IMG/VR virus record: IMGVR_UViG_3300028394_002328
Span: 1 to 64,000 of that record
Strand: one strand, 5' to 3'
DNA length: 64,000 nucleotides
A program made the translations under genes and the position numbers. A model generated the notes under the pieces. That model was not told where the DNA came from. It was given only the letters and a program-made list of their open reading frames with translations, and did not search any database. Shown here one piece after another: positions 1-64,000 of this stretch; within the stretch, counting starts at the first letter, position 1; every line of letters starts with the position of its first letter.

Positions 1-2
1 CA

Positions 3-1082
3 GGGGATCAAGAAGCAATAGAAAATGAATCAAACAAAAAATTACGCTGGTATAATATATCCAGTGTATTGACCGAAGCAGCATGGGATCCTTTATTAAA
101 AGATTTTGCATATAAAATTACATATATCATTGTTCCTTATGAAATACCCATTATACTTTCTGCATATGCTGATAGAACTACTCCGTATTATGGCCCAGTG
201 AAAAGATATGATTATTGGTATACTGGTAAAAATACTGAAGTAATAAAATATGAACAAACACTTAACAATGCTTATTTTACAGTAAGCTTGGGTTCAGATG
301 GTATTAGTTCAAAGTCTACTGGCGGCGGCGCAGATGTTCCAATTAATACACAAGGTAAACGTCAATCTACTGCTAGACAAGGTAAATTAGATGTAGGATA
401 TGAAGCACAAAATAGCGTTACTACTAGTTTATATGAACCCGGAGCTTGGGCAAGTGCTAAGATTGAAATTTTAGGCGACCCTGATTGGTTAGCAGGTGAG
501 CCTCCAGGTGATCCAGCTTTATACACGCCCTTTCAGGGAACAGATTTTAGAGTAGATTTTAATGCAGGACAGGTATTTATTGAAATAGATTTCAAAGAAG
601 CATTAGACTATGTCCATAGTACTGGAACGCTGCGTATTAACGAAGATTTGTTATTGTGGGATTATCCACCTGAAATTAAAAAGAAAGTTACGGGAATTAG
701 TTTCAGAGTGATTGATATAACACATATGTTTAGAAATGGCAAATTTACTCAAGAATTAAATTGTGCTATTAATACTTTTGGATTTGATCAAGGATATGAA
801 GGCTCTAAACGAGAAACAGATGATAGAGCTAGATCACAAGAAAATCAAAGTGATGCTGAAACAAAGAGGTTAGCTTCAAAAGCTCCAGTTGGATTAGTAT
901 CGGATTCTCCCCCGCCTAATAGGGATACAAATGGCAATCTAAATAATCCTACAAGAAATACTGTAGTTAATAACCAAGAAACTATTAACACTAAAAATGG
1001 ACCAGTAGCTAATGATGATAGTGGTCTAGAACAACTATCATCGGGTACTACTCCAACTACAGGCGCCGGCAGGGAAAATTAA
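3..1082 (+). CDS. Baseplate hub/tail protein, C-terminal part (gp27/GpD-like); 5'-truncated by window edge
   Basis: The frame is open from position 3, upstream of the track start at 69. C-terminal 'AKIEILGDPDWL...FRVIDITHMFRNGKFTQEL' resembles hub proteins, and the gene lies directly upstream of the gp5-like gene. Confidence 0.6.
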   Translation, partial: GDQEAIENESNKKLRWYNISSVLTEAAWDPLLKDFAYKITYIIVPYEIPIILSAYADRTTPYYGPVKRYDYWYTGKNTEVIKYEQTLNNAYFTVSLGSDGISSKSTGGGADVPINTQGKRQSTARQGKLDVGYEAQNSVTTSLYEPGAWASAKIEILGDPDWLAGEPPGDPALYTPFQGTDFRVDFNAGQVFIEIDFKEALDYVHSTGTLRINEDLLLWDYPPEIKKKVTGISFRVIDITHMFRNGKFTQELNCAINTFGFDQGYEGSKRETDDRARSQENQSDAETKRLASKAPVGLVSDSPPPNRDTNGNLNNPTRNTVVNNQETINTKNGPVANDDSGLEQLSSGTTPTTGAGREN

Positions 1083-1083
1083 T

Positions 1084-4000
1084 ATGGAAAATGGATTTAA
1101 ACCACTAGGGCCTACAAAATCAAGTAAACCAAATTCTGGTGGAGGTGTAACCAGAGAAGTTCCTGTACTTGGCGTAGTTAAAAATAATATAGACCCTACT
1201 AGGTCTGGTAGACTACAAGTCTATATAAGTGATTTGGGAGATGACAACCCTGATGAATCTGAAAGTTGGGTAACAGTTTCGTACATGACGCCTTTTTACG
1301 GGTTTGTAACACCCAAAGCCCCTACTGAAGGGTTCGGAGATTATAAAGCGAATCCAAGTTCATATGGTATGTGGTATAGTCCACCTGACTTAGGCACAAC
1401 CGTTATATGTATCTTTATCAACGGTGACCCTAACTATGGATATTGGATTGGATGTGTGCCCAAGCCTGAAGCATTATATATGGTGCCCGCAATTGGAGCC
1501 AGTCAAAATATTATTGCTAACACCGAGGGTGAAGCAGAAGGCTATGGTGGTGCAACTAGATTGCCCGTCACTAACATTAATACCAATAATGAATCAATTT
1601 CAGATACCGCAGATTTCTTAACGCAACCCAAGCCAGTTCATAGCTATAGTGCTATGATTCTTAACCAACAGGGTTTAATTAGAGACCCTGTTAGAGGAGC
1701 TATTAGTAGCAGCGCACAACGTGAAAGTCCAAGTAGAGTTGGTTGGGGAGTAAGTACTCCCGGACGTCCTATTTATGACGGTGGTTATGATGATGCGACT
1801 ATTGTAGATGCAGCCACTAGTGGTGCAGCAGATGAAGGATTGGTAGTAGTAGCAAGGCGTGGCGGTCATTCTATAGTTTTAGATGACGGTGACATTTTAG
1901 GACAGGACCAACTTATAAGAATTCGCAGTGCTGCTGGTCATCAAATTTTAATGAGTGATGATGCACAGACACTTTTCATCATTCATAGCAATGGACAAAG
2001 TTATATTGAATTAGGCAAAGAGGGTACAATAGACATGTACTCTACCAACAGTGTGAATATTAGAACTCAAGGAGATTTAAATTTACACGCAGATAATAAT
2101 ATCAACATTAATGCTAAGAAAAAATTAAACATTAAAGCTGAAGATATTAATATTGAATCTGAGAAAACTACTTCTCAAAAAGTAGGCACAAATAATAGTG
2201 TTTATACTATGGGCACGTTTACACACAAAGTAGATGGTGCAATGAGTATGGCAGCAGGCGGCGAAGGCTCATATGCTAGTGGCGGCGTAATGTATGTCAA
2301 TGGCGATAAGGTAAATTTAAATACAGGAGCTACTTCAACTACCCCACAGGTTGTCCCTGCGATACCTATTTTAGCACAGACTGACACATTATATGATTCA
2401 TCAAAAGGATATGTTGCCGCACCTGGTAAATTACAAACTATTGTGTCCAGAGCACCTGCACACTCTCCGTGGGCAAACGCAGGACAAGGTGTTGATGTTA
2501 AAACTAGTAGTAGTGCAAGTTCTGAATTACCTCCTGCTCCTAGTCCAGCTGTAGAAGCAACTAATACCGCAGCGGCTGCATCCACTACTGCTGCACCCGC
2601 AACACCGGCGACTATTGCTACAGTTCCTCCCGTAACTGCTGCCAGTGGTACGATGGATTCAAATACTACTGGAGCAATGGTTAGCGCATCGGCAACAACT
2701 GTGGCTGAAGGGCCGGCTAGTAGAGCGATTCAAGCAGGCGCAGGCGTTGTATCTTCTTCACAAGGACCGGTTGCGGCAGTGGGTGCATTGGCGCAAACTC
2801 CTGCACAATTAGAATCTGCTGGCATATTAAAACCAGGATCAGCAACTTTAGTTAACAGTTTAGTACAAGGTGGATCCAATGTACAGGCTGCAATGACTAA
2901 CAATTTATTCACAGGTGTTCCTGGCGCAGAAAATTTAAAGGCATTGACTAGTAATATCCCTGCTCAAGTCAACGCTAAAGTAACTACTTTCCAACAAGCT
3001 CAAACTGCCTTAACAGGTGCAGGTGTAATTACAGGAAAAGAAAGTCCGGTCGCTACAGCAGGATTAATAATGGCAGGTGCTTCGGCGGGTGTAGGGGCTA
3101 CACTTAACACAATGAGTTCTTTAGTTAGCTCTAGCACTATAAATTCTTTAGGAAAAACATTAGGAGCTGCTGCTAATTTATCAAATGCATTGGGTGCAGG
3201 TGGTTCAGCAAAAGCACTACTTAGCACTTCTAGTGCTATTACTAGCACATTAAAGGCAGGCAACTTAGCGGCTGGATTGGCTCAAACAGTTTCAGGCGGC
3301 CTTGGGTCAATTGCTGAAGCGTCTAAAGCGTTGAATCAATTACAGGGATTAAACAATGCAATAATAAGTGCATCTAGAGGACCCGCAGCACAGGCGTTTG
3401 GGGCGATATTAGGTACTCTTAAACCATTAAAAGTAGGTATCCCACAAAACTTATTCAGCATTGCAAGAAACGCATTAAAAACTGCTGATGCAGTTTCTAA
3501 AGGTGATTTAATTAAATCTGCTACTGGGGCATTGTCAACTATCGGGGCAATAGGGGGTCCAGGTACTAGTAAAATCACTGGTGCATTGTCTGGTACGGTA
3601 AATGCTATAGGTGTGCTTTCTTCTGCTACTACACCGGCTGCTGCATTCCGTGGGTTAACGGGCATAATAGGTGGTATAGGTAGCGTAGGATCTGCGACTG
3701 GCAATAAAAATGTTTCTCAAATTTCAAAACAAGTTAACTCTGCACTATCAGGTGCTAACAGAATATTACAGGCAGGAACACAATTATCAAAAGCTACTGA
3801 TATTGCTGGCTCACTAAATGCAACTGCAAATGCGGTGCGTGGAGCTAGTCAATTGAACACAGCATTAGGCGGAATATCCGCACTAGCTAGTGGAATCTCC
3901 AATCTACCCGGTGGACAAAAATCTATTTCTAGTGTAGTAAATAAATCAGCTAATTCATTGACCGCTGCATTACCTGCTGCATTAGCCGTAGGAGCATTAG

Positions 4001-4827
4001 TGTCTACTACATTGTCTGCTGCAAAAAATAATATATCACCTCAGTTAAGTTTGCAAGGTGCTACTGCGGGAATACAAGGAATAGCCGGCGGCGTGACAAA
4101 TGCAATAGCATCTAGTCCAATTGGAAAATTAGCATCTGCTATAGGTGGTACAGGATTGTCTAGTTTAACAGGCGGCGCCACTAGTGTTGCTAGTGCAGTA
4201 GGATTAAGTAATCCTGCATCAGCATTATCTACTGTGGCTAGTCTTGCCGGCACAGCAGCAGCATTTAGTAATCCTCTAACAGCATTAACAGCAGGCATAC
4301 CCGGCGGATTAACTGGAGGTATACCTGATATTGCTGGTCAACTCGGTGGTGCATTAGACAAGCTTAAATCAGGTTCTAGTAGTCTTTCATCATTGGCACT
4401 AAGTGGCCTACCCCCGGGTGCTGCGGCTGAGATAAATGCAGCAATGTCATCACTTGCGTCAGTTGGTGCTTCTCCTGTTAAACTCCCAACAGTAGCATCA
4501 AACACTTTTGATAGAAGTGAAATTACCGCACAAATAGGTTCACTATTAGGTGATCCAAAAATACCTAAACCAAACTTTACCGGCGAAATTCCAAGTGCAG
4601 CAAAAGCAGCACTACAAGCAGCGCAGGAAAAAGTTACAAAATCTACTATGGTAAGTTCAGAGGTAGCTACACTTTCTATAGACTTAAAACAAGCTCAATC
4701 ACAATTAGAAGCGGCCGAACAATCATTACCACCAGGCGATCCTCAACTAGAAACTACTAAAGAAAAGGTACTAGATTTAGTTGCTAAACTTGAAGCCAAG
4801 AGCCAAGAGCTATCTTCGTTGACATAA
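1084..4827 (+). CDS. Baseplate central spike, T4 gp5/VgrG-like, with long Ala/Gly/Ser-rich C-terminal extension
   Basis: N-terminal OB-fold motifs 'GVVKNNIDPTRSGRLQVYI' and 'PPDLGTTVICIFINGD'; 'GHSIVLDD...GHQILMSD' and beta-helix-like 'VNIRTQGDLNLHADNNININA'; located immediately before the gp25-like gene. Confidence 0.8.
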   Translation: MENGFKPLGPTKSSKPNSGGGVTREVPVLGVVKNNIDPTRSGRLQVYISDLGDDNPDESESWVTVSYMTPFYGFVTPKAPTEGFGDYKANPSSYGMWYSPPDLGTTVICIFINGDPNYGYWIGCVPKPEALYMVPAIGASQNIIANTEGEAEGYGGATRLPVTNINTNNESISDTADFLTQPKPVHSYSAMILNQQGLIRDPVRGAISSSAQRESPSRVGWGVSTPGRPIYDGGYDDATIVDAATSGAADEGLVVVARRGGHSIVLDDGDILGQDQLIRIRSAAGHQILMSDDAQTLFIIHSNGQSYIELGKEGTIDMYSTNSVNIRTQGDLNLHADNNININAKKKLNIKAEDINIESEKTTSQKVGTNNSVYTMGTFTHKVDGAMSMAAGGEGSYASGGVMYVNGDKVNLNTGATSTTPQVVPAIPILAQTDTLYDSSKGYVAAPGKLQTIVSRAPAHSPWANAGQGVDVKTSSSASSELPPAPSPAVEATNTAAAASTTAAPATPATIATVPPVTAASGTMDSNTTGAMVSASATTVAEGPASRAIQAGAGVVSSSQGPVAAVGALAQTPAQLESAGILKPGSATLVNSLVQGGSNVQAAMTNNLFTGVPGAENLKALTSNIPAQVNAKVTTFQQAQTALTGAGVITGKESPVATAGLIMAGASAGVGATLNTMSSLVSSSTINSLGKTLGAAANLSNALGAGGSAKALLSTSSAITSTLKAGNLAAGLAQTVSGGLGSIAEASKALNQLQGLNNAIISASRGPAAQAFGAILGTLKPLKVGIPQNLFSIARNALKTADAVSKGDLIKSATGALSTIGAIGGPGTSKITGALSGTVNAIGVLSSATTPAAAFRGLTGIIGGIGSVGSATGNKNVSQISKQVNSALSGANRILQAGTQLSKATDIAGSLNATANAVRGASQLNTALGGISALASGISNLPGGQKSISSVVNKSANSLTAALPAALAVGALVSTTLSAAKNNISPQLSLQGATAGIQGIAGGVTNAIASSPIGKLASAIGGTGLSSLTGGATSVASAVGLSNPASALSTVASLAGTAAAFSNPLTALTAGIPGGLTGGIPDIAGQLGGALDKLKSGSSSLSSLALSGLPPGAAAEINAAMSSLASVGASPVKLPTVASNTFDRSEITAQIGSLLGDPKIPKPNFTGEIPSAAKAALQAAQEKVTKSTMVSSEVATLSIDLKQAQSQLEAAEQSLPPGDPQLETTKEKVLDLVAKLEAKSQELSSLT

Positions 4828-4830
4828 ATA
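4823..4830 (+). promoter_or_regulatory. Putative late promoter (CATAAATA)
   Basis: T4-like TATAAATA variant overlapping the upstream stop codon, 4 nt before ATG 4835. Confidence 0.45.
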
Positions 4831-4834
4831 CATT

Positions 4835-5284
4835 ATGCCACAATATATAGGATTCAGCACTTTAGGTGCCAATTTACCTAAAACTACTAATGCCCCTACC
4901 GGCAATGATGGCGGAACAGGTAATATTGTTCGGCAAAATACTGTAGGTAAAAAGTTTAGACTAGTAGACGAACCTTTAGTAATACAAGATTTTGTAAACG
5001 CATTAAATATTAGGCAAGGACAAAAAGTAGGTCAGCCTGGATATGGAACTACTCTTTGGTCATTTATTTTTGAACCCAATACTAATGATACACAATTTAA
5101 ATTACAGACTGAAATCCAACGTGTGGCTAGTTTAGACCCTAGACTAATAGTAAACAGTGTGATAGCTTTCCCGCAAGAGCTTGGTATATTAATTGAAGTT
5201 GAAATAGCAGTGGCCCCGTTCAATGAAGCTCAAGTTCTTAGTTTATTTGCAGATACCAATCTTTCGCAGATTTTAATTCAATAA
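4835..5284 (+). CDS. gp25: Baseplate wedge subunit, gp25-like
   Basis: 'NALNIRQGQKVGQPGYGTTLWSFIFEP...IQRVASLDPRL' fits the GPW/gp25 pattern; synteny gp5-gp25-gp6. Confidence 0.88.
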   Translation: MPQYIGFSTLGANLPKTTNAPTGNDGGTGNIVRQNTVGKKFRLVDEPLVIQDFVNALNIRQGQKVGQPGYGTTLWSFIFEPNTNDTQFKLQTEIQRVASLDPRLIVNSVIAFPQELGILIEVEIAVAPFNEAQVLSLFADTNLSQILIQ

Positions 5285-5311
5285 TTCTTAAAAACCCGAG
5301 GTTTTAGGTAT

Positions 5312-5319
5312 GATAAATA
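5312..5319 (+). promoter_or_regulatory. Putative late promoter (GATAAATA)
   Basis: Intergenic motif upstream of the gp6-like gene. Confidence 0.55.
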
Positions 5320-5336
5320 CTTAAAAGAGAAAACAT

Positions 5337-8300
5337 ATGGCTACCAGCTCACGGCAATCAGCATTATTTGGAGTAAATGATTGGCAAGCAATTTACCAAA
5401 CATTTAGAGAAGCAGACTTTCGTAGTTATGACTATGAAACTTTGCGTAAAAGCTTTATTGACTATTTGCGTCTATACTACCCTGAAACTTTTAACGACTA
5501 TATTGAAAGTTCAGAATTCATTGCTCTATTAGACGTTGTTGCTTTTATGGGGCAAGGTCTTGCGTTCCGCAATGACTTAAATACCCGTGAAAATTTTATT
5601 GATACAGCAGAACGCAGAGATAGCGTTATCAAGTTAGCCAATTTGGTTAGCTATAATCCAAAGCGCAATTTAGCCGGACAGGGTTTTCTAAAAGTTATAA
5701 GCATACAAACTACACAGAACATCAACGACCTTAATGGAATCAATTTAGGAAATCTTCCTATACTATGGAATGACCCTGCTAACCCAAATTGGTTAGAACA
5801 ATTCAACACAATTATAAATGCAGCATTAGTTAATACTCAAAGAGTAGGTCGCCCGGGTAACGTAGCAGACTTGTTGGGTGTACTTACAAGTGAATACGCA
5901 TTAAAAATTCCTCAGGATACCTTGCCAATCGTGCCATTCACTAGCACGATAGATGGTATTACTATGAATTTTGAATTAGTAAGTGTTACCAGTGTAGATG
6001 AAGATTATGTTTACGAAATACCACCTGCACCAACAGGTACATTTAATATGGTATATCGTAATGACAAGTTAGGCTATGGTAGTCCTAACACCGGATATTT
6101 CTTTTATTTTAAGCAAGGGACATTACAAAATTACGATTTTATATTAGAACAACAAATTTCTAATCAAGTTGTTAACATTGGGGATATCCAAGGTGTTAAT
6201 AATACAGACACTTGGTTATATCAATTAAATGAAAACAATGGTACAAGATTAGCTTGGAGAAAAGTAGACAATGTATACGCAGATGCTTACCTTCAAACTG
6301 AAACAAGTCAACGTAAAATCTTTGCGGTAGCTTCTAGATTCAATGACCAAGTAGCATATACGTTCGGCGACGGCGTATTCAGTCAAATACCTGTAGGAAC
6401 TTATAGAGCATATGTTCGTGCAGGGAATGCATTAACATATACTATTGATCCAAATGAAATGCAAGGCATTTCAGTATCATTTAATTATGTTGATAGATTT
6501 GGAAAAACACAAATACTAACGGTAGCATTAGCTCTACAGTTACCTGTATCAAATGCTCAAGTTCGTGAACCATTAGCTCAAATTAAACAAAGAGCTCCTA
6601 CTAGGTATTACACACAGAACCGTATGGTAAATGGTGAAGATTATAATAACTTTCCGTATACCTTATATAGTTCTATTATAAAATCTAAAGCTATCAACAG
6701 AAGTTCAGTAGGTGTAAGTAAAAATTTAGACTTACTTGATCCTACAGGAAAATATTCAAGCATTAATTCATTTGCTACAGATGGCGCAATGTGGCAAGAT
6801 GATGCCAATGGTTATCTATCGTTAACTATAAACAACACCGGTAATATTATTACCTTTTTAACAGACACTCTTGGTTCGGTACTATCAAGCAATAGAACTA
6901 CTCAATACTACACACAAAATTATACTCAATACACTATTAACCAAGCATCTGGAGATGGAGTAGTTTATTGGCAAACTAGTTCAGTGGATGCGAATTCATT
7001 AACTGGATATTTTTACAACTTAGTTTCTAATACTGAAACGTCAATTCCAATTGGTACGTATTCTACTAACAACGTTAAGTATATTACACCTGGTGCATTG
7101 ATTAAATTTGTTGCGCCGAGTGGATATTACTTTGATGCTAATAATCGTCTAGTAGCCGGTATCCCTGGACCAAGCGAACAAACTTTTATTTGGACAACTG
7201 TACTAAGTGTTATCGGTGATGGATATAATAATGGTCAGGGTTCTTTTAGTAATGGATCAGGACCAGTTACATTGAATGGTTATGTTCCAGCTGGAGCACA
7301 AATAACTACTGTACTGCCTGCATTTGACAATTCATTATCTAATGCTATTATCCAAGAATGTATTATTAGAATGGAGTTACAACAAAATTTTAGTCTTGTT
7401 TTTAATAATGCATTGACTATTGCAGAAGATCGCTGGAGTATTAGACAGTATAATGATGCTAATTACTTTATCAATTTTTTAAGTTTAGGTAATACAAGAT
7501 ATACAATAAGTTATAGATCATTAAAGTATTACTTTGGTAGTGTACAAGATACTAGATTTACTTTTGACCGAGACAAGTTAGTTTATGATCCTTTTAGTGG
7601 AAAAATTTTACAAGATTTTGTAAAGGTATTAGCCACTAATACCCAGCCAAGTAATAACTATCCTTTAGCTAAAGATATTCAAGTAAATATTATTGGTCAA
7701 ACAGTTGAGAGTGATGGATATATTAATGATTTTGAAGTTGAAGTTGCTAGTACAGATATTAATAATCGTGGATTAATAATAAATCCTACATTTTTCCAAA
7801 CGGTTACTGGTTATACAACCGGCGGAGCAAATACTGGGATCTATGTATTTTTTGAATTAGTAGAAGATGCAATTAATCTTTCACGCTATCAACTTGTTCC
7901 TAGCTCAGAAGTAGTGCAATATCAAACTAAAACTCAGATTGAAGTTGTAAAATATGATTATCCATTAGGTCAATTATTCTATGCATATGGGGACAACTTA
8001 TTCTATACTTCGGTGCAGGATACTACAGTAACCACTCCATACTACTTACTAGTAGAGCAACCACAATATTCAATCAGACCAGGTAGACAGGGTTTACAGT
8101 TTCAATATAGACATAATAGTAACAATACAACTCGTATTGATCCTGCAACTACCAATATTATTGATTTATATGTAGTTACACAAGCATATTACACTAACTA
8201 TCAAAAATATATTCAAGATACGACGAACACAGTGCCCATGCCACCTAAACCAACTATCAGTGAACTAACGCAGGACTATGGGCAAGTAAATGATTATAAA

Positions 8301-8708
8301 ATGTTAACTGACAGCGTAATATTAAACAGTGTAATATTCAAGCCATTATTTGGACCTAAGGCGGCTGCTAACCTTAGAGGTACTATTAAAGTTATAAAAA
8401 ATAATAACGTAAATGCTAGTAATAGTGAGATTCGTACAGCAGTTCTTACTGCCATGAATGCTTATTTTAATATTAATAATTGGAATTTTGGAGATACTTT
8501 TTACTTCTCTGAATTGAGTGCTTATCTGCATGATCAGGTTGGAGAATTAATTAGTTCTGCTGTATTAGTTCCAAACGATCCTACAATGTCATTTGGCGAT
8601 CTATATGAAATTAAATGTGCGCCATATGAGATTTTCGTCAATGCTGCTACTGCCGATGATGTATTGGTTATTGCAGCGCTCACTCCCGCCGAGTTACAAA
8701 TTAGATAA
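5337..8708 (+). CDS. Baseplate wedge protein, gp6-like
   Basis: 'DYETLRKSFIDYLR...ENFIDTAERRDSVIKLANLVSYNP', 'YTFGDGVFSQIP' and 'QNRMVNGEDY' are typical of gp6/baseplate-J-like proteins. Confidence 0.85.
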   Translation: MATSSRQSALFGVNDWQAIYQTFREADFRSYDYETLRKSFIDYLRLYYPETFNDYIESSEFIALLDVVAFMGQGLAFRNDLNTRENFIDTAERRDSVIKLANLVSYNPKRNLAGQGFLKVISIQTTQNINDLNGINLGNLPILWNDPANPNWLEQFNTIINAALVNTQRVGRPGNVADLLGVLTSEYALKIPQDTLPIVPFTSTIDGITMNFELVSVTSVDEDYVYEIPPAPTGTFNMVYRNDKLGYGSPNTGYFFYFKQGTLQNYDFILEQQISNQVVNIGDIQGVNNTDTWLYQLNENNGTRLAWRKVDNVYADAYLQTETSQRKIFAVASRFNDQVAYTFGDGVFSQIPVGTYRAYVRAGNALTYTIDPNEMQGISVSFNYVDRFGKTQILTVALALQLPVSNAQVREPLAQIKQRAPTRYYTQNRMVNGEDYNNFPYTLYSSIIKSKAINRSSVGVSKNLDLLDPTGKYSSINSFATDGAMWQDDANGYLSLTINNTGNIITFLTDTLGSVLSSNRTTQYYTQNYTQYTINQASGDGVVYWQTSSVDANSLTGYFYNLVSNTETSIPIGTYSTNNVKYITPGALIKFVAPSGYYFDANNRLVAGIPGPSEQTFIWTTVLSVIGDGYNNGQGSFSNGSGPVTLNGYVPAGAQITTVLPAFDNSLSNAIIQECIIRMELQQNFSLVFNNALTIAEDRWSIRQYNDANYFINFLSLGNTRYTISYRSLKYYFGSVQDTRFTFDRDKLVYDPFSGKILQDFVKVLATNTQPSNNYPLAKDIQVNIIGQTVESDGYINDFEVEVASTDINNRGLIINPTFFQTVTGYTTGGANTGIYVFFELVEDAINLSRYQLVPSSEVVQYQTKTQIEVVKYDYPLGQLFYAYGDNLFYTSVQDTTVTTPYYLLVEQPQYSIRPGRQGLQFQYRHNSNNTTRIDPATTNIIDLYVVTQAYYTNYQKYIQDTTNTVPMPPKPTISELTQDYGQVNDYKMLTDSVILNSVIFKPLFGPKAAANLRGTIKVIKNNNVNASNSEIRTAVLTAMNAYFNINNWNFGDTFYFSELSAYLHDQVGELISSAVLVPNDPTMSFGDLYEIKCAPYEIFVNAATADDVLVIAALTPAELQIR

Positions 8709-8716
8709 TTATATAT

Positions 8717-11700
8717 ATGGCAACTAGAATCCGCACCCTAAACTTTCTACCAGAAATATTTCAAACTCCAACTAATGCTCAATTTTTAGCGGCTACTTTG
8801 GACCAACTTGTAGCTCAACCGCTGACTAAAACGATTGAAGGTTATGTAGGTAGTAGGTTTGGATATGGGGTTAATGCCAAAGATTATTATGTAACTGAAC
8901 CAACGAAAGTAAGAACAGATTATCAATTAGATCCAGGTGTAGTATTCACTAAAACTAATCAATCTACAGCACAAGATTTTATTAGTTACCCAGGTATACT
9001 TGATGCTCTTAAACTTGAAGGAGCATTAACTGACAATAATAGTAGACTTTTTAATAGTCAATTTTACTCATGGGATTCGTTTACTAATTTAGATAAGATT
9101 ATTAATTTTAATCAATACTATTGGATTCCTGAAGGCCCTGAACAAGTAGTAGTATCGTCTGATACAGTATTTGCTACTAACGATTACTTAGTAACTGATG
9201 TTATCAATGGGTATAATATTACACCTATTACTTCAACTGAGATAGGAACTACTAACCCAACATTAACATTGTTAAGAGGTGGTACATATACTTTTGCAGT
9301 TAATCAATCAGGTCAATTTTGGATTCAAGGTGCACCTGGTGTAACAGGGTATAGTCCAACTCAACCTAATTTACAAACTAGAGATGTATACGGTGTAGAT
9401 AATAATGGTGCAACTATAGGAACAGTTACATTCACAGTTCCTCCAAAAGACGCTCAAAATAATTATAATTTTCCTGGCAACAACTTAGTTGATGTAGTAA
9501 GCGATATTCCCTTCAATCAAGTCAACGGTGCTAGACTAAGTGATCTAGGTGGTATTGACGGTGTTACTGCGTTAAACGGCTTAACAGTGTTATTTTATAA
9601 TACAGGCATATCTAATGAAATTGGATTTACTTCAAATTTCTTTGACTACACAAATTATGATTACAATAATGATTTAGTAGCTACTGAAACTATTAATGTA
9701 ACCGCAACATCATCGACCGGCAATCTTATTACATGTGATTCAACTAGCAATTTAATAGTTGGAAATTCAATAGTATTCTCAGGAGTCGGTTTTGGTGGAT
9801 TGTCTATCTATTCTGAAACTTTACCTGATACATTATATTTCGTAGAAAGTATTTCAAGTCCTACTGAATTTTCAGTGTCATTATCAGTTGGTGGAGCGCA
9901 AGTACCTTTATCAAATGCTGCAGGTACATTAGTAGGTACAACTAATCAAGGACTGTTAGAAGAAGGTTTTTACACAACTGTTAACCAAAATTTCTATACA
10001 ATAGAATATATAGGAGATTTAACAGATCCTGTAATCAGATTAATACCTAGTTCTCTTATTCCTACTAATCAGAAAATAACAGCAAGTTTTGGTACACAAT
10101 GGATAAGCAGAGTTTTTTATAAAACTGCTTTTGGTATTATAAACATTGTTCCGTTTATAAGTGCCCCATTAGATACTCTATACTATCAAGATGGTACTAG
10201 TGCAAACAAAGTTGGTATAATTCGTATTATTGATAGTAATATAACGAATACGCTAGATGTAGAAACTGATATTTTAGGTCAGCCGCAATTCACTGCAACA
10301 AATGGTGTAGTGTTTACTAATGGATTAAAAGTAGTATTTCAGGGCGATGTAATTCCTGCAAGTTATAAAACTGGCGCATATTATGTTGAGGGCGTTGGTA
10401 GTAGCATAGAATTAATTCCAGTGAGTAATCTTATATCACCGGACCCCTTCACATCAAGTACATATGTACCATGGGATACTACAGCATGGGATATTGGTAA
10501 TTGGGAAGGAACTTCATATATTCCTGTAACTCCTGATTACATTACTATTGCAAGAAATAGTATTGACCGTAATGCTTGGTCAAGAAGTAATAGATGGTTC
10601 CATATTGACGTAATTAATGCTACGGCTGAATATAACAATGATCCTACATTAGTTACATTGTATGCTACATCAGAATATAAGGCTAAACGACCTATAATTG
10701 AATTTTATCCTAACTTGCGGTTATTTAATACCGGCATTGAAGGTAAAGCACCAGTAGACTTCATTGATTTTAGAACAACTGATGCATTTTCCCAAGTTGC
10801 AGGGCAGGAAAATTATTACCCTGATGTAACAGCATATACTGGGTATGACGCAGTTATTGGCACAGTAGCATCAAATACTACTACCACTATAGTTATTCCT
10901 ATTGAAAGTGTTCAGGGTACATTTGAAATAGGGCAATATGTTGCAGACTCTACAAATTTATTGCCTACTAATTCATATATTACCAATATCGTAACCACAA
11001 CTACGACCGTTACTTTAACTATAGAATGGGAATTCTCTACATCATTTACCGGTACTAGCGTAGCATCAGTGATAGGTACTGACACTACTGTAGATAATTA
11101 TGCTCTATTTGATGGATCACGCATAATATTTGCAGCCGATACTGACATAAATGTTAAAAACAAAATTTATGTATCTAGATTTTCTTCTATAAGTGGCTCT
11201 ACTCCAGTTATTACGTTAACTGAAGCAACTGATGGAGAAGTATTAGTTAATCAAGGAACAGTAATATTAAGAGGCTATGTTAATCAAGGTTTTGATTTTT
11301 ATTTTGATGGCTTAGAATGGATTGAGTCGCAAGAGAAAATAACGGTAAATCAACCCCCACTGTTTGATGTATTTGATGATAATGGAATTAGCTTTGGTAA
11401 TACTGATTTATATGTTGGTACTTCTTTCATAGGTAATAAATTATTTGCGTATGGTATTGGTGCAGGCATAAACGACATTGTATTAGGATTTCCAATAAGA
11501 TATAGTTCTGTAGATAATGTGGGTGATATATCATTTGACGTATCATTAAATTTAGATAAATTTAACTATGTGCAAGGTTCAACTCCTATTACGCAAAATG
11601 TTAATACTGGTTATGTGCATCAAGCAGTCAGCCGAACTGAATATATAAGACAAATTGGGTGGCAGACAGCAGTATCACCGAGTATTCAATATCAAATATT

Positions 11701-14700
11701 TGAATTTGAGTATGATGTATTAAATCCCACAACTACATTCACTTGCGATATCGCAATGATGAATACTATAGATACACAATGGCCTACTATTGAAGTTTAT
11801 ATTAATAATATTATACAAGATAATACTACCTATACTGTAACTGTAAATAGTAATTCTACGGTAGTGACTCTAAATGATACGATTATTGATAACACTGTAA
11901 TACAAATATTATTATTAAGTGACCAAGTAAGCAAAACGGCATATTATAGTATACCTATTAATTTAAATAATAATCCTTTTAATCAAGATATAACTGTAGC
12001 TAACGTTGGAGATATTCGCGGGCAATATAGAAGTATGTTCTATAACAACCCAAATACTACAGGACAAGTGTTTGGTTCAAACAACTTTAGAGATTTAGGT
12101 AATTTAGTTCCATGGGGCAACCGCATTATTCAAAATAGTGCATCATTGGTATTGCCTAGCGTATTTTTACGCAAACAAAATCACAATTTGTTTAACTCAT
12201 TATTGTTTAACAGCCGTGAATATATCAAATTTAAAACACTTTTAGTAGACACAGTTAATAATACAGATTATGTTCAACGTTATTCACCATCTGAAATTTT
12301 AGATAATGCACTAGATCAAATTACTTTTAGCAAAACGGATAATCAGCCCTTCTTTTGGAGCGATATGCTACCTAGTAAGGCAGCATATATTACTAACACA
12401 TACACATTTGCTAATAGTTTAGATGTAAGTATATATCCATTAAGTAGAATTTATGATTTTACTTCAGCAAATTATTACGGAGTACTTGTTTACTTAACTA
12501 GGACAGTTAATAATATTACAGTAACTAGACAGTTAATAATTAATCAAGATTACACGGTAAGTACAGATTCGCCGTCGTTGACAATAACTTTAGATTTGTT
12601 GCCCGGTGATATTATTACTATTAAAGAATATAATCAAACATATGGTTCATATGTACCCAATACACCAACTAAGTTGGGATTATACCCTGCATATATTCCT
12701 AGTGTAGCATTAGACATAAATTATTCACAATCTACTTATTTTATATTAGGGCATGATGGTTCGTATAACAAATTATACGGAGATTATTTTCCTGAAACAA
12801 ATATTTTGGTAGATTTTAGAGATCAGGCTCTACTAGAATATGAAACTCGTGTTTATAATAATTTAAAATTAAGTAGTGCTGTACCTGTACAAGAATATGA
12901 AGTATTGCCTGGTTTCTTCAGAGATACTGATTATTCATTTGACGAGTGGTTAGAGATATATAGTCCGGGGTTTTTAAATTGGGTAGGACAAAATCGTTTA
13001 GATTATAAGAGACAGATATATCAAACTAATAACGAATTTACTTACAATTATTGGCAGAGTGGTAACGCAATCAATAGAGAATCTATCTACCAAGGATATT
13101 GGAGAGGTATGTATCAATATTATTACGATACTTCAACTCCGAATACTAGTCCATGGGAGATGTTAGGATTTGTTAATAAGCCAAGTTGGTGGGAAACTAG
13201 ATATGGTCCTGCACCCTATACCAGTGACAACTTAGTATTATGGACAGATTTATCAGAAGGTATAGATTGGAATGATGGTAACCCAGTTGTAATTCCTGCT
13301 GCGGTTAGACCTGAATTGTTGCAAGTGATTCCTGTAGATAGTGAAGGAAATTTATTATCACCGTTAAGAAATATAGTTGGTAACTATAATTCAAACATTT
13401 TCCAACGTGATTGGAAAGTTGGTGATGAGGCTCCAGTTGAATTCAGCTACCGTAGAAGCAGTTCATACCCGTTTGATTTAATGCGTATATTAGCATTAAC
13501 TAAGCCTGCTGAATTCTTCAACCTAGGGGTAGACTTAGACAATTACAAATATAGCGAAGAATTTGGACAATATCTTGTTAATAACAGAAGTCACTTAGTA
13601 ATAAGCAACGTTGAAATTTATGGTTCAGGCACTGCTAAAACTAGTTATATTAACTGGATAATTGATTATGAAAAACAAGTAGGAGTAGATGCTACCGCTA
13701 ATATAACAACACTATTAGATAATTTAGATGTACGGTTAGTGTATCGCCTTGCAGGGTTTAGCGATAAAGCTTTACTAAAATTTTATGTTGAAAAAGGCAC
13801 ACCAAACAGTAGAAACGCATCGTTATTAATTCCTGATGAAAGTTATAGTGTTTTATTATATGATAATCAACCATTTAACCGTGTAATATATAGCGGGGTA
13901 ATAGTACAAATAACACAATACGGGTTTTCAGTATTTGGTAATTCACAAACGCAAACATATTTCAGAACATTAAAACCATATTATAATGGTAAGTATGACC
14001 GTATTACTATAGATAATTTAAATGTTAAAGTGTCACAGGATCACAGTGATGTTGAGGTAATTGTTCCATATAATACCGTGTTTGGTACTGTGCAGGAAGT
14101 AGCAACATTTTTATCTAACTATGGAGCATGGTTAACAAGCTTAGGGGTAACCTTTGAGCAACAAGAAAATGAATTAGAAATTAACTGGAATCAAATGATT
14201 GCCGAGTTCTTATATTGGGCGCAGACTGGTTGGGATGAAGGTAGTATCGTAACATTAAATCCTTCTGCAAGAACAATTTCATTTAATAAAGATAGTAATA
14301 TTGTACAACCATTAACTATTCAGCAAACTAATTTTATTTTAAATCAGAATTTATATCCAATTCAGAATAGAGATTTGGCTATTATTCGTGAAGAAACATT
14401 GTTTACTGCTACCGCATTAAATGATGGTGATACTATTTCTTATGCACAATTTAATATCAGTAATTTTGAACATGGTATTGTTTTTGACAATGTGACATTA
14501 TTCAATGATATAATATATAACCTAATTACTGGATTAAGACAAACTCGTATTACGGTCAGAGGTACTAAGAGTGCAGATTGGAACGGCACAGTTGATGCTC
14601 AAGGATTTATTTATAATCAAGACAATATTAAAGAATGGAACAATACTGTTACCTATACAAAAGGTGAAATAATATTGTACAAAAACAAGTATTGGGTAGC

Positions 14701-17700
14701 ATTAAAAATAGTTCAACCAAAACTTATATTTGATGAATTAGAATGGAAGCGTACAGATTACGATGAAATTCAAAAAGGATTGTTACCTAATAGTAGCACA
14801 AGAAGTTATGAAAGTACATTGTATTACGATGTAAATAAGGCTAATTTAGAAAATGATGCTGACTTATTAAGTTTCTCGTTGATCGGGTATCGTCCAAGAG
14901 ACTATTTAGCACTTGCTGATTTAACTGATATTACACAGGTAAATGTTTATAAAAACTTTATTAAGAATAAAGGAACACGAAATGCAACCGATGCATTTAA
15001 GGGAGCAAATCTTCCTCAAGGTGGCATTGACTATGACATTTACGAAAATTGGGCTATTAAGTCAGGTGAATTCGGTGGAGTTTTAAACAGTAATTTTGTT
15101 CAATTTAAAATTAATCAAAATTACATGACTGGAAATCCAAGTATAGTTGGACTTACAAATGGAGTATATAACGAAGGTGTTCAACAAGAAGTTCCTATAT
15201 ACTCATTGTTTAATTATGGTAGACCTATAAACACAGTAAACATATTACCTACTATATCATCACAAGAGCCATCTACAGTTTATCCTACAGCAGGCTATGT
15301 TAACTTCAATGATGTCAAGATGTCATCTTATTTTTATTCACAGCTTCCTTTAGCAGTGGATAGTAATAATTTGGTAGTGTTGTTATCACAATTTTATGTT
15401 CGTGATTATGTTTGGTTAGCAAATTACTTACAGCGTTGGGAAGTGTTTACTCCTAAGTCAATGGGTATAATATTAAATGTAAGTAACAACTTAAATGATA
15501 CTGCAACCGTTACATTTAAAACTCCTCACAATTTAACAAGATATGAACCTTTTGCAATTGTTAATTTTTCTGATGCAGTGAATGGGTACTATATCAGTAC
15601 AGTAATTGTAGACCAGTACAGAGTATTAATTACATTAAGTATTGACCCTTCTATTACTAATATTACTGGTCAAGGGGTAGGATTTAAATTCCAATCACAG
15701 CGTGTTGCTCAACCTAGTAACATTATAGATTTGCCATTATTAGATTCAGAATTTTTCAAAAATACCGTATGGGTAGATGAAAACACCGATGGCGGTTGGG
15801 CTGTTTATAGAAAAGGTATCAACTATCAATATCAAAATGAATTCACTAAATCTTCTTCAGTGACGTTTGGTAGTGCGGTAGCCACTAGTAGCCAACTAGG
15901 ATATTTAATAGGTGATGCTACTGCCGGTGCTGTGTACCGCTATACATTCAATGACTTAACACAAGCTTATGATTTAGGACAAACGTTAACTTCAGGTACT
16001 TCATTTGGTTCTACTATCTCTCATAATAGTGACATATATGTAATTTCTGAACCTACAACTACCCCGAGAATTTACATATACCAACTTCAAAGTAGTACTT
16101 TATCTGACGATTTAATTTTGTACCAAGCAGCAATTGCCGCACCAGGTGGAGTTACAAATTGGGGTAGTGCAGTAGCAATATCAGGCAATACAAATTGGAT
16201 TTATGTTTCTGATGTTGATAATAATACTGTACATGTATATAGAAAGTCAAACGTTGTTACTCCAGTAACCAATCTTACTGCAGGACAAACTTATATTATT
16301 ACAACAGTGGGCACTACTGATTTTACTACAGTGGGTGCTACATCAGATGATATAGGAACAGCATTCGTAGCCACTGGGGTAGGCACTGGTACAGGTACAG
16401 CAACAAAGAGTACATATCAAAAAGTAACAACTATAGACGGCGATGCATTGTCATTGACTGTAGCAGGAGATAATTTTGGTTATTCTTTAGCGACAGACTA
16501 TTATGGTGATACTTTAATTATTGGTACTCCTAATAAAGATTATAGCGTTACTATAGATAATTGGGGCTATGTATATGTGTTTGATCGTGCTGTACAAAAT
16601 ATCCAAGTACAAACTAATAGTGTCCCATTAACTCCGCAAATATTTAATTTAGCATGGACACCAACTTCATTATCAAAAACATTAACTGATACTAATAGCA
16701 CTGGTAATTTATTAACATTGAATAGTACATCAGGTATTACTGTTAATGATCCTATTATCTTTACAGGATCAGGCTTAGCAGGAACAGAAATTGTTTCAGA
16801 TCAAGTATATTATGTACGTTCAATTAGTGGAAGTGATATTACTATTAAAACTAGTAGATTTGCTACAGCGGCTGTAACTGTTGCTACCGTTTCTGCAATT
16901 ACAGTTACTACTATAGTACAAAATACTCCAATTTATGTTTCAGTAAATGGAAATTTAGTAGACGATAGTAACTATGCTATCATTTCTAATACTTTGGTAT
17001 ATACTAGTACATTAAATGCAGGCGACATTATTAATGTAAGTGGTCAAGAATTTACATTGATGCAAACACTTACTACTGAAAATACTCCAAAAGTTGGTGT
17101 ACATTTTGGTAACAGTGTAGATACAACTATCTATGCAAGTGAAATTATTGTCGGCGCGCCATATGAATTAGTTACACAAATTAAAGAAGGTGCGGTATAT
17201 CGTTACACCAACGGCGGTGGCAAATACGGTATGATAATTGGCACTAGTACTGTCAATGTAACTAGCGCTAGAAATTTATTAATTAATGGCTTCTTAGTCA
17301 CTGTTCCAATTGGCAATGCAACTACTGTAGCTAACGCTATTAATGCAGTGGCGATACCTAACATTGTTGCAACTGCAATTGATGGCAAGTTAATGTTATC
17401 ATTAGTTGATAATAATCTAGCACAGGTAAATGAAAAGATATTATTAAGTTCAACTAATAGTGCAACACTAGGTGAATTAGGTATAAACATATTCACTCAA
17501 ACACAGACAATAGAATGCCCGCATACTAATAGTCGCACACAGTTTGGTACTGTAGTTAAATTTAATGAGTACGGTAGCTTTGTTGCTAGTGCACCAGTTG
17601 GAACAAGATTTAGCAGTACTACTTTTGATTTTATAGATGATGAAAATCAAGATAATGACACTGTGTTTGATAACAATACCACTACATGGTTAGATACCTT

Positions 17701-20700
17701 CCCTAATGCAGGTGCGGTATACATGTTTGATTATTTGTCTAACTACAATGAGACTTTAATAAATTGTGGTAAGTTTGTTTATGCTCAAAACGTAAACAGT
17801 CAAGATTTAGAATATGGTCTACAACCAAACTATGGTACTGCTTTAGACTTTTATAATTATTCCGTAATTATAGGAACACCTGGATTTAGTCCTAGTAACG
17901 GTCAAGCAATAACATATACTAATACATTAAATCAGAAAGATTGGTCTGTTTATAGAAGCTCTTCTCCTGTAGTTGATATTACTAGTATTGGGAACATTCA
18001 ATTGTTTAGTGCTCAAACTAATGAAACTCTAATTAACATGGATTACATTGATCCATTGCAGGGTAAGATATTAGGTGCAGCCAGAGAAAATATTGATTAT
18101 GTAGCTAATACCGATCCTGCTACTTATAATAATGGGGATCTTGTTCCGAGTAATTTGGTATGGGGCGTAACACAAGTTGGTCAAGTTTGGTTTAACACAA
18201 CTAATATTCGTTATGTTAACTATCACCAAAACAGTAATACTTATAACTGTAAATATTGGGGCACATTGTTCCCTAATAGTGATGTTGCAGTTTATACTTG
18301 GATAACATCTGAAGTACTACCTATTAATTATATTGGTTCAGGTACTGTTTACGATCCAACAAAATATTCAATACAATATATTATTAATCCAGCTGGTGCT
18401 CTAACTCCGATATATTTCTATTGGGTAAGAGATACAGGTATTATATCTCCTAATTTAGGCAAAACATTAGCAGATAGTATCATTGCTGCCTATATAGCTA
18501 ATCCAAGAAATTCAGGGATAAGTTACTTTGCCCCGTTGTTACCTAGCGTATATGCTCTATATAATGCTGGAGATTACATAAACGCAAACGACTCAGTATT
18601 AAATATTGGGTTTGGCACTGGAACAAGTACTGATGTTGTTCATAACCAATACGATCTAATTAGAGCAAATTTTGCCGATGACTATTTGCCAGGACTGCCA
18701 AATACATATTTAGGTGAAACAGAACCTTACTCATTATATGCTAGATTATTAGACAGTTTATCGGGAACTGACACTTCAGGGCAAGTTGTACCTGATCCAT
18801 TCTTACCACTAGCGGTGCAGACTGGTGTTCTTGTTAGACCCAGACAAAGTTTCTTCTACAATAGATTAGGTGCTGTTAAAAACTTCTTTGAAACATTAAA
18901 CGAAATAGTAAAACAGTATCCACTTTTTGAAATTTCTGATGCAACATTTACATATGCTTCAGGTGAGTTTTTTGACACTACCAATTATTGGGAAACAATT
19001 AATTGGTGGGCTCCGAGGTATAATGACAATACTAAATCTACAATTCAGGTTGCTATCTATTCTGATTTAGCCACACTAAGTGTTACAGAAGGTACAATTG
19101 TAACCGTCGCAACAAATGGTATAGGTTTAGCTGAAACTTACATATTTACTAATAGTGAATGGATAAGAATAGGACTTACTAACGGGACAATACAATTTAA
19201 GAGTTCACTTTGGGATTATGCTTCAGCAAGAATAGGATTTGGTGATAACTTTTTTGACACTACCCCATACGATTCATATCCTAGCGAAGAAACTCGTTAC
19301 TTAGTAAGAGCATTAACTGAGCAACTACCTTCTGAATTATTAATATATAGAAATAGAATATTGATTCTTCTCTTTGAATATATCGTTAGTGAAACAATTG
19401 AAACTCAAAATTATCTCCCGTGGTTAAATAAAACATCATTTGTTGATGTTGGGCATACTATACGAGAATTGTTACCTATTGAAGTTTTCCAAAGTGATAA
19501 TCAAAACTTCTTAGAGGGTTATTTAAACGAAGTTAAACCTTATCATGTAGTCATTAAAGATTTCTTATTTAAATATACCGGTATTAATGTTTATCAGGGC
19601 AACATAACTGATTTTGATGTGCCCGCACAGTATAATACAAGTATACAGCGTTGGGTATCTCCTCAACTAGTGTATAGTAATCCTAGTGATGTTAATCAAT
19701 ATTTACCAACTGATCCGATATGGCAAGAACCTGAATATATTAATTGGTTTGAGAATTACGGCGTAAGTTTAACTGGTCAAGATGGTGTACAAATAACAAC
19801 ATTGACTTCTTATTTGGCACTTAACTCAGGTGAAATGTCAGTAAACAATGCACAAGGCTTTCCAATTAATGGTATAGTGCAAATTGGTACTGAACAAATT
19901 GGATTCTCCTCAGTAGATAGAAATCTAAATGTTTTAGTTGGCTTAACTAGGGGTGTTAACGGTACACCAATAACTAATCATATTCCTGGTGAACTAATTT
20001 ATATTAATCTCCCTGCGGTATTGGTATTAGATGGTGGTAGAGGTTATACTGAACCTCCTAAAGTTGTAGCATATATTGATCCTACATTATATCCTGCACC
20101 AACTGTACCTGCTGTACTAACCGCAGTAATGAGTTTAGACTCAGTGCTGCGTGTTGATGTAATTAACCCTGGACAAGGATATGCTGTATTACCTAAGATA
20201 ATCATTGATCCTTCTACTGTAATCTTTTTTGAAGGTAGCGCCGTAAGTACAACATATAATACAATTATATTGTATGCGCCGTTATTACAAACTGGAGATT
20301 TAGTGCAGTATAACGTTGCTCCCGGTGGAACTCAAATCGGTGGATTAGAAAGTAATCAATGGTATTATGTTAATTTATTAGAGACAGTGCCTACAGTTGT
20401 TGTAGCATTATATTCTAATTATACTGATGCAATTTATGATGTTAACCGTGTTAAATTATTAAGTACAGGATCAGGGGACCAATCATTAAGCGTAGGAGCA
20501 AAAGCATCGGCTATTTCTTCTGCTGCTCCAGCAAGAGAAAATAATATTACTTTAAGATTTGATAGAACTACTTACAATTCACAGGTTATAGATTGGCAAG
20601 CAGGTGCATACTACGGAGCGTTCTATGCAGGCGATTACTTCAATAGCGAAGCCGTATCAAGTTCATCAATTAAATTACAAAGCACTCAACCACTAATAAG

Positions 20701-23700
20701 TTCTATTTTAGCTAGTGCTCAAGGAGTAGCTTTTGAAATTGAAGATGTCAGAAATGACAGAGTAGTAACTTATTCGTCATTGATTCGTCAAGTAGCAAGT
20801 ACACAAGCATCAGATGATTCAATTACTTTAACTACTTTCAGTAACAATCCATCGGATGTAAACGCATCAGGTTCTACAATTGGTTTTTATATTGGCATGC
20901 CAATTAAATTTAATGGTGCTGTAGTGGGAGGATTAGTAAACGGTACTGTATATTATGTAAACAGCATAATTGATGATACTAATTTTACAATATCAGAAAA
21001 TAGCACTGGCAGTCCTATTAAAGCTCTATCAGACGGAACTGTTAGTGTTGCAGGGCTAGAATGTTTTGTAGGTGAAGTAACTGATACTGCAATATTATCA
21101 GTAATATATCCGGGTATTACAAATGTCACTGCTACTCATGCAGATACAAATACACTTACCATACCATTGAATCCAACTGGTACTGGTGGTACTATTGGAT
21201 TTTATATTAACTTGCCTGTATTTTTTACAGGAACAATGTTAGATGGTGTAGTAGAAAATCAAGTATATTATATAACAACCGTTGTAGACAATCAGACATT
21301 TACAATGTCCGAAGAACAGAACCCAACAACATTAAACATTGTTTCTACAGATGGATCATCTGATTATATTACTACTAGCGATGATACTTCAGTACTGTCA
21401 ATTAACGAACCGGTAATTTTTAATACCATGGTAATTGCTGGAGCAGAGTCTACTTCGTTTGGTGGATTAGTATCAGGAACAACCTACTATATTTCAAACA
21501 TCGTGAATGCTAGTACATTCCAAGTATCTTCTAATATTAACGGGGCTTCACTAAATTTATCCACTGTAGCTGCATCTACAACTACTAGCGCATTGTTAAC
21601 TAGTCAGAAAAATGTGGTTCAGTTATCTGACGATACTGGCAATGATATGATTATTAATATTAATTTACCAGTGAGCCCAGGTCAAGTAAATGGTCAAAGA
21701 TTCACTCTATATCAAACTTCTGAACAATATGTTGGATTAACAGGCACAGACGGGGCATTAATAGATAGAACGATCGGCGCAGTAATAGGTACACCTGATA
21801 TTATTGCGTTGACTACTTTAAGTGGCGGATTGACTGACATATACATTAATATGCCATTAGAGATATCTCAGGATATTGGATCATTAACAACTGGAACAAC
21901 CTATTATGTAATTGATACTGGCACTATAGAAATTGAATGTACTTCAACTTCATCATCAACAAATGAAATAACATGTGATACTACAGAATCATTATATGTT
22001 GATATGCCTATCGTATTCAATGGAGTGGGTTTAGGTGGTATTCAAATTAATGTTGAGTACTATGTACATACTATAGTTGATGGGACACATTTCAAAATTT
22101 CTGAGTCTATAAATGGGACGGTAAAAACTCTACAAAATAGTAATGGCACAATGAATGGTGTGGGGGAACCATATATCCAAGTATCTACAACACTTAGTGG
22201 GTCGGTTGAACCAACAGGTGATTCACAACAGGCTGCATCAATTTCAGTTGCAAGCCCGGCTGTAATTACTGTAGCTGTAGCGCCTGCTGATGGTACAAAA
22301 GTTGAATTCAGAAGTACTGGAGCACTACCTACAGGACTATTAGAAGACACTACATATTATGTAGTAAATTCATCTGGCACTACTTTTGAAGTAGCATATT
22401 TACCTAGCGGATCACCTATTGATACTACCGCTAGCGGTTCAGGTACTAATATTGTCATTGTGACTGATACAATAACCATCAATCAAACTATATTGACTAC
22501 TCCTGTATTTGATGTAAGTTATATTTTGGGAGGATACCGAGTTATAATAACTGATCCAGGGTTAGGATATGCTGTTAATAATACTATTACTATAGTGGGA
22601 ACAGATATGGGCGGTGCTACTACATTGAATGATTTAACATTAACAGTTGAGTCAGTCAATAGCACAGGAGAAATCACAAGTGTGATTTGTTATGGTACCC
22701 CTCCCGGTGCAACAGAAAATTATTACTTAAAAGTTATATCACCAAACGAGTTTGCCGTATATTCAAATCCATTATTGACCGTGCCAGTAAGTGGTATTGG
22801 ATTCTCTTATACAGGAATAGTTACAACAACTGTTACTGCTACTAATTTAAGCACTGATATTATAACAGTAGATGACACCAGTGAGTTCTCAGTTAATGAT
22901 CCGATTGTATTTACAGGAACAGTAGTTGGCGGATTGGTAGTAGGACAAACTTATTATATCTTAGACAATGTAAATTTCACACCTACTACACTTCAAGTAA
23001 GTGAAACTCCAAATGGTTCAGTATTTAACCTAACAGTTACTACTTCACTTCAAGACTTTACTATGGCTAAGGTTGGAGATTTTGCTTTATTACCTGAGCC
23101 CTTTGTCTTTAGTCAAAGTATAGTTAAGTATAATAACCGTGTATATGTTTGTGTTGTGAGTAATAGTGATCAAGAATTTATTTTTGGTAAGTGGGAACTG
23201 TTAACTAGTGGTGATCGCAGATTAAATGCATTAGACAGAATCATTGGATATTATCAGCCTACTATAAACATGCCTGGGATAGACCTTACTCAATTAGTAG
23301 ATGGCATAATATATCCTAATAGTACATATTTAGGCAATGCATTTGCACCTGATCAACAGTTTGAAATTGATACCTATTTACAAGATCAGCTTTTCTATCC
23401 TACTGAAGTGCAATCTAAATCTGTAGTTTGGAATGGCACTAATTATTTTGTAGTAGCAGATACTTCTTCGTATTCTACTATATTATACAGTACAACCGGC
23501 GATGATTGGGCATTTAATAAATTAGCTAATTCTAACCTAACAACCACTGATTTAACCTATGTTAATGAAAAATATTTAATCACTACTAATAATCCGGCTA
23601 CTCCAATATTACTAAGTGAAGATGGCGTTGAATGGACAGCTTCAGAAAATTATATTGGTTTAGGTGAAGTTACTGCAAAACCAATTTCTGATGGACAGTT

Positions 23701-26700
23701 AATATTAAATTCTATCAATTACTTTAATGGGGTCTATGTAGCAGTTGGTCAAAATATTAACACAAGTACCAATGGTGTATTATGGAGAGAAAGATTTAAG
23801 TTTACTAATGGATTAACAAACGAATTATACTCAGTATTCGGATCAACTATTACGCTAAGTGCTCCGTATATTGCAGTTGGTAAAGGTCAATTTATTGATT
23901 ATTCTACTGGTTTACAAACAATTAGAGATATTAACCTAGTATATACCTCATATGATAGTATAAACTGGAATCAGGCTACTCCGGTAACTAATAAAGGTTT
24001 TTATGGTATTACATATGACACTAATATTTTTATTGCTGTGGGTGAAGATGGGGTCATATACACTTCTCAGAACGGTGATTCTTGGTTTGGTATTAATGAA
24101 ACAACTATTACCAGTGTAAACTCCTCTAGTAATATATTGAATGTGGCTGCGACTGCAGGATTTAATGTAAATGATATAGTAAGATTTACTGAATCATTTA
24201 ACGTTATTTCTTCATCTACAACTTATTATATTGTTAGTATACCATCATTAACTCAGGTACAAGTTAGTACAACATTAGGTGGATCACCTATCACTCTAAC
24301 TTCAGTCGATCCAACTACTACTACATATATGTATCTATATCCTAGAACACAGGATCTTAATGATGTACATTATGCTAACGGTAAATTTATAGCAGTAGGT
24401 AATGTAGGAACAATAAAAACTTCTACAACAGGTTATGCATGGACATCAGTTGCGTCAGGTGTAACTGAAAATTTACTCGGTATTAATTATAATGCAGATG
24501 ATGGTGTTTGGATAGCAGTAGGAGACAATAATACTATTATCACCAGTGACAACAACGGTGCATCATGGACTAATAGTTCAGTGTTAATCGTAGATCCTAC
24601 AGTTTACAATGTGCAGGGTGCTGAATTCTCATATGGATATGGTCCTGAAGAATTAGTTCCAGGTGTAGTTACTGATAATATAATGTTAACCGTAGCTACT
24701 CGTCCGGGTACTAATTGGCCAGCAGTAGAATATCAACATGTGGGATACAATGTAGTAACGGTTGAACTTACCCCTGAATCAGAACAACAAAGATATTATA
24801 GTTTCCTTTATGCAGTTACTACTCCCGCACAATTAACAGTTTCAGTCATTGATGGCACTACAGGCGTAAGCACTACAATATATCCTGATGCAAGTTATTA
24901 TGTAGATTGGGTTAACAGTGTTGTAGTATTAAATAATCCATTGACTTTCTCTCCTGTTGCAGACAGATTAAGAATTGATGTGTATGAAGTTGGTAATGGT
25001 AATCAGTTAGTAAAATCTAGCACAAAATCTGATCCAATTATAACTAATACAACTACTGGATGGAATGAGATTAACTTAAATTGTAATTACTCTGCTACCA
25101 TATTCACCGGCAGCGGTGTAATTAGCCCAGGCACAGTACCTAAAGAAACTGTAGCGATTGCTACAACCAGTGGCACAAACACTATTTCTTGTGAAAGTGT
25201 TAGAGACTTTGTGCTAAATAGTCCTATCACTTTCCAAGGAACAACGTTTGGCGGAATATTAGAAGACACAATATATTATGTAAAAACCATTAGTTATATA
25301 ACTAATAGTATTACTGTTTCTACGACATATAATATAGGTACTGGCACAGCAGGCCCTACACTAGTGCTTTCAAGTGATACAGGTTCAATGGTGGTCATTA
25401 TTCAAGTTGGTTCGGGTGCAGAGTGGACTCCTCCAATATGCTATTTAAATGGAAATAAATTAGTCTTTGGAACTACAGAAACAGTAACTAAAACCAATGG
25501 TATTACTAATACAGTTACGTGCCATACAACTGGCACATTGATACCGGGGCAAAATATTACCTTTAGCGATACAATGTTTGGGGGAGTTATAATACCACAA
25601 ACTGTGTATAATATATTAAGTATCAGTGATGCTAATGAATTTATATTAGAAGATCCTGATAATCCGGGTAATCCATTAGCATTAACTACAGCAACCGGAG
25701 GAGCCGAATTAATTACAAATGATTATGCTTTTGGAATCTCAGAAAATGGCATAACAGCAAAAATAATATTTGCAGTTGGTACTTATAACACTCAAAGTGA
25801 TTATTTGTCATATGCAGTATTTGGAGAAACAGTTCCAACTCAATACGGATATACTATACCTGAAACTCAAATTATATTGAGTGACGGCACTAGTACTTAT
25901 GAATTAACTAATTTTGTAGGTAATGATAATGTTACTAATGCAATTGTTGAAGTTAATGGTTTAAGGGTCTTAGATACAGATTATACCATTGATTCTAATT
26001 TAAATGAAATTACTTTTGTGTCTAGTCCAAGTTTAGGTGATACTATTGCGGTTACTTCTTATAATTTAACTGATAGACAATATCTAAGCACAATGTACGA
26101 TGTAAACTCGGCGTCAAGTACAGTAGCAAATATTATATCTGTTAACAATACTATTAGTCCTTATCTTGCTATAACTAATGTAACATCATGTACTTCAGTT
26201 GGTAATTTAATTACATGTGTTAGTACTACTGGATTTGTAATAGGACAAACCATTATATTTAAGGGCACTGGATTTGGTAATATTCTTACTGACGGAACAG
26301 TGTATTATATTGATTCTATACCTGGCTTAACTACATTTACCATCAGTCAGACTAATGGAGGAGGTATTTTTGATCCAGGAACAGGCTCGGGATTAATGAT
26401 ATCATATATAGGAGGCACGCCGACTGTTCGTGTTACCACTGGTGTCCCCCATGATTTAACTACTAATGATATCGTAAGAATTGATGGTACTTTAGGTTCT
26501 ACCCAACTTAATAATGTTACTTTTTATGTACATGTGATAAACGATACTCAAATTGATTTATATTCACAAGCATATGATCCTGCTTTTACTGCAACTAATT
26601 ATCCGATAACTACTGTTTCTACTTATATAAGTGGCGGATATGTATGGATTGATACTATTTTCACACTGGTTACTGTAGATGCAACTGCAACCTCAACTGA

Positions 26701-27751
26701 TCCAATAGATGGAAATAGAATTACGGTATCATCTACTGATAATTTAGTATTAGAAACCCCTGTAATATTTACTGACTTTGGGGTAGATTTAGGCGATCCT
26801 GTACTAGGTGGCTTGATCGCAGGAACTACATATTATATTAAAGATATTTTTAATTCAACTGAATTTTCAGTATCAAGTGAAAGAAACGGTGACGAATTTG
26901 TTTTAACTAATGATTCAGGAACAATGAACGTAACACAGTGGGAACAGGTTAATGTTGATCGTTTATGGGTAACTGTTAATGGTTATCGTGTACCATCAAG
27001 TTCATTACGCATAAATCCTGCTAATAATTTAAGCATACTAGCTACAATTCAAGCTGGTGACGTTGTAATCATTACTAGCATGATGCCTTCTCCGACTCCA
27101 AATGAACAAGTATTCTTACTCAATGTTAATACAATTAATCAGGGTACAGTGTATAGAGCAAATACACAAACTAGAACTTGGTTAGTAGAGCCATTATATA
27201 ATATACATGATACGATATATGTTAATGATGTAACTAGATTGACCGATACTGTAATACAAAATGTTACAGCACCTGCTCCGGTCGATGGAATTTATAGTAT
27301 TGGATTAACCGCTGATAAAAATCTGATTTCTAATATTACTGTATTCAATGTGAGTACTAATAGTATTATTAGCAGTGATTACTACTACATTTTAGTGGAG
27401 AATTTATCTCCCATACTTAAGATTACATCAGGTGTTACTACAGGAAACAGTTTATTAATTACAGTGTTAGAAGGTAATACATTGTTTATTAATGGGGAAC
27501 AGATTAAATTTACTACAGTAGATATTGATCTTAACAGCATAACAGGGCTACAGCGTGGAGCAAATGGCACAGGCGAGCAGGTCTATATTCCGCAATATAC
27601 TGAAGTATTTGGGTTGTTATCGTCTAATAGAATGACTAATATACTATATAATCAGACTTGGAACTCATATGATTATAATGAAACTTTAGGAGATCCGTTG
27701 CAAATAAGTAATACACAAGCAGCAGTTTTCTTAAATGGCGATGTTAATTAA
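8717..27751 (+). CDS. Giant (6,344 aa) modular virion/baseplate protein with FG-GAP-like and BNR-like propellers and many repeated beta domains
   Basis: Uninterrupted 19-kb ORF in the gp7-like position after gp6; 'YLNEVKPYHVVI' motif; Thr/Ser/Asn-rich; repeated 'G..YY(V/I)..I...F.VS' modules. Confidence 0.75.
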   Translation: MATRIRTLNFLPEIFQTPTNAQFLAATLDQLVAQPLTKTIEGYVGSRFGYGVNAKDYYVTEPTKVRTDYQLDPGVVFTKTNQSTAQDFISYPGILDALKLEGALTDNNSRLFNSQFYSWDSFTNLDKIINFNQYYWIPEGPEQVVVSSDTVFATNDYLVTDVINGYNITPITSTEIGTTNPTLTLLRGGTYTFAVNQSGQFWIQGAPGVTGYSPTQPNLQTRDVYGVDNNGATIGTVTFTVPPKDAQNNYNFPGNNLVDVVSDIPFNQVNGARLSDLGGIDGVTALNGLTVLFYNTGISNEIGFTSNFFDYTNYDYNNDLVATETINVTATSSTGNLITCDSTSNLIVGNSIVFSGVGFGGLSIYSETLPDTLYFVESISSPTEFSVSLSVGGAQVPLSNAAGTLVGTTNQGLLEEGFYTTVNQNFYTIEYIGDLTDPVIRLIPSSLIPTNQKITASFGTQWISRVFYKTAFGIINIVPFISAPLDTLYYQDGTSANKVGIIRIIDSNITNTLDVETDILGQPQFTATNGVVFTNGLKVVFQGDVIPASYKTGAYYVEGVGSSIELIPVSNLISPDPFTSSTYVPWDTTAWDIGNWEGTSYIPVTPDYITIARNSIDRNAWSRSNRWFHIDVINATAEYNNDPTLVTLYATSEYKAKRPIIEFYPNLRLFNTGIEGKAPVDFIDFRTTDAFSQVAGQENYYPDVTAYTGYDAVIGTVASNTTTTIVIPIESVQGTFEIGQYVADSTNLLPTNSYITNIVTTTTTVTLTIEWEFSTSFTGTSVASVIGTDTTVDNYALFDGSRIIFAADTDINVKNKIYVSRFSSISGSTPVITLTEATDGEVLVNQGTVILRGYVNQGFDFYFDGLEWIESQEKITVNQPPLFDVFDDNGISFGNTDLYVGTSFIGNKLFAYGIGAGINDIVLGFPIRYSSVDNVGDISFDVSLNLDKFNYVQGSTPITQNVNTGYVHQAVSRTEYIRQIGWQTAVSPSIQYQIFEFEYDVLNPTTTFTCDIAMMNTIDTQWPTIEVYINNIIQDNTTYTVTVNSNSTVVTLNDTIIDNTVIQILLLSDQVSKTAYYSIPINLNNNPFNQDITVANVGDIRGQYRSMFYNNPNTTGQVFGSNNFRDLGNLVPWGNRIIQNSASLVLPSVFLRKQNHNLFNSLLFNSREYIKFKTLLVDTVNNTDYVQRYSPSEILDNALDQITFSKTDNQPFFWSDMLPSKAAYITNTYTFANSLDVSIYPLSRIYDFTSANYYGVLVYLTRTVNNITVTRQLIINQDYTVSTDSPSLTITLDLLPGDIITIKEYNQTYGSYVPNTPTKLGLYPAYIPSVALDINYSQSTYFILGHDGSYNKLYGDYFPETNILVDFRDQALLEYETRVYNNLKLSSAVPVQEYEVLPGFFRDTDYSFDEWLEIYSPGFLNWVGQNRLDYKRQIYQTNNEFTYNYWQSGNAINRESIYQGYWRGMYQYYYDTSTPNTSPWEMLGFVNKPSWWETRYGPAPYTSDNLVLWTDLSEGIDWNDGNPVVIPAAVRPELLQVIPVDSEGNLLSPLRNIVGNYNSNIFQRDWKVGDEAPVEFSYRRSSSYPFDLMRILALTKPAEFFNLGVDLDNYKYSEEFGQYLVNNRSHLVISNVEIYGSGTAKTSYINWIIDYEKQVGVDATANITTLLDNLDVRLVYRLAGFSDKALLKFYVEKGTPNSRNASLLIPDESYSVLLYDNQPFNRVIYSGVIVQITQYGFSVFGNSQTQTYFRTLKPYYNGKYDRITIDNLNVKVSQDHSDVEVIVPYNTVFGTVQEVATFLSNYGAWLTSLGVTFEQQENELEINWNQMIAEFLYWAQTGWDEGSIVTLNPSARTISFNKDSNIVQPLTIQQTNFILNQNLYPIQNRDLAIIREETLFTATALNDGDTISYAQFNISNFEHGIVFDNVTLFNDIIYNLITGLRQTRITVRGTKSADWNGTVDAQGFIYNQDNIKEWNNTVTYTKGEIILYKNKYWVALKIVQPKLIFDELEWKRTDYDEIQKGLLPNSSTRSYESTLYYDVNKANLENDADLLSFSLIGYRPRDYLALADLTDITQVNVYKNFIKNKGTRNATDAFKGANLPQGGIDYDIYENWAIKSGEFGGVLNSNFVQFKINQNYMTGNPSIVGLTNGVYNEGVQQEVPIYSLFNYGRPINTVNILPTISSQEPSTVYPTAGYVNFNDVKMSSYFYSQLPLAVDSNNLVVLLSQFYVRDYVWLANYLQRWEVFTPKSMGIILNVSNNLNDTATVTFKTPHNLTRYEPFAIVNFSDAVNGYYISTVIVDQYRVLITLSIDPSITNITGQGVGFKFQSQRVAQPSNIIDLPLLDSEFFKNTVWVDENTDGGWAVYRKGINYQYQNEFTKSSSVTFGSAVATSSQLGYLIGDATAGAVYRYTFNDLTQAYDLGQTLTSGTSFGSTISHNSDIYVISEPTTTPRIYIYQLQSSTLSDDLILYQAAIAAPGGVTNWGSAVAISGNTNWIYVSDVDNNTVHVYRKSNVVTPVTNLTAGQTYIITTVGTTDFTTVGATSDDIGTAFVATGVGTGTGTATKSTYQKVTTIDGDALSLTVAGDNFGYSLATDYYGDTLIIGTPNKDYSVTIDNWGYVYVFDRAVQNIQVQTNSVPLTPQIFNLAWTPTSLSKTLTDTNSTGNLLTLNSTSGITVNDPIIFTGSGLAGTEIVSDQVYYVRSISGSDITIKTSRFATAAVTVATVSAITVTTIVQNTPIYVSVNGNLVDDSNYAIISNTLVYTSTLNAGDIINVSGQEFTLMQTLTTENTPKVGVHFGNSVDTTIYASEIIVGAPYELVTQIKEGAVYRYTNGGGKYGMIIGTSTVNVTSARNLLINGFLVTVPIGNATTVANAINAVAIPNIVATAIDGKLMLSLVDNNLAQVNEKILLSSTNSATLGELGINIFTQTQTIECPHTNSRTQFGTVVKFNEYGSFVASAPVGTRFSSTTFDFIDDENQDNDTVFDNNTTTWLDTFPNAGAVYMFDYLSNYNETLINCGKFVYAQNVNSQDLEYGLQPNYGTALDFYNYSVIIGTPGFSPSNGQAITYTNTLNQKDWSVYRSSSPVVDITSIGNIQLFSAQTNETLINMDYIDPLQGKILGAARENIDYVANTDPATYNNGDLVPSNLVWGVTQVGQVWFNTTNIRYVNYHQNSNTYNCKYWGTLFPNSDVAVYTWITSEVLPINYIGSGTVYDPTKYSIQYIINPAGALTPIYFYWVRDTGIISPNLGKTLADSIIAAYIANPRNSGISYFAPLLPSVYALYNAGDYINANDSVLNIGFGTGTSTDVVHNQYDLIRANFADDYLPGLPNTYLGETEPYSLYARLLDSLSGTDTSGQVVPDPFLPLAVQTGVLVRPRQSFFYNRLGAVKNFFETLNEIVKQYPLFEISDATFTYASGEFFDTTNYWETINWWAPRYNDNTKSTIQVAIYSDLATLSVTEGTIVTVATNGIGLAETYIFTNSEWIRIGLTNGTIQFKSSLWDYASARIGFGDNFFDTTPYDSYPSEETRYLVRALTEQLPSELLIYRNRILILLFEYIVSETIETQNYLPWLNKTSFVDVGHTIRELLPIEVFQSDNQNFLEGYLNEVKPYHVVIKDFLFKYTGINVYQGNITDFDVPAQYNTSIQRWVSPQLVYSNPSDVNQYLPTDPIWQEPEYINWFENYGVSLTGQDGVQITTLTSYLALNSGEMSVNNAQGFPINGIVQIGTEQIGFSSVDRNLNVLVGLTRGVNGTPITNHIPGELIYINLPAVLVLDGGRGYTEPPKVVAYIDPTLYPAPTVPAVLTAVMSLDSVLRVDVINPGQGYAVLPKIIIDPSTVIFFEGSAVSTTYNTIILYAPLLQTGDLVQYNVAPGGTQIGGLESNQWYYVNLLETVPTVVVALYSNYTDAIYDVNRVKLLSTGSGDQSLSVGAKASAISSAAPARENNITLRFDRTTYNSQVIDWQAGAYYGAFYAGDYFNSEAVSSSSIKLQSTQPLISSILASAQGVAFEIEDVRNDRVVTYSSLIRQVASTQASDDSITLTTFSNNPSDVNASGSTIGFYIGMPIKFNGAVVGGLVNGTVYYVNSIIDDTNFTISENSTGSPIKALSDGTVSVAGLECFVGEVTDTAILSVIYPGITNVTATHADTNTLTIPLNPTGTGGTIGFYINLPVFFTGTMLDGVVENQVYYITTVVDNQTFTMSEEQNPTTLNIVSTDGSSDYITTSDDTSVLSINEPVIFNTMVIAGAESTSFGGLVSGTTYYISNIVNASTFQVSSNINGASLNLSTVAASTTTSALLTSQKNVVQLSDDTGNDMIININLPVSPGQVNGQRFTLYQTSEQYVGLTGTDGALIDRTIGAVIGTPDIIALTTLSGGLTDIYINMPLEISQDIGSLTTGTTYYVIDTGTIEIECTSTSSSTNEITCDTTESLYVDMPIVFNGVGLGGIQINVEYYVHTIVDGTHFKISESINGTVKTLQNSNGTMNGVGEPYIQVSTTLSGSVEPTGDSQQAASISVASPAVITVAVAPADGTKVEFRSTGALPTGLLEDTTYYVVNSSGTTFEVAYLPSGSPIDTTASGSGTNIVIVTDTITINQTILTTPVFDVSYILGGYRVIITDPGLGYAVNNTITIVGTDMGGATTLNDLTLTVESVNSTGEITSVICYGTPPGATENYYLKVISPNEFAVYSNPLLTVPVSGIGFSYTGIVTTTVTATNLSTDIITVDDTSEFSVNDPIVFTGTVVGGLVVGQTYYILDNVNFTPTTLQVSETPNGSVFNLTVTTSLQDFTMAKVGDFALLPEPFVFSQSIVKYNNRVYVCVVSNSDQEFIFGKWELLTSGDRRLNALDRIIGYYQPTINMPGIDLTQLVDGIIYPNSTYLGNAFAPDQQFEIDTYLQDQLFYPTEVQSKSVVWNGTNYFVVADTSSYSTILYSTTGDDWAFNKLANSNLTTTDLTYVNEKYLITTNNPATPILLSEDGVEWTASENYIGLGEVTAKPISDGQLILNSINYFNGVYVAVGQNINTSTNGVLWRERFKFTNGLTNELYSVFGSTITLSAPYIAVGKGQFIDYSTGLQTIRDINLVYTSYDSINWNQATPVTNKGFYGITYDTNIFIAVGEDGVIYTSQNGDSWFGINETTITSVNSSSNILNVAATAGFNVNDIVRFTESFNVISSSTTYYIVSIPSLTQVQVSTTLGGSPITLTSVDPTTTTYMYLYPRTQDLNDVHYANGKFIAVGNVGTIKTSTTGYAWTSVASGVTENLLGINYNADDGVWIAVGDNNTIITSDNNGASWTNSSVLIVDPTVYNVQGAEFSYGYGPEELVPGVVTDNIMLTVATRPGTNWPAVEYQHVGYNVVTVELTPESEQQRYYSFLYAVTTPAQLTVSVIDGTTGVSTTIYPDASYYVDWVNSVVVLNNPLTFSPVADRLRIDVYEVGNGNQLVKSSTKSDPIITNTTTGWNEINLNCNYSATIFTGSGVISPGTVPKETVAIATTSGTNTISCESVRDFVLNSPITFQGTTFGGILEDTIYYVKTISYITNSITVSTTYNIGTGTAGPTLVLSSDTGSMVVIIQVGSGAEWTPPICYLNGNKLVFGTTETVTKTNGITNTVTCHTTGTLIPGQNITFSDTMFGGVIIPQTVYNILSISDANEFILEDPDNPGNPLALTTATGGAELITNDYAFGISENGITAKIIFAVGTYNTQSDYLSYAVFGETVPTQYGYTIPETQIILSDGTSTYELTNFVGNDNVTNAIVEVNGLRVLDTDYTIDSNLNEITFVSSPSLGDTIAVTSYNLTDRQYLSTMYDVNSASSTVANIISVNNTISPYLAITNVTSCTSVGNLITCVSTTGFVIGQTIIFKGTGFGNILTDGTVYYIDSIPGLTTFTISQTNGGGIFDPGTGSGLMISYIGGTPTVRVTTGVPHDLTTNDIVRIDGTLGSTQLNNVTFYVHVINDTQIDLYSQAYDPAFTATNYPITTVSTYISGGYVWIDTIFTLVTVDATATSTDPIDGNRITVSSTDNLVLETPVIFTDFGVDLGDPVLGGLIAGTTYYIKDIFNSTEFSVSSERNGDEFVLTNDSGTMNVTQWEQVNVDRLWVTVNGYRVPSSSLRINPANNLSILATIQAGDVVIITSMMPSPTPNEQVFLLNVNTINQGTVYRANTQTRTWLVEPLYNIHDTIYVNDVTRLTDTVIQNVTAPAPVDGIYSIGLTADKNLISNITVFNVSTNSIISSDYYYILVENLSPILKITSGVTTGNSLLITVLEGNTLFINGEQIKFTTVDIDLNSITGLQRGANGTGEQVYIPQYTEVFGLLSSNRMTNILYNQTWNSYDYNETLGDPLQISNTQAAVFLNGDVN

Positions 27752-27753
27752 AT

Positions 27754-27765
27754 GATAAATAAATA
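27754..27765 (+). promoter_or_regulatory. Putative late promoter (GATAAATAAATA, two overlapping motifs)
   Basis: Intergenic, directly before ATG 27768. Confidence 0.5.
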
Positions 27766-27767
27766 TT

Positions 27768-27920
27768 ATGAAAGAAAAATCTTCAGAAAGTCAAGAAAAT
27801 AAGGTGACAGCACCCGAAAAAAAACCCAATGAAAATGGTGGTTTCTATTTTTCCTCGCACCTCAAAATTTCAGATCCAAATACTAAACAAGTTCTAGTGC
27901 AAAAAAGAGGCGATAACTAA
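27768..27920 (+). CDS. Small unannotated ORF (50 aa), paralogous to the N-terminus of the downstream gene
   Basis: Translated by hand: MKEKSSESQENKVTAPEKKPNENGGFYFSSHLKISDPNTKQVLVQKRGDN*. It fills the gap and is coupled to the next gene by TAATG. Confidence 0.75.
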   Translation: MKEKSSESQENKVTAPEKKPNENGGFYFSSHLKISDPNTKQVLVQKRGDN

Positions 27921-28540
27921 TGTCGGTGATTACATTATCCTATAAAATAGAAGGTTTTTTGAAAATCTACGATCCAAATAATGGTCAAATATTTGTAGAT
28001 AAGAAAAACGCTATTAATTATGAAAACATGTCAGAAGCTATTGCTAACACACTAAGCAGTCGTGGGTATGGTGAAATTTATGAAATGGCATTTGGTAATG
28101 GCGGCGCAAGCGTAGACGAAACCGGGGTGATTACATATCTACCTCCAAATACTACTGGAATAAATGCAGCATTATATAATCAAACTTATGCTAAAATTGT
28201 AGATGATACTAGCGTTTTTAACTTAGATCCTACAAGAAATAAAATGACTGTTACACATGTAACTGGTAAGGTTTATACTGACATTTTAGTTCAATGCTTA
28301 CTAGACTACGGCGAGCCTGCAGGACAAGATGCATTTGATAATAGTACACAAACGGATGGACAATATGTATTTGATGAATTGGGATTATTGGCTAATTATG
28401 GAACGGATAATAATGGGCAAGTAATAACACGATTATTAACTCATGTCATTTTTCATCCAGTTCAAAAAAGTTTAAATAGACAAATCCAAATAGATTACAC
28501 TGTAAGAATACAAAGTCTTACAAACTTGGTAACTATTTAA
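27920..28540 (+). CDS. Virion structural protein (putative baseplate/tail-fibre attachment)
   Basis: 'MAFGNGG...YVFDELGL...LLTHVIFHPVQKSLNRQIQIDYTVRI' resembles baseplate-associated proteins; structural context. Confidence 0.6.
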   Translation: MSVITLSYKIEGFLKIYDPNNGQIFVDKKNAINYENMSEAIANTLSSRGYGEIYEMAFGNGGASVDETGVITYLPPNTTGINAALYNQTYAKIVDDTSVFNLDPTRNKMTVTHVTGKVYTDILVQCLLDYGEPAGQDAFDNSTQTDGQYVFDELGLLANYGTDNNGQVITRLLTHVIFHPVQKSLNRQIQIDYTVRIQSLTNLVTI

Positions 28541-28548
28541 GATAAATA
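28541..28548 (+). promoter_or_regulatory. Putative late promoter (GATAAATA)
   Basis: Intergenic, followed by GGAG RBS and ATG 28573. Confidence 0.55.
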
Positions 28549-28572
28549 AAAAGATATCGGAGTAATTGAAAA

Positions 28573-29799
28573 ATGGCATATACAATTGTTAAAAGTGATG
28601 GTACAGTATTAACGACCATTCCTGATGGTACAATTAATACAACTAGCACTTCTATTGGACTGCCGGGTAGAAACTACGCAGGATACGGTCAAACACTAGA
28701 TACAAATTTTGTACATCAACTAGAAAATTTTGCCGATACTACTCCTCCAGCAAATCCGTTAAGAGGTCAACTTTGGTATAATACTAACAATCAGACTCTA
28801 TATGTCTGTCCAACTGACGGGGAGGCTAATTCATTAGCATGGTTGGCACTAACATCTACTTCTAGCGGTGGAACAACAACCTTCGGCGCAGTAACCGTAA
28901 CTGGAAATTTACAAGCAAATAATATTTCTGCTACTAATAACAGCAATGCAAATGCTGCTACATTTAGCTATCTTACTGTTTCTGCAAATGCTAATATTGC
29001 GGACGCTAACATTACTACTAGTAACATTGGCGGGTTAATAACAACTACTATATCTACTGGTTCAGCAACTACAGCCGGTACATTAACAGGAGTTTGGACA
29101 GTTTCAGGCGGTGCAGGTGGTTCTGGCGCAAACGCTGTAATTTTTAACAGTGGTGGAATTTATATTAGTAATTCTGCCGGCGCTAACTTATACGGTATTA
29201 AAACAGACAAGTACATGTACGCAAACGGAGACCCTATCTCTTTTGCAGGAACTTATAGCAATTCAAATGTTTCTAGCTTTTTACCTACTTATAATGGTAA
29301 TATTCTTGCTGCAAATGTGCAAACTCCTATACTTACTACAGGAGCGAACTCTACTGCGGGTACGATAACAGGTAATTGGACATTAACAACTGGCTCAAGA
29401 TTTAATGCAACATATGCTGATTTGGCTGAAAGATTTGAAGCTGATGCGCCATATGATGCAGGTACTGTGGTTGAATTGGGCGGGGAAAGAGAAATAACCG
29501 CAGTTAAGTATGAACTAAGTGAAGATGTATTTGGAGTAATATCAAATAGTGTTGCGTACTTAATGAATTCAGGCGCAGGTTCAGATTCTACACACCCTGC
29601 TGTAGCAGTAGGTGGGCGTGTGCATGTTAAAGTCATTGGTAAAATACATAAAGGTCAACGATTAGTAAGTGCTGGTCAAGGTATTGCTAGAGGTGCCCTA
29701 GAGGGAGAAGCGACTGCATTTAACACAATTGGTCGTGCATTAGCTGACAAAGAATCGTCTGGTGTAGGTACTGTAGAAGCTATTGTTATCATACGATAA
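28573..29799 (+). CDS. Tail fibre protein with C-terminal intramolecular chaperone/auto-cleavage (peptidase G2 IMC-like) domain
   Basis: N-terminal 'GRNYAGYG...LENFA...P.NPLRGQLWY'; C-terminal 'YADLAERFEAD...GTVVELGG...AVGGRVHVKV.GKI.KGQRLV'. Confidence 0.75.
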   Translation: MAYTIVKSDGTVLTTIPDGTINTTSTSIGLPGRNYAGYGQTLDTNFVHQLENFADTTPPANPLRGQLWYNTNNQTLYVCPTDGEANSLAWLALTSTSSGGTTTFGAVTVTGNLQANNISATNNSNANAATFSYLTVSANANIADANITTSNIGGLITTTISTGSATTAGTLTGVWTVSGGAGGSGANAVIFNSGGIYISNSAGANLYGIKTDKYMYANGDPISFAGTYSNSNVSSFLPTYNGNILAANVQTPILTTGANSTAGTITGNWTLTTGSRFNATYADLAERFEADAPYDAGTVVELGGEREITAVKYELSEDVFGVISNSVAYLMNSGAGSDSTHPAVAVGGRVHVKVIGKIHKGQRLVSAGQGIARGALEGEATAFNTIGRALADKESSGVGTVEAIVIIR

Positions 29800-29808
29800 G
29801 GATAAAAA

Positions 29809-30762
29809 ATGACTTACGCACAATATGGAACGGTACAAGCATCTGATTTTAACACGCTAGTTGGTGGTAATCCCACTACAACTTCAGGAACTTTAAATGC
29901 AGTTTGGGCAACAGGTGGCACAAATGCAGGGTATGGTCAAACAGCGGTAGCCAATGTGGCAGCCGGCGGGTCCATAGCCGCATCTAGTCAATGGGCTAGT
30001 TTAGTAAGCAATACTGCGAACGCTGCCTCGCATCAAGGCACCTCTATTACTTCAGTTGCTACTCCTGTATCAGGTGGCACAATTACATATCTTTCCGCTA
30101 TCCCTACAAATTTAACAACAATTTATACTAGTAGACTAAATGCTGCAACACAAGGTTCTACTACATCAAACACTGCTACATATGGTAGTACATGGTCAAC
30201 GGCTATAACATTTACTCATACTGTTACTTTTAGTTCAGGTGACGCGGCCCGTTACTTTTTTAACGCTGGTGGTCAGTTAAAAGTTACATGTGCTCATGCG
30301 AACAATACTGCAGGTATTAACTTATTGTTAAATGATTTAGCAAGTAATGTGGGAACCGTTGCACTAAGTTCTCCAATAACAGGTTCTGTTACTATTGCAG
30401 GTACTTCATATAACGGGGTGACTAAGGTAGGTGGAGGTGGCAATGCGCCAACTATTTCTACAAATTCAGGCTATTATGCATTGGGTGTAGCTAATACTAC
30501 ATTGTTTACACAAACAGCCAGCACAGGCCCAGCTGGTTATCTAGCTACATTTATTAGAGTAATTGCTAAAACAAATGGTACTCAGGGCTCAAATGGTGAT
30601 GTAGGCAACGTCATTACTCTTTATACAATTTGGGACGAAGTTCCAGATGGTTTAACTGCTGGTACAGGTTCTGCAACTACTGTTACTATAGTACCACCCG
30701 AAAATGTTTATTTACCAACTGCTAGCTGGGGAACACCCACAGTTACTGGCACCGTAGTATAA
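29809..30762 (+). CDS. Virion structural/tail-fibre-associated protein
   Basis: T/G/A/S-rich; 'VTFSSGDAARYFFNAGG' motif; follows the tail fibre gene. Confidence 0.6.
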   Translation: MTYAQYGTVQASDFNTLVGGNPTTTSGTLNAVWATGGTNAGYGQTAVANVAAGGSIAASSQWASLVSNTANAASHQGTSITSVATPVSGGTITYLSAIPTNLTTIYTSRLNAATQGSTTSNTATYGSTWSTAITFTHTVTFSSGDAARYFFNAGGQLKVTCAHANNTAGINLLLNDLASNVGTVALSSPITGSVTIAGTSYNGVTKVGGGGNAPTISTNSGYYALGVANTTLFTQTASTGPAGYLATFIRVIAKTNGTQGSNGDVGNVITLYTIWDEVPDGLTAGTGSATTVTIVPPENVYLPTASWGTPTVTGTVV

Positions 30763-30787
30763 TTTTATACCACTGACTCGTATCCAT

Positions 30788-30794
30788 CTAAATA
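30788..30794 (+). promoter_or_regulatory. Putative late promoter (CTAAATA) heading the enzyme operon
   Basis: Intergenic, followed by AGGAG RBS and ATG 30811. Confidence 0.45.
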
Positions 30795-30810
30795 CTCGTA
30801 GGAGAGTATT

Positions 30811-31116
30811 ATGGATACTAAAACACTAATTGCAGATGCTAAAGCTAGATTTAGTCATAATGCAGCCAAATCTTATTTGAAAGACAAGTATGACAGCAAA
30901 TTTATTGTTGCTGATCAAGGTGGACTTTGGCGCGCCAATTTAGAAACGATTAATTTTTTAAATTCTGTAACCGATGAAACGGTTATTTTAATTGATACAT
31001 TTAATAATCCTGTACAAGTAAATAGACAGGAATTGAAAGATAAATTGTATGCTACATACAATGATGGTATGTCTAGTTGGTATCAAGAATGGGTTGAATT
31101 AGAGAATAAACGATGA
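30811..31116 (+). CDS. Hypothetical protein (possible tail-assembly chaperone-like)
   Basis: 101-aa ORF with AGGAG RBS; ATGA overlap with the next gene. Confidence 0.55.
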   Translation: MDTKTLIADAKARFSHNAAKSYLKDKYDSKFIVADQGGLWRANLETINFLNSVTDETVILIDTFNNPVQVNRQELKDKLYATYNDGMSSWYQEWVELENKR

Positions 31117-31913
31117 GAGGTGTTCTCTTATTTGCGTTTAACAGCCCAAAATTTAATTACTATGATATGGCTGTGGCTACGGCTAAACGTGCTAATCACT
31201 TTTTAAATTTACCAGTAACATTAGTTACGGATAATGAATCATTGCCTGAGAATCCTACTTACACTTTTGATAAGGTTATAATCACCGAGCCTGACAGAAA
31301 TAATAAGCGTGATTGGGGAGTATGGATAAACAAGGGAAGATATCGTGCATATGAGTTCAGTCCTTATGATGAGACTATACTCTTAGATGCAGATTATGTT
31401 ATTAATTCTAATAAATTATTAGATACTTTTAATTTACCTACAGATTTCTGTTGCCACGATACTACAAGTTTTTTAATGAATCCTGACGCTACCCAAGAGG
31501 TATTGAGTGGATATAGTTTTAAAACTCTATGGGCTACTGTTATTACTTTTAAAAAAGATATTAGGGCCCGTCAAGTTTTTGATTGCCTTAAAATGGTTCA
31601 GGATAATTTTGACCATTACTCAAATATACATGGGTTTATCGCAAATACTTTTAGAAACGATTACGCATTGACACTAGCACTAAGAATAGTTAATGGACAT
31701 TTAGATAAAAAGGAAGATATTATACCATGGAATTTAGTACACATTGGAAAGAATACGACTATCTATCCTGATACCGATGATGAATTTAATGTAGAATACA
31801 CTGTCATGTTTGATAATTGGAAAAGAGGAAAAATTCGTAAAGAATTTATTACAATTAAAGATACTGACTTCCATGTCATGAATAAAGAAAACATGTTGGG
31901 GTTAATTAAATGA
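31113..31913 (+). CDS. GT-A fold glycosyltransferase-like protein (GT8/nucleotide-diphospho-sugar transferase-like)
   Basis: 'SPYDETILLDADY' DxD motif; 'RNDYALTLA'; 'DFHVMNK'. Confidence 0.7.
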   Translation: MRGVLLFAFNSPKFNYYDMAVATAKRANHFLNLPVTLVTDNESLPENPTYTFDKVIITEPDRNNKRDWGVWINKGRYRAYEFSPYDETILLDADYVINSNKLLDTFNLPTDFCCHDTTSFLMNPDATQEVLSGYSFKTLWATVITFKKDIRARQVFDCLKMVQDNFDHYSNIHGFIANTFRNDYALTLALRIVNGHLDKKEDIIPWNLVHIGKNTTIYPDTDDEFNVEYTVMFDNWKRGKIRKEFITIKDTDFHVMNKENMLGLIK

Positions 31914-32707
31914 GTCAAGGGTTTGTTATAATGGCACAGAATACCAGTGAAGTAGATTATGTGAAGTGTGCCGAAACATTAGCAATAAGTATTCATAAAG
32001 TAATGCCATATGCGAATGTTTCTATTGTAACCAATGATTCTGTGAATTATTCTAAATTTGATCAGGTTATCCCATTACCACATGGTGACTTAGATATAAA
32101 TGGTAAATGGAAACTAATCAATGATTGGCAAGTGTATGAAGCTAGTCCATATGATGAGACCATTAAATTAGAATCAGATATGATTATTCCCCGTAATATC
32201 ATGCATTGGTTTGATGTGTGTGGACAACAGGATATGGTTCTGTGTACTACTATTAGAAATTTAAAACAAGAAATTTCAAAAGTGCGAGGGTATCGTAGGT
32301 TCATTGATGAAAATAAATTACCTGACGTTTATAATGCTATTACCTATTTCAAAAAATCTACTACTGCTAAAACTTTTTTTGAAATTGTAAGAGATATTTT
32401 TGAAAATTGGGAAGATTATAAAAGTACGTTGAAGTGTAACCCGCAAGAGCCAGTTAGCACTGATTGGGTGTACAGCATAGCGGCACACATAATCGGTAAA
32501 GAAAAAACTACTATACCTTCATTTACTGAAATGAGTATGATACATATGAAACAATTTATAAATGGTAACCCAACTGAAAATTGGACAGATACTTTTGTAT
32601 ATGAATGCTTACCTAATCAAATAAGAATACAAACAGTGCCACAAGTTTATCCACTTCATTATCATGTTAAGAACTTTTGTGATAAAATTATGCGAGGATA
32701 TGAATGA
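31910..32707 (+). CDS. GT-A fold glycosyltransferase-like protein, paralog of the preceding gene
   Basis: 'SPYDETIKLESDM' (ExD variant); 'STDWVYSIA'; 'PLHYHVK'. Confidence 0.65.
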   Translation: MSQGFVIMAQNTSEVDYVKCAETLAISIHKVMPYANVSIVTNDSVNYSKFDQVIPLPHGDLDINGKWKLINDWQVYEASPYDETIKLESDMIIPRNIMHWFDVCGQQDMVLCTTIRNLKQEISKVRGYRRFIDENKLPDVYNAITYFKKSTTAKTFFEIVRDIFENWEDYKSTLKCNPQEPVSTDWVYSIAAHIIGKEKTTIPSFTEMSMIHMKQFINGNPTENWTDTFVYECLPNQIRIQTVPQVYPLHYHVKNFCDKIMRGYE

Positions 32708-33033
32708 GCGACGATGTAGTTATTATTTGGGAAGCACCCAAAATCATACCTCCTGAATTTCGGTTATATTACGACGAAAAGGGTAATGTTATTTGCTATA
32801 GTTGTCAACAGTTAGAAGGCAATTATATTGTAATTGATGCATTAACTTATGCTATAGCAAGACCTGATGTAAGAATCATTGATGGAAAAATTTCAACAGT
32901 AGCACCTGATGCAGTAGTATATAAATTAATGCCATCAGATGATGGTACTGCTTGTGCTTCAGAAGATATTAGCATTATTTCAGACGGGTCAATAGAAACA
33001 ACTAAGTGGAAATTAAGAATTTATGAGTTATGA
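32704..33033 (+). CDS. Hypothetical protein
   Basis: 109-aa ORF overlapping both neighbours. Confidence 0.6.
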   Translation: MSDDVVIIWEAPKIIPPEFRLYYDEKGNVICYSCQQLEGNYIVIDALTYAIARPDVRIIDGKISTVAPDAVVYKLMPSDDGTACASEDISIISDGSIETTKWKLRIYEL

Positions 33034-33973
33034 TATAGTTGATGTAGCTGATTTAGATTGCGTATATCTTAGCTATGATGAGCCACAGAAAGAAGAATTT
33101 TGGCTCAAAATTAAAAATATGATTCCATGGGCTAAAAGAGTTGACGGAGTAAAAGGTAGTGATGCAGCACATAAAGCAGCAGGCGAGGCTAGTGATACTG
33201 AAAGATTCATTCTAATCGACGGGGATAATATGCCTGATGAATCATTTTTTAATCTTCAATTAGACTTTACTGACAAAGATCCTAAATATCATCAAGCACA
33301 GTTTCGTTGGAAAGCAATTAACGCTGTCAATGGATTACGGTATGGCAATGGTGGTATGAGCAGTTGGACAAAAACTTATGTCAGGGACATGCAAACACAT
33401 GAACACCAAAAAAACGGTGATCTATCTCGTGTTGCTGATTTTTGTTTAGATAGTGCTGACAATTTGTATTGGGCTATGTATGATTGCTATAGTACTACAT
33501 ACCCTAACTATACTCCTTTCCAAGCATGGCGTGCTGGTTTCCGCGAAGGTGTTAAGATGTGCTTGAATCGGGGTGCAGTCCCAACTATAGATGAGTTTAA
33601 AGAAACAGTAGCAAGTAGAAATTTAAACAATCTTACTATATGGCACAATGTTGGTGCAGACGTTGATAATGGTATGTGGGCAATATATGGCGCAAGACTT
33701 GGTACATATATGACTATGCTAACTGCTTGGGAACATATTAATGTGCAGTGGTTTGACAACTACCCAGTACTATGGGAAGAACATAAAGATAAAGACCCAG
33801 AGCGTGAATCAACGTTACTAGGAGTTGCTCTACACGATAAACTTGGATTGCCTATGTGTACTCTAGGAAAAGAGCAAAGCAAATTTTTCAAACGTCATTA
33901 TAACGCAGATAAACATAATTTAGGTCCTTTGATTACTGAAATGGATGTGATTCGTAGAATCGAAGGATGGTGA
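33023..33973 (+). CDS. GT-A-like (glycosyltransferase-related) protein
   Basis: 'VYLSYDEP...KRVDGVKGSDAAHKAA...FILIDGDN': Rossmann-like start with a DxD motif; 'QAWRAGFREGVKM'. Confidence 0.6.
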   Translation: MSYDIVDVADLDCVYLSYDEPQKEEFWLKIKNMIPWAKRVDGVKGSDAAHKAAGEASDTERFILIDGDNMPDESFFNLQLDFTDKDPKYHQAQFRWKAINAVNGLRYGNGGMSSWTKTYVRDMQTHEHQKNGDLSRVADFCLDSADNLYWAMYDCYSTTYPNYTPFQAWRAGFREGVKMCLNRGAVPTIDEFKETVASRNLNNLTIWHNVGADVDNGMWAIYGARLGTYMTMLTAWEHINVQWFDNYPVLWEEHKDKDPERESTLLGVALHDKLGLPMCTLGKEQSKFFKRHYNADKHNLGPLITEMDVIRRIEGW

Positions 33974-35373
33974 TGAGTAACGAACAAAAACGAATAAAAG
34001 ACATTAAAATTAAAATAGAAAATGAAGTAGGTCCTACTTTTTGTCTAGCCAAATGGCATCATGTCACAATGTATCTACAATCAGGTGAAACACACAGTTG
34101 TTATCACCCTCAACCACACAAAATTCCATTAAGCGAAATAATTGATAACCCTTCAGCACTTCATAATACTAGTGAAAAAAAAGAAGAACGCAAGTTAATG
34201 TTAGATGGTGGTAAACCCAGTGGTTGCCAATATTGTTGGAACATTGAAGCAATGGGTCCTGACTATATTAGCGACAGGCATATTCGTAATGCCAGTATTT
34301 TTACTGAAGAAAGATATGAGCAGACTACCAAAGGTCTTTGGAATCAAAACATAAACCCAGAATACATTGAAATTAACTTTGGAAACGAATGTAATTTTAA
34401 ATGTGGTTACTGTCATCCAAAATATAGTACTAGTTTTTATAAAGAGATTGAAAAGTATGGTCCTGTGACCACAGTGCAAAATCATCGTTGTGATGTAGAT
34501 TGGATGAAACTTTATCAACGTGAAGATGACAATCCATATGTTGACGCATTTTGGAAATGGTGGCCCGAACTTCGCAAAACACTAACCATTATGCGTATTA
34601 CAGGTGGTGAGCCAACTCTACACAAGTCTACATGGCAATTGTTAGATTCAATTGAACAGGACCCTATGCCATGGTTAGAATTAAACATTAATAGTAACTT
34701 AGGAACCAAACCACTACTTATAGAAAGACTATCTGAAAAAGTTAAAAATCTTACTGACAGTGGTAAAATTAAAAGTTTTAAGTTGTTCACCAGCATGGAT
34801 ACTTGGGGCAAGCGAGCCGAGTATATTCGTACTGGGTTAGACTTAGAGTTATGGGAACAAAACTTTCATACCTACCTTAAAAACACTGATAGTCCTATTA
34901 CTTTTATGATTACATTTAATATCTTTAGTGTAACTACTTTTAAAAGTTTCCTTGAAAAATTTATTGAATGGCGTAAAATTTATGGTTGGTATGATGATCC
35001 GGCTAACCCACAACACCGTGTAAGATTTGATACCCCTTATCTCAGAGATCCTATTCAGTATGATATGAATATTTTACCTAAAGAAGAGTTTATGCCATAT
35101 ATGCATGAAGCATTATCTTATATGAAAGATAATACCGATGACACTAGAGCAGATGCGTTTAGTACGATTGAATATGAAAAATTCAAACGTGTAGTAGATT
35201 ATATGGCTGAAACAGCCTATTCAGAGGAAAAATTGTTACAAGGACGTAGAGACTTTTATAATTGGTTCAATGAGTTAGATGAGCGTAGAGAAACGGATAT
35301 GCTATCTATCTTCCCTGAATACTTGGGTTTCTATCGCATGTGTCAAGAAATAAATTCACTTAATCCACTATGA
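33973..35373 (+). CDS. Radical SAM enzyme with N-terminal twitch-like domain (variant, copy 1)
   Basis: CNFKCGYC motif, 'ITGGEP', N-terminal 'FCLAKW...SCYH...CQYC'. Start 33973 (TGATG overlap, GAAGGA RBS) preferred over 33967. Confidence 0.9.
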   Translation: MSNEQKRIKDIKIKIENEVGPTFCLAKWHHVTMYLQSGETHSCYHPQPHKIPLSEIIDNPSALHNTSEKKEERKLMLDGGKPSGCQYCWNIEAMGPDYISDRHIRNASIFTEERYEQTTKGLWNQNINPEYIEINFGNECNFKCGYCHPKYSTSFYKEIEKYGPVTTVQNHRCDVDWMKLYQREDDNPYVDAFWKWWPELRKTLTIMRITGGEPTLHKSTWQLLDSIEQDPMPWLELNINSNLGTKPLLIERLSEKVKNLTDSGKIKSFKLFTSMDTWGKRAEYIRTGLDLELWEQNFHTYLKNTDSPITFMITFNIFSVTTFKSFLEKFIEWRKIYGWYDDPANPQHRVRFDTPYLRDPIQYDMNILPKEEFMPYMHEALSYMKDNTDDTRADAFSTIEYEKFKRVVDYMAETAYSEEKLLQGRRDFYNWFNELDERRETDMLSIFPEYLGFYRMCQEINSLNPL

Positions 35374-36626
35374 ATAAAGAACATTTACTAAAAGAAAGCA
35401 AATCATTTTGCATGTTACCTTGGGTTCATTTCACTACTAGTCCTAGTGGTGATGCACTACCGTGTTGTATAGCAAAAACACCTATTGATGAGTTTGGATT
35501 TCATCGTCCGTTGGGTAATACTACTAGAGAAAGTATGATAGAAATTGTCAATTCTAAAGGAATGAACCAACTTAGACTTGACATGCTATCAGATGTTAAG
35601 AATCCTATGTGTTCGACCTGTCACGCACATGATGATTTATTATTGGGAAGTTTTCGTTCTAGTTCAAATAAACAATACAGTAAACATTTTGATAATGTAA
35701 TTGCTTCTACAAACGAAGATGGTTCTTTATCTGAATTTAAGATGAGATATTTTGATATTAGGTTTAGTAACATATGTAACTTTAAATGTAGAACATGTGG
35801 ACCTGACTGGAGTAGTCAATGGGAACAAGAAAACATTAAAAATAATATTTACCAACATAATATTATTAAAAATAATAAAAAAGAATTTTTAGAAGAAGTA
35901 ATCAATCAAATCCCTAATATTGAAGAAGCATACTTTGCAGGAGGTGAACCTCTTATTACAGAAGAGCACTATATTCTGTTAGAAGAAATGATTAGGCAAG
36001 GTAGAACGGACACCGTGTTAAGGTATAATACAAATCTAAGTAATTTAAAATTTAAAAACAAAGACTTAATGAGTCTTTGGAAACAGTTTACAAATAATAT
36101 ACAAATTTACGCCAGTGTAGATCATTATGGGGAACGTGCTGAATATATACGACATGGGACAGATTGGACTGTAATAGAAGAAAACTTTTTATTAGCTAAA
36201 AAATCACCATATATTCAGTTACAAATGAATACAGTGTTAAGTTTGTATAATTATAAAACTTTTTTAGAATTTTATCAGTATTTGTTTGATAAAGGGCTAT
36301 ATTCATCAACAGACAATACATATTCAATATATACTATGAGTTCACCTGAATTTCTTACTTCGAATATTTTACCACAGCACCATAAAGAAGAGGGTAAAAT
36401 TAAAATATTAAAGTTGATAGATATTATGAAGTCTATGGGATTTACAAAAAAACCCAACACTCTACATTTAGTGCAGGGCATCATTGATTGGACTATAGCA
36501 CCTAGCCAAAATACATGGGAAAAATATAAAGAAGAGTTTCAAGTTAATACTGAACAACGAGATTCTCTTAGAGGGGAAAGTTTTGTTAAAACTTTCCCAG
36601 AACTTGCTGATTTAATGGGGGATTAA
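35370..36626 (+). CDS. Radical SAM enzyme with N-terminal twitch/SPASM-like domain (copy 2)
   Basis: 'FCMLPW...PCC...CSTC', CNFKCRTC, 'FAGGEP'. Confidence 0.9.
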   Translation: MNKEHLLKESKSFCMLPWVHFTTSPSGDALPCCIAKTPIDEFGFHRPLGNTTRESMIEIVNSKGMNQLRLDMLSDVKNPMCSTCHAHDDLLLGSFRSSSNKQYSKHFDNVIASTNEDGSLSEFKMRYFDIRFSNICNFKCRTCGPDWSSQWEQENIKNNIYQHNIIKNNKKEFLEEVINQIPNIEEAYFAGGEPLITEEHYILLEEMIRQGRTDTVLRYNTNLSNLKFKNKDLMSLWKQFTNNIQIYASVDHYGERAEYIRHGTDWTVIEENFLLAKKSPYIQLQMNTVLSLYNYKTFLEFYQYLFDKGLYSSTDNTYSIYTMSSPEFLTSNILPQHHKEEGKIKILKLIDIMKSMGFTKKPNTLHLVQGIIDWTIAPSQNTWEKYKEEFQVNTEQRDSLRGESFVKTFPELADLMGD

Positions 36627-37856
36627 ATGGCACACGATACTGAATACTTATTAAAGAAAAGTGAAACATTTTGCATGTTTCCGTGGGTTCATTTTATGAC
36701 TACACCAAAAGGCGATGTATTTCCTTGTTGTGTTGGTGTAACCGAAACTCCTATGACTACCCTTACACCTAGCTCTACATTTGAAACTATTATTAATAGC
36801 GATAATTTTAAAAAATTACGCAGAGATATGTTATCAGAAACAAAAAATTCAACCTGCACTCATTGCTATAACACAGAAAAATACACTGAAGGCAGTTGGC
36901 GATCTTTTGGAAATTCTAATTTTGGTTCAAATATTGATGAGGTATTATTGAATACCAAAGAGGATGGAACTGTTAACAACTTTAAAATGAAATATTACGA
37001 TATTAGATTTAATAATATTTGTAATTTTAAGTGTAGAATGTGCGGCCCAGACTACAGCACATTGTGGGCTCAAGAAGAAAATAATAGGCTAAAACCATAT
37101 CATCAAATACCTGTTTATAATTTATCCAAAACTACAAAATTATTATCAGAATTTTTGTCACATGTTGATGATGTAGAATTTGTTTATTTTGCAGGTGGTG
37201 AACCATTAATTACTGAAGAACATTATATTATTTTAGAAGAGTTAATTAGGAAAAATAAAACTCATGTTAAAATAAGATATAATACCAACTGTAGTGTATT
37301 ATCATATAAAGATAAAAATATATTTGATTTGTGGAAGCATTTTGATCATATTGATATATCGGCAAGCATAGACCATATAGGTGAACGTGCGGAATATATT
37401 AGAACTGGTACTGATTGGGGAACAGTTGAGACCAATTTAAAAAAGTTTAATAGCACGGAAAATGTGTCATTGTCTATTAACACTGTACTCAGTATCTATA
37501 ACTATACTACATTACCTTTATTATATGAGTATTTTATTGATTTTGGAATAATTAACAATAAATCAAGTAACAGTTTAATATGTACAACAACACCTGAATA
37601 TTTTGCTTCTACGGTATTGCCTAAAATACTAAAAGAACGGGCTTTGCCAAATATTCTGAAGTTGGTTGAGAAAATGACAACCTTAAATTCGGGATACTTA
37701 ATTGAACCGGCTATTAATTTTACACATTCAAGCAATGATTGGGAAGCACAAAAAGAAAACTTTTTGAAAGAAACATTAATGCGAGATGAACTTAGAAACG
37801 ACTCTTTTGAAAAAACTTTTCCTGAATTGATTACTATGATAGACGGTTCTATATGA
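36627..37856 (+). CDS. Radical SAM enzyme with N-terminal twitch/SPASM-like domain (copy 3)
   Basis: 'FCMFPW...PCC...CTHC', CNFKCRMC, 'FAGGEP'. Confidence 0.9.
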   Translation: MAHDTEYLLKKSETFCMFPWVHFMTTPKGDVFPCCVGVTETPMTTLTPSSTFETIINSDNFKKLRRDMLSETKNSTCTHCYNTEKYTEGSWRSFGNSNFGSNIDEVLLNTKEDGTVNNFKMKYYDIRFNNICNFKCRMCGPDYSTLWAQEENNRLKPYHQIPVYNLSKTTKLLSEFLSHVDDVEFVYFAGGEPLITEEHYIILEELIRKNKTHVKIRYNTNCSVLSYKDKNIFDLWKHFDHIDISASIDHIGERAEYIRTGTDWGTVETNLKKFNSTENVSLSINTVLSIYNYTTLPLLYEYFIDFGIINNKSSNSLICTTTPEYFASTVLPKILKERALPNILKLVEKMTTLNSGYLIEPAINFTHSSNDWEAQKENFLKETLMRDELRNDSFEKTFPELITMIDGSI

Positions 37857-39085
37857 TTATGGACAAAAATTATTTACTAAATGAAAGTAAAGTGTTTTGT
37901 ATGTTTCCGTGGATGCATTTAAATGTTACTCCTAAGGGAGATATATATCCTTGTTGTAGTAATGACTACACAGTCCCGTTTGGTAATACAAAGCAATCTA
38001 CTCTAAAAGATGCATTCAATAGCAGTCAAATGAAGCAATTACGACTAGACATGTTGGCTGACAAACCAAACAAGATATGTAACTTTTGCTATAAACATGA
38101 AGAAGCAGGGCCGCATAGTTTCAGAAACTATAGTAAAGAACAGTTTGGTAAGCATTTTGATGAGATTATACCCACTACCCTTGAAGATGGTACTGTTCCT
38201 GAATTCAAAATGCATTACTTTGATATTAGGTTTAGTAATATATGTAATTTCAAATGCAGAACATGTGGAAGTGAATTTAGTAGCCAATGGGGAGCAGAAA
38301 TGCGAGCCAATCATGATCCTAAACATCCCATAGTTATTCATGCTGATGAGAAAGGCAATTTACTGCGTGAAGTATTGGATCAGGTAGAACATATTGACTT
38401 GGCATATTTTGCAGGTGGCGAGCCTACTCTGACTGAAGAACACTATATTATGCTGGAGGAAATGATTCGCAAAAAGCGTACGGATATTACACTTAGGTAT
38501 AATACTAATGCTAGTAATATTAAGTTCAAAGACTATGATTTGTTAGACATGTGGAAACACTTTAAAAAGATTGAACTAAGTTGTAGCATAGATCATTATG
38601 GAGAACGAGCAGAATGGTTACGCCATGGCACTGATTGGGGTCTAGTTGAAAGTAACTTATTAAAATTTAGAGAATTAGATTATATTTCATTCCAATTGAA
38701 CACTGTTTTTTCATTGTTTAACTACTTGACTATTGGAGAATTCTACTCATACCTAAAAAGTAAAGGATTGGTTCGTACTCATGATTGGTATCATAGTTTA
38801 TACTTAGCAGTGCATCCTAGTCACTATAGTGGTAAGAGTTTGCCCAAAGAATTAAAAATTGAGGCTGCAAATAAAGCATTGGCTTGGGCAAATCAACACC
38901 ATGATGATGGGACATCGTTATCACGTTTAGTAACGGATTCAGTTAACTTTGCAAAAGATTCTGATACTTGGGCTGCTAATAAAGAAACGTTTATGATGCA
39001 CACTGGATCAGGGGATAAGATACGAGGCGAAAATTTTTGGAAAACATTCCCTGAATTAAATAAACTACAAGATTTGACGGAGTAA
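37853..39085 (+). CDS. Radical SAM enzyme with N-terminal twitch/SPASM-like domain (copy 4)
   Basis: 'FCMFPW...PCC...CNFC', CNFKCRTC, 'FAGGEP'. Confidence 0.9.
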   Translation: MIMDKNYLLNESKVFCMFPWMHLNVTPKGDIYPCCSNDYTVPFGNTKQSTLKDAFNSSQMKQLRLDMLADKPNKICNFCYKHEEAGPHSFRNYSKEQFGKHFDEIIPTTLEDGTVPEFKMHYFDIRFSNICNFKCRTCGSEFSSQWGAEMRANHDPKHPIVIHADEKGNLLREVLDQVEHIDLAYFAGGEPTLTEEHYIMLEEMIRKKRTDITLRYNTNASNIKFKDYDLLDMWKHFKKIELSCSIDHYGERAEWLRHGTDWGLVESNLLKFRELDYISFQLNTVFSLFNYLTIGEFYSYLKSKGLVRTHDWYHSLYLAVHPSHYSGKSLPKELKIEAANKALAWANQHHDDGTSLSRLVTDSVNFAKDSDTWAANKETFMMHTGSGDKIRGENFWKTFPELNKLQDLTE

Positions 39086-39087
39086 AA

Positions 39088-40365
39088 ATGCAAAACCCAC
39101 TAGTAATAGAAAATTTAGTTAAGTTTGGCAAACACTTTTGTGTATTACCTTGGGTGCATTTTCATTCATGGCCAGACGGTAAAGTAATGCCTTGCTGTGT
39201 TGCTGACAGTGATATGCCAGTTGCAAACATTAATAATGGCGAATCTATTATTCAGATGATGAATAGTGATGACTATAAAAAAATGCGTGAAGCAATGTTA
39301 GTTGATGAACCTGTTGAAGCATGTAGAAGATGCTATGATTTAGAATTATTAGGCACGTGGACTATGCGTAAAAGTCATAATAAGCGCAGAGGTCTTGAAT
39401 ATGTTGACATGATTGCAAAGACTACCGATAATGATGGAACTATTTCTGAATTTCAAATGAAGTATATGGATTTGCGTTTCAGTAATATGTGCAACATGAA
39501 ATGTCGCAGTTGCGGTCCAGGGTGTAGTAGTCTTTGGGCACAAGAATATATTGAAGAAAAAGGCTCGGTTGAATATGAAAAGCATTTTAAAACTAAAAAG
39601 ATAGTAGTCAATACCGCAGAAGAAATGAGTTTTATGAATAAATTAAAACCATATCTCGCGGATGTATTAGAAGTTTATTTCGCAGGTGGAGAAATTATTA
39701 TTACTCCTGAACACTATGAGTGTTTAGATTATTGGGTTGAGAATGGGTTGACTGATCAGGTTGAATTAACTTACACAACCAATTTTAGTGCTATGAAATA
39801 TAAAGATAAAGACTTACTTGGTTATTGGAAGAAGTTCCCGCAATTAAAAATTTGGGCTAGCCTAGATGCTCACGGAGACGTAGCGGAAGTTATACGCAAG
39901 GGCACAGATTGGGAAAGAATTGTAAAAAACATTAGAACATTAAAAGAACAAGTACCTCATGCACAATTTCAAATCACACCAACCCTTAGTATTTGGAATA
40001 TATTTGATTTTCCTGATTTTTTTGATTATCTGATTAAAGAAAATCTAATAGATGATAAGACAACTAGCCCTAGATTTAATCTAGCAACTAACCCATGGTA
40101 CGCAAACATTATGATATTGCCTGTGTCTGTTAAACACAGATTGATAGAACTGTACCGTGTGTATGCAGATAGATATGAAAATGTGAACATTGAACTACAC
40201 AATGGCTTTAAAATGATAATTTATAATCTAAGTGTAGGTGAAGAAAACAAGGGTGGCATTTTAGAGTTTAAAAAGTTCAATGATGAATTAGATCAATTTA
40301 GAAATGAAAAGATAGAAGATATTATTCCTGAACTCAAAGAGATTTATCAGTGGGCCGAAAGTTAA
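39088..40365 (+). CDS. Radical SAM enzyme with N-terminal twitch/SPASM-like domain (copy 5)
   Basis: 'FCVLPW...PCC...CRRC', CNMKCRSC, 'FAGGEI'. Confidence 0.9.
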   Translation: MQNPLVIENLVKFGKHFCVLPWVHFHSWPDGKVMPCCVADSDMPVANINNGESIIQMMNSDDYKKMREAMLVDEPVEACRRCYDLELLGTWTMRKSHNKRRGLEYVDMIAKTTDNDGTISEFQMKYMDLRFSNMCNMKCRSCGPGCSSLWAQEYIEEKGSVEYEKHFKTKKIVVNTAEEMSFMNKLKPYLADVLEVYFAGGEIIITPEHYECLDYWVENGLTDQVELTYTTNFSAMKYKDKDLLGYWKKFPQLKIWASLDAHGDVAEVIRKGTDWERIVKNIRTLKEQVPHAQFQITPTLSIWNIFDFPDFFDYLIKENLIDDKTTSPRFNLATNPWYANIMILPVSVKHRLIELYRVYADRYENVNIELHNGFKMIIYNLSVGEENKGGILEFKKFNDELDQFRNEKIEDIIPELKEIYQWAES

Positions 40366-41327
40366 TCGCTATAGAGGCTCCCCAGCCTTACTTGGCCGTT
40401 ACTTGGCAAGTTAATAACTATTGTAACTTTAGGTGTAGTTATTGTAACCCGGGCAATTGGGGAGGCACTGACATCAATGATGGCAATCTAGACTTATACA
40501 TCAACAATCTAGATATTATCATTAATCGTTATAGAGAGATAGGTTATAAGAATTTTAAATTTTTCTTTAGTGGTGGTGAGCCCACTGCTTGGCGTAACTT
40601 TATTCCAATATGTGAATGGTTGTACAAAGAACTACCCCATGCTACATTAGCAGTCAATACTAATTTAAGTCGCCCGTTAAAATGGTGGGAGAAAAATCAT
40701 TATTTATTTGATGATGTAGTTGCTAGTTTTCATGTAGAGTTTGCTGATAAAAAACGGTATGAAGAAAATAGTATATTCTTATGCGATAAGGTAAACTATT
40801 TGGCTACTAAGATGTTACTACATGAGGAAAGATTTTGGGAAGTAGTAGAGTTTGGTAAGCATTTGAAAACTGTAATGCCAAACTACTTCTTAGAATGGAC
40901 TCCGCTATTTGATGAAATGACAGTCAATGCTGGCCCTTGGGAATACAAAGATCCTGCAAAAACTCAGTTCATTAATGATTGTACATCAGAGCATCAACAA
41001 ATCAAGCCAAAGCCTGATAAAAGATCAAACTACAATGTTAGTTATAATAGATATGATGATAATCATACAGAAGTGTGTAACAGTAATGAGGTAATTGTTG
41101 CAGGTAATAATTACTTCAGTAGTTGGCGCTGCAATGTAGGTGATGCTATCTTTATCAATCCAGTGGGCGAGATTAGTTTAGCAAGTTGTGGTATGGGTGG
41201 CAATGCGGGTCATATATTAAAGGATATTTCTCGTGTTGGACCTAAACAAATCATTTGCAAAAAAGAACATTGCCACTGTGGCACAGATATTATAATCCCT
41301 AAATTTATAAACAATGGCAATCCTTAA
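40350..41327 (+). CDS. Radical SAM enzyme with C-terminal Cys-rich (SPASM/twitch-like) domain
   Basis: N-terminal CNFRCSYC, 'FSGGEP', C-terminal 'WRCNVG...SCG...ICKKEHCHC'. Confidence 0.88.
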   Translation: MGRKLIAIEAPQPYLAVTWQVNNYCNFRCSYCNPGNWGGTDINDGNLDLYINNLDIIINRYREIGYKNFKFFFSGGEPTAWRNFIPICEWLYKELPHATLAVNTNLSRPLKWWEKNHYLFDDVVASFHVEFADKKRYEENSIFLCDKVNYLATKMLLHEERFWEVVEFGKHLKTVMPNYFLEWTPLFDEMTVNAGPWEYKDPAKTQFINDCTSEHQQIKPKPDKRSNYNVSYNRYDDNHTEVCNSNEVIVAGNNYFSSWRCNVGDAIFINPVGEISLASCGMGGNAGHILKDISRVGPKQIICKKEHCHCGTDIIIPKFINNGNP

Positions 41328-42543
41328 TAGAGACTCTTATCCTAAGATTAATACTAGTTTTGAAAAAGTAGGTACACCGCATTGGACAGCACCTGTTAAC
41401 AAGACTGTTACAGAAGGAAATGTAACTTTTCAAGTATATTACTTTGATGAAAATAAAGATTATTGGTTCATTGACATATATAACGGAAATGCATTTGAAT
41501 GTTACCCTATAGAAACTATTCTTCCTGAAGAAATATTAAGAAAAGTTTACAATAAGGAAGTAATATTATTAATTTCAAATACTCATGAAACTTATCACAG
41601 TTGTATTACTGGAATATATAGAGATTTGGTAGTTAGGGCTAATATCCCTATAGAGCAGATAATATTTCTAACCGAGTCTGCTGATATAATAGAAGAAGTA
41701 GACATTGTAAGACAAAAATATAATTTAGAACGAATCAATGTTGAATGGATAAGAACATTTGAGTTCAACGCAAAAAGTCAATTTTTACATATGTTTACTA
41801 ATCCACCGTTGACGCTAGAAAATAAACAGTATGATAAAAAGTTTTTAAGTTTTAATCGGCATATGATGACTCATGGTAGATTGCACCGCGGAGGACTTAT
41901 AGCATTGCTATGCTCAATGAATTTATTAGACAAGGGGTTTGTCAGCGCAGGGATGTTTTATGAATACCCAACTTGGAATGACATTTTAACCGAGTTAAAA
42001 AGTTACCATCGTGACAATGAAGAGTTCATTCAATTATTAACGACTAATGAACAACGAATTTTAAATATCGGTGATCTCTCTGTAGATGTAGATAGCACAA
42101 TGTTAAAAGAACGAGACAATGCTTATCTCTTACCTTCTATTTCTAAATTTTATGCGGATTCTTACTTTAGTGTAGTAACCGAAACAAACTGTTTTGCTAA
42201 AGGAATAATGCAGGGTGATATAACTCCACCTGGCAGACTCCTAAGTGAAAAAACTTTTAAAACTATTGCGGTTAAGCATCCATTTATTATAGTAGCCAAA
42301 GCCAAAACACTTGAATTGCTTAGAGAGATAGGATATAGAACATTTAGTCCATGGATAGACGAAAGTTATGACAATGAATTAAATGAATCAACTAGAATGT
42401 TGATGATAGTTAAAGAAATAAAAAGATTATGTGAACTATCTCCTAATCAATTAACTGATTTTTTAAACAATGTTAGAGAGATTTGCGAGCACAACCATCA
42501 AATATTATTGAGTAAAAATAAATGGACAACACAGCTAAATTAA
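41314..42543 (+). CDS. Putative glycosyltransferase (GT10-like C-terminal domain), copy A
   Basis: 'KKFLSFNR...HR', 'SYFSVVTET...SEKTFK...HPFI...GYRTF...DESYD' recalls the GT10 'EN...Y.TEK...P' motif. Confidence 0.55.
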   Translation: MAILNRDSYPKINTSFEKVGTPHWTAPVNKTVTEGNVTFQVYYFDENKDYWFIDIYNGNAFECYPIETILPEEILRKVYNKEVILLISNTHETYHSCITGIYRDLVVRANIPIEQIIFLTESADIIEEVDIVRQKYNLERINVEWIRTFEFNAKSQFLHMFTNPPLTLENKQYDKKFLSFNRHMMTHGRLHRGGLIALLCSMNLLDKGFVSAGMFYEYPTWNDILTELKSYHRDNEEFIQLLTTNEQRILNIGDLSVDVDSTMLKERDNAYLLPSISKFYADSYFSVVTETNCFAKGIMQGDITPPGRLLSEKTFKTIAVKHPFIIVAKAKTLELLREIGYRTFSPWIDESYDNELNESTRMLMIVKEIKRLCELSPNQLTDFLNNVREICEHNHQILLSKNKWTTQLN

Positions 42544-43172
42544 AATATGATATAATATATTTTGTAGGTGACAGTGTAACATTTGCGGTGAATCAAGGGG
42601 ATGACCTATATAGAACAGTCAATGAACAAAATAGATTTAGTACATTAATTGGTAATTATTATAATTTACCTGTTATTAATAATGCTCTTCCCGGCTGTTC
42701 AAATGAGTATATATTAAGAACCGTATATACTGATATAAGGGAGTTTCGACGTAATGGGATTAACCCATTAGTATTTTGCAGTTATACCGACATAAATAGG
42801 AAAGAATTTTTCTGTGAAGGAGTCAAAAAGCAGGTTTCAACTATTGATGATGGTAACCGAGTTTTTGATTCAGAATTTGTTAAAGAATATTTTACAAAGC
42901 ATTTCAATTGGGCGTTTGCACATCATGTGTCATGTATTCAAGTAGACGCTTGCAAAACATTATTTAAATACCTAAAAATTGATTTTATTGATGTATTTTC
43001 TAATGTAATTCTTGATTATGATTTTGTTACTTCTCGTGAGTGCTTAGGTAGTATTAATAAATTTGTTGGTCCAACTAACATGTTTAATGGTTGTGGTCAT
43101 TTAACTGTTAATGGTAACAAAGTAGTTGCTGATTGGGCTATTGCTAAATTCAATGAACTATATTTTAAATGA
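42522..43172 (+). CDS. SGNH/GDSL hydrolase-like protein
   Basis: 'FVGDSVT', 'PGCSNEYI' and C-terminal 'GHLTVNGN' blocks. Confidence 0.65.
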   Translation: MDNTAKLKYDIIYFVGDSVTFAVNQGDDLYRTVNEQNRFSTLIGNYYNLPVINNALPGCSNEYILRTVYTDIREFRRNGINPLVFCSYTDINRKEFFCEGVKKQVSTIDDGNRVFDSEFVKEYFTKHFNWAFAHHVSCIQVDACKTLFKYLKIDFIDVFSNVILDYDFVTSRECLGSINKFVGPTNMFNGCGHLTVNGNKVVADWAIAKFNELYFK

Positions 43173-43891
43173 AAACACTTTATGTATGTGGTGATAGTTT
43201 TTTAACACCCAGTGCATTATATCCCAACACGCATTTTACAGAAATTATTTCAAAAAAATTAGGGTATGATTTAAAAGTATTGGCTCATGGGGGAATGAGT
43301 AATAACGGAATATGTCTTCAAATTGAAGCAGCAATTGCTAATAATGCATCATTTGTAATAGCATCTCCTACCTATTACGATAGAACTGAAATTCCAATAA
43401 TAGACAAATTAACAAATTATAATGCTACCGATTTATTTTATTATGGTAATACTTACAGTAATTATGATAATAAAGTTGATCATTCTCTATTTTCTGACTC
43501 AATTAATTCACTATTATCTGCCGATAATAAGGAAAGGTTTAAAAAAATACCAAATATGATAGAAAAAGTTAACACATTGAAAGATTATCTAGTTAATTTA
43601 TATAATATAAATTGGAAGCAGCAACAAGATATATGGGCTTTATATGCAACATTTCATAAATTGCATATGTCTAATATACCCTATATCATGGTATTAGACA
43701 GAATGAATATCGCATCAGAATTTAATTGGTTAACTGAAAAAAATAATACTTTACCATATGGTGATATTGCACACTTAGTTAACGATGGTACTATTAAAGT
43801 AGATCCTGGGTATCATACATTTCCCGAGGATCAACTTTATATAGCAGATAAAATTTTAGAACATATTGAAAAATTTAATATATTAAATTAA
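43169..43891 (+). CDS. SGNH/GDSL hydrolase-like protein
   Basis: 'VCGDSF', 'GGMSNNGI' and C-terminal 'DPGYHT'. Confidence 0.65.
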   Translation: MKTLYVCGDSFLTPSALYPNTHFTEIISKKLGYDLKVLAHGGMSNNGICLQIEAAIANNASFVIASPTYYDRTEIPIIDKLTNYNATDLFYYGNTYSNYDNKVDHSLFSDSINSLLSADNKERFKKIPNMIEKVNTLKDYLVNLYNINWKQQQDIWALYATFHKLHMSNIPYIMVLDRMNIASEFNWLTEKNNTLPYGDIAHLVNDGTIKVDPGYHTFPEDQLYIADKILEHIEKFNILN

Positions 43892-44238
43892 CCATACTTC
43901 TTCATTTCTCTTACTGGGTCATTTAGTTTTTCTGCCATACTATTTTTTAAATCGTACCGTTTATGCATTACATCTCTGACATGCAATGCTCTACGACCCA
44001 CTTCTGCTAAATCGTATAAATGTTCAATACGGAATTTTTTAAAATCATCTTCTAAATCCCACACTTCCGCGTGTACTTCATATAATTGATCAAGTTCGTC
44101 CTTTATTAGTTCAAAATCAATGTCATGTAATTGTTCAGTGTAGAAGTCTAGTTCTTCTTTATTATTGCCTAATTTTGCAAATTTTAATTTGGCAATGCAA
44201 TAACGGTCTACTAATTCAATAACGGGAAATTTATACAT
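43888..44238 (-). CDS. Hypothetical helical protein (DUF6165/DUF4254-like)
   Basis: 'ELVDR.CI..LK...LYEVH..VWDLED...R...KN...E.K.Y' pattern; last gene of the inverted cassette. Confidence 0.55.
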   Translation of the reverse strand: MYKFPVIELVDRYCIAKLKFAKLGNNKEELDFYTEQLHDIDFELIKDELDQLYEVHAEVWDLEDDFKKFRIEHLYDLAEVGRRALHVRDVMHKRYDLKNSMAEKLNDPVREMKKYG

Positions 44239-45439
44239 TTATTATTTCTACCTTTGGAAAATATTTTAAGAAAATGTCTTGCTCAATATTACGCACTGTT
44301 TTAATTCTTTTACTAATCTCTGTAAAAAAGTTCCAAGCCAATGGCATAAACACAAGCCGATCATTTGAACTAAACTCTTTGATAGCATCAGGTCCTTTTA
44401 TAAGAATATTTGTTCCTGGCGTATACAAATTATGCTTTAATGGGTTGTCATCTATAATCAAATCTAACTTCATATCTAAGAAATTCAATAGTGTATTACC
44501 TTTTGCGGCTGCACCGTAGCCAATTATTTTATAGCCGTTAAACTTATAGGACTCTATAGTACGCTTTAACTCGTCCATATTACTTTTGACATTTTTTTCC
44601 CATATAGTATACGTTTTTATGTTTAGTAAGGCTTTCTCTGTTTTGATTTTGTCATCGATGGTCGATGAATCATCCTTAGTACTTAATATGAATAAGTAAC
44701 TGTTACCGTGTACAGGAGTTTTGATAGCGTCAATCAAGTATAGCCCTGCTCTTTTGGCTAACTCATACAGACTGTTGATATTAAAGAAATTAATATGCTC
44801 ATGGTATATAGTATCAAACTCATTATTCAGAACCATATCTGCTTGACTAGTCTGAATGAATAATAGTGTATGGTTACTCATCAACTTTTTACAAGTTTGT
44901 AAGAATTCTAGTGGGTTAGGATTATGTGCAAAAACATTTTGGGCAGTTATAGCATCAAATTCATATTTAATTTTATCTACCACATCAGGACCAAAAAAGT
45001 CACATATGACATTATGTTTTGCTGAACTAGTAGGATAGATATTTTCTGCTGGATCTACGCCAAACGTGTTAAACCCTCTAGACTTGAAAGAATCTAATTG
45101 AGTTCCGTCATTGCATCCAATATCTAATACATTGGATGTTTGTTTGTTTAGTTTTTCAATGACATAATTAGCAAACCATTCGCTATAATCTTTTAGGGTT
45201 TTGCTAGTACCGCTTACATACAAGTAGTTTTTATAGATTGTTTTTGGATCAACCGTATGAGTTAATTGAAGATGATAGCAGATTCTGCATAAATTTACTG
45301 CTAGAGGATACCGATCTTCAATCCCATCTTTAAGATTGAGATAACTGTTAGCCAATGGTTGAATACCTAGGTCAAGCGCCAATGACAAATTTTTATTACC
45401 ACACGCTAAACACGCATGATTGTATTCTATTTTACTCAT
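44231..45439 (-). CDS. SAM-dependent NDP-hexose C-methyltransferase-like protein (Zn-binding N-terminus)
   Basis: 'CLACG...LGIQPLAN...C..C..LQL', 'LDIGCNDG', 'NVFAH', 'FDTIYHEH', 'GYGAAAKGNT'. Confidence 0.88.
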   Translation of the reverse strand: MSKIEYNHACLACGNKNLSLALDLGIQPLANSYLNLKDGIEDRYPLAVNLCRICYHLQLTHTVDPKTIYKNYLYVSGTSKTLKDYSEWFANYVIEKLNKQTSNVLDIGCNDGTQLDSFKSRGFNTFGVDPAENIYPTSSAKHNVICDFFGPDVVDKIKYEFDAITAQNVFAHNPNPLEFLQTCKKLMSNHTLLFIQTSQADMVLNNEFDTIYHEHINFFNINSLYELAKRAGLYLIDAIKTPVHGNSYLFILSTKDDSSTIDDKIKTEKALLNIKTYTIWEKNVKSNMDELKRTIESYKFNGYKIIGYGAAAKGNTLLNFLDMKLDLIIDDNPLKHNLYTPGTNILIKGPDAIKEFSSNDRLVFMPLAWNFFTEISKRIKTVRNIEQDIFLKYFPKVEIINV

Positions 45440-46337
45440 ATGGTATGAACTGGTTTCTATTGCTAAAGGTTGTCTGATCTATCTTAGATACAATATCATT
45501 GACAATTGAGTCAATAGTCTCTTTAAACTGAAAGTTATAAGTATGCTTAAATTTTTGAGTGTTCATAATAAAATCATAAACGCCTGTTACGCTAGGTTGT
45601 ATTTTTATATTTGAAGTAGTTAAACTACTAACCATTAGGCTAATGTTATCAACAGTGTCATAGAAGCTAGCCAAGTTGTATATTCCAACTTTTGGATTCT
45701 GTAGTACACTATTAACTGCAAGACCAATATCAGCGATACCCAATATTGGTCTTGTTATTTCTTTATTATTAATAAAAATGGTACCCAACTCAATTGATTT
45801 TTTAGTCATTGAATTAATCATTAGGTCTTCCCGCATGTTTGGACTCCATCCATTCACTGTTCCAAATCTAAATCCAATTATATTATACCCATCTTGAATA
45901 AACTTTAGTGCATGTGTATCAAGCGTGTATTTGGTTAGATCATAGTTGTTTATGGGTTTAAATAGCAAATTACTATCTTCGCTCGTTTCTTTGGCAGAGT
46001 TACCGTACACACTTCCGCTGCTTGCATAAATCAATGTTTGTTTTTTGTCAATCATTGATACCAAATTGACAAAGTTATTAACATTGTTGTTAAAACTTGA
46101 AGTAATATCGCCGTTACACATATTCACTGAACTATGACCGGCAAGTAGAATTATGGCATCAAACTTACCTAGGAATTCTTTGGAAAGAGTATTGTAATCC
46201 TGTGTAATACTAGTACCTAGATTTCTTTCAAACCAACAAAGGTCAACACTCTGCATTTGGTATTGATATTGAAGGTCATGTATTAGTCTAGATCCTATAT
46301 ATCCATTGCCTCCCAAAATTAAGACTGTTTTAGCCAT
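45432..46337 (-). CDS. NAD-dependent epimerase/dehydratase (extended SDR)
   Basis: 'LGGNGYIG', 'YASSGSVYG', YxxxK 'YDLTK', 'RFGTVNG'. Confidence 0.88.
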   Translation of the reverse strand: MAKTVLILGGNGYIGSRLIHDLQYQYQMQSVDLCWFERNLGTSITQDYNTLSKEFLGKFDAIILLAGHSSVNMCNGDITSSFNNNVNNFVNLVSMIDKKQTLIYASSGSVYGNSAKETSEDSNLLFKPINNYDLTKYTLDTHALKFIQDGYNIIGFRFGTVNGWSPNMREDLMINSMTKKSIELGTIFINNKEITRPILGIADIGLAVNSVLQNPKVGIYNLASFYDTVDNISLMVSSLTTSNIKIQPSVTGVYDFIMNTQKFKHTYNFQFKETIDSIVNDIVSKIDQTTFSNRNQFIPYE

Positions 46338-46344
46338 TGTGATT

Positions 46345-46352
46345 TATTTATA
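46345..46352 (-). promoter_or_regulatory. Putative late promoter, perfect TATAAATA on the minus strand
   Basis: The plus strand reads TATTTATA; the motif ends 7 nt before the minus-strand ATG at 46337. Confidence 0.6.
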
Positions 46353-46368
46353 TGGTAATATAGTCTAC

Positions 46369-46376
46369 AATAAATA
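46369..46376 (+). promoter_or_regulatory. Putative late promoter (AATAAATA), divergent partner
   Basis: Ends 5 nt before ATG 46382. Confidence 0.5.
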
Positions 46377-46381
46377 ATGCA

Positions 46382-47524
46382 ATGATTGTGAATAATCTTA
46401 AATTCTATTATATAGATACTGTATCTGCCTCAGATAATGAAGTCCCTTCAATTAGGTACGCCAGTGCTTATCAATCGTTGCCGATATATTCTAACCATAA
46501 TTATTATTACATAGAATTTAAACGGTCTCTTTCTAGTTTATCTGAATGTTTGATTAAGGACAATGTATTACATCAGCTAGTACACGGTGACTTATACCTT
46601 GCGCTATGTAATAGTCATGAAGCCTTTCATTCTGTAGTTGATGAAGTATATGAACACGCTGTAATAGAATTAGCCATTCCTGAACATAAGATTATATTAA
46701 TAAGCGAATCAGCGGATATAGTCACTGAAGTTAACGATGTGGCATTACAATTGGGTAAACATCCTATTAAAACTCTTTGGGCTAGAATTTTTGAATGGGC
46801 AGGTAATAGATATATTAATTCCGTTTTAAACGGTAAAACTAATCCCAAATTAATAGACAAATCTTTTGGTAAAGCTTTTTTAAATTTTAATAGGAGATGG
46901 AGAACACACAGACCTGCTTTAGTAGCATTATTATTTGCTAATAATTTATTAGATAGGGGTTATGTAAGTTTGGCTCCGGTAGAGGGAACGAATTGGGAAC
47001 TGATTTGGTGGTCATTAGTATCGTATCATAATGAAGAGATATCTACATTGTTAACAATGTACAAAGACGATATATGCAACATACCTCCTTTATTTTTAGA
47101 CGCCGAAAATATGGAAGTCAACCGAGTTGAACATAGTGAGTCAGTAGCATATTTGTATAATGACAGTTATTTTAGCATAGTGACTGAAACAAATTATTAT
47201 GCCAATCAACCGGGACGATTCTTCAGTGAAAAAGTTTTTAAACCAGTTGTTATGGAACATCCATTTATAATAGTATCTAGGCCACATTCACTAGCAAAAT
47301 TTAAAGAATTGGGCTATAAATCATTTAGTCCATATATTGATGAATCATACGATGAAGTAGAAGATGACTCGGAAAGATTACTAGCGATAGTAAACGAAAT
47401 AAAAAGATTGTCTCTTTTATCCCCTACAGAATTGTCAGAATTTTTAATCAATGTAAAGCCTATATGCGATTATAATTTTAAAATTTTGTTAACTAAAAAA
47501 AATTTTATTACCCATTTAAATTAA
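46382..47524 (+). CDS. Putative glycosyltransferase (GT10-like C-terminal domain), copy B
   Basis: 'KAFLNFNRRWRTHR', 'SYFSIVTET...FFSEKVFKP...HPFI...DESYD'; full-length paralog of 41314..42543. Confidence 0.55.
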   Translation: MIVNNLKFYYIDTVSASDNEVPSIRYASAYQSLPIYSNHNYYYIEFKRSLSSLSECLIKDNVLHQLVHGDLYLALCNSHEAFHSVVDEVYEHAVIELAIPEHKIILISESADIVTEVNDVALQLGKHPIKTLWARIFEWAGNRYINSVLNGKTNPKLIDKSFGKAFLNFNRRWRTHRPALVALLFANNLLDRGYVSLAPVEGTNWELIWWSLVSYHNEEISTLLTMYKDDICNIPPLFLDAENMEVNRVEHSESVAYLYNDSYFSIVTETNYYANQPGRFFSEKVFKPVVMEHPFIIVSRPHSLAKFKELGYKSFSPYIDESYDEVEDDSERLLAIVNEIKRLSLLSPTELSEFLINVKPICDYNFKILLTKKNFITHLN

Positions 47525-47526
47525 CT

Positions 47527-48336
47527 ATGACAGATTTATCTAACATTGATTTTGGTAAATATAAACGCTTCTTTGCGTTTGGATGCAGTTTTACTTCATA
47601 TCATTGGCCTACTTGGGCTGATGTATTAGCATCTGAAATGCCTAATGCTGAATTTTACAATTTTGGACATTGCGGTGGTGGTAATTCAATGATATCTAAT
47701 CGCATTGCTGAAGCAAATTGTAGATATAAATTTACCGATACTGATTTAGTTGTGCCGATGTGGACTACATTTTGTAGAGAAGATAGGTATAGAACTGGTC
47801 AATGGATGAGTACTGGTAATATGTTTAGCCAAAATGAATTTGATGAAGAATTTGTGAGAAAATATTGCGACCCAATTGGATATTTGTTAAGAGATTTAGC
47901 AATAATTACTGTTACAAGTACCTATCTTAAATCCTTGCCTTCTGATTCATTCATGTTAAATGGAGTACCTTATACTTATCAAATGGATATTGAAACCGCA
48001 CCATATCCAAAATTAAAAGAAATTTTGGAATTATATAAAGACACTATTAGCTTAACTCCACCTGCATTAGTTGATTTAGAATTAGGAGGTGAATTTAAAC
48101 ACGGTCATGAATACTCAAGGACGCATAATGGTGATTGGTACTTAGACTATCATCCAAACACATTGCATTATAATGGATACCTTAAAAAAATAGGTCTACC
48201 GTTAACATCTAAATCTTCAATGTATACAGAACATTCAATGACATTGTTAAAATCAACTAAAACAGAAGCACAATTGATCATCGCCTTTAATAAAATGGTT
48301 GACGATAGAAATACAAAATTAAAAAATCTTTTTTGA
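47527..48336 (+). CDS. SGNH/GDSL hydrolase-like protein
   Basis: 'FGCSFT', 'GGGNSMI' and 'DYHP' blocks. Confidence 0.6.
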   Translation: MTDLSNIDFGKYKRFFAFGCSFTSYHWPTWADVLASEMPNAEFYNFGHCGGGNSMISNRIAEANCRYKFTDTDLVVPMWTTFCREDRYRTGQWMSTGNMFSQNEFDEEFVRKYCDPIGYLLRDLAIITVTSTYLKSLPSDSFMLNGVPYTYQMDIETAPYPKLKEILELYKDTISLTPPALVDLELGGEFKHGHEYSRTHNGDWYLDYHPNTLHYNGYLKKIGLPLTSKSSMYTEHSMTLLKSTKTEAQLIIAFNKMVDDRNTKLKNLF

Positions 48337-48350
48337 ACTTAGGAATATTA

Positions 48351-50705
48351 ATGAAAAAAGTAACAATGATTGGAGTAGGCAAATTAGGACAAGACTGTGC
48401 TGAGGTAATGGCAGACGCGGGCTATGATGTAATCGGTTATGATATAGAACCTAGGTCACCTAAGTTTCCTATGATGAATACTATTAAAGAAGCAGTCATT
48501 GACCGTGATATTATTTTTATTGCTGCACCAACACCACATGATCCTATATACGGCGGTGAAACTCCTACTAGTCATTTACCTAATAAAGACTTTAATTATA
48601 ATATAGTAATCAATATACTCAATGAGGTAAACATATTCGTTAATAAAAAGCAACTAGTTGTACTTATAAGCACCGTGTTACCCGGGACAGTTCGTAATCA
48701 TTTAGAACCTTGTATTACTAACGCTAGATTCATTTACAACCCATACTTGATTGCAATGGGCACGGTCAAATGGGACATGGTAAACCCTGAAATGATTATC
48801 ATTGGAACAGAAGATGGTAGTATTACAGGTGATGCACAAGAGTTGATTGATTTTTATAATGTGTTTATGAATAATAATCCTAGGTACGAAGTAGGTACTT
48901 GGGATGAAGCAGAATCAATAAAGATTTTTTATAATACTTTTATTAGTACTAAGTTAGCACTAGTGAATATGGTTCAAGACGTAGCCGAAACAAACGGCAA
49001 CATTAATGTAGACATTGTTACCAAAGCATTAGCAAATAGTACACAGCGTATTATGGGCCCTGCATATATGCAAGCTGGCTTAGGAGATGCAGGAGCGTGT
49101 CATCCTAGAGATAATATTGCATTAAGGTATTTAGCCGATAGATTAGACTTGGGCTATGATCTGTTTGATTGCATAATGACCGCTAGAGAAGTACAAGCAG
49201 AGCGTATGGCACTCAGATGTTTAAAGAATGGTAAGAACGTCACTATTATCGGTAAAGCATATAAACCTAAAGTACCTTACACAAATGGTAGCGCTAGCAT
49301 GTTGGTCGGTTATTATATTGAAAAACATGGAGGCTATATTAATTATTACGATGAAAATACAGGTGATTTAGATTTAAAAACAGAATGGACTGAAGTATAT
49401 TTAATTGGATATTGGGAAGATTGGGTGCATCATGCATTAAATAATATTCCATGTGATTATAGGTCAGTAGTTATAATTGATCCATGGAGGAAGATTTCTG
49501 ACCATAATGCATCTTATAAGTTTGAAACTATCGAATACGGTAATACTAGACCAAAAAATATATATGGTGTAGAAAACTCTCAATATCTAATTTATCAAAC
49601 CGGTCATTTAAAGAATTTGTTTGGGTTATGGCCTGAAATGGAAAAACATAAAGATATTATTCATCTCATTGATGCTGAATCAGGTCCAACAAAATTTCAT
49701 TTGAGACCCACGGAATTGATTGTAGAAGAAATATTAGAGGCTTCTAAGAATGGAAAAATTAAATTTTTATTTAATAATTTAGCTGAAGGATATCAAATTC
49801 CAGCAGTAGACAAAATTCACCGCATTGCAAATATATTAGAAAATCAAATTGATTCCAAGAATCTTATATATTTGACATCTTCGCCCGGAGTAGAACAAAT
49901 ATATGAAGATTTGTTTTCCAGTAAAAAGAATAAAAATTGGAAAAATAAAATTTCAATATTGTCTGCCCATGCTTTTCATTTATATACTCAGTGGAGTATG
50001 TTAGAGCTTAAAGAGTTAACTAATTATATAATTAAAGAAAAATCTAAAGATTTTTTATGTTTCAACAAAGTTCCTCGTGAGCATCGAATCAGACTACTTA
50101 ATAGAGTGCTAGAGCATAATATGCTAGATAAAGGTTATTATTCGTTTGAAGGGTTACCAAATTGGTTAGAATTCTTACCATACGAATTTACTAGTATTAA
50201 ATTAAATAAACATAAATTTCCAATAAAATTAAATATAACCCCTGAAAGACCAAATCCGTTAATGGTAGAAGTTCAGGATCTTAAATATTTTGATGATAGT
50301 TATTTTAGTATAGTTACCGAAACAACTTTTTATAATAATGACCATCCGCGTATTGTTAGATATGGGACCTTAGATAATATTTTTATTACTGAAAAGACTT
50401 TTAAATGTTTTCCTGCAATGCACCCGTTCATTGTATTTGCTTATCCTAATTTATTATCTGAATTAAGAAAACTTGGGTATAAAACGTTTGCACCCTTTAT
50501 AGATGAATCATATGATACTATTATCAATGATGATGATAGATTTGAAGCAATATGGAAAGAAATAACTAGATTATTACATAAAACACCTGAAGAATGGATT
50601 CAATGGCAATCTGGCATCAAAGAAATCGTTGAATTTAATAAAAATCATTTTTATTCAAATACAAATTATTCTTCTACCCCTATTGACGATATTTTTGGAG
50701 ACTAA
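48351..50705 (+). CDS. UDP-glucose/GDP-mannose dehydrogenase family protein fused to a GT10-like domain
   Basis: 'IGVGKLG', 'STVLPGT', 'AESIKIFYNTF', 'GACHPRD', 'GKAYKP'; C-terminal 'SYFSIVTET...TEKTFK...HPFI...DESYD'. ATG 48351 preferred over TTG 48333. Confidence 0.85.
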   Translation: MKKVTMIGVGKLGQDCAEVMADAGYDVIGYDIEPRSPKFPMMNTIKEAVIDRDIIFIAAPTPHDPIYGGETPTSHLPNKDFNYNIVINILNEVNIFVNKKQLVVLISTVLPGTVRNHLEPCITNARFIYNPYLIAMGTVKWDMVNPEMIIIGTEDGSITGDAQELIDFYNVFMNNNPRYEVGTWDEAESIKIFYNTFISTKLALVNMVQDVAETNGNINVDIVTKALANSTQRIMGPAYMQAGLGDAGACHPRDNIALRYLADRLDLGYDLFDCIMTAREVQAERMALRCLKNGKNVTIIGKAYKPKVPYTNGSASMLVGYYIEKHGGYINYYDENTGDLDLKTEWTEVYLIGYWEDWVHHALNNIPCDYRSVVIIDPWRKISDHNASYKFETIEYGNTRPKNIYGVENSQYLIYQTGHLKNLFGLWPEMEKHKDIIHLIDAESGPTKFHLRPTELIVEEILEASKNGKIKFLFNNLAEGYQIPAVDKIHRIANILENQIDSKNLIYLTSSPGVEQIYEDLFSSKKNKNWKNKISILSAHAFHLYTQWSMLELKELTNYIIKEKSKDFLCFNKVPREHRIRLLNRVLEHNMLDKGYYSFEGLPNWLEFLPYEFTSIKLNKHKFPIKLNITPERPNPLMVEVQDLKYFDDSYFSIVTETTFYNNDHPRIVRYGTLDNIFITEKTFKCFPAMHPFIVFAYPNLLSELRKLGYKTFAPFIDESYDTIINDDDRFEAIWKEITRLLHKTPEEWIQWQSGIKEIVEFNKNHFYSNTNYSSTPIDDIFGD

Positions 50706-50708
50706 TAA

Positions 50709-52958
50709 TTGGATTTTAACCTAACGTCATTAGCAGTAGATAAGTTAGTTCCTAAAGAACGGCCTACAGAAGATATTGCCGATGCCCGACATCGTAATAT
50801 GATGGAGGCTATAGCGCCCTATGCAAAGAAAACAGAACAAAAAAATCTAACACCTGTATATGTTAATTATAAAACCCGCAATACTAAATTAGTATTGGTA
50901 TTATGTCCTGAATGGAGTCCGTATATGCCGCCCTTTAGTCTAGCTAGACTAAGTGGTATAGCAAAAAGTGCAGGATATGAAACTACTATTATGGATTTGA
51001 ATGTTAGAGCCTATAACGAATATCGTAACGATTGGCAACCTAATAAAAAACTCCCATTCAGACTATGGGATCCTAGTAGCAGTTGGCACTGGCTAGGCGA
51101 GACTTATATGAATGATATTCATCCCGTATTAGAGCCTGTACTTAGTAAAGCAATAGATGATATAGTTGAACTAAATCCTGAAGTAGTTGGCTTTAGTATA
51201 TATTATATTAGTGAAGAGCCAACTAAGTGGATGTGTAAAGAACTCAAACGTAGACTGCCCAATGTAAAAATTGCAGTAGGTGGACCCAACGTACACAAGA
51301 GTTGGTTTAAAGTAGAACCATATTATGATTATGCAGTTGTGGGTGAAGGTGAGGCAAACTTATTAGTATTACTTGAAGAAGTAGAAAACGGTATCAACCA
51401 CAGTGAACCTAAGATTCTAGATCAACCCGAAGAGCAGCGTATCAACATAAATGGCTTGCCTATGCCAGACTATGAGTCTATAGATTTTAGTCAATATGAA
51501 TTGCCTAACGGAGTAAACACAGAAATTAGTAGGGGCTGTACAGCAAAATGTACTTTTTGCGAAGAGACACATTTTTGGCGATATCGTCAGCGTCAATCTG
51601 TTGATTTGATTACGGAAATCGAATGGCTATACTATAATAAGGGTACAGATGTTGTTTGGTTCATTGATAGTTTAGTCAATGGCAACTTAAAAGAGTTGAG
51701 GGCTTTTGTCAAAGGAGTCGCCGCTAAAGGTCTTAAGATTAAGTGGACAGGATATGCCCGCTGTGACGGCCGAATGGATCTAGAATACATGAAAGATTTA
51801 GCTGCCGGTGGTTGTATCATGTTTAACTATGGGATAGAATCCGGTAGTCAAAAAGTATTGGACGATATGGCTAAAGGCGTCACGATTGCAGAGATGGAAC
51901 AAAACTTCATCGATGGTAAAAAGGTGGGTATATGGGCTGCTACAAACTGGATTGTAGGATTCCCCACTGAAAATTTTCAAGACTATGCCGATAGCATGAC
52001 ACTACTATGGCGTATGCGTAATAATAATATTAATAACGCCGGCTTGGGAGTAGGTTATGGCTTGGGCCCTGAAACTATAGTAGGTCAAAATCCGCATAAA
52101 TTTAATATTAGTTGGCACAAGTATCAAGGACATTGGATTACAAAAGACTTGACAATGGGCGGTACTCATGTCATGACTAGAGTAAAAACGTTTCATATGT
52201 TTGCCGATTTTATACAGGGGTGTAGTGAAGTTCCAATTGGTTATCCAGTGAGACACAGTTTAGCAAGAGAACATTATAAAATAGAATTGAATGATCCTAA
52301 GTGTATCAAAGAAATTGAATATGAAAAATTTGATTATAATATTATTAAAGTAGATATTAATCCATTTGCTAATACATTAGTAAATGAAATGTGGCCATTC
52401 TTTCGAATGCTTTGGAAAACTAGAGGTGGATATAAAGCTGTAGTGAAATTTCATCCTGACATTGATTTAAAAGAGTTTGGCAGTCAGTTTGGACCCGGCA
52501 TGTATTATGCTACTTATAAGTTTGATATCACGGATGACGGCAAGTGGGATGCCGATTTTGATATTATTTTTAATCAAGTAGATAATATATTTGACGATAG
52601 AGAACGTCCGCCTCTAGGTAGAAAAGGTCCTTTTTACGCACAAGACTATAGTAGAATTCAAGCTAATACAGCCAAACGTGCCCGTAAATTAGCAAAGCCA
52701 ACATGGAGCGATGAAGAAGGTAGAGATGGACAAGATTTTACAGACTTGTTAAATGAAGAACAAATGTTAAATGAAACTATTGATTTCTCATTTAAGCTAC
52801 ATTGGGTTGAGTCAGGTGATTGGGGCAACTATGCCGACTATGAAGTTAAAGTTTCTGATACTACTACCGTTGTGATTCCTGAAAAGAAAGCAATGTCGGC
52901 TACAGAATTTGCTACAATTGACGTAACATCTATTAAAAAACGTGAACCCAATACTTGA
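50709..52958 (+). CDS. B12-binding-domain radical SAM enzyme (class B methyltransferase-like)
   Basis: 'PPFSLARL...VVGFS...IAVGGP...VVGEGE' cobalamin-binding domain; 'RGCTAKCTFC'; 'GIESGSQKVL..M.KG'; 'IVGFPTE'. Confidence 0.9.
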   Translation: MDFNLTSLAVDKLVPKERPTEDIADARHRNMMEAIAPYAKKTEQKNLTPVYVNYKTRNTKLVLVLCPEWSPYMPPFSLARLSGIAKSAGYETTIMDLNVRAYNEYRNDWQPNKKLPFRLWDPSSSWHWLGETYMNDIHPVLEPVLSKAIDDIVELNPEVVGFSIYYISEEPTKWMCKELKRRLPNVKIAVGGPNVHKSWFKVEPYYDYAVVGEGEANLLVLLEEVENGINHSEPKILDQPEEQRININGLPMPDYESIDFSQYELPNGVNTEISRGCTAKCTFCEETHFWRYRQRQSVDLITEIEWLYYNKGTDVVWFIDSLVNGNLKELRAFVKGVAAKGLKIKWTGYARCDGRMDLEYMKDLAAGGCIMFNYGIESGSQKVLDDMAKGVTIAEMEQNFIDGKKVGIWAATNWIVGFPTENFQDYADSMTLLWRMRNNNINNAGLGVGYGLGPETIVGQNPHKFNISWHKYQGHWITKDLTMGGTHVMTRVKTFHMFADFIQGCSEVPIGYPVRHSLAREHYKIELNDPKCIKEIEYEKFDYNIIKVDINPFANTLVNEMWPFFRMLWKTRGGYKAVVKFHPDIDLKEFGSQFGPGMYYATYKFDITDDGKWDADFDIIFNQVDNIFDDRERPPLGRKGPFYAQDYSRIQANTAKRARKLAKPTWSDEEGRDGQDFTDLLNEEQMLNETIDFSFKLHWVESGDWGNYADYEVKVSDTTTVVIPEKKAMSATEFATIDVTSIKKREPNT

Positions 52959-53526
52959 GTTTGAAACGGTTATAAAAGAATATTATAACAGCCCATATGC
53001 GGTTACAACTGATTGTTGTACCCACGCTATTGAACTATGTATTAGGTTATTAAAGCCAACTGAGGTATCATGTCCAAAACACACCTACCTAAGTGTTCCA
53101 ATGACATTTGAAAAATTAAATCTAGATTGGAGATTTAAAAATTTTAAATGGAATGATTATTATTATATAACTAATAATATTATTGATGCGGCAGTATATT
53201 GGAAGCCCGATGGATATATCCCTAATACATATATGTGCTTGTCATTTCAATTTAAAAAGCATTTAAATGTGGGTAGAGGTGGCATGATATTAACCGACGA
53301 TTATGAATCTTATAAAAAATTAAAAAAGATGAGTTATGATGGTAGGCTTCCCGATATTGCATGGGCTGAACAAGACGTAGACACATTGGGTTATCATTAT
53401 TATATGACACCTGAAACTGCTGAGTTGGGTTTAGATAGATTTCACGAAGTAAAGGACATTGAACCTAGACAATGGTCTTGGAAAGACTATCCCGACTTAA
53501 CAACAATGAGTGTATTCAAATGCTAA
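52942..53526 (+). CDS. DegT/DnrJ/EryC1/StrS-like PLP aminotransferase (short form)
   Basis: 'DCCTHAI', 'IIDAA', 'SFQFKKHL..GRGGMILTDD', 'GYHYYM'. Confidence 0.8.
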   Translation: MNPILEFETVIKEYYNSPYAVTTDCCTHAIELCIRLLKPTEVSCPKHTYLSVPMTFEKLNLDWRFKNFKWNDYYYITNNIIDAAVYWKPDGYIPNTYMCLSFQFKKHLNVGRGGMILTDDYESYKKLKKMSYDGRLPDIAWAEQDVDTLGYHYYMTPETAELGLDRFHEVKDIEPRQWSWKDYPDLTTMSVFKC

Positions 53527-54482
53527 GTAAAAACGAGTGGGATCCACTTAAAACCGTGATTGTTGGTATAGCAGATAATGCTACTAGACCAATTATATCT
53601 ACAAGCGTTAGGACTGTTAACTATGCTGATGTAAAAGATGTGAGTACGATTGAATGTGGTCCATATCCTGTACAAGTCATAGAAGAAGCGAATCAGGATT
53701 TAGAAACACTATGTGATTTTCTTAAGAAAGAAAACATTAAGGTATTACGCCCTGAAGCAAATCATCCTAGGTATTATAACTATTGCCCAAGAGATACGGT
53801 ATTAATACATGATGAATTAGTATTGGCTACACCAACTGCACTAAGTGAACGACGCCATGAATGGACTAGTTCTGCGAAGCATTTAAATATAGTTACAGTA
53901 GCACCTATACCAAATGATGATATAATTTATAATACTGAATGTATAGGTAATCCTGATATTTTAGCATTAAATGAAATAGATCCTTGTTTTGATGCTGCTA
54001 ATATTATTAGAGCAAATGAAGACCTTTATTATCTAGTTAGTAATACTGGTAATAAAAAAGGTGCAGAATACTTAAGGTCATTGGGCAAAACTGTACATAC
54101 TATTGAAAACGTATATAGTTATATTCATATTGATAGTACTATTGCATTTTTGCGTGAGGGTTTAATGTTGTTAAACCCAAAAAGAATTACGAATGTCAAA
54201 GAACAATTACCCAAATCATTGCATAATTGGGATATAATATGGGCTACTGAGCCAATAGATATTGGACATTACCCCGGTATATGCAATGCTAGTGTTTGGA
54301 TAAATGTAAATTTGTTATCTATCAATCCTAACTTAGTAGTTCTAGAAGAACACCAACACAATTTACGAATAGAATTAGAAAAATACGGTATTGAATCAGC
54401 AATGTTACCAATGCGTCATGCTAGAACATTAGGTGGTTGTTTTCACTGTGTGACATTAGATTTAGTTAGAGATGATAAATGA
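53520..54482 (+). CDS. Amidinotransferase (glycine/inosamine-phosphate amidinotransferase family)
   Basis: 'NEWDPLKTVIVG', 'CPRD', 'FDAAN', 'HIDST', 'GGCFHCVTLD' with Asp/His/Cys catalytic residues. Start 53520 preferred over 53472. Confidence 0.9.
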   Translation: MLSKNEWDPLKTVIVGIADNATRPIISTSVRTVNYADVKDVSTIECGPYPVQVIEEANQDLETLCDFLKKENIKVLRPEANHPRYYNYCPRDTVLIHDELVLATPTALSERRHEWTSSAKHLNIVTVAPIPNDDIIYNTECIGNPDILALNEIDPCFDAANIIRANEDLYYLVSNTGNKKGAEYLRSLGKTVHTIENVYSYIHIDSTIAFLREGLMLLNPKRITNVKEQLPKSLHNWDIIWATEPIDIGHYPGICNASVWINVNLLSINPNLVVLEEHQHNLRIELEKYGIESAMLPMRHARTLGGCFHCVTLDLVRDDK

Positions 54483-56200
54483 GTAAATGGCGTCGAGGAC
54501 ATGTTGGTAGATTTTGGTATACTGAAGAGGTTAAAAATCTTACATATATTAAACAACCGATAACTCAAGATGAAGTTGACCAATGGGTATCTAAAGGTTA
54601 TGATTACGTAAAGAGCTTTACGGGCAGCATGTATGATAATAAAAACCCAATGCCTGAATTTATTAATAGACTTAAAGATATCTTTTACAACTATAAAAAT
54701 CTTACGTTTACTTTTTATAAAATGAGTACATTGGAAATTATGCCTGAGCATTCTGATCACTATAATACATATATGAAATTATATGGGGCAGATTACAAAA
54801 ATGTACACCGCATCTTATTAATGTTAGAAGATTGGAAACCCGGACATTATTTAGAAATAGATGGCACTGGTATTATTAATTGGGTAGCAGGTGATTACTT
54901 TATTTGGGAAAATGATTGCAAACATGCTGCTGCTAATATAGGTGTAGAAGATAGATATACTTTACAGATTACGGCTGAAATACTTAGCGACAACTCAACT
55001 GACTATAAACTACATTGGTATAATATTCCTGATAGAGAATCAAAAACCGAATCATCTCAATACTATATGAATAGGGTACTAAACGGAGTAACTGATAATA
55101 TAAGAAATGAACCATTGTATATTTACATGCTTAATCAACAAATTGTTGAACTAGAAACAATAATACATGATCAAAGTACAGTACAGTATTTAAATGAAAA
55201 GGGTATTACATTTTATCTAACAGAACCATTATGCGGCTATACAAGATTACCTAGGAAACATACACTATCAATTTATTCAGAATTTAAAGGTGATGAAGAT
55301 TCTTCTGCTTTACGGGCAGACGAGTTAGATAGCATTAAAGAATATGTTATCAGAAATAAATTAACTAATGTTAATGTTTATACATGTGATTATGACGCTA
55401 AAACATATTATCCTTACTATAAATCTTTTATGAATATAGAAACAGATGATTTGTTTATTAGAACCATACCACAAAAAACAGTATTCCATACCAATGTCAA
55501 AGCTGCTTTTAATAAAAAATTTATTTGTTTAAATTGGAGATTTACTCCTCATAGGCAATTATTAGCCGCATACTTGTCTCAAAAATCTAGCACTATTAGT
55601 TGGTATTTTAGGGGAGATTTGCCTGTTGTAGGGCACTATAATTGGATTAGTATTTTTTCACTTAGAGACCCTAAATATTTTAATACTTTAATAGATGGCA
55701 TCACATATCTAAATGCTAACGCACCTCTGAGTGTTGACTTACCTGATGTAGAATCTATCTCTTTATATGATACTGCTCATGGCGAATTTATTCCTAATAG
55801 TCAAATACTGAATAATAGTTCCAATGAGATAATAGAAAATGCTTATTTGAATGTGTTTTGTGATATAGTTACTGAGTCTAGATTCGCTCAGCCAACTGGT
55901 AACTTTAGCGAAAAGGTATTTCACCCTATATGGTATAAAAAGCCTTTCGTATTGGCAGCGCCTCCTCATACACTAAAATATTTAAAAGAAGAAGGGTATA
56001 AAACCTTCAATGAATTTTGGGATGAAAGTTATGATGACTGTGAAAATCATGAAGAAAGATTAATGAAAATATTTGATGTAATAGATTTCATTGATAGTAA
56101 ATCTATAGACGAATTGCGTGAAATGTATGAGCAAATGAAGCCAATACTAAAACATAATTATGATTTAATAAAGCAAAAACTGCCCACAGTAGAAAAGTAA
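54479..56200 (+). CDS. 2OG-Fe(II)/cupin-type oxygenase-like domain fused to a GT10-like domain
   Basis: HxD...H motif ('MPEHSD...KHAAANIG..DRYTLQIT'); C-terminal 'DIVTES...FSEKVFHP...KPFV...DESYD'. Confidence 0.7.
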   Translation: MSKWRRGHVGRFWYTEEVKNLTYIKQPITQDEVDQWVSKGYDYVKSFTGSMYDNKNPMPEFINRLKDIFYNYKNLTFTFYKMSTLEIMPEHSDHYNTYMKLYGADYKNVHRILLMLEDWKPGHYLEIDGTGIINWVAGDYFIWENDCKHAAANIGVEDRYTLQITAEILSDNSTDYKLHWYNIPDRESKTESSQYYMNRVLNGVTDNIRNEPLYIYMLNQQIVELETIIHDQSTVQYLNEKGITFYLTEPLCGYTRLPRKHTLSIYSEFKGDEDSSALRADELDSIKEYVIRNKLTNVNVYTCDYDAKTYYPYYKSFMNIETDDLFIRTIPQKTVFHTNVKAAFNKKFICLNWRFTPHRQLLAAYLSQKSSTISWYFRGDLPVVGHYNWISIFSLRDPKYFNTLIDGITYLNANAPLSVDLPDVESISLYDTAHGEFIPNSQILNNSSNEIIENAYLNVFCDIVTESRFAQPTGNFSEKVFHPIWYKKPFVLAAPPHTLKYLKEEGYKTFNEFWDESYDDCENHEERLMKIFDVIDFIDSKSIDELREMYEQMKPILKHNYDLIKQKLPTVEK

Positions 56201-56203
56201 ATA
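56197..56203 (+). promoter_or_regulatory. Putative late promoter (GTAAATA)
   Basis: Overlaps the upstream stop; followed by AAGGAG RBS and ATG 56222. Confidence 0.45.
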
Positions 56204-56221
56204 CTTATAAGGAGCACATTT

Positions 56222-56320
56222 ATGTTTATATTTAAATGGATTAAGAATATTATCCGAGAATACAAATACCGTAAAAGAATTAAAGAATTACGCAAACGGG
56301 ATCCTTTCATATACAAATGA
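56222..56320 (+). CDS. Small basic peptide (32 aa) coupled to the carbamoyltransferase
   Basis: Translated by hand: MFIFKWIKNIIREYKYRKRIKELRKRDPFIYK*. AAGGAG RBS at 56209-56214; ATGA overlap with 56317. Confidence 0.75.
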   Translation: MFIFKWIKNIIREYKYRKRIKELRKRDPFIYK

Positions 56321-57798
56321 ACTATATAGGAATATCAGCAGGATTCCATGACGCTGCTATTAGTGTGGTAGACAATTCAGGCGACATACTATTTGCTGGG
56401 CATAGTGAACGGTATAGTAAGAAAAAACATGATAAAGACTTATGCCAAAAGTTACTTACGGACGCATTAAGTTACTGTAATTCAGAATCAATAGAGTATC
56501 ATTACTACGAAAGACCATGGTTAAAAGCACTTAGACAGTTACGTAGTGGTGAGGGTTTTGTTTGGCCAAGTTGGAAAAACTTATTAGGTCCCATCTATAA
56601 TCAAATGGGTAAACCAAAGATACATGTACATGGTCATCATCTATGCCATGCAGCAGCAGGATTTCAAACCAGTCCTTATAGTGACGCCACAGTTGTAATA
56701 ATTGACGCTATAGGTGAGTTTGACACTATGACGATTTGGGATGCTAGATATGACCTTATAACTGGCAAGGCTGCCTATGAGAAACTATGGAGTATGCAAT
56801 ATCCAAACAGTGTTGGCTTGTTCTATTCGGCCATGACTGAGCGAGTCGGATTGCGTCCACTAGATGAAGAATATATTCTTATGGGCATGGCTGCATATGG
56901 TCATCCTCATCATGTTGATAATATGTTTGATGCGTTAATAGATGACGATGACATATTGACCTTTAAACAGAACCTACATGTTGGGGTGAGCAAAGAATTT
57001 TTGAAAGATGCTAAAGAAACAGACATTGCTAGTAGTAGTCAACAGATAGCAGAGTATATGATAACTCTAGTTGTAAGCAAGGCTAAACGTTTAGGTAGAA
57101 GTAGAAATCTAGTATACGGTGGCGGTGTAGCATTGAACTGTTTAGCCAACAGATTATTAGGAAATATATATGAAAATATTTGGATTATGCCGAACCCTGG
57201 TGATGCAGGTAATAGCCTTGGTGCAGCATGTCTTGGCTATGGCACTAAACTTAATTGGAGTAATGCTTTTCTTGGCTATGATATCACTGGGGATTATCCT
57301 GTTCACAGGTTACTTGATAGTTTACTTACTGATAGGATGGTTGGTGTTGCGTCCGGTAGGGCAGAATTTGGACCGAGGGCCTTAGGTAATCGTAGTTTGT
57401 TGGCAGATCCTCGAGGTGATGATATCAAAGATAGAGTAAATGAAATTAAGCGTAGACAAAAGTTTAGACCATTCGCCCCTATCATTCTTGAGGAATATGT
57501 ACATGATTACTTTGACATGCCAAAGTCTTGGGGGAATAGTAGGTATATGCAAGTGATTGCTAACTGTAAATACCCTGATCAATTTCCTGCTATCGCACAT
57601 GCCGACAATACTAGTAGGGTACAAACAGTGCCCAAAGATGGATCGGGTATTAGAGAGTTATTAGAGAAATGGTACGTTATAACTGAATGTCCAATGTTGT
57701 TGAATACTAGTCTGAACATTCGTGGTGAGCCAATGGTCAATGACAGGACCGATGCTGACAGATTTGAAAAACTGTATGGGGTCAAAGTTCTGTCATAA
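56317..57798 (+). CDS. Carbamoyltransferase (NodU/CmcH/TobZ family)
   Basis: 'GFHDAA', 'HHLCHAA', 'DAIGE', 'MGMAAYG', 'GGVALNCLAN', 'EFGPRALGNRS', 'RQKFRPFAP', 'LLNTSLN'. Confidence 0.93.
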   Translation: MNYIGISAGFHDAAISVVDNSGDILFAGHSERYSKKKHDKDLCQKLLTDALSYCNSESIEYHYYERPWLKALRQLRSGEGFVWPSWKNLLGPIYNQMGKPKIHVHGHHLCHAAAGFQTSPYSDATVVIIDAIGEFDTMTIWDARYDLITGKAAYEKLWSMQYPNSVGLFYSAMTERVGLRPLDEEYILMGMAAYGHPHHVDNMFDALIDDDDILTFKQNLHVGVSKEFLKDAKETDIASSSQQIAEYMITLVVSKAKRLGRSRNLVYGGGVALNCLANRLLGNIYENIWIMPNPGDAGNSLGAACLGYGTKLNWSNAFLGYDITGDYPVHRLLDSLLTDRMVGVASGRAEFGPRALGNRSLLADPRGDDIKDRVNEIKRRQKFRPFAPIILEEYVHDYFDMPKSWGNSRYMQVIANCKYPDQFPAIAHADNTSRVQTVPKDGSGIRELLEKWYVITECPMLLNTSLNIRGEPMVNDRTDADRFEKLYGVKVLS

Positions 57799-57809
57799 GT
57801 AATTACATC

Positions 57810-60800
57810 ATGAGAGATGTATTTTATTACGGCGAAAAACCCAACGTTCATCCAAAAGAAAAATTTGCAACTTCAATAGAAGATGCTAGGCGTCAATCAA
57901 CGACAGAACATTTTTGGATAATCAATGAATTCTGTGACTATCGCAATTTTGATTGGGATTTTGATTTTGAATTCCTGCCCGATGAAGATGTATGGGCAGA
58001 AGACCATAACAATGTATGGCCTAGTCAACATCAAAAAGACAGTGGCACTTGGCTATGTTCAAAGAAAAACAGTGATATAATTATCTATCGTGCTGATGTT
58101 GACCCTGTTATTCGTAAGAATATAAAGAACGATCACTGGGTATTATTAGATTTAATTGATGAAAATAAATTTGATTTTAGTTGGCACCCTGATCCAACTG
58201 ATCCTCCTTATAATTATAAATGGGGATGTAAGTTTTTTCCAGTAGAATTACAGGCATGTTTAGAATATCGTATTGATGGTGCGTTCAAAACAAAATACAT
58301 GAAAGAAATTGTAGAATTGTTACCACAGTATGATAGATGGGTAGAAGTACAAGAGATAGATAAATTAGCATTTGATATGTCATGGAGACCCAATCCATTG
58401 GATCCCCCTATGAATTATATATGGGGTAACAAATATATTGATGGTAATCTACGTTCAACTCTAGAATACCGTATACCAGGTGCAATTGATACAAAATACA
58501 TGCCTGATTTAATTTCGGTAGTACCTGAATGGGATAAGTGGGTAGAAGTACAAAAAGTAAATAAGTCTACATTTGATTTTACATGGAGACCTGATCCACG
58601 TGAACCTGCGTATATCTATACTTGGGGTAACAAATATATCGATTCTGAGCTAAGGCCAACACTTGAATACCATTGTGAAGGGGCTACTGAACGCAAGTAT
58701 ATGTCTAATGATGTAGAGGTATTACCTGAATGGGATAAGTGGGAAATACTTCATCCTATAGATAAATCTACATTTAATTTTACATGGAGACCTGACCCTA
58801 GAGAACCAAATTTAAATTATGTATTTGGTAATAATCAGTATGACAGTACAAAAATGCCTACCATTATTTACAAAATGGAAGGTGCTACCGATGAAAAGCA
58901 TATGCCGAGTAATGCTAAATTGTTACCACAGCCTAACAGGTTTCAACATTTAGAAGATAGTTATGGCATAGATTATTCTTGGGTTCCTGATCCTACTAGT
59001 CCTCCTTATATATATGTTTGGGGTAATCAATGGAATAACCCTCAAGATAAAATATCTATTCAATATGTAGTTGAAGGAGCAACAGAATACAATTATATGG
59101 CAGAACGTGCTATTCGTAAGCCATGTAAAGATAATTGGGAAATACCTAACAATGTGGATATTACTGGGTTTGATTTTAGTTGGGAACCTAGTCCAGCAGA
59201 TCAACCTTATATCTATCAATTTGGCACTCAATGGCAAAAGACAGGTGGACCAAGATATCTAACACCTGGCGTACATAAAAATAGTGATGTTAAGTATGTT
59301 GATTTACAAAAAGTAAAAATGTTACCTAGTAAAGATAACTTCATTATCTTAGACAATGTTGTTGTAGATGATTTTGATTATAGTTGGCATTCCGATGAAA
59401 CAGAAGAGCCATACATATATGTATTTGGTAATAATTTATACTCTGCTGAAATTATGCCAACTATTCAGTATGTACCTAAAAATGCAGTCAGAGCAGCATC
59501 AGGCAAATCAATTGGACAAATAAAATATGTCAATGATATTATCGCTACGTTAGGAGAGAATAGAAATAATTGGGTAATTAATCAACCAATAGATGAAACT
59601 AAATTTGATTTTAGTTGGGTACCCAACCCCAAAGACCCAGCTTACATATACCGTTGGGGTAACAAATATATTTCTAATGTATATAAACCAACTATTGAAT
59701 ATATAGTTGAAGGTGCAACTGAAATAAAATACATGGACGACAGTGTTGCTGTATTACCCGAGTTTGATCGTTGGTATATCCCATCTAATATTGATGATAC
59801 TGGTTTTGATTATACATGGAGACCTGATCCACTAGAACCTGTATTAATTTGGCAATTTGGTACACAATGGCAAAAGACGGGCGGACCTAGATATACCATG
59901 CCTGGTGCCATTGAAGTCAAATATGTTAGTATACACAAGGTAAAAGCATTGCCTAATAAAGACAATTGGACTATACCTAAAAATATAGATATATCTAATT
60001 TTGATTTCAGTTGGCATCCTGATGATACTTCACCTCCTTACATATATAGGTTTCCCACTCAGTGGGCAATGAGTGGTGGTCCTATTTACACTGTAGTTGG
60101 AGCAACAGAAGTAAAGTATATAGATACCTTTAGGGCTAAAGCACTACCTAGTATAGATAATTGGGAATTCGATTCTAATAATATTGATTTGTCTAACTTT
60201 GACTTTAGTTGGCATCCATACGCAGAAGACGAGCCGTTCATATACCAATTTGGTACTCAATGGCAAAAGACAGGTGGTCCTAGATATTTAACTCCAGGAG
60301 TTCATAAAAATAGTCCTGTAAAATATATTGATACACGCATTATAAAAGCAAAAAGATTACCTAATAAAAATAATTTTATAATCATTGATAATAATGTAAT
60401 TGACAATTTTGACTACTCATGGCATCCTGATGAAACAGAGGAGCCATTTGTTTATATATTTGGTAACACTCAATATCCAGCCGAGATAATGCCTACAATA
60501 AAATATGTTGTAGAAGGTGCTACTCAAATAAAATATATTAATGATGTAGTTGCTGTACTAGGTGAAAATAAGAAAGTTTGGCATATCCCTGATAATATTG
60601 ATGATAGTTCATTTGATTATACTTGGGTGCCTAATCCCAAGGACCCGCCGTATATATACGAATTTGGTACGCACTGGCAAAAAACTGGTGGTCCAATCTA
60701 TGCTGTTAAAGATGCCACTGAAGTCAAATATATTGATTATCAAAAAGTAACCGCATTGCCTAATAAAGATAATTGGACTATACCTGGTAACGTGGATATA

Positions 60801-63800
60801 TCTGAATTTGATTTTAGTTGGCATCCAGATTCTACAAGTCCACCATATATCTATAGATTTCCCACTCAGTGGGCAATCAGTGGTGGTCCAACATATACTA
60901 TAATTGGTGCAACAGAGATAAAATATTTGGATACGATTAAGGTCAAAGCGCTACCTTGCAAAGATAATTGGGAATTTGATTCCAATATTATTGACAATGA
61001 AAACTTTGACTTTAGTTGGCATCCATATGCGGAAGACGAACCTTTTATATACCAATTTGGAACCCAGTGGCAAAAAACAGGTGGACCAAGGTATTTAACA
61101 CCTGGTATACATAAAAATAGCCCTGTAAAATATATTGACACTAGAATTATAAAAGCAAATAGATTACCTAATAAAGATAATTTTATCATCATTGATAATA
61201 ATGTAATTGATAGCTTTGATTACTCATGGCACCCTGATGAAACCGAAGAGCCATTTGTGTATATATTTGGTAACAATCAGTATCCAGCTGAGATAATGCC
61301 TACACTAAAATATGTTGTAGAAGGTGCTACAAAAATAAAGTATGTTAATGATATAGTTGCTATACTAGGTGAAAACAAAACTTATTGGGAAATACCTGAA
61401 GGTGTAGATGTAATTGAGTTTGATTTTAGTTGGGTACCTAATCCTAAAGATCCTGCATACATTTATGAATTTGGTACACAATGGAATGATAGGGGAGGTC
61501 CAAAATATGTTCCACCTAATAAAGGGCTTAGATTGGGTTCGGGTAAGATCATTGGTCAATATAAGTATGTCAGTGATCAAATTGCTACCTTGGGGGAAAA
61601 TAAAACAAATTGGATTATACCTGATAATATTGATATTACGGATTTTGATTTTAGTTGGGTTCCGCATCCCGATGACCCACCGTATATATATGAGTTTGGT
61701 ACACAGTGGCAAAAAACAGGTGGTCCAAAGTATGTAGTTTCAGGTTATACTGAAGTTAAATATGTTGCTACCCTTAAAGCTAGAATATTACCTAACAAAG
61801 ATAATTGGGAAGTACCTGAAAATATTGACAGTGCGAGTTTTGATTTTAGTTGGCATCCAGATGCAACTGAAGAACCCTATGTATATAAATTTGGAACCCA
61901 GTGGCAAAAAACAGGTGGACCAAGGTATTTAACACCTGGTATACATAAAAATAGCCCTGTAAAATATATTGATCCTAAAGTTCTTAGTAGTAAGAGATTG
62001 CCTAATAAAGAAAATTTTACTATAATAGATAATATTATTGTTGCTCATTTTGACTATAGTTGGCATCCTGACGAAACCGAAGAACTATATGTATATGTAT
62101 TTGGTAATAATTATTATCCAGCAGAGATAATGCCAACTGTTCAATACATACCTAAAGGTGCGATAATATCGGCATCAGGTAACCCCATTGAACAAATAAA
62201 ATATGTTAGTGGTGTGGTCGCTATACTAGGTGAAAATAAAACCAATTGGATAATACCTAAAGATATTGATCAACCCTCTTTTGATTTTAGTTGGGTTCCG
62301 CACCCAAACGATGAACCTTACATATATCAATTTGGTACACAACATCAAAAAACAGGTGGGCCGCAGTATGTACCAACTGCTATACCTAGGTTAGCATCAG
62401 GTTCTGCAATTGGTCAGGTTAAATATGTTGATGGTATAAAGGCTAAAAAGCTACCTAATAAAACTAATTGGACTAATCCTAGCAAAGTGGACGTTAGTAC
62501 ATTTGATTTCAGTTGGCACCCGGATGATACGTCACCTCCTTACATATATCAATTTGGTACATTATTAGATAGAGAAGATGGACCTAGGTATATGACTCCA
62601 AAGACTAATGGAGTGATTGTTTATTTGGAAAAAGTTGAAAAGGAAATTGAGGAAGTAGTAGAAGAAATTGTAAAAGACACTTTTCCCAAATATTATATTA
62701 CTACTACACTTGATGATTTAGTAAAACAACATCCAAATGAAATGTTTTGGGCATTAAACCCTGATTTGGATTATAGTGAATTTGATTTTGATTGGAGACC
62801 CAATATTGACAGATCACAATATGAGTCTGAATACGTTCATGCATTTGGTTCGAGTGAAAGTGAAAAAACACAAACTTATCTAGTTAATAGTACAATGTGG
62901 GAGAAAGGTCTTAGAGAATTAAATTGGGTTGTTGATAAAAAACTTGATGATGAAACCTTGTTTAAAATGTTCAAAAAGCCTGACATATTCTTCGTAGATA
63001 AAAGCAACCTAGAATCTCAAGCAAGGTACGAACAACTTAAAACTAAGTTTCCCAACATACAAAAAACACGTTACCTAAACAGTTGGGTCGATACTATCAA
63101 TCGTTGCATCAACAGGGCAAGTAATAACTTGTGTTGGATATTAAACAGCGAGCTAGACTATACTAATTTTGATTTTGATTATTATCCTAATCCATGGCAA
63201 ATGAAAATGGTCCATGTATTTGGAACACAATGGAGTCATTGGGGAACTACATTCATGATCAACCGTGAGACATTTGCTGAAGATACCAAGTGGATTAAAA
63301 TAATAGAGCATTTGAATAATCTTAATTTCGTAAAAGATAGAACTGCAATTGCTACTGATAATATATATGACATATATGTAGTAGACCATGGTAATAAAGA
63401 AACTGCAAAAGTTGTTCAACAATTAACCAATAAAGCATCAGGTAAATTAGTTAATACTATACCATACTCTGAAAATTATCTACTGACCTTTAAGAAATTA
63501 TTAAAACAACTTCTAGAAAAGAAAGAACACTATATTTGGATATGCAGTAGCATATGTGATTATAGCGATTTTGATTTTAGTTATGTTTGTGATCCTTTTG
63601 CCCGTGAGCAATTACATGTATTTCCTAGCGATAAACAAAAGTTAGGTGATACCTTTTTAGTTAATATTAATAAGTTTCGTGAATTAATTGATAATATGAC
63701 TTTATTAAATGAGTATAATAAAATCAATTATAACCAACATCAAACCGTTAAAAGATTAGATTCACCTACTATAATTACTAATTACGATTCGCATGTATTA

Positions 63801-64000
63801 AGTGTAATGGAAGACTTTGACTTCCCGTATGCTGTATTCTTATCAGAAGATAATAAAGATTTAAAAGTTACCGATGAAGAACCAATTAGTTTATGGAGTA
63901 GTGATACTAAGAACATTGTTATTACTAGTACTGGTGGAACAAGAATAGTAGTTCCTAAAGAAGCTAAAAATTATGTAGACACACAATTGTATGATTATCC
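57810..64000 (+). CDS. Giant tandem-repeat protein (>2,060 aa, 3'-truncated) with degenerate GT-A-like C-terminal domains; absent from the ORF track
   Basis: Translated by hand from ATG 57810 (MRDVFYYGEKPNVHPKEK...); I found no in-frame stop before the window end (...KNYVDTQLYDY). Confidence 0.88.
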   Translation, partial: MRDVFYYGEKPNVHPKEKFATSIEDARRQSTTEHFWIINEFCDYRNFDWDFDFEFLPDEDVWAEDHNNVWPSQHQKDSGTWLCSKKNSDIIIYRADVDPVIRKNIKNDHWVLLDLIDENKFDFSWHPDPTDPPYNYKWGCKFFPVELQACLEYRIDGAFKTKYMKEIVELLPQYDRWVEVQEIDKLAFDMSWRPNPLDPPMNYIWGNKYIDGNLRSTLEYRIPGAIDTKYMPDLISVVPEWDKWVEVQKVNKSTFDFTWRPDPREPAYIYTWGNKYIDSELRPTLEYHCEGATERKYMSNDVEVLPEWDKWEILHPIDKSTFNFTWRPDPREPNLNYVFGNNQYDSTKMPTIIYKMEGATDEKHMPSNAKLLPQPNRFQHLEDSYGIDYSWVPDPTSPPYIYVWGNQWNNPQDKISIQYVVEGATEYNYMAERAIRKPCKDNWEIPNNVDITGFDFSWEPSPADQPYIYQFGTQWQKTGGPRYLTPGVHKNSDVKYVDLQKVKMLPSKDNFIILDNVVVDDFDYSWHSDETEEPYIYVFGNNLYSAEIMPTIQYVPKNAVRAASGKSIGQIKYVNDIIATLGENRNNWVINQPIDETKFDFSWVPNPKDPAYIYRWGNKYISNVYKPTIEYIVEGATEIKYMDDSVAVLPEFDRWYIPSNIDDTGFDYTWRPDPLEPVLIWQFGTQWQKTGGPRYTMPGAIEVKYVSIHKVKALPNKDNWTIPKNIDISNFDFSWHPDDTSPPYIYRFPTQWAMSGGPIYTVVGATEVKYIDTFRAKALPSIDNWEFDSNNIDLSNFDFSWHPYAEDEPFIYQFGTQWQKTGGPRYLTPGVHKNSPVKYIDTRIIKAKRLPNKNNFIIIDNNVIDNFDYSWHPDETEEPFVYIFGNTQYPAEIMPTIKYVVEGATQIKYINDVVAVLGENKKVWHIPDNIDDSSFDYTWVPNPKDPPYIYEFGTHWQKTGGPIYAVKDATEVKYIDYQKVTALPNKDNWTIPGNVDISEFDFSWHPDSTSPPYIYRFPTQWAISGGPTYTIIGATEIKYLDTIKVKALPCKDNWEFDSNIIDNENFDFSWHPYAEDEPFIYQFGTQWQKTGGPRYLTPGIHKNSPVKYIDTRIIKANRLPNKDNFIIIDNNVIDSFDYSWHPDETEEPFVYIFGNNQYPAEIMPTLKYVVEGATKIKYVNDIVAILGENKTYWEIPEGVDVIEFDFSWVPNPKDPAYIYEFGTQWNDRGGPKYVPPNKGLRLGSGKIIGQYKYVSDQIATLGENKTNWIIPDNIDITDFDFSWVPHPDDPPYIYEFGTQWQKTGGPKYVVSGYTEVKYVATLKARILPNKDNWEVPENIDSASFDFSWHPDATEEPYVYKFGTQWQKTGGPRYLTPGIHKNSPVKYIDPKVLSSKRLPNKENFTIIDNIIVAHFDYSWHPDETEELYVYVFGNNYYPAEIMPTVQYIPKGAIISASGNPIEQIKYVSGVVAILGENKTNWIIPKDIDQPSFDFSWVPHPNDEPYIYQFGTQHQKTGGPQYVPTAIPRLASGSAIGQVKYVDGIKAKKLPNKTNWTNPSKVDVSTFDFSWHPDDTSPPYIYQFGTLLDREDGPRYMTPKTNGVIVYLEKVEKEIEEVVEEIVKDTFPKYYITTTLDDLVKQHPNEMFWALNPDLDYSEFDFDWRPNIDRSQYESEYVHAFGSSESEKTQTYLVNSTMWEKGLRELNWVVDKKLDDETLFKMFKKPDIFFVDKSNLESQARYEQLKTKFPNIQKTRYLNSWVDTINRCINRASNNLCWILNSELDYTNFDFDYYPNPWQMKMVHVFGTQWSHWGTTFMINRETFAEDTKWIKIIEHLNNLNFVKDRTAIATDNIYDIYVVDHGNKETAKVVQQLTNKASGKLVNTIPYSENYLLTFKKLLKQLLEKKEHYIWICSSICDYSDFDFSYVCDPFAREQLHVFPSDKQKLGDTFLVNINKFRELIDNMTLLNEYNKINYNQHQTVKRLDSPTIITNYDSHVLSVMEDFDFPYAVFLSEDNKDLKVTDEEPISLWSSDTKNIVITSTGGTRIVVPKEAKNYVDTQLYDY
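58140..62620 (+). repeat. ~22 tandem coding repeats of ~195-231 bp (consensus W.IP..ID...FDFSWHP....PYIY.FG.QWQKTGGP.Y......KY......LP.K)
   Basis: FD(F/Y)(S/T)W motif starts at about 58170, 58371, 58572, 58773, 58968, 59169, 59373, 59604, 59805, 60000, 60198, 60408, 60612, 60807, 61005, 61215, 61419, 61644, 61839, 62049, 62280 and 62502. Confidence 0.88.
61054..61972 (+). repeat. 85-bp perfect direct repeat (61054-61138 and 61888-61972)
   Basis: Identical sequence 'aatttggaacccagtggcaaaaaacagg...ccctgtaaaatatattga' at both sites. Confidence 0.85.

What the first reader, a model, noticed from the sequence alone, without database searches (positions are those of the whole stretch)
57810..64000. 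Hidden >2,060-aa protein with ~22 tandem W/P/Y-rich ~66-aa repeats, missed by the ORF track
Seen: one open frame runs off the window end and contains a repeat (FDFSWHP-x4-PYIY-x-FG-TQWQKTGGP-x-Y...KY...LP-x-K-x-NW) that I cannot assign to a known family. Two subtypes are interleaved, 'TQWQKTGGP' and 'GN..Y.AEIMPT'. Inference: conserved aromatic residues and position in the cluster suggest a multivalent carbohydrate-binding scaffold, a molecular ruler, or a multi-site substrate for the tailoring enzymes.
Basis: partly seen in the sequence, partly recalled or inferred. Interest (0 to 1): 0.85.

Follow-up and report, generated by a model that had tools for sequence, protein, structure and literature searches.

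The report
Giant phage glycosyltransferase-like repeat protein
A 2,298-residue protein of an uncultured freshwater jumbo phage joins a predicted rigid rod of 22 copies of a previously undescribed 66-residue repeat to several glycosyltransferase-like domains, and it sits in a conserved sugar-tailoring gene cluster, so it probably builds, carries or binds an unusual phage-made glycan.

Summary
One stop-free frame runs from the ATG at 57810 off the window end. On the parent 335-kb IMG/VR contig it ends 235 codons later, giving 2,298 aa. It holds 22 tandem 65-77-aa repeats (per-unit HMM E 4e-20 to 8e-32) of two subtypes. Pfam, PHROGs, NCBIfam, PDB sequence search and Foldseek do not recognise the repeat.

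There is a truncated one at the N-terminus, three compact ones after the repeats, and a full one at the C-terminus, partly beyond the window (VIA Z 9.7-10.8). The repeat itself is homologous to the half of those modules that follows the DxD strand (hhalign 95% and 91%).

The array is predicted as a rigid head-to-tail rod. Relatives carry 16-40 repeats, and short 600-700-aa forms have few or none. The family is found only in viral contigs; the one cultured relative is Ralstonia jumbo phage RsoM2USA, which has stand-alone domains.

A carbamoyltransferase gene lies directly upstream in 53 of 65 loci, with a UDP-glucose dehydrogenase fusion, a B12-radical SAM enzyme, an aminotransferase and GT10-like paralogs nearby.

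Best reading: a giant glycosyltransferase-family protein of a phage glycan pathway, with the repeats as scaffold, ruler or acceptor. Function is inferred, not shown.

The parts
57810..64000 (+). Giant ORF of 2,298 aa, 268.9 kDa, pI 5.0, with no TM segment or signal peptide. 2,063 aa lie in the window; the ORF continues to contig position 64706 (L001:10001-16897).
57810..58145 (+). N-terminal cap, aa 1-112: a truncated GT-A-like half-domain ending in the FDWDFDF motif. It is highly conserved across the family.
   Evidence: VIA-align aa 1-103 against GT-A folds, Z 4-5.7. ESM Atlas shape hits to GT2, nucleotidyltransferases and DUF5672. Module HMMs hit aa 32-99 at E 2e-5 to 8e-4. Conservation.
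58146..62684 (+). 22 tandem 65-77-aa all-beta repeats, aa 113-1625. There are two subtypes and one 807-nt four-unit higher-order duplication (about 59854-61467). The array is predicted as a rigid head-to-tail rod.
   Evidence: AF2 pLDDT 92 overall and 95-97 in the repeats, pTM 0.68. Head-to-tail docking in trans, score 0.49 against a best control of 0.00. hhalign to GT-A modules m1 and m2 at 95% and 91%.
62685..62975 (+). Module m1, aa 1626-1722: a partial GT-A-like module containing FWALN..DY..FDFDW. It follows an acidic linker at about aa 1600-1625.
62976..63365 (+). Module m2, aa 1723-1852: a compact GT-A-like module. At the DxD position N1779-S-E1781-L-D1783-Y is nearly invariant, an ExD-like motif.
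   Evidence: VIA Z 9.7 to IspDF over model 237-361. Conservation 115-119 of 119 sequences.
63366..63755 (+). Module m3, aa 1853-1982: a compact GT-A-like module with S-S-V-C-D at the DxD position.
   Evidence: VIA Z 9-9.9 to IspDF, GlmU and IspD over model 367-503.
63756..64000 (+). Beta-rich connector, aa 1983-2072, cut by the window end. The terminal full-size GT-A domain m4 (aa 2073-2298) lies outside the window at L001:16217-16897.
   Evidence: m4: VIA Z 10.8 to B4GALNT1, 10.4 to a Leptospira GT, 10.0 to WrtF, 9.5 to ThuS, 8.3 to PBCV-1 A64R. Invariant D2079, S-N-G-E2087, R2110, G2116-R2117 and K2139; D2112 in 116 of 119.
56317..57798 (+). Carbamoyltransferase of the NodU/CmcH type, directly upstream of the giant ORF.
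   Evidence: Pfam Carbam_trans_C E 1.4e-46 and Carbam_trans_N E 6.8e-35. It ends less than 400 nt upstream on the same strand in 53 of 65 loci.
48333..56200 (+). Co-conserved sugar-tailoring genes: a UDP-glucose 6-dehydrogenase fused to a GT10-like domain (48333-50705); a B12-binding radical SAM enzyme (50709-52958); a DegT-like aminotransferase in two overlapping ORFs (52942-53526 and 53472-54482); and a 573-aa protein with a GT10-like C-terminal half (54479-56200).
   Evidence: Present in 24-44 of 57 loci that have at least 9 kb of upstream sequence.
33023..33973 (+). Stand-alone 316-aa paralog of the m4 GT-A domain. It is extremely conserved and lies just before the radical SAM array.
   Evidence: m4 HMM E 4e-15. 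More than 8,000 homologs, the top 120 at 82% identity or more. Ortholog RsoM2USA ORF350 at 39% identity, E 4e-64, next to radical SAM ORF349.
33967..41327 (+). Six tandem radical SAM paralogs, four of them with SPASM-like hits.
   Evidence: A similar array lies directly upstream of the distant family member P0340.

Best explanation
The gene encodes a giant, soluble protein of the glycosyltransferase (GT-A) family. It is the last gene of a conserved run of same-strand glycan genes in a freshwater jumbo myovirus.

Shown by computation:
- The architecture is a truncated GT-A cap, then 22 copies of a 66-aa beta unit, then three compact GT-A-like modules, a connector and a full-size GT-A domain.
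- The repeat unit is homologous to the half of the GT-A-like modules that follows the DxD strand.
- The units are predicted to dock head to tail into a rigid rod.
- The C-terminal 673 aa are the most conserved part, at 54-67% identity in most of the 117 full-length homologs compared (86-94% in three close relatives), while repeat number varies from 16 to 40. Short relatives of 600-700 aa have few or no repeats.

Inferred:
- The adjacent enzymes make unusual nucleotide sugars. These enzymes are a UDP-sugar dehydrogenase, an aminotransferase, B12-radical SAM and SAM C-methyltransferases, an epimerase and a carbamoyltransferase.
- The C-terminal modules transfer or polymerise these sugars. Module m2 has a conserved N-S-E-x-D motif. 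Module m4 has a conserved nucleotide-side Asp (D2112, 116/119) and an invariant Lys in place of DxD, which would suggest metal-independent catalysis.
- The acceptor is a phage-made glycoconjugate, most likely on a virion structure or on this protein itself.
- The repeat rod is non-catalytic. It serves as a spacer or ruler, or as a track that binds or carries the glycan.
For: Fold of the C-terminal region: the AF2 model of aa 1483-2298 has pLDDT 86.5. The Foldseek top hit is the two-GT-A chondroitin polymerase K4CP (E 3.7e-6), followed by GT2 enzymes. VIA-align places three separate GT-A matches at Z 9.7-10.8; 74 chains reach Z>=8, and every one of the 50 rows listed is a GT-A-type glycosyltransferase or nucleotidyltransferase. 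In BFVD, after two family members, the hits are multi-domain viral glycosyltransferases, including the mycobacteriophage Che8 GT.

Origin of the repeat: hhalign of the repeat profile against m1 and m2 gives 95% (E 3e-8) and 91% (E 1e-6). The reciprocal module HMMs also hit the repeats.

Rigid rod: pLDDT 95-97 and pTM 0.68 over 590 aa. Separate fragments dock head to tail with ipSAE 0.49 against 0.00 for controls.

Active-site-like conservation.

Context: a carbamoyltransferase directly upstream in 53 of 65 loci; B12-radical SAM in 42 of 57; the UDP-glucose dehydrogenase fusion in 36 of 57. Distant family members sit next to radical SAM/SPASM arrays, DegT, epimerase, methyltransferases and UDP-glucose dehydrogenase. 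RsoM2USA homologs flank a radical SAM gene.

Family architecture: 16-40 repeats in the large forms and short forms with few.

Protein properties: soluble, with no TM segment or signal peptide.
Against: - No sequence-level match to any curated GT family.
- A canonical DxD is absent from four of the five modules, so some or all may be pseudo-enzymes.
- The compact modules m2 and m3 (about 130 aa) match nucleotidyltransferases as well as they match GTs.
- The cluster already holds at least five GT10-like paralogs and a stand-alone GT-A, so the giant protein need not be the transferase.
- Nothing shows the acceptor, the sugar, or whether the protein is in the virion.
- No model coordinates were available, so rod geometry and surface conservation were not examined.
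Confidence: 0.45

Rival explanations
1. The protein is a structural fibre or adhesin made of pseudo-enzymes. The GT-A-like modules no longer catalyse and instead bind a sugar, nucleotide sugar or host polysaccharide. The repeat rod is a virion-attached stalk whose length varies between phages.
For: - Canonical DxD is missing in most modules.
- Repeat number varies from 16 to 40, as in stalks and adhesins.
- The rod is predicted to be rigid.
- The gene lies downstream of a baseplate hub, a baseplate wedge and a 6,344-aa probable fibre.
- A precedent for a non-catalytic GT fold appears among the VIA hits: the vaccinia H3 envelope protein.
Against: - The C-terminal modules are the most conserved part and keep invariant polar and charged residues at nucleotide-pocket positions.
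- No lateral trimer is predicted, only head-to-tail contacts.
- No PHROG or Pfam structural family matches.
- The tight coupling to a carbamoyltransferase points to chemistry rather than adhesion alone.
Confidence: 0.2
2. The repeat array is a multi-site acceptor. It would be glycosylated, for example at the conserved Ser/Thr of FDF[S/T]W or at conserved Tyr, by the cluster's GT10-like enzymes or by its own GT-A modules, as glycogenin primes itself. Alternatively it would be cross-linked by the radical SAM/SPASM enzymes. Either way the result is a heavily modified fibre.
For: - The Ser/Thr in FDF[S/T]W and several Tyr and Trp residues are conserved in all units.
- At least five GT10-like paralogs and one stand-alone GT-A lie in the cluster.
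- Radical SAM/SPASM arrays co-occur with the family in the window, next to P0340 and in RsoM2USA.
- From general knowledge, repeat adhesins with dedicated GT clusters are known (serine-rich repeat proteins, AIDA-I).
Against: - The units are predicted as tightly folded domains at pLDDT 95-97, unlike the disordered or extended acceptor repeats and RiPP precursors.
- The conserved motif is also kept in the full GT-A modules, which suggests a structural role.
- Short family members with few repeats keep the same gene neighbours.
- There is no direct evidence of modification.
Confidence: 0.15
3. The protein is a DNA-hypermodifying glycosyltransferase. Its GT-A modules would glycosylate hydroxymethylated bases in phage DNA, and the repeat rod would track along DNA.
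For: - Phage GT-A-like (JGT-like) enzymes glycosylate 5hmC, and many lie near thymidylate-synthase-like genes (bioRxiv 10.1101/2023.12.21.572611, read).
- Here ThyA and DHFR lie about 7-8 kb downstream and near P0340.
Against: - The ThyA homolog is a strong canonical match (E 6e-108) paired with DHFR, as expected for ordinary dTMP synthesis.
- No TET/5mYOX, hydroxymethylase or base-modifying kinase was seen in the 74 kb examined.
- The R...DDD...EDY/F motifs of the DNA GT-A enzymes are not present.
- The protein is acidic, pI 5.0.
Confidence: 0.07
4. The feature is not a real gene: a chance open frame or an assembly artefact of repeats.
For: Repeats can be misassembled. A few low-depth alternative joints appear in metagenome contigs.
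Against: - 2,298 stop-free codons in 33% GC DNA.
- 741 large homologs with a conserved architecture.
- Independent runs hold 84-97% of the words of the same sequence, with no indels at depths of 130-250.
- The models are confident.
Confidence: 0.01

Closest known systems
Multi-domain viral and bacterial GT-A glycosyltransferases: E. coli K4 chondroitin polymerase K4CP, human CHSY3-CHPF, chlorovirus PBCV-1 A64R, and Mimiviridae or CeV 'multiple glycosyltransferase domain' proteins
   Same: Several GT-A-fold modules lie in one soluble chain. K4CP and CHSY3-CHPF align across two modules of the model. Virus-encoded, host-independent glycan synthesis is the shared theme.
   Different: There is no sequence match to GT2 or any Pfam GT family. 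DxD is non-canonical or absent in most modules. The modules m2 and m3 are unusually small, about 130 aa. None of these relatives has a 16-40-unit array of half-modules. Activity has not been tested.
Ralstonia jumbo phage RsoM2USA ORF347/348/350, the only cultured relative
   Same: ORF348 matches the terminal GT-A domain (28% identity, E 2e-14). ORF350 is the ortholog of the window's stand-alone 316-aa paralog (39% identity, E 4e-64). Both flank a radical SAM gene, and the genome size is similar at 344 kb.
   Different: The domains there are separate proteins of 230-320 aa. There is no repeat array and no giant fusion. All are annotated as hypothetical and are not mentioned in the phage's paper.
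Enzymes with aromatic-rich repeat arrays: the CROP repeats of large clostridial glucosyltransferases, the YG/cell-wall-binding repeats of GH70 glucansucrases, and choline-binding repeats
   Same: This is an analogy from general knowledge only. In these proteins a sugar-handling catalytic domain is joined to a long, length-variable array of aromatic-rich repeats that binds carbohydrate.
   Different: There is no sequence or fold relation: Pfam gave no hits and Foldseek gave no hit below E 1. Here the unit is 66 aa rather than about 20-30 aa and derives from the enzyme fold itself. Carbohydrate binding is untested.
PKD and He_PIG Ig-like repeats
   Same: Only a motif-level resemblance: FDFSW.P compared with the WDFGDG-type motif. 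The PKD domain 6aem scores E 0.065. A bacterial He_PIG/Big_9 protein matched profile positions 4-30 at E 9e-8.
   Different: The matches cover less than half of the unit. The unit is 66 aa against 85-90 aa. No Ig-like fold was found by Foldseek or VIA. Rejected as a relative.

Membership tests
GT-A fold nucleotide-diphospho-sugar transferase superfamily | Rossmann-like alpha/beta/alpha fold with a central mixed sheet | tested here: met
   AF2 pLDDT 86.5. VIA Z 10.8, 9.9 and 9.7 for three separate modules; 74 chains reach Z>=8 and all 50 listed rows are GT-A-type folds. Foldseek probability 0.99 to GT2 enzymes. The N-terminal cap is only partial, Z 4-5.7.
GT-A fold nucleotide-diphospho-sugar transferase superfamily | DxD (or ExD) metal and diphosphate-binding motif at the end of strand 4 | tested here: inconclusive
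   m2 has a nearly invariant N-S-E-L-D, which is ExD-like. m4 has F-A-K with an invariant Lys and no acid. m3 has S-S-V-C-D, m1 has N-x-x-I-D, and the N-terminal cap has N-E-F. Motif positions were assigned from sequence and secondary structure, not from a superposition.
GT-A fold nucleotide-diphospho-sugar transferase superfamily | Glycosyl transfer from a nucleotide sugar | not testable with these tools
   This needs an enzyme assay.
CAZy GT2 / Pfam Glycos_transf_2 | Sequence match to the family profile | tested here: not met
   No Pfam family at E<=1 for aa 1-2063 or at E<=0.01 for aa 1501-2298. No NCBIfam match. The protein is not filed as GT2.
Known repeat families (PKD/Ig-like, CW_binding/CROP, FG-GAP, YD, beta-propeller, beta-solenoid) | Profile or fold match of the 66-aa unit | tested here: not met
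   Pfam, PHROGs and NCBIfam gave none. Best PDB profile hit E 0.065. Best Foldseek PDB hit E 1.7. VIA wide found nothing for aa 113-590. ESM Atlas named clusters scored 0.51 or less.
Phage tail fibre or spike | Parallel homotrimer and a match to a structural family | tested here: not met
   Three copies of four units docked only head to tail, with no lateral interface. No structural PHROG matches. Virion presence was not tested.
RiPP-like precursor for radical SAM/SPASM maturases | Leader or recognition element plus unstructured core peptides next to the maturase | tested here: inconclusive
   Radical SAM/SPASM arrays co-occur with the family. But the units are predicted as folded domains, no leader is evident, and modification cannot be tested here.
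Phage DNA glycosyltransferases (JGT-like GT-A) | R...DDD...EDY/F motifs and linkage to 5mYOX or hydroxymethylase genes | tested here: not met
   The motifs are absent (compared with the description read). Only a canonical ThyA plus DHFR lies nearby. The rest of the 335-kb genome was not examined.

The most novel reading that the evidence does not exclude
The 16-40-unit rod of duplicated GT-A half-domains is a built-in ruler or carrier. It would either set the length or position of a glycan that the C-terminal modules and the cluster's other transferases assemble, or be the self-primed acceptor of that glycan, as in glycogenin. The product would be a giant carbamoylated glyco-fibre on a jumbo phage. 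Either case would be a new principle for phage glycan assembly and a new protein fold used for it.
Probability: 0.15. Interest if true: 0.85.

Novelty: new variant of a known kind. Interest (0 to 1): 0.65.

Why it matters
Phage-made glycans are only beginning to be recognised, for example on mycobacteriophage virions and on hypermodified DNA.

This is an abundant family found only in viral contigs. There are 741 large homologs, and two lake metagenomes hold the sequence at word depths of 130-250. Yet it is absent from 50,697 GenBank phage records except for stand-alone domains in one phage.

The family couples GT-A modules to a repeat whose predicted fold has no solved relative. It is embedded in a conserved island of sugar-tailoring enzymes, radical SAM enzymes and GT10-like enzymes.

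Why that is useful:
- It is a concrete entry point to an unknown, chemically elaborate glycoconjugate of freshwater jumbo phages.
- It is a clear example of a new repeat domain arising by duplication of half an enzyme fold.
- Because repeat number varies naturally, the ruler idea can be tested.

Tried and rejected
- **Family libraries.** Pfam, PHROGs and NCBIfam on the whole protein and its C-terminus gave nothing. The only PHROG hit was an 'endolysin' stretch of 30 residues at E 0.006, taken as noise.
- **Tandem repeat finder.** It found no DNA tandem repeat because the copies are too diverged.
- **PDB by sequence.** Only designed 'Pizza' propellers matched, over 25-32 residues with no significant stretch. 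Rejected.
- **Fold searches of the repeat model.** Foldseek against the PDB found no match. VIA wide matched only the N-terminal cap.
- **GenBank phages.** Megablast and tblastn with the window part found no match.
- **GTDB species genomes.** No relative was found.
- **Search with the terminal domain alone.** The 244-aa query was swamped by fragments of the same giant proteins from short contigs and gave no annotation.
- **Search with the 316-aa paralog.** Thousands of unnamed near-identical phage proteins were returned.
- **PKD/He_PIG resemblance.** Rejected as motif-level only.
- **Trimeric-fibre test.** The 'supports binding' verdict reflects head-to-tail re-creation of the repeat junction, not oligomerisation.
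- **Other ORFs.** Pfam found nothing useful on the 6,344-aa ORF. PDB sequence search on the 573-aa ORF and a profile of the five paralogs found nothing.
- **Literature.** Searches on jumbo phages, RsoM2USA, huge-phage protein surveys and aquatic 'moraphages' found no description of this protein.

Full report
**1. Observation**

The frame 57768-63998 (+) holds 2,077 codons without a stop. The first ATG is at 57810, 11 nt after the TAA of the upstream carbamoyltransferase gene. The ORF list omitted it because that tool does not list ORFs that run off an end of the source.

A scan of IMG/VR returned the window's own contig, IMGVR_UViG_3300028394_002328 (335,035 bp). The window is its first 64 kb. 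Read on that contig, the ORF ends 235 codons beyond the window, giving a protein of 2,298 aa (L001:10001-16897). It is 268.9 kDa with pI 5.0 and has no hydrophobic segment or signal peptide.

Anchoring on the FDFSW motif gives 22 tandem units of 65-77 aa at aa 113-1625.
- W13 and Y41 are invariant. F9, D10, P15, Y24, G27, K50 and Y51 are conserved at 90% or more.
- A profile of the units scores each at E 4e-20 to 8e-32. That match is by construction, but the same profile finds 16-40 units in each of 120 homologs.
- Twelve units are of the GTQW..GGP subtype and ten of the GN..Y..(M)PT subtype. Units 1-5 are all the latter.

At the DNA level the copies are 60-78% identical. One four-unit (807-nt) duplication is 76-88% identical, and TRF sees nothing.

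At least six freshwater metagenome runs hold 84-97% of the sampled words of the stretch. Contigs of four runs lay on it without any indel, at word depths of 130-250 in two of them. The gene is therefore real and the description is accurate.

**2. What the protein is made of**

No curated library recognises any part of it: Pfam at E<=1, PHROGs, NCBIfam and PDB by sequence all fail.

An AF2 model of aa 1483-2298, built on 119 homologous sequences, is confident (pLDDT 86.5).
- The best Foldseek PDB hit is the two-GT-A-domain chondroitin polymerase K4CP (E 3.7e-6). GT2 enzymes follow: WrtF, SunS/ThuS, PcManGT, RmlT and PBCV-1 A64R.
- VIA-align resolves three separate GT-A matches. Model 592-745 (aa 2074-2227) matches B4GALNT1 at Z 10.8, a Leptospira GT at 10.4 and WrtF at 10.0. 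Model 367-503 matches IspDF and GlmU at Z 9-9.9. Model 237-361 matches IspDF at Z 9.7. CHSY3-CHPF and K4CP span two modules.
- In the viral structure library the hits, after two uncharacterised family members from uncultured Caudovirales, are multi-domain glycosyltransferases of giant viruses and phages, including the mycobacteriophage Che8 GT.

The N-terminal 103 aa also match GT-A folds, but weakly and only as a half-domain (Z 4-5.7).

The resulting architecture is:
- a cap at aa 1-112;
- 22 repeats at aa 113-1625, ending in an acidic linker;
- m1 at aa 1626-1722 (partial);
- m2 at aa 1723-1852;
- m3 at aa 1853-1982;
- a beta-rich connector at aa 1983-2072;
- m4 at aa 2073-2298, a full GT-A domain plus a helical tail, outside the window.

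**3. What the repeat is**

hhalign of the repeat profile against the C-terminal region aligns the unit to the segment of m1 and m2 that begins right after the DxD-position strand. This is the D-Y-x-x-F-D-F-x-W-x-P ... V-H-V-F-G stretch. Probabilities are 95% (E 3e-8) and 91% (E 1e-6), with weaker matches to m4 and m3. HMMs of m1, m2 and m3 reciprocally hit most of the repeat units and the N-terminal cap. The repeat is thus a duplicated half of the family's own GT-A-like module, without the nucleotide-binding half.

An AF2 model of aa 1-590 (the cap plus seven units) is very confident: pLDDT 92 overall, 95-97 in the repeats, and all-beta. Its pTM of 0.68 is too high for independent beads on a string.

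Neither Foldseek (best E 1.7) nor VIA wide finds a solved relative of the repeat region. The ESM Atlas returns only in-family viral clusters by shape, and no named cluster above 0.51 by features.

I also folded three copies of a four-unit fragment together. They scored 0.49 against 0.00 for the best of three controls. That mark was reached by 20 of 30 solved homodimers and 1 of 23 solved monomers in the tool's calibration, which holds only roughly here. The interface, however, is strictly head to tail: residues 314-356 of one copy contact 520-590 of the next. This re-creates the junction between neighbouring repeats and is not a lateral trimer. I read it as support for a specific, rigid inter-unit interface, meaning a rod, and as no support for a trimeric fibre.

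**4. The family**

There are 741 large homologs of 1.1-3.6 kaa in metagenomes. The 120 listed are 37-62% identical over the query (leaving out the window's own protein), and none is named.

Every homolog checked keeps the cap and the C-terminal 673 aa. That region is 54-67% identical in most of the 117 full-length homologs compared, and 86-94% in three close relatives. Repeat number ranges from 16 to 40, with a median of 24.

An exhaustive profile search of 1.84 billion representatives finds only 180 clusters at E<=1e-3. Among them are short forms of 600-700 aa with the cap, a few modules, the connector and m4, and forms of about 1,500 aa with up to 13 full modules. The repeat array is therefore an expansion within an older multi-module family whose constant part is the connector plus m4.

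The family was found in 78 IMG/VR loci and in none of 185,579 GTDB species genomes. Among 50,697 GenBank phage records, only Ralstonia jumbo phage RsoM2USA (344 kb) has relatives. Its ORF348 (233 aa) resembles m4. Its ORF350 is the ortholog of the window's stand-alone 316-aa m4 paralog (33023-33973). Both flank a radical SAM gene.

**5. Context**

The window starts with a baseplate hub/lysozyme gene, a baseplate wedge gene (E 4e-258) and a 6,344-aa ORF. Then come, in order:
- the 316-aa GT-A paralog;
- six radical SAM paralogs, four with SPASM-like hits;
- a C-methyltransferase and an epimerase on the minus strand;
- a UDP-glucose 6-dehydrogenase fusion, a B12-radical SAM enzyme and a DegT-like aminotransferase in two ORFs;
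- a 573-aa protein, a carbamoyltransferase, and then the giant gene.

Five proteins in and around the cluster share a domain of about 330 aa. Its nearest named Atlas clusters are all GT10 fucosyltransferase-like, at score 0.78, which is a lead only.

Across related loci:
- the carbamoyltransferase ends less than 400 nt upstream on the same strand in 53 of 65 loci;
- the B12-radical SAM enzyme is present in 42 of 57, the 573-aa ORF in 44 of 57, and the dehydrogenase fusion in 36 of 57;
- a MoxR ATPase is present in 38 of 55 loci that hold at least 6 kb of downstream sequence.

A distant 1,536-aa relative lies directly after four or five radical SAM/SPASM genes and before DegT, epimerase, ThyA and DHFR. 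A 602-aa relative lies beside methyltransferases and a UDP-glucose dehydrogenase.

**6. Mechanism**

Shown by computation: the modular anatomy, the origin of the repeat, the predicted rod, the conservation pattern and the gene linkage.

Inferred: the neighbours make modified nucleotide sugars (oxidised to a uronic acid, aminated, C-methylated, carbamoylated). The C-terminal modules then bind and transfer them.

Conservation at pocket positions supports function.
- m2 keeps N1779-S-E1781-L-D1783-Y in 115-119 of 119 sequences, an ExD-like motif.
- m4 keeps D2079, S-N-G-E2087, R2110, G2116-R2117 and K2139 in all 119, and D2112 in 116 of 119. The Lys sits where DxD normally is.
- From general knowledge, some metal-independent GT-A enzymes use basic residues there.

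The rod, which lacks the nucleotide half, would be non-catalytic: a spacer or ruler, a glycan-binding track, or the acceptor. I put 0.45 on 'active glycosyltransferase-family protein of this pathway with a scaffold rod'.

The rivals are:
- a pseudo-enzyme fibre or adhesin (0.2);
- a multi-site acceptor (0.15);
- a DNA glycosyltransferase (0.07), weakened by the canonical ThyA plus DHFR pair, the absence of the JGT-type motifs and the acidic pI;
- an artefact (0.01).

**7. Comparison and novelty**

The protein works most like the multi-GT-A enzymes of bacteria and large viruses. It fails the sequence test for GT2 and has mostly non-canonical DxD positions, so I file it only under the GT-A fold superfamily.

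The 66-aa repeat matches no known repeat family or solved fold. I found no paper describing the family.

The verdict is a new variant of a known kind, with a genuinely new repeat domain.

**8. Limits**

- No model coordinates were available, so rod geometry, surface conservation and exact active-site superposition were not examined.
- Only 74 kb of the 335-kb genome was read.
- Nothing here shows expression, virion location, the sugar or the acceptor.

Noticed in passing
window 8717-27751 (+): A 6,344-aa ORF directly follows the baseplate hub (1084-4827) and baseplate wedge (5337-8708) genes. Pfam finds nothing above noise. It is probably a giant fibre or baseplate-attached protein. RsoM2USA has a 2,540-aa ORF (ORF361) about 10 kb upstream of its GT-A/radical SAM block.
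   Followed up: partly
window 33967-41327 (+): Six tandem radical SAM paralogs. In four of them (35370-40365) the SPASM-like hit lies N-terminal (about residues 14-85) to the radical SAM core (about 126-304). This is the reverse of the usual order. Similar arrays sit next to distant relatives of the giant protein.
   Followed up: partly
window 33023-33973 (+): A 316-aa stand-alone paralog of the terminal GT-A domain is extraordinarily conserved. More than 8,000 database proteins match, and the top 120 are 82-100% identical. The giant protein is far less conserved. Its RsoM2USA ortholog, ORF350, sits beside a radical SAM gene.
   Followed up: partly
window 41314-42543, 46382-47524, 49650-50705, 55400-56200; L001:17701-18852: Five paralogs of a domain of about 330 aa (BLASTP E 1e-5 to 1e-77). 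Two are fused behind other domains, one of them a UDP-glucose dehydrogenase. Pfam and PDB sequence searches find nothing. The nearest named ESM Atlas clusters are all GT10 fucosyltransferase-like (score 0.78). In other phages the same fold is fused to epimerases or methyltransferases.
   Followed up: partly
window 52942-53526 and 53472-54482 (+): The DegT-like aminotransferase signal lies in a 194-aa ORF that overlaps a 336-aa ORF with no Pfam hit. Both pieces are conserved in about 24-28 related loci. This could be a split gene, a frameshift site or two distinct genes.
   Followed up: no
window 58600-62350: Metagenome contigs show a few low-depth alternative joints inside the repeat array, skipping 424, 2,295 or 3,713 nt at depth 3-8 against 130-160. 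They could be variants in repeat number, related strains or assembly-graph chimeras.
   Followed up: no
L001:19828-22299 and 24189-25570 (contig 67637-70108 and 71998-73379): Downstream of the giant gene lie a MoxR-type AAA ATPase and a DUF2201 metallopeptidase/VWA gene pair, then DHFR and a canonical thymidylate synthase (E 6e-108). The ATPase and VWA pair is conserved in 33-38 of 55 loci.
   Followed up: partly
profile of window 58146-62684 against protein P0381: A bacterial He_PIG/Big_9 Ig-repeat protein matches positions 4-30 of the repeat profile in eight stretches (E 9e-8), and a PKD domain (6aem) scores E 0.065. The FDFSW.P motif resembles the PKD WDFGDG-type motif, but no fold similarity was found.
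   Followed up: yes

What the first reader, a model, noticed from the sequence alone, without database searches (positions are those of the whole stretch)
62700..63700. Repeat unit appears to be an amplified sub-domain of a degenerate GT-A fold
Seen: after the array, two domains (62979 'PDIFFVD...LCWILNSELDYTNFDFDYYP...VHVFG' and 63366 'YDIYVVD...YIWICSSICDYSDFDFSY...LHVFP') resemble the layout of the GT-A-like protein at 33023 ('DCVYLSYD...FILIDGD') but lack DxD. Both end in the same FDF.(W/Y)...F(G/P) motif that defines the tandem repeat, and the N-terminus ('HFWIINEFCDYRNFDWDF') is similar. Inference: the repeat arose by amplifying the post-DxD segment of a pseudo-glycosyltransferase.
Basis: inference. 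Interest (0 to 1): 0.62.

Follow-up and report, generated by a model that had tools for sequence, protein, structure and literature searches.

The report
Tandem half-glycosyltransferase repeats, jumbo phage
A 2,298-residue protein of an uncultured jumbo phage is built almost entirely from copies of one small glycosyltransferase-like (GT-A fold) domain, and its 22 tandem repeats are copies of the second half of that domain, a way of making a repeat protein that has not been described or annotated before.

Summary
The ORF 57810..>63998 continues to base 64706 of the 335-kb virus record. It reads N-domain, 22 repeats of 65-77 aa, A', B (62976-63359), C (63360-63809), E, then D, which lies outside the window.

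- **Homology chain:** ORF 33023 family to D, E 3e-32. D to B, 3e-5. B to C, 6e-18. B to A', 1e-16. A' to repeat, 5.5e-14. B to repeat, 1.8e-9.
- **DxD motif:** only ORF 33023 keeps DxD (DGD).

Three corrections:
- The repeat unit starts at the DxD-equivalent strand, not after it.
- The true paralogue of ORF 33023 is domain D, beyond the window.
- B, N and D are the best conserved parts (66-73% among 50+ orthologues), so "degenerate" or "pseudo" is unproven.

Repeat number runs from 1 to 33 in related phages. There are no Pfam or PHROG hits, and every database name is "hypothetical protein". Function is inferred: a non-catalytic rod or binding scaffold tied to the adjacent glycan gene cluster.

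The parts
57810..63998 (+). Giant ORF, aa 1-2063 of 2,298. It continues to base 64706 of the record, outside the window.
   Evidence: It is conserved in 78 IMG/VR loci.
57810..58109 (+). N-domain (aa 1-100): a mini GT-A-like module with no DxD ('NEF' at that place).
   Evidence: hhalign against A' gives 97% (E 5e-11), against B 96% (1e-9) and against the repeats 95% (3e-8). Mean identity among orthologues is 70.5%.
58110..62645 (+). Array of 22 tandem units (aa 101-1612, 65-77 aa each). Each unit is the W-strand, the FDFSW-P loop, and then three strands.
   Evidence: Units are 25-50% identical to each other. One recent block duplication links units 10-12 with 14-16 at 78-91% aa identity.
62682..62975 (+). 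A' (aa 1625-1722): a half-size module and the closest relative of the repeat unit.
   Evidence: hhalign of A' against the repeats gives 98.2%, E 5.5e-14, 66 columns. A' against B gives 98.8%, E 1.2e-16.
62976..63359 (+). Domain B (aa 1723-1850): a complete minimal GT-A fold of 128 aa. N1779-S-E1781 (63144-63152) sits where DxD would be.
63360..63809 (+). Domain C (aa 1851-2000): a paralogue of B, with S-S-I at the DxD place.
   Evidence: BLASTP gives 7e-13. hhalign gives 99%, E 6e-18.
63810..63998 (+). Segment E (aa 2001-2070, cut by the window end). After it comes domain D (aa 2071-2298, record bases 64020-64703, outside the window). D is the paralogue of ORF 33023, with W-G-K in place of D-G-D.
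   Evidence: hhalign of the ORF 33023 family against D gives 99.9%, E 3.4e-32.
33023..33973 (+). ORF 33023 (P0002, 316 aa): a GT-A fold protein with conserved D66-G-D68 (33218-33226) and an extra C-terminal helical domain. It is the only likely active member.

Best explanation
**Shown.** The giant protein is a concatenation of variants of one small GT-A-fold module.
- Two full minimal copies (B and C).
- Two shortened copies (N and A').
- One long copy (D) that is a true paralogue of the neighbouring DxD-bearing glycosyltransferase-like ORF 33023.
- 22 tandem copies of the second half of the module. Each holds the strand that carries DxD in ORF 33023, the FDFSW-P loop, and the next three beta strands.

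The array grew by unit and block duplication. Its length changes quickly between related phages, from 1 to 33 units. None of the modules in the giant protein keeps DxD.

**Inferred (about 0.3-0.35).** The protein does not itself transfer sugars by the usual metal-dependent route.
- The half-modules correspond to the acceptor-side half of a GT-A domain. Stacked, they form a rigid beta-rich rod of variable length.
- The conserved N, B and D modules bind a ligand, either a nucleotide-sugar or the glycan made by the adjacent gene cluster. That cluster encodes a carbamoyltransferase, a C-methyltransferase, an epimerase, a dehydrogenase, an aminotransferase, radical SAM enzymes and ORF 33023.
- The protein would therefore act as a glycan-binding or glycan-presenting scaffold, or as a fibre expressed with the baseplate and fibre block.
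For: - **Architecture and homology chain:**
- **GT-A fold of B and ORF 33023:**
- **Same order of secondary-structure elements in the repeat and in the second half of B:**
- **High confidence over the repeats:** pLDDT is 82-95 and pTM 0.68 for a four-part model, which argues for fixed packing rather than beads on a string.
- **Copy number:** 1 to 33 units with a constant N...A'-B-C-E-D frame in 78 loci. Close relatives (89-92% identity in the C-terminal part) have 21 and 33 units.
- **DxD-place residues:**. D also lacks the family's N-G-G and H-E motifs.
- **Gene context:** the gene always ends the glycan cluster and follows the baseplate genes on the same strand. In Ralstonia phage RsoM2USA a stand-alone D-like protein lies two genes after the ORF 33023 orthologue.
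Against: - The repeat alone was not folded or superposed on a GT-A structure, so its match to the half-domain rests on profiles and on the order of secondary-structure elements.
- The D to B link is moderate (72%, E 3e-5).
- The direction of evolution (module to repeat) is inferred, not rooted.
- B, N and D are strongly conserved and keep invariant polar residues (S1780, E1781, R1754, R1765, K2139, H2176). This would equally fit catalysis.
- There is no evidence on location (virion or cell), ligand, or expression.
Confidence: 0.6

Rival explanations
1. The modules without DxD are active enzymes, either metal-independent or using other residues. On this view the giant protein is a multi-site glycan polymerase or modifier, and the repeat array is an acceptor-binding track or ruler that sets product length.
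For: - B, N and D are the most conserved parts: 72.6, 70.5 and 66% mean identity. B has 30 invariant columns in 45 orthologues, many of them polar.
- D has an invariant Lys (K2139) where the second Asp of DxD would be. From general knowledge, some metal-independent GT-A enzymes use basic residues there.
- The gene is embedded in a sugar-modification cluster.
Against: - D has lost DxD, N-G-G and H-E, which are at least 90% conserved in its own family.
- There is no match to any curated transferase family.
- B has 128 residues and lacks the usual acceptor-side elaborations.
- No activity data exist.
Confidence: 0.25
2. The array is a substrate rather than a binder. Each unit would be glycosylated by ORF 33023, or cross-linked by the neighbouring SPASM / radical SAM enzymes, to give a decorated virion fibre.
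For: - Five tandem SPASM / radical SAM genes and a likely active GT-A lie upstream on the same strand.
- Each unit has near-invariant W, Y, K and S/T positions.
- Variable copy number is typical of exposed fibre or decoration proteins (general knowledge).
Against: - The conserved residues of the unit are shared with the non-repeat modules, and partly with D. They therefore look like fold determinants, not modification sites.
- There are no proteomic or mass data.
- The radical SAM genes sit among sugar-nucleotide enzymes and may act on sugars.
Confidence: 0.1
3. The repeat is an unrelated beta-rich domain that shares only a short FDF-W-P motif with the GT-A-like domains, by convergence or chance.
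For: - The D to repeat alignment covers only 22 columns.
- ORF 33023 family to repeat is not significant (E 0.41).
- The repeat's own fold was not searched separately.
Against: - A' to repeat aligns 66 of 72 columns (E 5.5e-14). B to repeat aligns 55 columns (1.8e-9). N to repeat aligns 59 columns (3.4e-8).
- The strand order is the same.
- In the genome-wide control the best unrelated ORF scores E 0.64.
Confidence: 0.05

Closest known systems
Minimal viral GT-A glycosyltransferases (PBCV-1 A64R, PDB 2p6w; STIV A197, PDB 2c0n) and GT2-type enzymes (SpsA 1h7l, GmaR)
   Different: There is no significant sequence match to any curated GT family. B, C, D, A' and N lack DxD. B has only 128 residues, with three strands before the DxD place. 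No solved GT-A is known to me in which half of the domain is tandemly amplified.
Human B4GALNT1 and the chondroitin polymerase complex CHSY3-CHPF (PDB 9h6j, 9q8z)
   Different: They are eukaryotic, membrane-anchored and much larger, and they have no repeats. Sequence identity is 5-10%.
Nucleotidyltransferases of the same fold (MobA 1fr9, IspD 1w77, Aquifex Aq1419 2e8b)
   Different: These enzymes make nucleotide-activated products and have their own signature loops, which were not tested here. The fold match alone does not tell the two activities apart.
RsoM2USA_350 and RsoM2USA_348 of Ralstonia jumbo phage RsoM2USA (both 'hypothetical protein')
   Same: These are the only relatives in cultured phages. 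_350 is 39% identical to ORF 33023. _348 is a stand-alone D-like protein (28% identity, E 1e-16) two genes downstream.
   Different: RsoM2USA has no repeat array and no N, A', B or C modules. Neither protein has been characterised.

Membership tests
GT-A fold (nucleotide-diphospho-sugar transferase superfamily) | Three-layer alpha/beta/alpha fold that superposes on solved GT-A structures | tested here: met
GT-A fold (nucleotide-diphospho-sugar transferase superfamily) | DxD (or a variant) metal-binding motif at the end of the central strand | tested here: not met
   The giant protein has N-S-E (B), S-S-I (C), W-G-K (D) and N-E-F (N) at that place. A' and the repeats likewise carry no D-x-D there. 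The motif is met only in ORF 33023, where D66 and D68 are at least 90% conserved.
GT-A fold (nucleotide-diphospho-sugar transferase superfamily) | Significant match to a curated glycosyltransferase sequence family | tested here: not met
   There are no Pfam or PHROG hits for the giant protein or for ORF 33023. Some longer family members give only sub-threshold Glycos_transf_2 hits, below the curated cut-off.
GT-A fold (nucleotide-diphospho-sugar transferase superfamily) | Transfer of a sugar from a nucleotide donor | not testable with these tools
   This needs an enzyme assay.
ORF 33023 / RsoM2USA_350 family (unnamed, 1,129 clusters) | Full-length profile match | tested here: met
   Domain D against the family profile gives 99.9%, E 3.4e-32, 214 columns. 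B gives E 2.7e-4 over 57 columns only, and the repeats are not significant.
ORF 33023 / RsoM2USA_350 family (unnamed, 1,129 clusters) | Family-invariant D66, D68, N109-G-G111, H126-E127 | tested here: not met
   In domain D these are replaced or absent. E20, P21, N100, N103, Y107, G108, R174, E175 and K178 are kept.
Repeat unit as the second half of the mini GT-A module | Profile similarity over most of the unit, with the same order of strands | tested here: met
   A' to repeat gives E 5.5e-14 over 66 columns, and B to repeat 1.8e-9. The order of secondary-structure elements comes from the AF2 model.
Repeat unit as the second half of the mini GT-A module | Three-dimensional superposition of an isolated unit on the half-domain | not tested

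The most novel reading that the evidence does not exclude
Half of a Rossmann-like GT-A domain has become an autonomous repeat unit. It builds a rigid rod of tunable length (1-33 units) in Rak2-like jumbo phages. The rod would be a new class of multivalent carbohydrate-binding fibre, or a molecular ruler, that works with a phage-encoded pathway for an unusual carbamoylated, C-methylated amino sugar. This could be a virion-glycan system in uncultured freshwater phages.
Probability: 0.25. Interest if true: 0.8.

Novelty: new variant of a known kind. Interest (0 to 1): 0.6.

Why it matters
- **Protein evolution.** Alpha/beta enzyme folds are not usual sources of tandem repeats. Here a half-domain of the GT-A fold has been amplified up to 33 times and models with high confidence. 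This gives a concrete case of how a repeat protein can be born from an enzyme fragment.
- **Scale of the unannotated family.** It has no Pfam or PHROG model and every database name is 'hypothetical protein'. A word search limited to proteins of 251-800 aa still found more than 2,000 proteins. The ORF 33023 family has more than 8,000 word-search hits and 1,129 clusters at 50% identity. A domain model would annotate many jumbo-phage genes.
- **Phage glycobiology.** The fixed link to a large sugar-modification cluster next to the baseplate genes points to a phage glycan system that nobody has studied.

Tried and rejected
- **Pfam and PHROGs** on the whole protein, its ends and ORF 33023 gave nothing. 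The one exception was a 30-residue 'endolysin' hit at E 0.006, judged spurious.
- **PDB sequence search** of the C-terminal 685 aa returned only designed 'Pizza' propellers on a 25-32 residue stretch, with no significant domain. I rejected these. ORF 33023 alone gave nothing.
- **tblastn against 50,697 phage records** gave no match for the array or for A'-B-C. megablast of the first 12 kb gave none.
- **ESM Atlas** feature search on five units gave no usable hit. The Atlas structure search found only viral hypothetical clusters, TM at most 0.42.
- **Profile search with domain B alone**, looking for stand-alone or DxD-bearing relatives, found 21 hits. All were fragments of the same protein family.
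- **Own-genome search** for further paralogues found only ORF 33023 and the giant ORF.
- **ORF 33023 family profile against the repeats** was not significant (E 0.41). The link therefore exists only through D, B and A'.
- **RsoM2USA paper** has no data on its genes 348 or 350.
- **Not used:** reads tools, another genetic code, and complex prediction, because no binding claim is made.

Full report
**Setting.** The window is bases 1-64000 of a 335,035-bp IMG/VR virus record that CheckV estimates as 95% complete. Its baseplate wedge protein (5337-8708) is 31-33% identical to those of RaK2, K64-1, Atu_ph07 and other Rak2-like jumbo myoviruses. A gp5-type OB domain and a gp25-like protein lie just upstream. 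GC content is about 33% and no tRNA gene was found.

**The finding sits in one ORF.** It runs from 57810 to beyond 63998, is open at the window end, and stops at 64706 of the record, giving 2,298 aa.

**Observation.** P1724 starts at 62979, Y1853 at 63366, and the N-terminal string at 57909.

**Architecture of the protein**:

| Part | Residues | Note |
|---|---|---|
| N-domain | 1-100 | shortened module |
| Repeat array | 101-1612 | 22 tandem units of 65-77 aa |
| Acidic linker | 1613-1624 | |
| A' | 1625-1722 | half-size module |
| B | 1723-1850 | full minimal module |
| C | 1851-2000 | full minimal module |
| E | 2001-2070 | |
| D | 2071-2298 | outside the window |

- The units are 25-50% identical to each other.
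- One recent block duplication links units 10-12 with 14-16 at 78-91% aa and up to 90% nt identity.

**Control for chance.** An HMM made only from the 22 units was scored against the non-repeat segments and all 1,090 other ORFs of the genome. It ranks B (8.6e-7), A' (4.7e-6), D (5e-4) and C (0.014) first. The best unrelated ORF scores E 0.64.

**Homology chain.** I built profiles from 50-55 non-identical orthologues taken from 78 IMG/VR loci and compared them with hhalign.

| Comparison | Probability | E-value | Columns |
|---|---|---|---|
| ORF 33023 family (72 diverse members) vs D | 99.9% | 3.4e-32 | 214 |
| D vs B | 72% | 3.4e-5 | 81 (first strand to the FDF loop) |
| B vs C | 99% | 5.9e-18 | |
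| B vs A' | 98.8% | 1.2e-16 | |
| N vs A' | 97% | 5e-11 | |
| N vs B | 96% | 1e-9 | |
| N vs C | 96% | 2e-9 | |
| A' vs repeat | 98.2% | 5.5e-14 | 66 of 72 |
| B vs repeat | 96.3% | 1.8e-9 | 55 |
| N vs repeat | 95% | 3.4e-8 | |
| D vs repeat | 77% | 2e-5 | 22 |
| ORF 33023 family vs repeat | not significant | 0.41 | |
| ORF 33023 family vs B | weak | 2.7e-4 | |

BLASTP alone already gives D vs ORF 33023 at 5e-11 and B vs C at 7e-13.

**Register.** The printed alignments fix the register. D66-G-D68 of ORF 33023 corresponds to W-G-K2139 in D and to N1779-S-E1781 in B. In the repeat it corresponds to the short 'NW-x-I-P' strand. The repeat unit therefore includes the DxD-equivalent strand.

**Fold of ORF 33023.** With a 72-sequence alignment it models at pLDDT 91.7 and pTM 0.90.
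- Foldseek's best PDB rows are all GT-A or nucleotide-sugar transferase fold: HddC, RmlT, PBCV-1 A64R, SunS, TarP and BcsA, at E about 1e-3.
- Residues 180-316 form an extra helical domain.
- A family profile against PDB sequences gives GmaR (a GT2 enzyme) as best hit, across the helix plus DxD strand, but only at E 0.1.
- Longer family members carry sub-threshold GT2 hits, or fused GT-B domains.

**Fold of residues 1394-1850** (three units, A' and B). With 51 orthologues this segment models at pLDDT 87.6 and pTM 0.68.
- In the exhaustive scan of 48,161 representative chains, all 50 listed rows are this fold.

**Order of elements in the model**.
- B: strand, helix, strand, helix, DxD-place strand, FDF loop, strand, strand, helix, long strand.
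- Repeat unit: DxD-place strand, FDF loop, strand, strand, long strand.
- ORF 33023 has the same order as B up to residue 160.

**What is not shown.**
Scripts cannot read the coordinates. There is therefore no direct 3D superposition of a unit on the half-domain.
- The direction (module first, repeat second) is an inference from three facts. A' and N are intermediate forms. The complete modules have the wider fold family behind them. The array length is labile.
- Other architectures exist in the databases: units followed directly by D; units plus E-D; and N plus 4-5 units plus one B/C-like module plus E-D. D is thus the constant partner of the units, while N, A', B and C are optional. Which module gave rise to the unit is open.

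**"Degenerate" or "pseudo"?**
- None of the giant protein's modules has DxD.
- D has also lost the N-G-G and H-E motifs that are at least 90% conserved in its own family.
- B, N and D are nevertheless the most conserved parts among orthologues, at 72.6, 70.5 and 66% mean pairwise identity. A' is at 49.8% and C at 56%.
- B has 30 invariant columns in 45 orthologues, including S1780, E1781, R1754, R1765, Q1797, E1833 and H1834.
- These modules are therefore under strong constraint. Loss of canonical metal-dependent transfer is likely. Loss of all function is not. A different chemistry, or specific ligand binding, cannot be told apart here.

**Variation and context.**
- Orthologues keep the frame N - units - A' - B - C - E - D, but carry from 1 to 33 units (791 to 3,084 aa). 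Two relatives that are 89-92% identical in the C-terminal part have 21 and 33 units.
- The gene always closes a cluster of sugar-modification genes. It usually sits directly after a carbamoyltransferase (56317-57798), with an 11-base gap in the window.
- Further upstream lie a B12 / radical SAM enzyme, a UDP-glucose dehydrogenase-like protein, an epimerase, a sugar C-methyltransferase, an aminotransferase piece and several SPASM / radical SAM paralogues. The ORF 33023 operon is also upstream.
- In compact loci (L029, L084) the ORF 33023 operon is only 5-6 kb upstream of the giant gene.
- In Ralstonia phage RsoM2USA, the only cultured phage with any relative, the ORF 33023 orthologue is followed two genes later by a stand-alone D-like protein. 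All are annotated as hypothetical, and the paper has no data on them.
- Downstream of the giant gene come an AAA ATPase, a DUF2201 metallopeptidase/VWA protein, thymidylate synthase, a methyltransferase, the large terminase, a weak sub-threshold gp32-like match and a RecA/UvsX-like protein.

**Mechanism.**
- Shown: a modular protein made of GT-A-derived parts, with an expandable array of half-modules.
- Inferred: the array is a rigid beta-rich rod. High pLDDT over the units and a pTM of 0.68 for a four-part model argue against loose beads. Rod length would be tuned by unit number.
- Inferred: N, B and D are ligand-binding ends that recognise a nucleotide-sugar or the glycan made by the cluster. 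The whole protein would then act as a scaffold, lectin-like fibre or ruler, not as a conventional transferase.
- I give this functional reading about one chance in three.
- The main rival (about one in four) is that B and/or D are active by a non-DxD route.
- A third possibility (about one in ten) is that the units are substrates of the neighbouring glycosyltransferase or radical SAM enzymes.

**Novelty.**
- There is no Pfam or PHROG model and no named relative among the database members I looked up.
- The Atlas holds no annotated cluster for it.
- Among cultured phages, only RsoM2USA has relatives, and only of ORF 33023 and D.
- The fold is known. Tandem amplification of half of it is, to my knowledge, not described. 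I did not search the literature for this beyond RsoM2USA.
- I rate it a new variant of a known kind.

Noticed in passing
window 8717-27751 (+): A single 6,344-aa ORF lies directly after the gp6-like baseplate wedge gene. It has no Pfam family above threshold, only a weak FG-GAP-like stretch. It is probably a giant baseplate or fibre protein of this Rak2-like phage.
   Followed up: partly
window 33967-41327 (+): Six consecutive radical SAM-type genes. Four are paralogues of about 410-425 aa, each with a SPASM domain at the N-terminus, before the radical SAM core. That order is unusual. They follow ORF 33023 directly.
   Followed up: partly
L001 3500-4250 = record 64650-65350, just outside the window: A stretch of about 0.6 kb at 45-48% GC (the genome is about 33%) lies right after the giant gene's stop. 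It holds two small ORFs (84 and 116 aa) with signal-peptide or lipoprotein-like N-termini. It may be a host-derived insertion. A homologue of the second ORF follows the giant gene in other loci (L010, L079, L084).
   Followed up: partly
window 52942-53526 (+): A 194-aa ORF matches only positions 165-240 of the 360-position DegT/DnrJ aminotransferase model. It is either a truncated or split aminotransferase gene, or the start was called wrongly.
   Followed up: no
proteins P0175, P0186, P0202, P0271 (relatives of ORF 33023): Many members of the ORF 33023 family, about 730-810 aa long, carry an N-terminal GT-B (GT28/UDPGT-like) domain fused to the GT-A-like domain. These would be two-headed glycosyltransferases.
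   Followed up: no
window 58110-62645: Two unit subtypes alternate: a short 'GTQWQKTGGP' type and a longer 'GN-x-Y...MPT' type. In other architectures (P0345, P0362) they alternate strictly, which suggests a two-unit super-repeat.
   Followed up: no
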